The notes beneath the pieces are model-generated. The model saw only the letters and a list, made by a program, of their open reading frames with translations, had not been told where the DNA came from and did not search any database. Of a DNA stretch of 20,791 bases, positions 1-20,791 are shown one piece after another (position 1 is the stretch's first letter; the number at the start of each line of letters is the position of its first letter). The stretch is from positions 1 through 20,791 of the IMG/VR virus record IMGVR_UViG_2563366825_000026. One strand, written 5' to 3'. The position numbers were made by a program, and so were the translations under genes. This stretch comes from a virus. Taxonomy: Duplodnaviria > Heunggongvirae > Uroviricota > Caudoviricetes.

Positions 1-207
1 TAATTCCCTCGAGTATTTTGCATCGAGCGCAGCAACATCGCGCTGGCGCACCTGCATATCAGTAATGGTTGCGTTCGCCAGCTTCAGTTCACTGGCTTTG
101 TTATCGCGCTGCGCTTTGTAGGTAATCGCGTTATCACGGTAATGGTCTGTTGCCATCCACAGCGCTCCACAGGCCACCAGCAGAATAACGATAAACGCGG
201 AAAGCAT
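1..207 (-). CDS. Rz: i-spanin Rz, N-terminal part only (gene runs off the left edge of the window)
   Basis: Reverse-complement translation from ATG at 207: [70 protein letters not shown]-terminal TM segment plus the [14 protein letters not shown] and [15 protein letters not shown] blocks closely match lambda Rz as I remember it. Sits downstream of the endolysin. Confidence 0.8.
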
Positions 208-218
208 TCGGTTTATGT

Positions 219-350
219 TCACCCCAGCAGCCCCGACGAAGACAACATCATCCAGGCCATGGAAAGAAAAAGAGCAACCAGCATTAGTGAAAATGAAATG
301 CCGACAATTACACAGAGGATCTTCGCCAGCGTTATGAGTTTGTCTGACAT
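219..350 (-). CDS. small hydrophobic membrane protein (43 aa), unknown function
   Basis: ATG at 350 with GGAGG 7 nt upstream; [43 protein letters not shown] is essentially one TM helix. Stop lies 12 nt before the Rz ATG. The longer track ORF 219..440 starts at a GTG with an implausible Cys-rich N-terminus. Confidence 0.45.
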
Positions 351-364
351 GCTTAATCCTCCCT

Positions 365-547
365 TCACGATTTCAACGCAATGACCAGTTTTGCCAGCCC
401 ATACAGCATCGGGGACACAGCAACACCGACCGCCACCCACTTAATGGCAAAAGCCAGTGCTCTGCTGATGTCATCAGTTACAGGCGCTTTCAGTTCAAGG
501 CCGTTTTTCATAGTCAACCTCAACAGAATTCGTTTATACTTTTCCAT
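365..547 (-). CDS. small membrane protein (60 aa), unknown function
   Basis: ATG at 547 with AAGGGAGAA upstream; [60 protein letters not shown] has a C-terminal hydrophobic helix. The track's longer version starts at a GTG at 580. Confidence 0.45.
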
Positions 548-580
548 GTTCTCCCTTGCCTTATCCAAGGTCAGAAACAC

Positions 581-613
581 AAAACCCCGCTTGCAGCCAA
601 CAAACGGGGTTTT
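581..613. terminator. bidirectional intrinsic-terminator-like hairpin between endolysin and the small membrane genes
   Basis: 9-bp perfect stem AAAACCCCG (581-589) / CGGGGTTTT (605-613), 15-nt loop, U-rich tract following on both strands. Confidence 0.5.
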
Positions 614-703
614 TACTTTTATTCACTTAGTTTTTGTCAGTTCGCAGGATTTCGTGTTATCCGCCCGTGTGAGCAAACCGCATTTTTCAGCAAAATATTC
701 TGC

Positions 704-1237
704 TTATCTGTCAATTCCCCAGCACGCCAGCGCACTCTCCTGGTCGCGACGGGATACCTGACCGTAACAGTTGTTTGAGCGAATACGGCAGTCTCTGCCA
801 CCGTCCTTAATCCACCAGCGAATCGCTTCGCATGCTCCCCTGCGATCACCTGCATTAATTCGTCTGTAAAACGTCGACGGGAAACACTTACCGGGACCAA
901 TGTTGTACGGACAGAATGACGCGATCCCCGCTTTCTGGGGTTCGGTCAGCGGCACTCTGATATTTTTCTCCACCCACGCCAGCGCTTTATCACGCTCAAT
1001 GGCGTTAACCTGGTCGCATTTTTCCTTCGACAACTTCATGCCCGGAACGACAGGTTTGCCATCCACCATGATGGCACCACGGCAGATGGTCCAGATACCT
1101 GCACCATCACGGTATGCCGTGGTGTGGTTACCTTCCTTTTCATCCAGAAACTGGTCGAGAATTTCAGGCGCAGAAGCCCCTGCGGCAATCAGCGCCAGAA
1201 CGGCAGCCGACAGGCCGTATTTGATTTTTGCGTTCAT
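704..1237 (-). CDS. R: phage endolysin, lysozyme with N-terminal SAR (signal-anchor-release) segment, P21 R-like
   Basis: 177 aa. N-terminal YGLSAAVLALIAAGASA hydrophobic stretch, then lysozyme-like body (TAYRDGAGIWTICRG, CPYNIGPGKCFPSTFYRRINAGD, ACWGI) resembling the phage 21 endolysin as I recall it. Sits in a lysis cassette with a pinholin. No Shine-Dalgarno seen upstream of the ATG. Confidence 0.85.
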   Translation of the reverse strand: MNAKIKYGLSAAVLALIAAGASAPEILDQFLDEKEGNHTTAYRDGAGIWTICRGAIMVDGKPVVPGMKLSKEKCDQVNAIERDKALAWVEKNIRVPLTEPQKAGIASFCPYNIGPGKCFPSTFYRRINAGDRRGACEAIRWWIKDGGRDCRIRSNNCYGQVSRRDQESALACWGIDR

Positions 1238-1348
1238 GGATATTTATCAGGATTTATCGGTTCCGAATCCCTGGATATGTTAAGCCTTCACCCCGCCAGT
1301 GGTGGGCACTGGCCAGGGTATGTCAATCTGATAAACACAGAGGTGACT

Positions 1349-1609
1349 ATGGATTATCCAAATCTACCAAAACAAACTTTTGCTGATTTAATCGCACTCA
1401 GGCAAGCAGTCGTAGCTCTAATCAACGTGTTGCCGGATGAGGAAAAGGAATTAGTTAAAGCAATTCTTAACAGAACTGCCGCCGATTTTTCATCATTCCC
1501 ACTGACAGATGACCTTGCGGACCTTCCTGAATTAATTGCAGCGTCCGCCATTAAGCTTACTGAAGAGATTTACTCTCCTCAAAAGCCTTCACAAAATTCC
1601 TGCGAGTAA
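1349..1609 (+). CDS. hypothetical acidic protein (86 aa), convergent with and overlapping the 3' end of the 211-aa gene
   Basis: ATG at 1349 preceded by GAGGTG; MDYPNLPKQTFADLIALRQAVVALINVLPDEEKELV... has about twice as many acidic as basic residues. Fills an otherwise unexplained 320-bp gap upstream of the endolysin. The 53-nt antisense overlap with a confident gene keeps confidence low. Confidence 0.35.
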   Translation: MDYPNLPKQTFADLIALRQAVVALINVLPDEEKELVKAILNRTAADFSSFPLTDDLADLPELIAASAIKLTEEIYSPQKPSQNSCE

Positions 1610-2192
1610 CTTCAATGCAATAATCGTAAAACGCCGCGAACTGCTCATCGCGGCGTTTTTCTTCAGGCCGCTGAAGATGCTCTTTCAACCGTGAAGCGCA
1701 GCTTAGATGCGCCGCGCGATCAAGAATAGTTTCTTTCATTTCATCTGCTGCAAGCACCTCATTTTTTGTTGGGGTGCTTTTTTTCAATTCAGCGATATAG
1801 CACTCCAGTTTTTCAATGCGTGATTCAATATCATCGTTTTCTGACCGCAATGCCGTCGGTGGCGTCTTCAGAGAACCAGTAATTATTCCCGGTAGTTTTC
1901 CTCTGTAGGTTATCAACACATCCTGCGCCTCTAAAATTATGGGGCGCTTTTCCGGCGACTGCTCATCCCCTTCACATAAAGCGGCAGCAATATCCATGAA
2001 AAACTGCTTCGCCTGTTTTTTCGCCTCAGCCTCGTAAAATTCCAGCGTGGCACCTTCAGTACGGTCAAGACTAATCGCCACATTTGGCAACAACAGTGAC
2101 GGATACCCACCAATTTCCAGTGCCACAGTAACAGTAATCTTATCCGGGTAATTATTTATCCCTTTAACAACCAGTTTGTATTGTTTATTCAT
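1557..2192 (-). CDS. hypothetical protein (211 aa) inserted between holin and endolysin; globular N-terminal region plus charged, probably coiled-coil C-terminal half
   Basis: ATG at 2192 lies 4 nt after the holin stop, with GGGGAGAG inside the holin 3' end (translational coupling). Long clean ORF with protein-like composition. I recognise no family. Confidence 0.75.
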   Translation of the reverse strand: MNKQYKLVVKGINNYPDKITVTVALEIGGYPSLLLPNVAISLDRTEGATLEFYEAEAKKQAKQFFMDIAAALCEGDEQSPEKRPIILEAQDVLITYRGKLPGIITGSLKTPPTALRSENDDIESRIEKLECYIAELKKSTPTKNEVLAADEMKETILDRAAHLSCASRLKEHLQRPEEKRRDEQFAAFYDYCIEVTRRNFVKAFEESKSLQ

Positions 2193-2196
2193 CGCC

Positions 2197-2412
2197 TTAC
2201 TCTCCCCGCGCTGCCTTACGACGGTCCTCTCTGATTTTGAAATACAGGTTAGTCAGATATGTCAGCAGCCCAAACAGCAGACTCCCCAGCACGCCTATTG
2301 CCGCCCACTGAGACGGGGAAACCCTGTCCAGCAACTGCAGGAACCAGTAGCCCGTTCCCACCGCTGACGTGGTGTATGACACACCTGTTGTGATTTTTTC
2401 CATCTGGTACAT
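2197..2412 (-). CDS. S: pinholin / antiholin, class II holin S21-like with dual start
   Basis: [71 protein letters not shown] matches my memory of the phage 21 pinholin S21 almost residue for residue in the TM and C-terminal regions. Met1 (2412) and Met4 (2403) give the classic antiholin/holin dual start. GGGAG 9 nt upstream. Confidence 0.85.
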
Positions 2413-2487
2413 ACCCCGTCTCCCGTACTCGGAAGCTCACAACAACAAAAGGGCCACCAGCTCTTTACTGATGACCCTGACTCACCG

Positions 2488-2778
2488 TTACAGCATTGTG
2501 CCCGATTCTGGCTGTGTGTCTGTCATATCCGTCACCGGTGGCTCCGGCTGAATATCACCATTTTCCGTGGTGGCATCTTCCGCCTGTGGTTCCGGAAGCA
2601 GTTCCGGGGATGGTTCCGGCTGTGCACCAAGCAATTCATCCAGAATTGAATCCACTTCTGCATCAAGACGCGCCTCAAGGTTCTGCCGAAGTTGCTGTTT
2701 CAGTGCGCTCCGGACTTCTTCAGAGCGCAGGACTTCCTTCACTGCCTCAGCAGTGACCAGCGATTTTATTTCTGACAT
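2488..2778 (-). CDS. hypothetical acidic protein (96 aa)
   Basis: ATG at 2778; MSEIKSLVTAEAVKEVLRSEEVRSALKQQLRQNLEARLDAEVDSILDELL followed by a Pro/Glu-rich tail. Located between nanS-like gene and holin. Confidence 0.5.
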   Translation of the reverse strand: MSEIKSLVTAEAVKEVLRSEEVRSALKQQLRQNLEARLDAEVDSILDELLGAQPEPSPELLPEPQAEDATTENGDIQPEPPVTDMTDTQPESGTML

Positions 2779-2803
2779 AGGATTTTCTCGTTGAAAGGGG
2801 TTA

Positions 2804-2998
2804 TTAAGAAGGTTGTTCCGGAATGAGTGGGGCTTCTGTTTTTGCTCCGGCTGACTGACTGGCGCTGATTTTCTCTGCGGCCCTTTTATCAATCTGCCTG
2901 CGCCAGAAATCGCGCACTGCCCTGTACCCACCCGAAAGAAGATACAGCACGCATACCACCGTACAGAAGTACAGCATCACCTGATGAACAAATGTCAT
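2804..2998 (-). CDS. hypothetical small membrane protein (64 aa)
   Basis: ATG at 2998; N-terminal hydrophobic helix (VMLYFCTVVCVLYLLSGG) then a charged tail. Confidence 0.45.
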   Translation of the reverse strand: MTFVHQVMLYFCTVVCVLYLLSGGYRAVRDFWRRQIDKRAAEKISASQSAGAKTEAPLIPEQPS

Positions 2999-3101
2999 AG
3001 TTTCTTACCGTTATGGTTGACTCTGGAAGCAGTTTTCGTTTAAAAAATACCAGTGACGAAAGTGATATCATCTTTCCCTGATTCTCACCATGAATCTCAC
3101 A

Positions 3102-3137
3102 CCGCCAGGGGTTTCAGGCCAGCTGGCGGTTTTTTTT
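3102..3137 (+). terminator. intrinsic-terminator-like hairpin, plus-strand oriented (antisense to the late operon)
   Basis: 7-bp stem CCGCCAG (3102-3108) / CTGGCGG (3123-3129) followed by an 8-T run on the plus strand (3130-3137). On the minus strand no U-tract follows the stem. Confidence 0.4.
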
Positions 3138-3142
3138 GCCGG

Positions 3143-5125
3143 TTATGCTGATTCCCGGTTTTCGTTAACTTTGACTGTGACCGTATCAAGCAGTACCGGA
3201 TACGTCGCTTTTGCCCCCGTGATATCTGTCAGCGTCAGCGTATCTGCTGTAAAGCCATCATTTGTCCACATCACCAGGTCAAACGCAGACTGCTCTGCAT
3301 CATCAATCACCGGCACCACTTTTTCGCTGTTATTTCCCGCAAAGCGGAAAACAACTGTATGCCAGTTATGGTCAAATGCCCCAAATGTGCCCAGTTGCGC
3401 ATTCGACTCCCCCTTGTGGTACATCAGATTCAGATTTGATGCATCCGTCTGAAGGAAGAAGGACGCCAGCATGCTGTTTGCTGTCGCGCCTGACGCCCAC
3501 TGCGACACCGGCCAGTACAGACCAAAGACAAACTGACCGTTAACCAGTTCGACACCCTCCGGGATCTTAAACCGCACGGCAATTTCACCTCCCTTACTGA
3601 GAAGATTTTTTGCCTCCTCCACCGCAACAGTACGGAACATCTTCCAGGAGGTCAGTTTACCCGGCTGTTTTTCCAGTCGCAGCGCCTTCCTGCCACTGTC
3701 ATCCGTCACAGTGCCTTTACCACCGGACGCATTCCACTGCTGCTCTGTCCATACACCACTGCCACTGTTCGCATCATATCCGGCCACCATTCTTGTTACG
3801 GCTTCAGTATGACCGCCTGCAGAAATACCTGCACCCTGCTGTTGCGTCGGACCCGCAGAGCCAGACTGTGCATCCCCCGTGGAGGCTGGCGTGGTCGCCA
3901 GCGGTGCAGACTGCCCGCTCAGGAACGGCAGCAAACGCCCGGCTCGCACCAGTATCTCTCCTGCCAGCCGATCTGAAACAATGCCTCTTCGCGCCCAGGA
4001 GCTGAAGTGCGTTTTACGAGCGGCTGTCGTCCAGTTACCATTACTGCGTGACGCGGCACCATAGTATCCCGCCGTGATAATGTCCGGATCTTCTGACGGC
4101 TCGTTTGTCGGCACATTCGCACCATGCTCATCCGTCATCAACGGCACAAAGTGAATATTCTGCGCCGCCTTGCCTTTATAGCCTCCGTAAACCGCCTCAT
4201 ACTGCACTGCATACTTCGCCTTCCAGTCGTACGTGGTGTCACCGCAAATCCACGGGACGCCGGACGTTGTCCCGCCAATACACTGGTCTGCAATATCTGC
4301 CAGGTCTGCACGGTATTTATTTACCATGGCAAGAAAAAGTGCATTGTGCTCTGCATGTCTCCCCGAACTGACATCTTTTTCCCCCTGCATCCAGATCACC
4401 GACAACAGCACGTTTTTCGGATTTTTCTTCAGGGCTGCACGCGTTCTGCTGACCAGGTCACGATACAACGGTTTATCCACCCCCCACAGGGAAGAGCCCG
4501 CTGTCGCACCCGACGCCTCATTAAACGCGCCCTCTGCTCCCGCAGTAAATCCCGAATCGCCACGTCCACACGGGACAAGAAGGATCCCCGCACGGGCAGG
4601 CATAAACGGCAGCAGTTTTTTGGCCACATGCAGGGCATGCCCCACACAGCCATACTGCCCTTTATTGAGGTCTGCTTTCGGGTGATTCAGATTACTCACG
4701 TCCTGCACATCATGCAGACAATGGTCTGCAGGAATAATGTCGTTATATGCACAGGCCGCACCGCCCGGTGTCACCGTGCTGCGACGCGCCAGTTGCTTAA
4801 TACGCGGGTCAGGACGATCATACGTATCCGGCAGCGGCAGCCCCTCGCCAAAAGACATCGAGTTGGACTGCCCGGCCAGCGCAATGACAAAGTAATATTC
4901 CGGTTCGCTGGTGGTGCTGATAACAGCGCCACCATCACCCGACGGTTGCACCACCACCGGTGTGGTGACATCACCTTCCGCCGCAATGGCCTGCATCAGG
5001 GTATAGGGCGTGATGGCGACAGGGCTGCCAAATGGCTGCCACCCCTCCTTCAGTTTTTGAGTCAGTCGCTCCGCAAGGTCTGACGGCGACGCCGCCCTGA
5101 CCACGTCATAGTGTTTAAATGTCAT
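3143..5125 (-). CDS. nanS: prophage-encoded sialate O-acetylesterase, NanS-p-like (N-terminal DUF1737-like region + SASA/SGNH esterase domain + C-terminal domain)
   Basis: 660 aa; ATG at 5125 with GGGAGG upstream. The FVIALAGQSNSMSFGEG block is the esterase-type GQSN motif. Size and architecture match the NanS-p proteins found just upstream of the lysis genes in Stx-type lambdoid prophages. Confidence 0.8.
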   Translation of the reverse strand: MTFKHYDVVRAASPSDLAERLTQKLKEGWQPFGSPVAITPYTLMQAIAAEGDVTTPVVVQPSGDGGAVISTTSEPEYYFVIALAGQSNSMSFGEGLPLPDTYDRPDPRIKQLARRSTVTPGGAACAYNDIIPADHCLHDVQDVSNLNHPKADLNKGQYGCVGHALHVAKKLLPFMPARAGILLVPCGRGDSGFTAGAEGAFNEASGATAGSSLWGVDKPLYRDLVSRTRAALKKNPKNVLLSVIWMQGEKDVSSGRHAEHNALFLAMVNKYRADLADIADQCIGGTTSGVPWICGDTTYDWKAKYAVQYEAVYGGYKGKAAQNIHFVPLMTDEHGANVPTNEPSEDPDIITAGYYGAASRSNGNWTTAARKTHFSSWARRGIVSDRLAGEILVRAGRLLPFLSGQSAPLATTPASTGDAQSGSAGPTQQQGAGISAGGHTEAVTRMVAGYDANSGSGVWTEQQWNASGGKGTVTDDSGRKALRLEKQPGKLTSWKMFRTVAVEEAKNLLSKGGEIAVRFKIPEGVELVNGQFVFGLYWPVSQWASGATANSMLASFFLQTDASNLNLMYHKGESNAQLGTFGAFDHNWHTVVFRFAGNNSEKVVPVIDDAEQSAFDLVMWTNDGFTADTLTLTDITGAKATYPVLLDTVTVKVNENRESA

Positions 5126-5319
5126 GAATCCTCCCGGTCGGGATAATGTTGTGAGTCAGATGAGGGAACGGGCTGAAGTCCGGAAGTTACAGGACAATGG
5201 CAGGAGGAAGACTACAGCCCGCAATACGAAAAAGGCCGCGCTATTGCGCAGAGTGATTACTGTCGGATATTATTCGCCAGCTGAAATATTACTTCACGTT
5301 TTGTTGTTTATTCCTTGCC

Positions 5320-5348
5320 GCCCGCGTCTCCCAGCGCGGGCTTTTTTT
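5320..5348 (+). terminator. intrinsic-terminator-like hairpin, plus-strand oriented
   Basis: Stem GCCCGCG (5320-5326) / CGCGGGC (5335-5341), then TTTTTTT (5342-5348). A second GC hairpin AGCCCCTC/GAGGGGCT lies at 5360-5379. Confidence 0.45.
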
Positions 5349-5696
5349 GTCCATAAGAAAGCCCCTCCGGAGAGGGGCTGGAGAGTGGCGCTATGTGCCA
5401 TTGCATGGTGCCGGGTGCCTCCCGGTGAGTTCAGTATCAGCACCTGAACCCGCACAGAAAGGATAAGGGTCGGTGACAAAACACCAGTTGCTGATTGCCC
5501 CTCCGCACAGGGGGATTCACCATGCCAGTTTCTTTTAACAAACTCCCCGCAAACCAGACAACAGTCAACCGCCTGAATTGTGAGGTATTTAAAAATTTCA
5601 ACGGGTAACTGATACCCTGCTAATCGCCTGATGCTTTCTTTTTCAGCAACGGGGAAGCAACAACCACCACACCCACCAGCCGCCCATTTACCACAA

Positions 5697-5722
5697 ATAA
5701 AAAAGCCTTCACTGCGGAAGGC
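5697..5722 (-). terminator. intrinsic terminator downstream of the small HTH-like gene
   Basis: Stem GCCTTC (5705-5710) / GAAGGC (5717-5722); on the minus strand it is followed by UUUUUU (complement of 5699-5704). Overlaps the gene's stop codon. Confidence 0.5.
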
Positions 5723-5906
5723 GTCTGTAACAACCGAACTGATAGTCTGCCAGACCCGCCATAACCAGCTGGGTCAGTATTAACTGGCAGCGTTCGCGTG
5801 AAAGGTAAGTATTCTGCGCAATCTCCCCGACTGTCGCCGGGTAGGTGACGCTTAATTCATTAAACACCACTCTGGCGGTTTCTGTCATATCCTGCTGTTT
5901 TAGCAT
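5709..5906 (-). CDS. small putative helix-turn-helix protein (65 aa)
   Basis: ATG at 5906 with GGGAAA-type SD. The TVGEIAQNTYLSRERCQLILTQLVMAGL block looks like an HTH. Bracketed by the tR'-like terminator upstream and its own terminator downstream. The track's longer version (to 5996) would run into the terminator region. Confidence 0.45.
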   Translation of the reverse strand: MLKQQDMTETARVVFNELSVTYPATVGEIAQNTYLSRERCQLILTQLVMAGLADYQFGCYRRLPQ

Positions 5907-6023
5907 GTCTTTTTCCCTTTTCCGGTTAACGTGACATACCAATAACTCTTGTCTAAAAAGCCAGCAAGCTGAAAGACAGGTATTCACCACCAGCACGTTT
6001 ACTGTACTGATGCGATTTCAGTC

Positions 6024-6112
6024 ATAAAAAACCCGCCAGGCGGCGGGTTTAAGTTGTGTGGCGTAGTAACCACTCTTAACATACTGACATACTTTTTGCG
6101 GACCGCGCTAAT
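6024..6112 (-). promoter_or_regulatory. late-promoter region: putative PR'-like promoter and qut region followed by a tR'-like intrinsic terminator
   Basis: Just downstream of the Q-like stop on the minus strand: stem CCCGCC/GGCGGG (6032-6047) followed by UUUUUUAU. About 35-60 nt upstream lie an A-rich tract and weak sigma70-like hexamers (TGATTA - 17 - TATGTC). Geometry matches the lambda PR'/6S RNA/tR' arrangement; the exact hexamers are uncertain. Confidence 0.5.
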
Positions 6113-6500
6113 CATTTTTTACTTTTTTGGGCAGCCAGTCGTCCATCTCCAGCCTTACACCCAGCATCGACAGACATCCGTCAATAAATCCTTCAGCAAT
6201 CTGCATCTCAATTCGTATTGCCTTTTCGCTCTTCTTTCTTGTTCTGGCAATCTGCCTTTTTGATATGCGCAGCAGATAATGAGCTACCAGCAGCGAATAC
6301 TCGTCCGGTTTTTTCTTCTTCAGGCGCGTAAGGCAGTTTTCGATGATAAGGCCGTCATCATCGCTGCAGGCCGGGCGAGGTTTAGCGGTGGATGGTAAAA
6401 GGCCTTTAAATCCAGCAGCTATCGGAGAATAGTCCACCCCGGTGTTACCACTTGCCGCCCATGCCCCCCAGCGTTCAAGAACCATCTGAATATCACGCAT
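6108..6500 (-). CDS. Q: late-gene antitermination protein Q-like (short Q family, about 130 aa)
   Basis: ATG at 6500 with GGAGA 6 nt upstream (the track ORF starts at a TTG at 6515). Position is diagnostic: last gene before the tR'-like terminator and the late genes, directly after the nin-region genes. Family identity is from memory of short Q proteins and is unverified. Confidence 0.6.
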   Translation of the reverse strand: MRDIQMVLERWGAWAASGNTGVDYSPIAAGFKGLLPSTAKPRPACSDDDGLIIENCLTRLKKKKPDEYSLLVAHYLLRISKRQIARTRKKSEKAIRIEMQIAEGFIDGCLSMLGVRLEMDDWLPKKVKND

Positions 6501-6517
6501 CAACTTTCTCCACAAAA

Positions 6518-7513
6518 TCAGGACAGCACACCAATCGCCAGTGCGCGATCGATAAAACGAAATATCAGCTCCAGTTGGGAACCATACTTCTCTTCAAATG
6601 CCACGGTATCCACATGCAGTTCGTCATGGTGTTTTCTGCACAAAGGCAACACAAAGAGATCATGCGCTTTTGTCCCCATACCACCCTGGCCGTGACCAAT
6701 CAGATGATGCGGATCATCAGCTGGCTTTCCACAACATGCACACGGCTGCGTCTTAACCCAGCGAGTGTACTTTTCATTAACCCAGCGACGACGTTTGGGG
6801 CGTAACATAAAAGACTCCGGCGACTCCGGATCCACTTTCAGCGCCAGCACCTTTTTCGCTTTATCCCGGATAATACTGGTGGCAGTAACCGAAGGTACAA
6901 GGTCACTCTCCCGGGTGACAGACGGCAAAACAGGCTTCGGTAATCTCAGGGCCTTACGGGCTGCACTTTCCGGTAAAGCATCCGCCAGGTCATTACGAAC
7001 CAGCCACCAGCACAGTTCCGGCATTGTCACAACGTGACTGTCATCAAAACCAAGATCACGGCGCACAACAGACAACACCCAGCGGGCACAGTTATCCGTT
7101 GCCATTGCTTCCAGCCGTTCCGTGAACTGGTCACGGAGAAGATTGTCACAGTGCCAGCACAGACGGATTGCGCCTGGCGCGTGCCGCATTGTGGTCATGT
7201 TCTCGCTGTGCCAGTCGGAATGAGGCCACTGACAGCCCTTTTCACGAAGTAACCAGCTCTCAAGGCATTCCACGCCACCAGCACGACGGATCACCGCCTC
7301 ATGGCGGAACACGGCCCGAACGGCAGGATCATCCGCCAGCGGTTGTGATGATGCCGGAACGGCACCACTGGCAAAAGATGAATAACGTTCCGGCTCAGGC
7401 TCCAGCAGGACACGCCCCTGCATAAACAGGGGCATCAGCTCTGAACCTGGCCTGAACAATACGATCCCCATACGCGGGGCGATTTCAGGGGTCAGTAGTG
7501 CTCTCACGGTCAC
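6518..7513 (-). CDS. DUF968-family phage protein (YdfU-like) with C-terminal HNH-like Cys/His motif
   Basis: 331 aa. The C-terminal CACCGKPADDPHHLIGHGQGG...LCRKHHDELH is an HNH/zinc-finger-like signature typical of DUF968 proteins found upstream of Q in lambdoid prophages. Start codon uncertain (GTG at 7513 or 7507, ATG at 7471). Confidence 0.65.
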   Translation of the reverse strand: MTVRALLTPEIAPRMGIVLFRPGSELMPLFMQGRVLLEPEPERYSSFASGAVPASSQPLADDPAVRAVFRHEAVIRRAGGVECLESWLLREKGCQWPHSDWHSENMTTMRHAPGAIRLCWHCDNLLRDQFTERLEAMATDNCARWVLSVVRRDLGFDDSHVVTMPELCWWLVRNDLADALPESAARKALRLPKPVLPSVTRESDLVPSVTATSIIRDKAKKVLALKVDPESPESFMLRPKRRRWVNEKYTRWVKTQPCACCGKPADDPHHLIGHGQGGMGTKAHDLFVLPLCRKHHDELHVDTVAFEEKYGSQLELIFRFIDRALAIGVLS

Positions 7514-7514
7514 C

Positions 7515-8330
7515 TCAATGAACGGTATCGAGCAGCTTTAACAGCTCAGGGAATCGGGATTCGAAGAAATGCGGCTGCGTCTCGCGCGGATTTGCAGGAC
7601 TGGTGATGTTCTTGCCGAACATGCAGCCTTTCGCTGTCAGCGACCAGAATTTTTTGATGTTGTTAATCGCGGTACGGCTGTATCGTTCGCGTTGTTCAAC
7701 GATCCCCAGCTTCGCCATCTGGTGATATGCCTGATTAGCCGTCAGGCGGATACCATACTGCTTCAGCAGTGCACTCAGCGACAGCGTAGGGCGGCTTGAA
7801 CCATCTGGCGCATCAGCAGGTGCATCAATGGCATAGATCGGCATAAGTTCAGGAAGACCAGCTACCTTTGATAATTTCTGGTATGCACCAAGTTTCGAGG
7901 AGTTTGACAGATTTAGAGTCTTTGCTGCTGATTCAAGCAGAATGACCCCGGATTTAATTTTGTCGGATGTGGTTTCTTCTGGTGATGAATTATGAAGCGC
8001 ATCAAAAGTACGTATCACTTTTAAGCTGAATGCCGGGCTGATCCACATTGCATATGCATAGACCAGCTCTTTACAGACATACGTCCCACCATTGCGCCCC
8101 TGAATGGTGATGACAGGAATACTACGGGAATCTCCCGTAGTTTCTTCTTCCAATAATTCCACAAGAGCCTTCGTTTCAGGACGACGCATAAACTCGTGAA
8201 CTTCCAGCGAACGGGAGGAGCGATTCTCACCAGCGGCAAGAAGAGCAGCTTTCTGAAGGTCGTTAAGACAGTAGTTAGATTCGAAGTACTGGCGCACAGA
8301 AACGCCATCAATTACAAGCAACTGATTCAT
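7515..8330 (-). CDS. KilA-N domain protein (antirepressor / Roi-like or BstA-like)
   Basis: ATG at 8330 with GGAGA 6 nt upstream. The N-terminal block VCKELVYAYAMWISPAFSLKVIRTFD is KilA-N/APSES-like; the C-terminal half is unassigned. It is the only gene in this operon with a long (about 150 bp) upstream intergenic region. Confidence 0.7.
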   Translation of the reverse strand: MNQLLVIDGVSVRQYFESNYCLNDLQKAALLAAGENRSSRSLEVHEFMRRPETKALVELLEEETTGDSRSIPVITIQGRNGGTYVCKELVYAYAMWISPAFSLKVIRTFDALHNSSPEETTSDKIKSGVILLESAAKTLNLSNSSKLGAYQKLSKVAGLPELMPIYAIDAPADAPDGSSRPTLSLSALLKQYGIRLTANQAYHQMAKLGIVEQRERYSRTAINNIKKFWSLTAKGCMFGKNITSPANPRETQPHFFESRFPELLKLLDTVH

Positions 8331-8393
8331 TGGTTTCTCCACAAATTTTTATCCACGAGCGGGACTGCACTCCCTTTTCGTTGATGCAGGATG

Positions 8394-8445
8394 AACTTAC
8401 TGCGATTTTTAATAGTTATCAAGGATACACTGTTCATAAATACAG
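8394..8445 (-). promoter_or_regulatory. promoter of the KilA-N gene with a LexA (SOS) box
   Basis: CTGT-N8-ACAG at 8430-8445 (cACTGTtcataaatACAGta), a near-consensus LexA box with AT-rich spacer. On the minus strand, candidate sigma70 elements are TTGATA (8422-8417) - 17 nt - TAAGTT (8399-8394), or alternatively TGAACA inside the box - 16 nt - TATTAA (8414-8409). Confidence 0.55.
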
Positions 8446-8492
8446 TATCTTTAACGAGGTAATACCCAAATTTAGGGTGTTGCTCAATTCCG

Positions 8493-8888
8493 TTACCGAG
8501 TTGCTAATTTGCAACTCGCTTTTTCGTACTTACTGATAGTGATCTCGACCTTCCCTTCCGGGATAACCGGTCCCCACTCCACCAGCATTCTTTTCACCTG
8601 GCTGTCGTCTTCCCACACACCCGCGTGGGTCAGGGCGTCAAACAGCGCCTTGTTATAGTTGTCCAGATCGCGGATCCGGTTATCCGGAGGAAACAACACG
8701 ATCTCCACTGAAGCAGGTGCCGACGTTGGTTTCGGCAGACGACGTAACTGCTCAACTATTGCTGCACACGCCGCGCTCTGGAATTTTCGCCCCGCCGCGC
8801 TTATCAGGCTCTTACCAGCAAACGCCCCTTTATTGGGGTGTCGCCAGTACGTGTTCACGCTGGGCGGAAAAGGCAGTATTAGCTTCAT
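8493..8888 (-). CDS. rusA: Holliday junction resolvase RusA (crossover junction endodeoxyribonuclease)
   Basis: 131 aa; LPFPPSVNTYWRH...DLDNYNKALFDALTHAGVWEDDSQV matches RusA family motifs as remembered from E. coli RusA (catalytic DLDN region). Start overlaps the upstream gene's stop (ATGA). Confidence 0.85.
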   Translation of the reverse strand: MKLILPFPPSVNTYWRHPNKGAFAGKSLISAAGRKFQSAACAAIVEQLRRLPKPTSAPASVEIVLFPPDNRIRDLDNYNKALFDALTHAGVWEDDSQVKRMLVEWGPVIPEGKVEITISKYEKASCKLATR

Positions 8889-9211
8889 ACTTTCAGGCCC
8901 CTCTCATGTAACCAGTGGGCTGCACGCAGCCTGGCGTTTGCCTCACCGGCAAGCAGGGCGCGGATAATCCCGACCGCCTCGCTGTCGTCGTCCTTCACCG
9001 CGGTATGAAGAGTGATACCCCGGGCCACGCCACGCTTTATCGTGATGACACCTTTTTTCTCCAGTGCGCGAAGATGCTCCACCGCTGCATTCACCGAACG
9101 GTATCCCAGCATGGTTGCCACCTCCTGATTGGTTGGCGGGAAGCCACGTTCTTTCTGATAAGAAATCAGCATATCCAGCACCTGCTGCTGGCATTGAGTT
9201 AATGTCGTCAT
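8885..9211 (-). CDS. LexA-like winged-helix DNA-binding protein (LexA N-terminal domain only, no S24 peptidase domain)
   Basis: 108 aa; LTQCQQQVLDMLISYQKERGFPPTNQEVATMLGYRSVNAAVEHLRALEKKGVI resembles the N-terminal domain of LexA (LTARQQEVFDLI...[34 protein letters not shown]). Translationally coupled to the genes on both sides. Confidence 0.7.
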   Translation of the reverse strand: MTTLTQCQQQVLDMLISYQKERGFPPTNQEVATMLGYRSVNAAVEHLRALEKKGVITIKRGVARGITLHTAVKDDDSEAVGIIRALLAGEANARLRAAHWLHERGLKV

Positions 9212-9861
9212 GCCGCCATCTCCCTGACCAGTTTTTCCGCCTGCTGGCGAACCTGCGCCAGAAATGCCTCACCACATGCCTCAAGTTCATCGCGCCCGAT
9301 GTAGCTGATTGCCGCTCCCTTCCAGGTCTTGTCGAAAACAGCAATAGCACCAGCGAAGAAAGCACCTGTTGGCACCTGCTTTTCGTCTTTCGGGATAAAC
9401 CAGGCTGGCAGTTCAAAACCAATACGCCCGCGAATAAAAGCAATATGATCTGCATCTTCCGGCCACCACACTTCGCTGGTGGCCGCTTTGATCAGGAAAA
9501 CATAGCGCCCGCCTTTATCACGCATGGCACTGGCATGCTTCATGATGTAACGCATGCCGGTGATGTATTGTCCCTCATGCTGACTGGCGCGGCTGTACGG
9601 GGGATTACCAAAGGCAGCACCTTTAAGCTCCGCAAGACGTTCTGACCAGTCATGTGCCAGCGCGTTGTCTTCCGCCGTGTAATACGCGGCACATTTGGCG
9701 TTATCACCGTCAGTAAACAGATCCAGAACAAACGGGCCAAACAGGGTGTTAATTCCCCAGAAAATGTTGTCCGGCGTGCGCCACTGATCGCCCACTTCCT
9801 TCAGTTCATGGGCTGGTTTGTTCCGTAGTTCCACCAGCGCCTGGCAATATTTATTACTCAT
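9208..9861 (-). CDS. phage DNA N6-adenine methyltransferase (Dam-like)
   Basis: ATG at 9861 overlaps the upstream stop (TAATG). FGNPPYS is an NPPY catalytic motif of N6-adenine methyltransferases. Position in the nin region is typical; corresponds to yfdM of CPS-53 by synteny. Confidence 0.8.
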   Translation of the reverse strand: MSNKYCQALVELRNKPAHELKEVGDQWRTPDNIFWGINTLFGPFVLDLFTDGDNAKCAAYYTAEDNALAHDWSERLAELKGAAFGNPPYSRASQHEGQYITGMRYIMKHASAMRDKGGRYVFLIKAATSEVWWPEDADHIAFIRGRIGFELPAWFIPKDEKQVPTGAFFAGAIAVFDKTWKGAAISYIGRDELEACGEAFLAQVRQQAEKLVREMAA

Positions 9862-10355
9862 TAAGCCCCCACGTAATTCCCTGACAGATACCACTCATCA
9901 CCCGCTACAGCGCGCTTTCTGCTTTTCCGTAAGCACCGCTCACGACGCGCCAGAAAATTGTTTCGTTCTGGCTGGGAGTGGCTTTCACGGAATGCCGCCA
10001 TCCACACGGTTGCAGCACGACGGTATAAGCCCCTGGACTCCAGTTCTTCCGCCTGGCGGGTCAGGCACAAAATCACCCGGGGATCGTTAGTGCCGACATA
10101 GAAATTGCGCACAGGTATGGTTTCAAGAACAGGTTGCAGTTTCTCCTCCTGCGATATCTCAGCCTGGTGTGGGAAATGTCTGCGTGTTTTCCCTTCACAA
10201 CAGTGAGCCACACGGCCACTCTGACGTAACTTGCTTGCTGACTGCAGAACGCACTGTCGTGAGTAACCAGCAAAAGCATCCGCAATGTCACCTGAAGTAC
10301 ACCCCGGATGGGCTTCAATGAATTTCTGTACATCGTTCATCAGACTCATGATCAC
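9861..10355 (-). CDS. hypothetical protein (164 aa), possible PerC-like regulator; yfdN-like by synteny and length
   Basis: Start overlaps the O-like stop (ATGA). Contains an HTH-like segment and an ELESRGLYRRAATVWMAAF block reminiscent of PerC-family proteins. Assignment from memory only. Confidence 0.5.
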   Translation of the reverse strand: MIMSLMNDVQKFIEAHPGCTSGDIADAFAGYSRQCVLQSASKLRQSGRVAHCCEGKTRRHFPHQAEISQEEKLQPVLETIPVRNFYVGTNDPRVILCLTRQAEELESRGLYRRAATVWMAAFRESHSQPERNNFLARRERCLRKSRKRAVAGDEWYLSGNYVGA

Positions 10356-11170
10356 CCCCTGAATCCTGTCGGGATCTGGCTGTAGTCCACGTTGTCGTAA
10401 CTGGCTTTGAAGTACGGGTCCTCGCGTCTGGCTGCAGATACCGCAGGAACTTCCCAGGATTCTTCGAAATGACGATCCGGACCAAAGAACGTGACAGCCT
10501 GTTTCACAAATTGTGTGCCGCTATTGCCCATCGCAGATACCCAGCCCGCGTAGCGTTTCACACCTTCCAGCATGGTTTCGGGGTTTACCCCCTCATTCAA
10601 ACGGGCTTTCCAGGCTTTGAAGGCTGCAGATTTTGAATTGCCACCAGCACGTTTGGGATAGGCCAGCCATGCCTGCTCAAACTCCGGAGAGTATTCCGGT
10701 CGGTTTGAACGAACTCGCACAGACTCATCAGCAGATGCACCAACAGCTATTGGTTCATTGACTGGTTCTTTGACTGGTTCAAAAGAGTGACTGGTTCTGG
10801 GTGAATCTCCTGCACTACCCCCTGGTGCAACTCCTGCACTACCTGGTGAATTTGCTGCACCAGATAGTGAATTATTTGCACTACCCCCTAGTGAATCTCC
10901 TGCACCATCAAGATGAAGGAGATAGATATTACTTGAGTTACCTTTTTCACCTTTCCGGGTGACTTTTTTTACCAGCCCGGACTCACAAAGGGCCGCAATA
11001 TGATTCATCACAGAACGTTTGCTAATCTCGCACTGGTCAGCAATATGCTGGTAGCTGGGCCAGCACTCACCCTGATCGCTGGCATTATCAGCCAGCTTAA
11101 TCAGAACCAGTTTTCGCAATGGATTTCCCACTCGAATTTTCATCGCTTTAACCATCAACTCCATACTCAT
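10352..11170 (-). CDS. replication initiator, lambda O-like (N-terminal HTH domain, low-complexity linker encoded by the iterons, C-terminal domain)
   Basis: 272 aa. N-terminal NPLRKLVLIKLADNASDQGECWPSYQHIADQCEISKRSVMNHIAALCESGLVKK is a replication-initiator-type HTH. The Gly/Ser/Ala-rich linker is encoded by tandem direct repeats, as with ori-lambda inside O. Corresponds to the defective yfdO of CPS-53 by synteny. Confidence 0.6.
   Translation of the reverse strand: MSMELMVKAMKIRVGNPLRKLVLIKLADNASDQGECWPSYQHIADQCEISKRSVMNHIAALCESGLVKKVTRKGEKGNSSNIYLLHLDGAGDSLGGSANNSLSGAANSPGSAGVAPGGSAGDSPRTSHSFEPVKEPVNEPIAVGASADESVRVRSNRPEYSPEFEQAWLAYPKRAGGNSKSAAFKAWKARLNEGVNPETMLEGVKRYAGWVSAMGNSGTQFVKQAVTFFGPDRHFEESWEVPAVSAARREDPYFKASYDNVDYSQIPTGFRG
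10755..10920. repeat. putative origin of replication: iteron-like direct repeats inside the O-like gene
   Basis: Three copies of TGACTGGTTC (10759-10768, 10771-10780, 10788-10797), then about five 21-25-bp repeats of the form GTGAA(T)-CTCCTGCAC(T/C)ACC between 10801 and 10915, next to an AT-richer stretch. Confidence 0.5.
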
Positions 11171-11391
11171 GCAGCACCTCCGAGATGCTTCATGTTTTTT
11201 CCGGAGCGAAAGGCTATAAGCGGCATACTGACGCGGTAATTACGGCCCAGCGGTTCACAAATCACCTTCTGACATTCACGGTCAACCAGGCTAACACGTA
11301 GAACATGCCCTGCAGGCGTGGTGTACCACTGACCCGGACGAGGACAACGGAAAGTATGATTGGTAAACCGTTTGAAAATATTCCGGATCAT
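11167..11391 (-). CDS. hypothetical protein (74 aa)
   Basis: ATG overlaps the Rha-protein stop (ATGA) and its stop overlaps the O-like start (ATGA), so it is translationally coupled on both sides. No family recognised. Confidence 0.4.
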   Translation of the reverse strand: MIRNIFKRFTNHTFRCPRPGQWYTTPAGHVLRVSLVDRECQKVICEPLGRNYRVSMPLIAFRSGKNMKHLGGAA

Positions 11392-12539
11392 TTGCGCCCC
11401 CTTACCTCTGAAGGGTTCAGCGACAAATTTATGAGACTGGCCAGTAGCGCCGCGTCGTTGATGCGGTCATACAGACTTACAGCCAGCGGGGATTCGGCTT
11501 TTGCCAACATGGGATAAAGCTGCTGCAGCCAGACCTGATGAATTGATGAAATGTAGGAATAGAGAACGCTGGCGTTATATGCAACGTCGCTCAGTACAGA
11601 GGGATTTGAAAGCTGTTTCTCCATCTGGTTAAAGGCATTGATGTATGCCTCTTTGAACCGGGCAGCACGTTTACCCGTGAAGCCCATGGCAAGAAACGCA
11701 AAACCGTCGCGGGTGATTTGGTAACAAGGGAGTTTGCGGCCTGATGCGTCGGTGTATTCACTTAACACAAAATTGTGTTCAGTAAATTCAGCGGAACATT
11801 CGAGGTTTCTAATTCTATCTAAAACCCGCTCATGCCGTTTAGTAAAGTAATTAGCTACTGCAAGAGATGTGGTGACAACGCGACCATTGATAATCGTGAT
11901 TTCAGGGTGAGATTGGGTTGGGAGAGTAGTCATGGTGACAGCCCCTATGTTGAATTCAATGAACTCACCACCAAGGCTTTCCACGACCATATAGGTGGTG
12001 AGACGTACAGGGGTGGAAATACCGGTCAACATAGAACCCGGCCCAACCGAAGTTGGCCCTGCACGCCCCACCATAATTTGGGCGTAACGATGCTCATGAC
12101 ACGAAAAAACCGCATGAGCGCGGTTGTGCTCTATATTGAATTTCGGGTTTCCACGCCCGGCACCCGCTTTATAAGGTGCCTGAACAGTGTAACGTCCCGG
12201 AATTGCAGAATCAATATGCTGGTGGTCCTTCACACTCAACAAAATCACGCCTGAATTTCCACAAAGGACTAAAGCACTCATGCGGGTAGTCTTTGCGAAG
12301 ATAGATAACGCGCTGTGTTTCTGGCTCCCAACGAATAACATGGACATAAAGCCCTCTTCCGTCACGAAACCAGCGGTTAAGTTCCTGCACAACTCGCCCC
12401 CCACAGTCAGGTAAAGTTCTCTGTGGTTACTTACAGCCAGGTGATTTGGTAATCTGCATTCATGCCGTAACAACAGGTGTTCAGCGACGCTGACCACCAG
12501 CTGTTGCGACAAACGGTTATTTGCCGTTAAACTATTCAT
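11388..12539 (-). CDS. Rha-domain phage regulatory protein with an N-terminal extension of about 200 aa of unknown function
   Basis: Residues from about 203 (MTTLPTQSHPEITIINGRVVTTSLAVANYFTKRHERVLDRIRNLECSAEF...DGFAFLAMGFTGKRAARFKEAYINAFNQME) match the Rha domain, which is usually N-terminal. An internal ATG at 11933 with an AGGGG SD could give a 181-aa Rha-only product. The 12539 ATG overlaps the upstream stop (ATGA), supporting the long form. Confidence 0.6.
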   Translation of the reverse strand: MNSLTANNRLSQQLVVSVAEHLLLRHECRLPNHLAVSNHRELYLTVGGELCRNLTAGFVTEEGFMSMLFVGSQKHSALSIFAKTTRMSALVLCGNSGVILLSVKDHQHIDSAIPGRYTVQAPYKAGAGRGNPKFNIEHNRAHAVFSCHEHRYAQIMVGRAGPTSVGPGSMLTGISTPVRLTTYMVVESLGGEFIEFNIGAVTMTTLPTQSHPEITIINGRVVTTSLAVANYFTKRHERVLDRIRNLECSAEFTEHNFVLSEYTDASGRKLPCYQITRDGFAFLAMGFTGKRAARFKEAYINAFNQMEKQLSNPSVLSDVAYNASVLYSYISSIHQVWLQQLYPMLAKAESPLAVSLYDRINDAALLASLINLSLNPSEVRGRK

Positions 12540-13105
12540 GCGTTAGTTTCTCCACAACCAGAAGCAATCGACGCCACGACGCCCGGAGCTGCACACTCGC
12601 GGGCGTTACTATTTTCTGGAGCGCAGAAGATTTTGTAGACCAGTGCTGCATGCTCCTGGAGCTTCGAAATTGAGAGGTACAGCTCGTCGTTAATTGCTGT
12701 CTTCTCATGCGGTTCCACTACACCGTCTTCGATTGCTGAACGAATCTGTCTGGAATAACTGCCGATCTGTTCAATGACTTCCAGCAGACGCTGGTTAATA
12801 TCGGCGTTGTCCACATCCTCGACGTCAGGAAGAGACACAAAGACGCCATTTGCAGACTGCGCCACAGCGTCAGCAATGAAGTGAGTTCCACCAGCACGTT
12901 GTAAAATCATTGCCCATCCCAGCGGGAAAATCTGATCGCCATCGGCACGAAGGCGATTGAATAAAGCGTTCTCTGTTACATCCAGCCACTCAGCAGCTTC
13001 AGCGTAACCCCCCGGCAACGCCGCGATAGTTTTTCTGACAGCTTTCACGTACCACTCAGGCTGTTTTTCTACTTTCCAGTGATGCTTACCCACGGTTAGC
13101 CTCAT
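12536..13105 (-). CDS. early regulatory protein at the cII position (possibly YdaT-family)
   Basis: 189 aa, immediately downstream of the cro-like gene; protein-like composition. YdaT-family assignment rests on synteny with YdaS-like Cro, not on recognised motifs. Confidence 0.45.
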   Translation of the reverse strand: MRLTVGKHHWKVEKQPEWYVKAVRKTIAALPGGYAEAAEWLDVTENALFNRLRADGDQIFPLGWAMILQRAGGTHFIADAVAQSANGVFVSLPDVEDVDNADINQRLLEVIEQIGSYSRQIRSAIEDGVVEPHEKTAINDELYLSISKLQEHAALVYKIFCAPENSNARECAAPGVVASIASGCGETNA

Positions 13106-13136
13106 CGTTCTGTGGTTAAAAATTGAAGGTGTTCTG

Positions 13137-13337
13137 TTAATCTTTCGGATAGATATCCGGTCTTAAGTCAGATTTCGTAATTGCACCTGACGTGCATTGC
13201 TCAAGTTTTTTAGCCAGCACAAAACTGGCTTTTTTATAACCATTGAAAACCAGCCGTAAGTAGCCTGGTGTTGAGCCAACTTTTCCGGCCAACTCGCCCT
13301 GCTGTTCTTTGGTTAAAGAGTCCCAATACGCTTTCAT
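13137..13337 (-). CDS. cro: Cro-like repressor (YdaS/Cro family HTH)
   Basis: ATG at 13337 with GGAGGT upstream; 66 aa. The GSTPGYLRLVFNGYKKASFVLAKKLEQCTSGAITKSDLRPDIY block resembles Cro/YdaS-type HTH proteins. Divergent from the cI-like repressor across an operator region. Confidence 0.7.
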   Translation of the reverse strand: MKAYWDSLTKEQQGELAGKVGSTPGYLRLVFNGYKKASFVLAKKLEQCTSGAITKSDLRPDIYPKD

Positions 13338-13427
13338 ACAATATGTACCTCCGATATACATATTACATGATTGAGATGAACCTTCAAGATACTTGTACCC
13401 TATCGGTACAAAGGTTTTAATTTCGTT
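13338..13427. promoter_or_regulatory. divergent PR/PRM-like promoter region with two 19-bp palindromic operators
   Basis: ATGTACCTCCGATATACAT (13343-13361) and TTGTACCCTATCGGTACAA (13393-13411), both with TGTAC-type half-sites. Minus-strand candidate PR: TTGAAG - 16 - TAATAT. The cI ATG lies 17 nt after the second operator, suggesting a very short or leaderless PRM transcript. Confidence 0.5.
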
Positions 13428-14102
13428 ATGAAAACAGTCCATGACATCCGGCGGTCTAACGCCAGAAAACTGAGAGATGGTGTTGGCGGGAATTCTTCCT
13501 TTGCCACCATGATTGATCGCGAGCCAACCCAGACCAGCAGGTTTATGGGAGATGGTGCTACTAAAAATATCGGTGACAGCATGGCACGGCACATCGAAAA
13601 ATGTTTCGACCTGCCTGTCGGATGGCTTGATCAAGAACACCAGACAACAAACATCACAAAAAAACCTGATGTTTCAATTACTAACAAACAAATAACGTTA
13701 GTCCCTGTCATATCATGGGTACAGGCCGGAGCATGGAAAGAAGTTGGCTATTCTGAGGTTGATTTGAGCACAGCAGAAACTTATCCCTGCCCTGTACCCT
13801 GTGGCGAAATGACTTATATCTTGCGGGTGATTGGTGATTCAATGATTGATGAGTACCGCCCGGGAGACATGATTTTTGTAGATCCTGAAGTCCCTGCCTG
13901 CCACGGTGACGACGTTATTGCATTGATGCACGATACAGGCGAAACCACCTTTAAGCGGTTGATAGAAGATGGAACACAGCGTTACCTCAAAGCATTAAAC
14001 CCAAACTGGCCTGAACCTTACATTAAGATCAACGGTAATTGCTCTATAATTGGCACAGTAATTTTCTCAGGAAAACCAAGAAGATACAAAATAAAGGCCT
14101 AA
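13428..14102 (+). CDS. cI: CI-like prophage repressor with N-terminal HTH and C-terminal LexA-like S24 peptidase (autocleavage) domain
   Basis: 224 aa. XRE-like HTH (SFATMIDREPTQTSRFMG) and C-terminal VIGDSMIDEY...TFKRL Ser/Lys dyad typical of LexA/cI-type self-cleaving repressors. Followed by a strong terminator. Confidence 0.85.
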   Translation: MKTVHDIRRSNARKLRDGVGGNSSFATMIDREPTQTSRFMGDGATKNIGDSMARHIEKCFDLPVGWLDQEHQTTNITKKPDVSITNKQITLVPVISWVQAGAWKEVGYSEVDLSTAETYPCPVPCGEMTYILRVIGDSMIDEYRPGDMIFVDPEVPACHGDDVIALMHDTGETTFKRLIEDGTQRYLKALNPNWPEPYIKINGNCSIIGTVIFSGKPRRYKIKA

Positions 14103-14113
14103 TCAATATTTAT

Positions 14114-14137
14114 AACCTGCTTCGGCAGGTTTTTTTA
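14114..14137 (+). terminator. intrinsic terminator after the repressor gene
   Basis: Stem AACCTGC (14114-14120), loop TTCG, stem GCAGGTT (14125-14131), then a T-run (14131-14137). Confidence 0.7.
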
Positions 14138-14140
14138 TAC

Positions 14141-14169
14141 TTGACAATGTACCCTTGAGATACATAATG
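14141..14169 (+). promoter_or_regulatory. PL-like early-left promoter with overlapping operator
   Basis: TTGACA (14141-14146) - 16 nt - CATAAT (14163-14168). The spacer carries ATGTACCCTTGAGATACAT (14147-14165), the same ATGTAC-N7-TACAT palindrome type as the operators next to cro. Confidence 0.6.
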
Positions 14170-14582
14170 TATCTAAAAGAAACATGTCACAGGCAAGATT
14201 AAACAAAATTTGGTTGTAACACGGCGTATGGCACATGCGTCGTTAGCGGTCTGGGGACGTTAAAGGGGACAATCCACTCCTTGCTCGGGCAAACAAACCA
14301 GGTAGCCGGAATGTGCAAGTCAATGAGGATGCTGATAAGACGCCTAACCAGCGTGGCGATTCGGTTTGACGCCTGGGAAGAGACCAGGACGCAACGATGA
14401 GAGCATTTATGGAGCCGCGACAAAGTGTGGTGCCGTAACTGGCTAAGTGCTCTCAGCGTTGTGGTGAATGCGCAGGCTGATGCGCGAAAGACATTGCAGC
14501 TATTGCGGAAAAGAGCTGTTCGGCGGGGCAATTAAACGCCCGTGAGAGTCTGAAATAACCGCAAGCCGGAGATCAGCACCGG

Positions 14583-14651
14583 TCACCACAACAGCCACTG
14601 CTTTGGCGGTACCAGTTTGTACACTTGCTTCCGGCTGGTACCGCTCTTTTT
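14583..14651 (+). ncRNA. candidate DicF-like small RNA 3' element / intrinsic terminator at the end of an ORF-free PL leader
   Basis: Perfect 10-bp stem GCGGTACCAG (14606-14615) / CTGGTACCGC (14635-14644), 19-nt loop, then TCTTTTT. The 5' arm with flank (GGTCAC...TTTGGCGGTACCAGTTTGTAC) resembles my memory of E. coli DicF (GGTGACGTTTGGCGGTATCAGTTTTAC). Identity unverified. Confidence 0.35.
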
Positions 14652-14652
14652 A

Positions 14653-14739
14653 CAAAACAGAGAAGAGCATCACCGGACGACGGGCTCATAACCCAATCCA
14701 TCCGGGCGGCTGCCACCGCAGGTGTTCTTCTCTGTTTTG
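14653..14739. repeat. 14-bp perfect inverted repeat flanking a 59-bp GC-rich core
   Basis: CAAAACAGAGAAGA (14653-14666) and its exact reverse complement TCTTCTCTGTTTTG (14726-14739); inner hairpin CCGGA...TCCGG. Lies between the terminator and the first early-left gene. Confidence 0.55.
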
Positions 14740-14788
14740 TGGAGAAACCAACCGACCTTGCAGGGTCGATATGATGAGGAGCAGCAAA

Positions 14789-15151
14789 ATGGCTAGCGTA
14801 CGCAGTACTGATGTGCAGGTATTTATCGTAGAACTGGACGGCGGCGTATTTGAAACCAAACTCGGCGCAGTTCTCAGTGAAGTCGCTTCCGGTGTGATGA
14901 ACACGAAAAACAAAGGTAAAGTCTCGGTCAATCTGGACATCGAACCGTTTGATGAGAACCGTGTGAAAATCAAACACAAACTCTCATATGTTCGCCCGAC
15001 TAACCGCGGGAAAATTTCCGAAGAAGACACCACCGAAACGCCGATGTATGTCAATCGAGGTGGTCGCCTGACTATTCTGCAGGAAGACCAGGGACAATTA
15101 CTAACTCTTGCCGGTGAACCTGACGGAAAACTCCGCGCAGCAGGTCATTAA
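14789..15151 (+). CDS. hypothetical early-left protein (120 aa); yfdP-like by position and length
   Basis: ATG at 14789 with GAGGAG 7 nt upstream; MASVRSTDVQVFIVELDGGVFETKLGAVLSEV... First gene after the PL leader. The track's longer version (from 14603) runs through the hairpin region. Confidence 0.6.
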   Translation: MASVRSTDVQVFIVELDGGVFETKLGAVLSEVASGVMNTKNKGKVSVNLDIEPFDENRVKIKHKLSYVRPTNRGKISEEDTTETPMYVNRGGRLTILQEDQGQLLTLAGEPDGKLRAAGH

Positions 15152-15216
15152 TATCGTTCTTAATTAACTGATTATTTATCTCATCACTGAATATCTTAAT
15201 ATAGTGAGGACTTATT

Positions 15217-16041
15217 ATGTCTCAGAACTTAGACGCAACCGCAATTAATCAAATCCATGCCCTTATTTCTGCTCAGGGTGTTAATGAAATTATCAGTAAG
15301 ATTGGTGCCGATGCTGTGGCATTGCCTGAGAATTTCCGCATTCATGATCTGGAAAAATTTAATTTAAATCGCTTCCGTTTCCGTGGTGCGCTTTCCACTG
15401 CCAGCATCGATGACTTTACCCGTTATTCTAAAGATCTTGCAGATGAAGGCACCCGCTGCTTTATCGATGCCGATAATATGCGTGCCGTCAGTGTGCTTAA
15501 CCTGGGTACTATTGGTGAACCAGGTCACGCAGATAACACCGCCACACTCAAACTGAAAAAGACAGCACCGTTCTCTGCTCTGTTGTCTGTTAACGGCGAG
15601 CGTAACTCCCAGAAGTCACTGGCAGAATGGATTGAAGACTGGGCCGACTATCTTGTGGGCTTTGATGCTAATGGTGACGCTATTAAGGCAACAAAAGCGG
15701 CTGCGGCAGTCCGTAAAATCACGATTGAAGCAAACCAGACCGCTGATTTTGAAGATAATGACTTCAGCGGCAAACGCTCTTTGATGGAGTCTGTCGAAGC
15801 GAAGACCAAAGACATTATGCCAGTGGTATTTGAATTTAAATGCGTTCCGTTTGAAGGCCTGAAAGAACGTCCGTTTAAATTACGCCTCAGCATTATCACT
15901 GGCGATCGTCCTGTACTGGTTCTGCGCATTATTCAGCTGGAAGCAGTGCAGGAAGAAATGGCTAACGAATTTCGTGATCTGCTTGTTGAGAAATTTAAAG
16001 ACAGCAAAGTAGAAACCTTTATTGGTACTTTCACCGCCTGA
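15217..16041 (+). CDS. yfdQ: YfdQ-like protein (DUF2303 family), 274 aa
   Basis: Length (274 aa) and position immediately upstream of an HD-domain YfdR-like gene match the CPS-53/KpLE1 yfdQ-yfdR-yfdS block as I remember it. GTGAGGA SD. Family assignment from memory and synteny. Confidence 0.6.
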
Positions 16042-16053
16042 TTTCATTACTGC

Positions 16054-16075
16054 AAATGCCCCTGCGGGGGCATTT
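16054..16075. terminator. weak hairpin after the yfdQ-like gene
   Basis: 9-bp stem AAATGCCCC / GGGGCATTT with TGCG loop; only a short U-tract, so termination efficiency is doubtful. Confidence 0.3.
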
Positions 16076-16169
16076 ATGGAAACATAATTGACTCAATAAT
16101 CGCCTGATGGCGAGGGTTTTCTTTAACCAAAATTCAGCGCGGTGCAGCGCATATAAAGTGGAGAACAAA

Positions 16170-16706
16170 ATGTCATTTATTAAAACTTTTTCCGGGAAGC
16201 ATTTTTATTATGACAGGATAAATAAAGACGACATCGTGATTAACGATATCGCGGTTTCCCTTTCAAATATCTGTCGCTTTGCAGGACATCTTTCACACTT
16301 CTACAGCGTCGCCCAACATGCGGTGCTTTGCAGCCAGCTGGTACCGCAGGAATTTGCTTTTGAAGCGTTAATGCATGATGCAACAGAAGCGTATTGCCAG
16401 GACATCCCAGCTCCACTGAAACGCCTTCTTCCTGACTATAAACGGATGGAAGAAAAAATAGACGCCGTAATCCGTGAGAAATACGGGTTACCTCCTGTTA
16501 TGAGCACGCCTGTGAAATATGCCGATCTCATTATGCTGGCAACCGAACGTCGCGATCTCGGGCTTGATGATGGCTCTTTCTGGCCTGTACTGGAAGGTAT
16601 CCCGGCGACAGAGATGTTCAAAGTTATTCCACTGTCACCAGGCCATGCCTACGGGATGTTTATGGAACGTTTTAACGAGTTATCGGAGTTACGCAAATGC
16701 GCATGA
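16170..16706 (+). CDS. yfdR: HD-domain phosphohydrolase, YfdR-like 5'-deoxynucleotidase
   Basis: ATG at 16170 with GTGGAGAA SD gives 178 aa, the same length as E. coli YfdR. The LMHDATEAY block is an HD-domain His-Asp signature; further His/Asp residues downstream. Confidence 0.7.
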   Translation: MSFIKTFSGKHFYYDRINKDDIVINDIAVSLSNICRFAGHLSHFYSVAQHAVLCSQLVPQEFAFEALMHDATEAYCQDIPAPLKRLLPDYKRMEEKIDAVIREKYGLPPVMSTPVKYADLIMLATERRDLGLDDGSFWPVLEGIPATEMFKVIPLSPGHAYGMFMERFNELSELRKCA

Positions 16707-17059
16707 ATGTTTTCGAAATGGAAGGGTTTCTTCGCGGGAAATGTGTACCACGAGATCTGAAAGTGAATGAAACAAATGCTGAGTACCTGGTACGTAAATT
16801 CGATGCGCTTGAAGCTAAATGTGCGGCACTGGAAAACAAAATAATACCAGTGTCAGCTGAACTGCCGCCAGCAAATGAAAGTGTTCTGTTATTTGATGCT
16901 AACGGAGAAGGCTGGCTAATTGGCTGGCGTTCTCTCTGGTACACCTGGGGACAAAAAGAAACCGGAGAATGGCAGTGGACATTTCAGGTCGGGGACCTTG
17001 AAAACGTCAATATCACTCACTGGGCAGTAATGCCGAAAGCACCGAAGAATAAAAAATGA
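16697..17059 (+). CDS. yfdS: YfdS-like protein (DUF551 family), 120 aa
   Basis: Overlaps the YfdR-like stop; 120 aa matches YfdS length. WLIGWRSLWYTWGQ is a Trp-rich block I associate with DUF551. From memory and synteny. Confidence 0.55.
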   Translation: MRMNVFEMEGFLRGKCVPRDLKVNETNAEYLVRKFDALEAKCAALENKIIPVSAELPPANESVLLFDANGEGWLIGWRSLWYTWGQKETGEWQWTFQVGDLENVNITHWAVMPKAPKNKK

Positions 17060-17259
17060 GCGTGATAAAAACTCATACAGGAATTGTTATCACCCGAGAC
17101 GGTCCGCAGGTAAAAAAACTGCACCAGACAAAGCGGATGTGGGTCGTCGGAAAAAACGAGTTTTACCACAAAGAAACCGGACGCCGCCACTTTGCAGAAA
17201 ATACTCGCCGCCGACTGCTGATCGATACCATCAAGCCTATCGAGGTGAAGCATGTTTAA
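17056..17259 (+). CDS. hypothetical protein (67 aa)
   Basis: ATG overlaps the upstream stop (ATGA); basic small protein. No family recognised. Confidence 0.45.
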   Translation: MSVIKTHTGIVITRDGPQVKKLHQTKRMWVVGKNEFYHKETGRRHFAENTRRRLLIDTIKPIEVKHV

Positions 17260-17491
17260 ACAGAACGAAAAATCTATCGCTCAAATTGCTGAGTATATCC
17301 CGCGTGCGTGCCGGGATATGCAGTTGCAGGAAGCCAAAGCACGCCTGGAGAAAAAAATTGCGCTCTATATCGATGACGGCTGTGATGCCGCCGTTCTTAA
17401 CGCGGCGTTCGCGCCAGCTCTTAACAGTCATACGCGAAAGTCTTTTTTTTCGTGCATCGCAGCGCAGATCCGTAAAGGAGGCAACCAGTGA
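17252..17491 (+). CDS. hypothetical protein (79 aa)
   Basis: ATG at 17252 with GAGGTG SD; 8-nt overlap with the upstream gene. Confidence 0.45.
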   Translation: MFKQNEKSIAQIAEYIPRACRDMQLQEAKARLEKKIALYIDDGCDAAVLNAAFAPALNSHTRKSFFSCIAAQIRKGGNQ

Positions 17492-18270
17492 GCAACATTA
17501 ACTATCAGGTACTGCGTGAAAAGGCAGAGAAAGCAACTAAAGGAAGCTACATCGTAGGGCATACATCTGTTAACCAGCATGGCAATTTAACAGGAGTTTT
17601 TGTTTGTCAAAAATGGAAAGGAGAACCCGGTGGCGTGATTGCCGAATGTCATGTTAACTGCCTGATTGAATCAGATGCTCAGGCTTATGCAAACGCTGAA
17701 TTTATAGCAGATGCTAACCCAGCTACCGTACTGGCGCTACTGGATGAACGGGAAAGAAACCAGCAATACATCAAACGCCGCGACCAGGAGAACGAGGATA
17801 TTGCGCTTACGGTTGGGAAGCTGAGAGTTGAGCTTGAGGAGACAAAATCAAAACTCAACGAGCAGCGTGAGTATTACGAAGGTGTTATCTCGGATGGGAG
17901 TAAGCGTATTGCTGAACTGGAGAAAATCGCCACTGACTATGCACTGAAATTTCAGAAAGCCCAGGACGCATTAAAGTACGCTGTTTTGCTGCGCAAATCA
18001 GGGCAGGAAGCACGGGAAATAAAACCAGCCAAAGGCGAAGTTCTTGTCGTTGTATCTGGTTTTACTGGTTGCGGAAAAAGCGCCATCGCCGGGGAAATAG
18101 AAATCGCGATGAAGTCTATTGGTGTACCGGTTAAGTGGACTAATGGCGATGCGGAAAAGCGCATGACAGGAGCTGACTGGCTGACAGCGATTGAGATGTA
18201 CAAACCAACAGTGCGCATCGTGGAAGTTAATGTGCCACGCGCTGCTGGCATTCGCATCAAAGGAGAGTGA
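17488..18270 (+). CDS. Ead/Ea22-like early-left protein (260 aa) with central coiled coil
   Basis: GTG start with strong AAGGAGG SD 6 nt upstream, overlapping the upstream stop (GTGA). Central charged coiled-coil region. C-terminal GFTGCGKS is a Walker-A-like string. Ea22-like call is from memory of typical early-left genes. Confidence 0.5.
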   Translation: MSNINYQVLREKAEKATKGSYIVGHTSVNQHGNLTGVFVCQKWKGEPGGVIAECHVNCLIESDAQAYANAEFIADANPATVLALLDERERNQQYIKRRDQENEDIALTVGKLRVELEETKSKLNEQREYYEGVISDGSKRIAELEKIATDYALKFQKAQDALKYAVLLRKSGQEAREIKPAKGEVLVVVSGFTGCGKSAIAGEIEIAMKSIGVPVKWTNGDAEKRMTGADWLTAIEMYKPTVRIVEVNVPRAAGIRIKGE

Positions 18271-18271
18271 G

Positions 18272-18700
18272 ATGACCACTATTACCAATAAGAAACAGTA
18301 TCCCAGCGAGCAATATCTTAATGAGCTGATCACCAACATAGAGTTTGCTGCAAGGGCACCAGTTGAAGTCGTGAGAGCAATGGCAGCAGAGCTACAGAAG
18401 CGGCGCGAAGCTGATAGTGCAGAACCTGTAAGCCAAACTTACAGGTTGCCACAAACGCAGTTTGAACAGGTTGCTGACCTCTACGAAATGCAATTTGATG
18501 ACGGACGCACTTGCGCCTTTCACACTGATGCACAAAAGGCTGCGCAATGGCTTCAGGCATGCGACGGAAACAGGGTTCAGGAATACGTGAAACTGGAGCG
18601 ACTGCAGAACGCGCTATCGGACAACTATCCGGTAACTCCGGATGGTTGGATAAGCTGTAGTGATCGAATGCCGGACGACAGGCAGGAGGTGAATCAATGA
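18272..18700 (+). CDS. hypothetical phage protein (142 aa)
   Basis: ATG at 18272 with AAGGAGAG SD. The C-terminal DGWISCSDRMPDD resembles the start of DUF551-type domains. No confident family. Confidence 0.5.
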   Translation: MTTITNKKQYPSEQYLNELITNIEFAARAPVEVVRAMAAELQKRREADSAEPVSQTYRLPQTQFEQVADLYEMQFDDGRTCAFHTDAQKAAQWLQACDGNRVQEYVKLERLQNALSDNYPVTPDGWISCSDRMPDDRQEVNQ

Positions 18701-18780
18701 GCTGGCCTGATGCAATCGTAACTCTGGGGGTGGTATTCGCAGCAGCGTTTGTTGTGTTCTCGATTTGTCGATGGGGATAA
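18697..18780 (+). CDS. 27-aa hydrophobic peptide (single predicted TM helix)
   Basis: ATG at 18697 overlaps the upstream stop (ATGA), with GGAGGTG 5 nt upstream. MSWPDAIVTLGVVFAAAFVVFSICRWG. Below the 60-aa cutoff of the ORF track. Confidence 0.4.
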   Translation: MSWPDAIVTLGVVFAAAFVVFSICRWG

Positions 18781-18784
18781 CCAC

Positions 18785-19027
18785 ATGTTCGCTTTGATTC
18801 AACGCGGTCAGATATACACGGACAGAGCTGGATACCCCGTGGTGATTACTCGCATCACTGAGCACTCAGTGTTCTTTCGACGGATGGATGGGCGAACACA
18901 GTCAGTAAAAATAAACGATTTCAATGAACTGTTTGAACGGATTGATCACCAGGAATACCGACAAATTCTGGCAGAAACAGAGCAGGAAGCTCATCTGAAA
19001 AAATTACGGGCCATGAAAAGGAAGTAA
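18785..19027 (+). CDS. hypothetical protein (80 aa), DUF4222-like
   Basis: ATG at 18785; MFALIQRGQIYTDRAGYPVVITRITEHSVFFRRMDGRTQSVKINDFNELFE. Family assignment from memory, unverified. Confidence 0.45.
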   Translation: MFALIQRGQIYTDRAGYPVVITRITEHSVFFRRMDGRTQSVKINDFNELFERIDHQEYRQILAETEQEAHLKKLRAMKRK

Positions 19028-19030
19028 ACA

Positions 19031-19177
19031 ATGAATAAAGCATTTGAACAATGGGTCCACCAGCGTTACGGCAATCGCTATGACCTGACACGAGATGTTG
19101 ACGGTTTCTACTGTCGTGAAATTGTGAAACGAATGTTTGAAGTGTGGTGCCACTGCCGTGGGCTGAGTGTTGTGTGA
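19031..19177 (+). CDS. hypothetical small protein (48 aa)
   Basis: ATG at 19031 with AAGGAAG SD; MNKAFEQWVHQRYGNRYDLTRDVDGFYCREIVKRMFEVWCHCRGLSVV. Not in the ORF track because it is under 60 aa. Confidence 0.4.
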   Translation: MNKAFEQWVHQRYGNRYDLTRDVDGFYCREIVKRMFEVWCHCRGLSVV

Positions 19178-19185
19178 GGTAATGC

Positions 19186-19422
19186 ATGGGCAATGTGATT
19201 CAACTGGCTCCCAATGAATGGGTTTGTGAAAGCGTTCTAATCGCAATTACCGGGCTCAAACCAGGCACAATTCTTCGGGCCCGGAAAGAATGCTGGATGG
19301 TTGGAAGAGAGTATATTCACTTATCACCAGACGGTAATCCAAAGCCTTCCAGTGAATGTATGTATAACAGAAAAGCAATAGATGCCTGGGTCGCTTCAAT
19401 GAAAAACAAACAACCTGGGTGA
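19186..19422 (+). CDS. xis: excisionase-like protein (Xis, DUF1233-type)
   Basis: 78 aa, immediately upstream of the integrase; GAGGT SD. The ITGLKPGTILRARKECWMVGREYIHLSPDG block is typical of lambdoid excisionase-like proteins. Confidence 0.7.
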   Translation: MGNVIQLAPNEWVCESVLIAITGLKPGTILRARKECWMVGREYIHLSPDGNPKPSSECMYNRKAIDAWVASMKNKQPG

Positions 19423-19477
19423 TTTAATGCCATGAAGTATGTAAGCTCGTATCGCTCTTGGGCGTCTGGAGGTATCA

Positions 19478-20791
19478 ATGGATAAAGTCAAATATCCAAC
19501 AGGCGTCGAAAACCACGGCGGCACATTACGCATCTGGTTTAATTTTAAAGGTAAACGTGTCAGGGAAAATCTTGGTGTCCCTGACACTGCCAAGAACAGG
19601 AAGATCGCCGGGGAACTGCGGACATCGGTATGTTTTGCCATCCGCACAGGAAGCTTTGATTATGCTGCACAGTTCCCTGACTCCCCCAACCTTCAGGCTT
19701 TTGGGGTAAGTAAAAAAGAAATTACGGTGAAGGAACTTGAAGAAAAGTGGCTGGATCTGAAACGAATGGAAATCTCTGCAAATGCATTCAATCGCTATGA
19801 ATCCGTTGCAAGAACGATGGTTTCGAAAATTGGAGGCAGTAGACTGGTGTCATCGGTAACCAAAGAGGAATTGCTGTATATCAGGAAAGATTTGCTAACC
19901 GGGTATCAGAATTCAACGAAAAACAAAGCAGCAGCAAAAGGACGGAGCGTCGTTACTGTAAATTATTACATGACGACAATCGCTGGAATGTTTCAGTTTG
20001 CTGCAGATCACGGTTACTTAGAAGCAAATCCCTTCCAGGGAATTAAGCCTCTTAAAAGAGCCAGGGCAGAGCCAGATCCGCTAACTCGTGACGAATTTAT
20101 TCGCCTGATAGATGCTTGCCGACATCAGCAGACGAAAAACCTGTGGTCATTGGCTGTGTACACAGGAATGCGTCACGGTGAACTGGTCTCCCTGGCCTGG
20201 GAAGATATCGATCTGAAGGCAGGAACAATTACCATCAGGCGCAATTATACGAAACTTGGTGAGTTCACTCTACCGAAAACTGAAGCAAGCACAAACAGGG
20301 TTGTGCACCTTATCCAGCCCGCTATCAGTGTCCTGAAAAATCAGGCTGAAATGACAAGACTGGGTAAGCAGTACAACATCAAGGTGCAACTACGTGAATA
20401 TGGACGTTCAGTGAACCATGAATGTACTTTCGTGTTTAACCCTCAAGTGGTTAGAAAAAGCGAACAGGTAGGTTTTGTCTACAAAGTCGATTCTGTAGGT
20501 GACTCATGGGAAACAGCCATTAAGCGTGCAGGGATCAGGCATCGAAAGGCATACCAGTCACGACACACTTATGCGTGCTGGTCATTATCTGCCGGAGCAA
20601 ACCCAAGCTTCATTGCCAGCCAGATGGGCCATGCAAGTGCCCAGATGGTATTCAATGTATACGGAGCATGGATGACTGACAGCAATGCAGAACAGATCGC
20701 AATGCTGAATCAGAAGCTGACAGATTATGTCCCAATGATGCCCCATAGTCACCAAAGTGACACCAGAGGCTTATTAAAATCAGTAAGTTAA
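19478..20791 (+). CDS. int: tyrosine site-specific integrase (lambda Int family)
   Basis: 437 aa with TGGAGGT SD. Catalytic-domain signatures (R...HxxR...Y: RHGELVSLAWEDID, SRHTYACWSL, MVFNVYGAWM). The stop codon is the last three bases of the window. Confidence 0.9.
   Translation: MDKVKYPTGVENHGGTLRIWFNFKGKRVRENLGVPDTAKNRKIAGELRTSVCFAIRTGSFDYAAQFPDSPNLQAFGVSKKEITVKELEEKWLDLKRMEISANAFNRYESVARTMVSKIGGSRLVSSVTKEELLYIRKDLLTGYQNSTKNKAAAKGRSVVTVNYYMTTIAGMFQFAADHGYLEANPFQGIKPLKRARAEPDPLTRDEFIRLIDACRHQQTKNLWSLAVYTGMRHGELVSLAWEDIDLKAGTITIRRNYTKLGEFTLPKTEASTNRVVHLIQPAISVLKNQAEMTRLGKQYNIKVQLREYGRSVNHECTFVFNPQVVRKSEQVGFVYKVDSVGDSWETAIKRAGIRHRKAYQSRHTYACWSLSAGANPSFIASQMGHASAQMVFNVYGAWMTDSNAEQIAMLNQKLTDYVPMMPHSHQSDTRGLLKSVS

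Follow-up and report, generated by a model that had tools for sequence, protein, structure and literature searches.

What does a perfect inverted repeat do when it stands directly in front of the first early-left gene of a lambdoid prophage, enclosing a GC-rich core? The question is raised by a stretch of 20,791 nt, referred to throughout as the window, which holds the early region of a lambdoid prophage of the SfV/ST64B/mEp460/cdtI/Stx2c type. The original prediction had described a 14-bp repeat at this place and had offered several readings of it – a long RNA hairpin that sequesters or processes the transcript, a protein-binding site, or a miniature element with terminal inverted repeats. 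Our answer is that the repeat forms the closing stem (P1) at the base of a three-way-junction RNA of 89 nt, encoded at 14652-14740 on the plus strand, and that this element is a widespread tRNA-like or structured phage leader RNA, unnamed in Rfam. The reading that we consider best overall, with a probability of roughly 0.5, is that of a tRNA-like RNA module of lytic growth whose long stem is a putative RNase III site.

The repeat itself is as it had been described: CAAAACAGAGAAGA at 14653-14666 has its exact reverse complement at 14726-14739. The perfect arms extend one base further (15 nt, 14652-14666 and 14726-14740), and an imperfect complementarity continues to 25 nt (84% complementary). 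The enclosed core (14667-14725, 59 nt) is indeed GC-rich, with 66% G+C compared with 49% for the window, and the nested 5-bp hairpin, CCGGA...TCCGG, was found at 14673-14677 and 14701-14705. Among the perfect inverted repeats of the window with a loop of up to 100 nt this is the longest, the runner-up measuring 12 nt. The judgement that chance is an unlikely source also held up, as 13 nt was the greatest length seen in 200 dinucleotide-preserving shuffles (reached in 3 of 200), and no shuffle attained 14 nt or more (0 of 200).

The landmarks of the locus around the repeat are as follows.

11388-12539, minus strand: Rha/Ash
12536-13105, minus strand: CII gene
13428-14102, plus strand: S24 CI-type repressor gene
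14114-14131: terminator after the repressor gene
14141-14168, plus strand: pL-like sigma-70 promoter (TTGACA, 16-nt spacer, CATAAT; 11 of 12 consensus matches)
14606-14651, plus strand: P0, a terminator-like hairpin with a TCTTTTT run (GCGGTACCAG...CTGGTACCGC)
14741-14748, plus strand: the box GGAGAAAC, directly 3' of the element's P1 helix
14753-14768, plus strand: P4, a small hairpin (CGACCT TGCA GGGTCG) 3' of the element and 5' of the ribosome-binding site
14776-14781, plus strand: Shine-Dalgarno sequence GAGGAG
14789-15151, plus strand: yfdP-like first early-left gene, from its ATG to its stop (phrog_204, E = 2.5e-48)
15217-16041, plus strand: yfdQ/DUF2303 gene

The pL-like promoter at 14141-14168, surrounded by operator-like repeats, is presumed to be the start of the leader transcript bearing the element, its activity being predicted from sequence. 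Over the roughly 600 nt past it, no plus-strand open reading frame has a family match, and the whole leader is a series of conserved hairpins. P0 stops one base 5' of the element, a layout from which it would follow that the element is transcribed only in lytic development, after read-through of P0. The ATG of the yfdP-like gene lies 48 nt beyond the repeat, which places the repeat just 5' of the first early-left gene, as had been claimed. This gene opens a plus-strand operon that continues with the yfdQ/DUF2303 and YfdR-like phosphohydrolase genes and on to the integrase gene at 19478. At the position of P4 relatives keep a hairpin with a GCAG-type loop, while its stems differ (GGCGGTGGCAGCCGCC, GCGCCGGTGCAGAGGCGT and similar).

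Several annotated or predicted reading frames run across the element, namely 14603-15151 (plus strand) and 14573-14977 (minus strand) in the window, mEp460_036, and STMMW_20251; these calls are almost certainly wrong. The lengths of the element differ by 1-3 nt among relatives, and the stretch is therefore not coding. A leader mini-ORF starting from the GUG or AUG in GU(AU)GGAGAAAC was considered and rejected: it has no Shine-Dalgarno sequence, its peptide varies in length and sequence, and some copies have ACG in place of the start codon.

As plus-strand RNA, the element folds with a minimum free energy of -45.5 kcal/mol (z = -7.3 relative to shuffles), and the fold is unchanged within 211 nt of context. 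Its parts, all on the plus strand, are the following.

14652-14671, plus strand: 5' strand of P1, ACAAAACAGAGAAGAGCATC, comprising the left arm as first described and 5 further pairs
14673-14705, plus strand: P2 hairpin, CCGGACGACGGGCTCATAACCCAATCCATCCGG, the most conserved part of the motif
14682-14694, plus strand: apex of P2, GGGCTCATAACCC, equal to the anticodon stem-loop of initiator tRNA
14706-14719, plus strand: P3 hairpin, GCGG CTGCCA CCGC
14721-14740, plus strand: 3' strand of P1, GGTGTTCTTCTCTGTTTTGT, comprising the right arm and 5 further pairs, including a conserved U-G wobble

P1 thus has 20 bp, or 25 pairs in the context fold, where the U-run of P0 pairs with GGAGA of the box. 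It forms a continuous double-stranded helix of the kind that RNase III takes as substrate, about 20 bp or more, and in all distinct copies of this form of the element – called class I here – it measures 19-27 bp. The element is not an intrinsic terminator, being followed by GGAGAAAC and no U-run; the terminator-like site is P0, upstream.

Is this fold maintained by selection? A covariance model was built from 18 diverse copies and 71 distinct class I sequences were aligned. In this set 93.8% of the cells pair, compared with 39-53% when the partners are shifted by 1-3 columns; both sides have changed in ten pairs (115 cells), and the covariation score was reached by none of 500 shuffles. The 71 sequences share descent and their alignment was fitted to the model, so that the shuffle controls overstate significance and these figures are best taken as supportive. 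Compensatory changes back all three helices among these relatives. In P1, 95% of the cells are paired and 6 of the 20 pairs have changed on both sides, with swaps such as C-G to A-U, G-C to C-G and A-U to G-C; P2 shows, at its base, a swap from G-C to A-U; and in P3 pairs 58:104 and 59:103 have changed on both sides. The position and pairing of P3 are kept across relatives, while its sequence varies and its length ranges from 14 to about 40 nt.

The wobble pairs reveal the strand. Pair 19:109 is U-G in 65 of the 71 sequences and pair 3:125 is G-U in 21, and conserved G-U pairs occur on the plus strand only. The covariance model likewise finds a single copy in the window, with 106 bits on the plus strand vs 40 bits on the minus strand. 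The element is very probably a conserved structured plus-strand RNA. Of the original readings, that of a long RNA hairpin has fared best: the arms do pair on the plus strand, covary and form a helix of 19-27 bp in every early-leader relative. What it overlooked is that the 59-nt core, with its three-way junction and the anticodon arm of an initiator tRNA, is the part that is conserved and looks functional.

The element is common and its place is constant. A BLAST search of phage records finds the region in 70 of them, and a pattern scan of IMG/VR and one genome per species gave well over 100 copies. The true copies are all from Enterobacterales (Escherichia, Shigella, Salmonella, Citrobacter, Enterobacter, Klebsiella, Kosakonia, Leclercia, Mixta, Phytobacter, Erwinia and others); matches outside this order in the genome scan are chance ones, inside coding DNA. 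Following the proposed check for multicopy occurrence, we found the element in 2492 of 5426 complete E. coli genomes (46%), at 3321 places, 3311 of them chromosomal, with a median of one copy and a maximum of five per genome. Wherever the context of a copy was examined, it was prophage sequence of the SfV/ST64B/mEp460 type. The remnant CPS-53 of strain K-12 is of no use as a model, as the element has been deleted there along with the immunity region.

Within these leaders, conservation is concentrated on the element. When phages of E. coli are compared with those of Salmonella, window positions 14646-14752 (47-153 of a 201-nt query), which hold the element and a few more bases, are the one piece that can be aligned. 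In a set of 113 distinct early-leader copies, at least four unrelated kinds of gene come first downstream, yet the box GU(AU/AC)GGRGAW directly follows P1 in all 113, and a stable hairpin with a T-run precedes the element in at least 103. When IMG/VR loci were anchored on the YfdQ protein, with no use of the RNA pattern, the element was present in 80 of 80, at a fixed position about 535 nt upstream. The comparison of related prophages, which the original prediction had proposed as a check, thus finds the unit at homologous positions and covarying, rather than absent in the manner of a chance palindrome.

The core is like the initiator tRNA in its anticodon arm. The apex of P2, GGGCUCAUAACCC, is identical to the anticodon stem-loop of E. 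coli initiator tRNA, with its three G-C pairs and CUCAUAA loop, and CGACGGGCUCAUAACCC matches positions 25-41 of tRNAfMet at 16 of 17 nt. The tRNAfMet sequence used here was confirmed by a 100% match in 5426 of 5426 E. coli genomes, at about four copies each, annotated as tRNA-Met. Below GGGCUCAUAACCC the stem of P2, which as RNA reads CCGGACGACGGGCUCAUAACCCAAUCCAUCCGG, is broken by an internal loop. Scans for triplets other than CAU yielded eight loci, one of which (L239) was a chance match; the seven true copies have UAU, AAU or CCU, and none varies at the third position. The same kind of scan returns at least 120 CAU copies. A 24-nt stretch of P2 is near-invariant – an invariance that looks inflated, as most relatives were fetched by a pattern inside P2 and the sets gathered without it, by BLAST or protein anchor, reach mainly close relatives – and, together with the exact initiator anticodon arm within it, argues for recognition by a factor that reads this arm.

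The element is not a canonical tRNA. The copy in the window lacks a CCA end, and ARAGORN predicts no tRNA either in the window or at the relatives with short stems described below; the Rfam tRNA model matches neither the window region nor one of those copies, even at E <= 10. In place of a 7-bp acceptor stem with discriminator and CCA, the window copy has a 20-bp stem that runs into GGAGAAAC; an acceptor-type end, with a 6-7 bp stem and (A/G)CCA, occurs in the short-stemmed relatives only. The partial tRNA architecture and the sequence likeness of a tRNA mimic are thus seen, and the engagement of a factor is predicted. The ileZ gene of 933W (tRNA-Ile, CAU) was rejected as an ancestor: the loop alone matches, plus a weak 14/17 match in the T arm.

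Those relatives emerged from distant BLAST matches of the core, which adjoin annotated tRNA genes in Klebsiella phages. They form a second class (class II), carried by GZ7, Chronis, 12 further Klebsiella phages, a Raoultella genome and 72 E. coli genomes. In class II, P2 (CCUGAUGACGGGCUCAUAAUCCAAUCCAUCAGG) and a P3 hairpin are closed by a stem of only 6-7 bp (UGGCCUG/CAGGCC(A/G)), and CCA follows. The unit, 71-72 nt long, begins 5 nt past the CCA of a tRNA-Asn, tRNA-Arg or tRNA-Phe gene, in the interval that separates the gene for antiterminator Q from the lysis genes, and has its own terminator about 80 nt downstream. Over both classes, 95.7% of P1 and P2 is paired, with seven doubly changed pairs; CCGGA/UCCGG of class I corresponds to CCUGA/UCAGG of class II, and the P1 sequences are wholly different. 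P3 differs between the classes in sequence and length and always folds; covariation of P3 across classes rests on individual folds, because MAFFT failed to align it. The cores of the two classes are in all likelihood homologous. Two additional architectures were found, in Pantoea phage PA-1 and in a Pantoea metagenome-assembled genome (L228). In class II, P1 and P3 make up a stack of 12-13 bp, and P2 is about as long as the anticodon/D stack, so that the overall proportions appear tRNA-like, the 12-13 bp stack resembling the helix formed by the acceptor and T arms.

How might such an RNA work? We infer a sequence of transcription from pL, cleavage by RNase III, release of the RNA and function in trans. 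In an SfV/ST64B/mEp460-type prophage the pL leader would be transcribed, and the element would be reached on read-through of P0 only. The P2+P3 core would be the functional unit common to all forms, with the closing stem as its 'packaging'. The class I stem is kept at 20-25 bp, far beyond the need of the junction and of the length of RNase III substrates, and for this reason RNase III may well cut P1; P1 matches the helix length that RNase III substrates require. We regard the identification of P1 as an RNase III site as an even call. Such a cut would both free a small tRNA-like RNA and split the structured leader from the early-left mRNA. In class II the operon position, the short stem and the NCCA end suggest maturation by tRNA-processing enzymes to a small stable RNA.

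Once freed, the RNA might be mistaken by a host factor for the anticodon arm of initiator tRNA and could act, for instance, as a decoy. A function in trans as a mimic of tRNAfMet is a tentative proposal, which we consider rather doubtful. Candidate partners would be the methionyl-tRNA synthetase MetRS, the 30S P site together with IF3, or an anticodon nuclease of the VapC type; the VapC enzymes of Shigella, Salmonella and E. coli cut tRNAfMet within its anticodon stem-loop, according to work as cited in PMC10264068. A more specific version is unlikely: a dedicated initiator-anticodon-arm mimic that enterobacterial lambdoid phages would make in lytic growth, excised by RNase III in class I or matured within a tRNA operon in class II, which would serve as a decoy or inhibitor of a host factor that reads the arm (e.g. 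a VapC-type nuclease) – or, for the CCA-ended class II form, a minimal initiator tRNA that lacks the D arm and resists nucleases. A search of the window for a target with which the P2 loop could pair found no more than 8-9-mers at chance level.

Other explanations have to be weighed against the tRNA-like module. The element might act purely in cis, as an RNase III site or an element of leader folding, Rho protection or mRNA stability whose core has no function of its own. The conserved helix length of P1 (20-25 bp) is what one would expect of this, as is the element's location, with a terminator upstream of it and the opening gene of a long operon downstream, in a leader made of conserved hairpins; yet such a role leaves unexplained why P2 is conserved far above P1, and why the P2+P3 core, with a 6-7 bp stem and CCA, occurs in the tRNA clusters of other phages. 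A candidate anti-Shine-Dalgarno pairing across the element, seen in the fold of the window, also proved not to be conserved (-13.0 kcal/mol for cognate vs -13.1 kcal/mol for non-cognate pairings over 70 loci). We hold a purely cis-acting role to be possible, though on the doubtful side. That the element is a decayed tRNA gene – what is left, without function, of a phage gene for tRNA(CAU) or initiator tRNA, its repeat a historical accident – seems very unlikely. The 16/17-nt identity to the tRNAfMet anticodon arm, the CCA-ended class II copies within tRNA arrays and the T-arm-less initiator-like gene known at another locus (L214) would all suit a relic. Pseudogenes lose pairing, however, while here compensatory changes maintain the helices in 71 distinct sequences and in two architectures; nor would a relic be expected to stand out as the one conserved stretch between phages of E. 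coli and of Salmonella, to be present at every protein-anchored locus, or to occur in 46% of E. coli genomes.

A put- or nut-like element, the nascent RNA of which modifies RNA polymerase for read-through of the early-left terminators, deserves attention on several counts: these phages clearly need antitermination, as their leader contains terminators; the operon that it precedes is long; no N gene lies between pL and the first gene; and one class II copy is located in a late leader. The arrangement nonetheless makes it slightly more improbable still than a relic. The element lies 3' of the terminator P0, not 5'; it occurs once in the window, with no partner in the right operon; it has no conserved boxA, the boxA-like CGCTCTTTTTA of the window not being conserved in relatives; and class II copies meet their own terminator about 80 nt on. 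The put RNA of HK022 consists of two open stem-loops right after pL rather than an enclosed junction (PMC9378689), and the early region of HK022 is dissimilar in sequence to the window and to the ST64B leader. Least credible of all is a feature of the DNA, whether a palindromic protein-binding site or a miniature inverted-repeat transposable element, as two of the original suggestions would have it. The perfect 15-bp terminal inverted repeats are of the right kind, and symmetric changes in the arms would preserve a DNA palindrome too. Against this, the arms stand 59 bp apart, the inner helices P2 and P3 covary as well, conserved G-T 'pairs' carry meaning for RNA only, and the score of the covariance model is strand-asymmetric; the core also recurs without the long arms, and the low copy number, the constant place within the prophage and the lack of any mobile-element annotation speak against a transposable unit. 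The M3 RNA of phi80, a classic RNase P substrate, was considered as a relative and set aside: it is an annotated oop homologue near cII and unrelated to the element.

Returning to the tRNA-like module, some expression data bear on it. In Salmonella D23580, the leader region of ST64B is transcribed and is induced by peroxide and nitric oxide (PMC7067206). The ORF call that holds the element there, STMMW_20251, has TPM values 3- to 70-fold above those of the next gene of the operon (PMC7067206), an excess that could stem from other parts of the ORF call or from attenuation. These data lend weak support to transcription of the element.

The element appears to have gone without a name. Rfam 15 has no family at 14600-14800 at gathering thresholds, with noise alone at E <= 10, and no Rfam matches were found in the ST64B, phiNP and Flotzy loci. 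In the annotations examined (RefSeq E. coli genomes and phage records), it is not named as an RNA gene: the E. coli copies listed have either no annotated feature or a protein-coding call, never an ncRNA. A full-text literature search for tRNA-like or initiator-mimicking phage RNAs and for the sequence of the element returned nothing on it. The motif is nevertheless present in almost half of complete E. coli genomes, including those of Shiga-toxin phages and Shigella serotype-converting phages, and it marks lambdoid phages whose early-left operon opens with a 0.5-0.9 kb chain of RNA structures and no N gene. The element merits an Rfam family and a correction of the overlapping ORF annotations. 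It offers a handle on the role of RNase III in prophage induction, of relevance to the biology of Stx phages, and a phage RNA with two packagings is a testable handle on tRNA mimicry in the conflict between phage and host. Either a mimic acting as a decoy or a minimal initiator tRNA would, if true, be a new kind of RNA-based counter-defence.

Among known systems, several RNAs share part of this organisation. The RNase III hairpins of the lambda N leader, the T7 R sites and the metY-nusA-infB leader are long, near-perfect helices of about two turns, located in an untranslated leader, past the promoter-proximal regulatory RNA and ahead of the first gene; RNase III severs leader from mRNA at the N leader of lambda and at that of metY-nusA-infB. 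Those sites are simple hairpins or hairpins with an internal loop, whereas here the helix, whose cleavage is predicted, closes a conserved three-way junction, the core of which surpasses the helix in conservation and is found in the absence of that helix as well. Like HK022 put, the element is a structured RNA encoded in cis in an early leader, and both belong to lambdoid phages that lack an N gene at its usual position; put, however, acts before the terminators (PMC9378689), while the element is placed after one and has no sequence similarity to it. The lambda-type nut sites, with boxA and a boxB hairpin in both the left and the right operon, likewise differ from this single-copy element. Closer in place is STnc1310, an ncRNA of ST64B (PMC7067206), which lies on the same strand of a relative's pL leader and is induced with the prophage. 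STnc1310 is nonetheless distinct, as it is located about 280 nt upstream (approximately 2153-2226 in L004, the element being at 2507-2595) and ends at an internal terminator.

A further comparison is with RNAs that build part of a tRNA into something else. From tRNAfMet itself the element differs in having neither D arm nor T loop and, in the window copy, in a 20-bp 'acceptor' with no CCA. The thrS operator, the tRNA-like domain of tmRNA, the Y RNA YrlA, viral tRNA-like structures and mascRNA are, as is generally known, tRNA mimics, and with all of them the element shares a partial tRNA architecture inside another RNA. In class II, the stem and hairpin of about 12-13 bp, the NCCA end and the place in a tRNA operon suggest a tRNA-type maturation as well. 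YrlA and tmRNA keep the elbow formed by the T and D loops, which the element lacks; what sets the element apart from all of these mimics is that it imitates the initiator tRNA's anticodon arm in particular, and that it comes in two packaging forms.

The early-left (pL) leader, 0.5–0.9 kb long, appears to consist throughout of conserved RNA structures strung one after another, among them a second long hairpin and a hairpin-plus-CACCA motif that recurs in a late leader:

Window 14392-14461, (+) strand: second conserved long hairpin of the leader, CAACGATGAGAGC...GCTCTCAGCGTTG, then TGGTGAATGCG
Window 14565-14592, (+) strand: early-left copy of the hairpin-plus-CACCA motif
Window 5349-5554, (-) strand: STnc100, in the late pR' leader

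The architecture of the long hairpin is kept in the phages ST64B, phiNP and Flotzy, with different stem sequences. The shorter motif is that of STnc100 – a hairpin followed by CACCA (CCGGGAGGCACCCGG CACCA) – and its second occurrence lies in early-left leaders just upstream of P0, the terminator-like hairpin preceding the three-way-junction element (window, GCCGGAGATCAGCACCGGTCACCACAAC; ST64B, CCGGGAGGCACCCGGCACCACAAC; Flotzy, GGTGGAGGCACCACCGCCACAAC). The stems covary among the copies, and the motif is a candidate antitermination or regulatory site that these N-less phages would have in both their late and their early-left leaders.

A mosaic joint lies at window 14576-14584: many E. coli phages match the window only rightwards of approximately 14576 or 14584, that is, over the terminator, the element and the early-left genes. 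The pL-proximal part of the leader is part of the immunity module. At the CPS-53 locus of E. coli K-12 (L129 9200-9620), homology to the window begins only ~24 nt upstream of the yfdP ATG, and a repeated, iteron-like sequence of the TTTTGACGGGTCAGA type beside yfdO replaces the element, the leader and the immunity region.

Several ORF calls extend across the structured leader or the element, namely mEp460_036, STMMW_20251 and three in the window:

Window 14603-15151, (+) strand: ORF call
Window 14573-14977, (-) strand: ORF call
Window 14199-14531, (-) strand: ORF call

No family support was found for these calls, the 110-aa ORF on the (-) strand having neither a Pfam nor a PHROG match, and they are probably annotation artefacts. 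Elsewhere, a Rha/Ash-type ORF of 383 aa (11388-12539, (-) strand) encloses two Rfam matches:

Window 11991-12078, (-) strand: C4 antisense RNA, 82 bits
Window 12103-12179, (-) strand: isrK, 62 bits

PHROG and Pfam models cover the same stretch of this ORF as the RNA matches; either the coding sequence has the C4 and isrK RNAs embedded in it, or the ORF has been called wrongly in its 5' part.

Additional architectures of the element's P2 core are found in a Pantoea MAG (L228), where the closing stem has 7 bp, CCA is missing and the copy is positioned 3' of a terminator, and in the late region of Pantoea phage PA-1 (2497-2590), with an imperfect stem of ~11 bp. A further unit stands alone in the Gammaproteobacteria MAG DTU037:

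L214 3655-3730: gene-like unit having a promoter and a terminator

Its sequence is an initiator tRNA's 5' half (acceptor plus D and anticodon arms) joined through AATCC to the 3' acceptor strand with ACCA; it has no T arm, and ARAGORN makes no tRNA call there. The unit shares the CCC/AATCC junction with the element, of which it could be a relative, or the junction match could be a coincidence.

Close to pL, ST64B, phiNP and Flotzy share a block of ~70 nt (GCGAACAGGCAGGACGCCCACGAAGTAGCCGCCGGTGGCATACGAATGACCGGATGATTCGC) that is missing from the window:

ST64B (L004), ~1925-2000: GCGAACAGGCAGGACGCCCACGAAGTAGCCGCCGGTGGCATACGAATGACCGGATGATTCGC block
phiNP (L005), ~1830-1900: GCGAACAGGCAGGACGCCCACGAAGTAGCCGCCGGTGGCATACGAATGACCGGATGATTCGC block
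Flotzy (L006), ~2060-2130: GCGAACAGGCAGGACGCCCACGAAGTAGCCGCCGGTGGCATACGAATGACCGGATGATTCGC block

The block has no sequence similarity to HK022; its position in these three phages matches that of HK022 putL.

Follow-up and report, generated by a model that had tools for sequence, protein, structure and literature searches.

Four genes at 14789-17059 (+) of a 20,791-nt stretch of viral DNA (the window) are the yfdP-yfdQ-yfdR-yfdS block of E. coli lambda-like prophages. They form an early-left operon block of two modules whose function is most likely takeover of host replication and not metabolism. We give this reading, including read-through of the leader, a probability of about 0.6. The block is already known from the K-12 cryptic prophage CPS-53/KpLE1 and is well known from E. 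coli lambda-like prophages, so its recognition is correct but ordinary. It adds little by itself, being one more copy of a very common module, and the best-studied member, K-12 yfdQRST, is already linked to DnaA. Less expected is a structured RNA, widespread and unannotated, that lies directly upstream of yfdPQRS and is joined to the virulence-linked sRNA-17.

Identity of the yfdPQRS block

The sequence-only reading had described four open reading frames of 120, 274, 178, and 120 aa in an early-left location. All were found in that order and at those lengths on the + strand, and the location was borne out. The block and the genes that follow it are:

14789..15151, +, yfdP, 120 aa; Pfam PF27127 by precomputed annotation
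15217..16041, +, yfdQ, 274 aa; DUF2303
16170..16706, +, yfdR, 178 aa; HD-domain protein
16697..17059, +, yfdS, 120 aa; DUF551-like; start overlaps the yfdR stop
17056..18270, +, downstream operon genes for 67-aa and 79-aa proteins, then an Ead/Ea22-like protein (260 aa); unlike K-12 yfdT

The likeness to the K-12 block, which that reading drew from gene lengths and order, was confirmed by BLASTP against MG1655. Identical residues number 112/120 for YfdP (93%), 269/274 for YfdQ (98%), 174/178 for YfdR (98%), and 116/117 for YfdS (99%). Synteny was confirmed by a single collinear blastn alignment of window 14770-17047 with NC_000913 2473585-2475861 (96.5% over 2278 bp), so that homology begins 19 bp ahead of the yfdP ATG and ends shortly before the stop codon of yfdS.

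A GAGGAG ribosome-binding site was read upstream of the yfdP ATG. The AF2 model of YfdP has a pLDDT of 67, and a fold search returned no match. YfdQ scores above the gathering threshold of Pfam DUF2303 (PF10065; 303.6 vs 26.6 bits, residues 7-272, E=1.4e-90). Its AF2 model (pLDDT 78) has no whole-fold match, and a homologue has been solved as a 36-chain assembly (PDB 9o7m, 'YfdQ Protein'). YfdP-YfdQ fusion proteins exist, which implies that the two proteins act together. The program-made list of open reading frames starts yfdR at ATG 16107 (199 aa); a GGAG ribosome-binding site precedes ATG 16170. YfdR is assigned to PHROG 318 and has a PDB homologue, 2gz4. YfdS matches PHROG 583 over its full length and scores 21.8 bits against DUF551 (PF04448; cut-off 22) over C-terminal residues 50-117. 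Stops and starts overlap at yfdR/yfdS and at yfdS/next gene.

Operon layout and leader RNA

The block belongs to the leftward early operon of a prophage that is lambda-like, mosaic, and of the mEp460 / SfIV type. A cI-like repressor gene is followed by a terminator, a strong pL-like promoter, an untranslated leader of ~610 nt, yfdPQ, two terminator-like hairpins, and yfdRS; small genes, the ea22-like gene, xis, and int lie 3′ of yfdRS. Upstream features and signals are:

13428..14102, +, cI-like repressor, LexA/S24 family, 224 aa (Pfam Peptidase_S24, E=1.5e-26); directly upstream of the operon
14114..14131, +, predicted terminator hairpin and T-run ending the cI transcript (consensus scan, AACCTGCTTCGGCAGGTT + TTTTTATACT); annotated in Ayreon
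14141..14168, +, predicted pL-like early-left promoter, TTGACA-16-CATAAT (11/12 consensus positions); overlaps an operator-like palindrome
14209..14466, +, conserved, structured noncoding RNA of ~250 nt within the leader; carries no annotation and has no Rfam match
14458..14650, +, sRNA-17, 193 nt, a published sRNA of mEp460-like prophages (Song et al. 2020, PMC7719688)
14605..14651, +, intrinsic-terminator-like hairpin, GGCGGTACCAG...CTGGTACCGC then TCTTTTT (sequence, MFE fold)
14645..14745, +, long hairpin of ~25 bp, nearly perfect, in the distal part of the leader (fold)
16054..16113, +, pair of terminator-like hairpins between yfdQ and yfdR (16054-16075, a terminator by Ayreon annotation, and 16100-16113); z=-3.7

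Annotations of homologous prophages and of phage Ayreon label the cI-like gene LexA family or repressor. The sequence at 14141-14168 is the best promoter match in 13000-19600 by consensus scan, is also marked as a promoter by the Ayreon annotators, and is the putative promoter of the yfdPQRS operon. Promoter and terminators are consensus or fold predictions, the one mapped signal being the 3′ end of sRNA-17.

The two modules, yfdPQ and yfdRS, are exchangeable and mosaic, with their boundary in the 16054..16113 spacer. A prophage in NZ_CM129862 that is collinear in other respects has retained the leader and yfdRS, but its yfdPQ position is taken by rdgC. With rdgC as an alternative cargo there, yfdPQ and yfdRS are shown to be separable.

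The prophage encodes neither an N protein nor a helicase loader and has one HTH_36/DnaD_N (O/DnaD-like) initiator. Pfam and PHROG searches of the eight early-left proteins (14789-18700) gave no match to a Rec module (SSAP, Exo, Gam, Abc), and the window holds 16 Chi sites vs 0.69 expected. A phage class that is N-less, Rec-less, and loader-less has been described (PMC12315714). The window matches it in its lack of Rec hits, its many Chi sites, and its single initiator.

The leader RNA at 14209-14466 is well supported as a real structure. Its consensus has 47 pairs in at least 8 helices, and 18 pairs show compensatory changes. Cells in the alignment are paired at 95%, vs 31-43% in slid controls, and 0/500 shuffles reach the observed values. 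Conservation has sharp edges. An exact 18-mer of the element occurs in at least 120 viral contigs, and the element is present in 1640/5426 E. coli genomes. No annotated feature underlies it among the 25 full-length matches listed. In other phages, including P1-like and epsilon15-like ones, it is flanked by tRNA-Ile2(CAT) or tRNA-Arg(TCT).

Rfam 15 covariance models returned nothing relevant over 14050-14850 at E<=10. The element was rejected as a tRNA, DicF, STnc100, or other Rfam family, ARAGORN and Rfam both being empty. An STnc100 is present elsewhere in the window and is unrelated to the element. Three leader reading frames (39 aa at 14281-14400, 110 aa on the minus strand, and a 182-aa TTG extension of yfdP) were dropped because substitutions lack 3-nt codon periodicity (0.249/0.255/0.249) and the helices covary, and the leader holds no credible open reading frame.

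The 3′ part of the leader is sRNA-17, a RACE-mapped, virulence-linked RNA whose source strain is RS218 (Song et al. 2020, PMC7719688). Its span of 14458-14650 in the window rests on the UTI89 row of the supplementary alignment, in which the readable 96 nt equal 14555-14650 exactly and the 5′ 20-mer starts at 14458. The adjoining upstream element of ~250 nt is not described in that paper. The hairpin at 14605-14651 coincides with the RACE-mapped 3′ end. The fold of 14460-14800 reaches -136.6 kcal/mol (z=-4.9), and 0/100 shuffles are as good. The hairpin at 14645-14745 may serve as an RNase III site of the kind found in the lambda N leader.

We tentatively propose, at odds we regard as less than even by some way, that this undescribed RNA is a mobile noncoding module, antiterminator or processing platform, that governs yfdPQRS and the whole early-left operon of the N-less class. 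The module would then be common to P1-like, epsilon15-like, and Klebsiella phages, where genes for tRNA-Ile2 or tRNA-Arg would abut it. As a protein-independent processive antiterminator, it would be analogous to HK022 put but unrelated to it. As a processing platform, it would free a downstream cargo RNA, sRNA-17 here and tRNA-Arg elsewhere. Such a leader could answer how N-less lambdoid phages pass their early terminators.

Proposed role in takeover of host replication

Takeover is the best-supported role because K-12 YfdR binds DnaA, multiple copies of yfdQ and yfdR with yfdS or yfdT block oriC initiation, and the nucleotidase activity is weak. K-12 YfdR binds DnaA directly, Phe46 is important, and both DiaA-DnaA and DnaB-DnaA binding are inhibited (Noguchi & Katayama 2016, PMC4776307). 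The minimal multicopy set is yfdQ + yfdR + (yfdS or yfdT), with yfdP dispensable, and a YfdQRST extract inhibits oriC replication in vitro (PMC4776307). Only multicopy or overproduced genes gave the DnaA effect, deletion of yfdQRST gives no replication phenotype in K-12, and purified YfdR alone inhibits DiaA and DnaB binding only moderately (PMC4776307). These K-12 experiments concern proteins 98-99% identical to those of the window, from which we infer that YfdR of the window phage would bind DnaA domain I and, with YfdQ and YfdS/T, inhibit oriC. The window lacks yfdT, and no recognisable fold or motif in YfdP or YfdQ accounts for what they do.

Upon loss of repression, the operon would deliver YfdR, an HD-domain protein, which would bind DnaA domain I at the Phe46 surface used by DiaA and DnaB. 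Together with YfdQ and YfdS, it would suppress initiation at oriC; its weak dNMP phosphohydrolase activity is probably secondary. With the DnaA-DnaB contact blocked, host DnaB may be freed for the phage origin, an idea prompted by the single O/DnaD-like initiator of a phage class that has no helicase or loader. With terminator-like hairpins in the leader and in the yfdQ-yfdR spacer and no N gene, the block is probably expressed only if RNA-based read-through or processing takes place in the leader. A functional-looking operon in an N-less, Rec-less, loader-less class offers a testable case for YfdR, YfdQ, and YfdS in phage replication takeover.

It is unlikely that the block, especially yfdPQ, is instead a non-canonical DNA recombination, repair, or RecA-modulating module replacing exo/bet/gam. 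The block occupies the early-left operon, where lambda and P22 keep Rec genes, in a phage without a recognisable Rec module. The gene that takes the place of yfdPQ in the sibling prophage encodes a DNA-binding RecA modulator, RdgC. Strains deleted for yfdQ are reported to be sensitised to MMS and H2O2, and those without yfdS to H2O2 (PMC4776307); the 36-chain YfdQ homologue would suit a ring or filament former. The AF2 models of YfdQ and YfdP show no Rec-type fold.

The sequence-only reading had favoured YfdR as a nucleotide-pool modifier with anti-defence relevance, and this found no support. In this alternative, YfdR would be mainly a 5′-deoxynucleotidase that reshapes the dNMP/dNTP pool, either in favour of the phage or against nucleotide-based defence or competing phages. 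By direct reading, its HD motif is intact (AQH at His50, MHD at His69-Asp70, and downstream Asp residues), and all four differences from K-12 YfdR fall outside it. RefSeq and PHROGs label YfdR a deoxynucleotidase, YfbR-like and HD_3 Pfam models match weakly, and dNMP activity of the K-12 protein has been reported (Zimmerman 2008, as cited in PMC4776307). However, YfdR falls below the gathering score of PF12917 (24.3 vs 25.9) and far below the equivalog cut-off of NF003009 (19.9 vs 122), and PADLOC defence models match none of YfdP, YfdQ, YfdR, and YfdS. K-12 YfdR has low nucleotide affinity and is a weak 5′-deoxynucleotidase (PMC4776307), the literature points to DnaA instead, and a simple nucleotidase fails to explain the genetic need for YfdQ and YfdS/T with YfdR. 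YfdR shares an HD-domain phosphohydrolase fold family with E. coli YfbR (PF12917, NF003009), which it matches only partially and below threshold (residues 41-104); DnaA binding, shown by the K-12 orthologue of YfdR, is not known for YfbR. We consider a mainly nucleotidase role quite improbable.

Least probable, and in our view very much so, is that yfdPQRS are lysogen-benefit 'moron' or exclusion genes that are on in the prophage state and give stress tolerance or superinfection exclusion. Deletion of CPS-53 or of yfdQ or yfdS singly alters H2O2 and acid tolerance in K-12 (PMC4776307), but these phenotypes are mild. The slot just downstream of cI is a rexAB-type position, in which RdgC has been proposed to be RexA-like, and the block is kept in the decayed K-12 prophage and is common among E. 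coli genomes. Against this, cI is directly followed by a terminator, and the promoter ahead of the leader looks repressor-controlled, so yfdPQRS should be silent in the lysogen; further terminator-like hairpins lie ahead of yfdP.

Comparison with known systems

Gene order, strand, spacing, and overlaps are the same in CPS-53/KpLE1 yfdP-yfdQ-yfdR-yfdS (b2359-b2362) as in the window. The block is common to both, by sequence; the prophage itself is not. K-12 lacks the DNA from mid-yfdO to 19 bp upstream of yfdP, which in the window holds the immunity region, promoter, leader RNA, and sRNA-17. The absence of the immunity region from K-12 had been predicted correctly; the window has cI, cro, and a cII-like YmfL. 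Genes like yfdO, yfdN, and yfdM had been placed across this region. This holds for yfdN (87%) and for yfdM, which is full length here (a 217-aa Dam-type methyltransferase) and 100% identical over the 89 aa kept in K-12, whereas yfdO matches K-12 in its last 33 aa only (79%). On the 3′ side, the yfdT-ypdJ-torI genes of K-12 give way in the window to other small genes, an ea22-like gene, and a different xis and int. By blastn, no homology to K-12 CPS-53 extends beyond 17047. The window integrase, a 437-aa protein, differs from that of CPS-53, and the yfdT-torI-intS side is unmatched.

The yfdPQRS block was found in 3172/5426 complete E. coli genomes (58%) and in viable phages, namely mEp460, cdtI, Ayreon, Stx2c phages, and SfII/SfIV. 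None of the complete E. coli genomes has an intact copy of the whole window, the best match covering 88% at 97.8%. In SfII / SfIV (and SfV orf29-31), mEp460, cdtI, and Ayreon, all of them intact lambda-like phages, this early-left block likewise follows a cI-like repressor; isolated phages such as mEp460, cdtI, and Ayreon had already documented the intact context. The mEp460 leader is 99% identical to that of the window, whereas in SfIV the structured leader RNA is missing, as is most of sRNA-17. Mosaicism between these phages and the window affects the replication initiator, the Rha/ant region, and the late regions.

The suggestion that the window shows the intact ancestor of CPS-53 was partly right. 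The complete immunity region with yfdN and yfdM across it stood; the ancestry did not: among intact relatives, SfII/SfIV are closest to CPS-53, and the window is a mosaic relative. K-12 yfdO and the iteron-bearing DNA upstream of it are 99% identical to the O gene of Shigella phages SfII/SfIV, not to the window initiator. SfIV has the intact layout Q..PerC(yfdN)-O..cro-cI..yfdP-DUF2303-yfdR-yfdS.

The structured leader RNA resembles HK022 putL in position: in a lambdoid phage that lacks N, it separates the early-left promoter from the first terminator. In the window, the promoter (14141-14168), element (14209-14466), and terminator (14605-14651) are in a put-like order, and a put-like mechanism has been guessed for the N-less phage class (PMC12315714). 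HK022 put is ~70 nt with two hairpins, whereas the leader element is much larger, at ~250 nt. Homology to put was rejected, blastn giving no significant similarity to the HK022 nun-pL-cI-cro region, and a motif search of the window found no second copy of the element as a putR analogue.

The proposed role of YfdR is like that of lambda P, in that a phage early protein contacts the host initiator/helicase system and inhibits oriC initiation (PMC4776307, discussion). Lambda P binds DnaB and DnaA domain III, whereas the target of YfdR is DnaA domain I, and YfdR depends in vivo on YfdQ and YfdS/T. The two proteins share no sequence relationship.

The yfdPQRS block and its relation to CPS-53

The block consists of four forward genes:

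14789–15151, +, yfdP, ORF of 120 aa
15217–16041, +, yfdQ, ORF of 274 aa
16170–16706, +, yfdR, ORF of 178 aa
16697–17059, +, yfdS, ORF of 120 aa

The yfdR start was placed at ATG 16170, which follows a GGAG ribosome-binding site; the mechanical ORF list begins at an upstream ATG (16107). The sequence-only reading had likened these gene lengths and their order to the cryptic CPS-53 block of E. coli K-12, and the comparison bears this out. Protein identities to K-12 MG1655 (NC_000913.3) are 93% for YfdP, 98% for YfdQ, 98% for YfdR, and 99% for YfdS; low identity despite matching lengths was not seen. Synteny also holds, as the K-12 block and window 14770–17047 form a single collinear 2,278-bp DNA alignment at 96.5%. 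Given this alignment, the coordinates first proposed for the block (14789–17059) are almost exactly the limits of the shared mosaic segment, a match that cannot be chance.

The block region (2.8-kb query) was matched in 3,172 of 5,426 complete E. coli genomes, mostly at 95–99% identity, where RefSeq names the products YfdP, YfdQ family, yfdR 5′-deoxynucleotidase, and YfdS. Isolated phages mEp460, cdtI, Ayreon, 1720a-02, phiSTEC1575-Stx2k, and many Stx2c phages carry it, as do Shigella phages SfII and SfIV. The intact prophage context that had been proposed is thus present in the window but already on record. The finding was correct and well located, and the block is an already known, very common prophage module.

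Genes like yfdN, yfdM, and yfdO had been placed across the immunity region. This stands for yfdN (87%) and yfdM (100% over 89 aa), whereas the yfdO-like gene shares only the last 33 aa of K-12 YfdO. The yfdM-like gene (9208–9861, −) encodes a full-length 217-aa Dam-type N6-adenine methyltransferase; in K-12, YfdM is cut down to an N-terminal fragment of 91 aa. At 9380–9520 of L002, the K-12 locus with CPS-53, direct repeats that resemble iterons (GATTTTGACGGGTCA and variants) are found just upstream of yfdO as annotated. K-12 yfdO and this upstream DNA match the SfII and SfIV O gene at 99% identity, and SfIV has the complete layout Q..PerC–O..cro–cI..yfdP–DUF2303–yfdR–yfdS. The K-12 repeats lie within an O gene of SfII/SfIV type that has been truncated; they are its origin repeats and mark a deletion's left end. 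From these matches and the full SfIV layout, the deletion fuses the middle of that O gene to DNA beginning 19 bp upstream of yfdP. It is the Sf phages that are the real intact relatives of CPS-53, in keeping with its gtr genes and argW site. The suggestion that the window shows the intact ancestor arrangement was not upheld; its layout is equivalent only, and the K-12 O gene belongs with SfII/SfIV.

Prophage context in the window

Minus-strand genes encode an endolysin, SASA esterase, Q antiterminator, DUF968/HNH protein, KilA-N protein, RusA, LexA-like protein, the yfdM-like methyltransferase, a PerC-like (yfdN-like) protein, an HTH_36/DnaD_N-type initiator, a 74-aa ORF, a Rha-family gene, cII-like YmfL, and a Cro-like protein. 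The forward strand carries a cI-like S24 repressor (13428–14102), a leader, yfdPQRS, two small genes, an Ead/Ea22-like gene, and more small genes, one of them excisionase-like. It closes with a complete integrase of 437 aa whose end coincides with the final base of the window. Among the window proteins scanned there was no helicase, no helicase loader, no N homologue, and no recombination module. The replication module is compact:

10352–11391, −, one HTH_36/DnaD_N-type initiator and the 74-aa ORF

Sixteen Chi sites (GCTGGTGG) occur in the window (0.69 expected), 13 on the minus strand and 15 at or before 12895. Such an excess is a signature of lambdoid phages that have no recombination module of their own and depend on RecBCD. 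The best match in any complete E. coli genome covers 88% of the window at 97.8%; because none contains all of it, the window is one more mosaic of familiar modules.

A full-length STnc100 sRNA (143 bits) lies at 5349–5554 (−), between the Q (6108–6515) and SASA esterase (3143–5125) genes on the same strand. The 383-aa "Rha" ORF (11388–12539), annotated at this length by RefSeq in related prophages, holds Rfam gathering-level matches to C4 antisense RNA (11991–12078) and isrK (12103–12179), both on the minus strand. Probably just the distal ~190 codons form the real Rha gene, with an isrK/C4 RNA region resembling P1 immI ahead of them.

Leader RNA and sRNA-17

The block itself is of low interest; the leader RNA upstream merits separate follow-up. 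The leader falls outside the coordinates first proposed for the block but belongs to its operon. The layout is:

14102, +, end of cI
14114–14131, +, terminator hairpin after cI
14141–14168, +, predicted promoter TTGACA-16-CATAAT, the region's best sigma-70 match, overlapped by an operator-like palindrome
14209–14466, +, conserved element of ~250 nt with sharp bounds, within the leader

No credible ORF was found in the ~610 nt between promoter and yfdP. The element was found in 1,640 of 5,426 E. coli genomes, and an exact 18-mer of it in at least 120 IMG/VR contigs. It also occurs in P1 (between trnI and ban), epsilon15-like phages PAS61 and Tyrion, and Klebsiella phage SopranoGao; it is absent from SfIV and K-12, and the window has no second copy. 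None of the 25 full-length E. coli matches listed has an annotated feature beneath it, and Rfam 15 gave no match even at E≤10.

Substitutions lack 3-nt periodicity, and the plus strand folds far better than the minus. The consensus structure (15-sequence alignment) has 47 pairs in 8 helices, with 18 pairs changed on both sides. Paired cells reach 95%, versus 31–43% with slid partners, and the observed values were reached in 0 of 500 shuffles. Compensatory changes surround a YUMACCA loop (ACGC/GCGU, AGGA/UCCU, GGGA/UCCC) and a GAAGAGA loop (CCUGG/CCAGG, CCUCG/CGAGG, GCCGG/CCGGC), and a long stem accepts inserts of widely differing length. tRNA-Ile2(CAT) ends at the 5′ edge in 28 of 126 loci and tRNA-Arg(TCT) begins at the 3′ edge in 26. 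Downstream, yfdP follows at the same distance in about half of the viral loci with the element; in the rest it does not.

In the window, the 3′ slot taken by tRNA-Arg in other phages is filled by sRNA-17 (14458–14650, +), a 193-nt, RACE-mapped, ArcA-modulated RNA of mEp460-like prophages of E. coli K1 that is linked to blood survival (Song et al. 2020, PMC7719688). Its mapped 5′ end lies at the 3′ edge of the structured element and its 3′ end is an intrinsic-terminator-like hairpin (14605–14651). The ends pair as a 7–10-bp closing stem (GUUGUGGUGA / UCACCACAAC), which suggests that sRNA-17 arises by processing of the pL leader. Parts of sRNA-17 also turn up in the late leader of HK620 and in Klebsiella phage Magnus. 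A GTTA-N13-GTTA direct repeat inside the element (14242–14262) is a candidate ArcA site, by the pattern that Song et al. 2020 (PMC7719688) screened for. Past the terminator, the distal leader (folding z=−4.9) has a ~25-bp hairpin (14645–14745) and a small one ahead of the yfdP ribosome-binding site.

Two roles fit the element. "Put RNA-mediated" antitermination has been guessed for this phage class (PMC12315714), and a put-like antiterminator may fit here by analogy, as the element lies between the early promoter and first terminator of an N-less phage; the HK022 put region shows no similarity to it. A processing platform or stable RNA of its own also fits, given the tRNA-gene association and the sRNA-17 junction.

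Operon modularity, proteins, and function

A prophage of strain SW070917 (NZ_CM129862) is collinear apart from rdgC (305 aa), which stands in for yfdP and yfdQ (16725–17642 in that locus versus window 14789–16041; left junction near window 14751). The upstream leader RNA and sRNA-17 are kept, as are yfdR, yfdS, and the next genes downstream. Two terminator-like hairpins lie in the yfdQ–yfdR spacer:

16054–16075, annotated as a terminator in Ayreon
16100–16113, second hairpin

A few genomes encode YfdP–YfdQ fusions. Since rdgC replaces yfdPQ alone and these fusions exist, yfdPQ is one unit and yfdRS and onward another. A cryptic recombination or RecA-modulating module is a weaker reading of the block than the replication role discussed below.

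YfdQ belongs to DUF2303 and has a PDB homologue (9o7m, "YfdQ Protein," E=3e-44) whose 36 chains imply a large assembly; a literature search found no publication on it. The YfdQ AF2 model (pLDDT 78) gave no whole-fold match, and 9o7m was absent from its fold-search matches. YfdP (precomputed Pfam PF27127) was modelled poorly (pLDDT 67) and its fold search gave no match; its C-terminal 30 residues are highly conserved yet modelled as disordered. YfdS is DUF551-like at a score just below threshold.

YfdR had been put forward as a nucleotide-pool modifier relevant to anti-defence. Its HD motif is intact and its nearest solved relative is Atu1052 (2gz4), but matches to YfbR-type models are all sub-threshold, none of the four block proteins matches a PADLOC defence model, and the K-12 orthologue's nucleotide affinities fall far below YfbR's (PMC4776307). 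This reading found no support and is the weaker one; the published DnaA link is a better lead.

Direct experiments exist only for the K-12 orthologues (Noguchi & Katayama 2016, PMC4776307). Multicopy yfdQ and yfdR with yfdS or yfdT suppress over-initiation in hda-185, dnaAcos-type, and seqA mutants and inhibit initiation in wild type; yfdP is dispensable. YfdR alone binds DnaA, with Phe46 of DnaA domain I important, and moderately inhibits DiaA–DnaA and DnaB–DnaA binding. In vitro, YfdQRST extract inhibits replication from oriC. Deleting the K-12 genes causes no replication phenotype. A lysogen-benefit gene set is also a weaker reading.

At 98–99% identity, we infer that these activities would hold for the window proteins. 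With the block in an early operon under promoter control, in a phage lacking a helicase loader, takeover of host replication is the most economical reading. As a speculative further step, blocked DnaA–DnaB contact might make DnaB available to the phage origin. Noguchi & Katayama (2016) proposed that the activity they saw with the K-12 genes might have benefited the ancestral phage, as lambda P does (PMC4776307).
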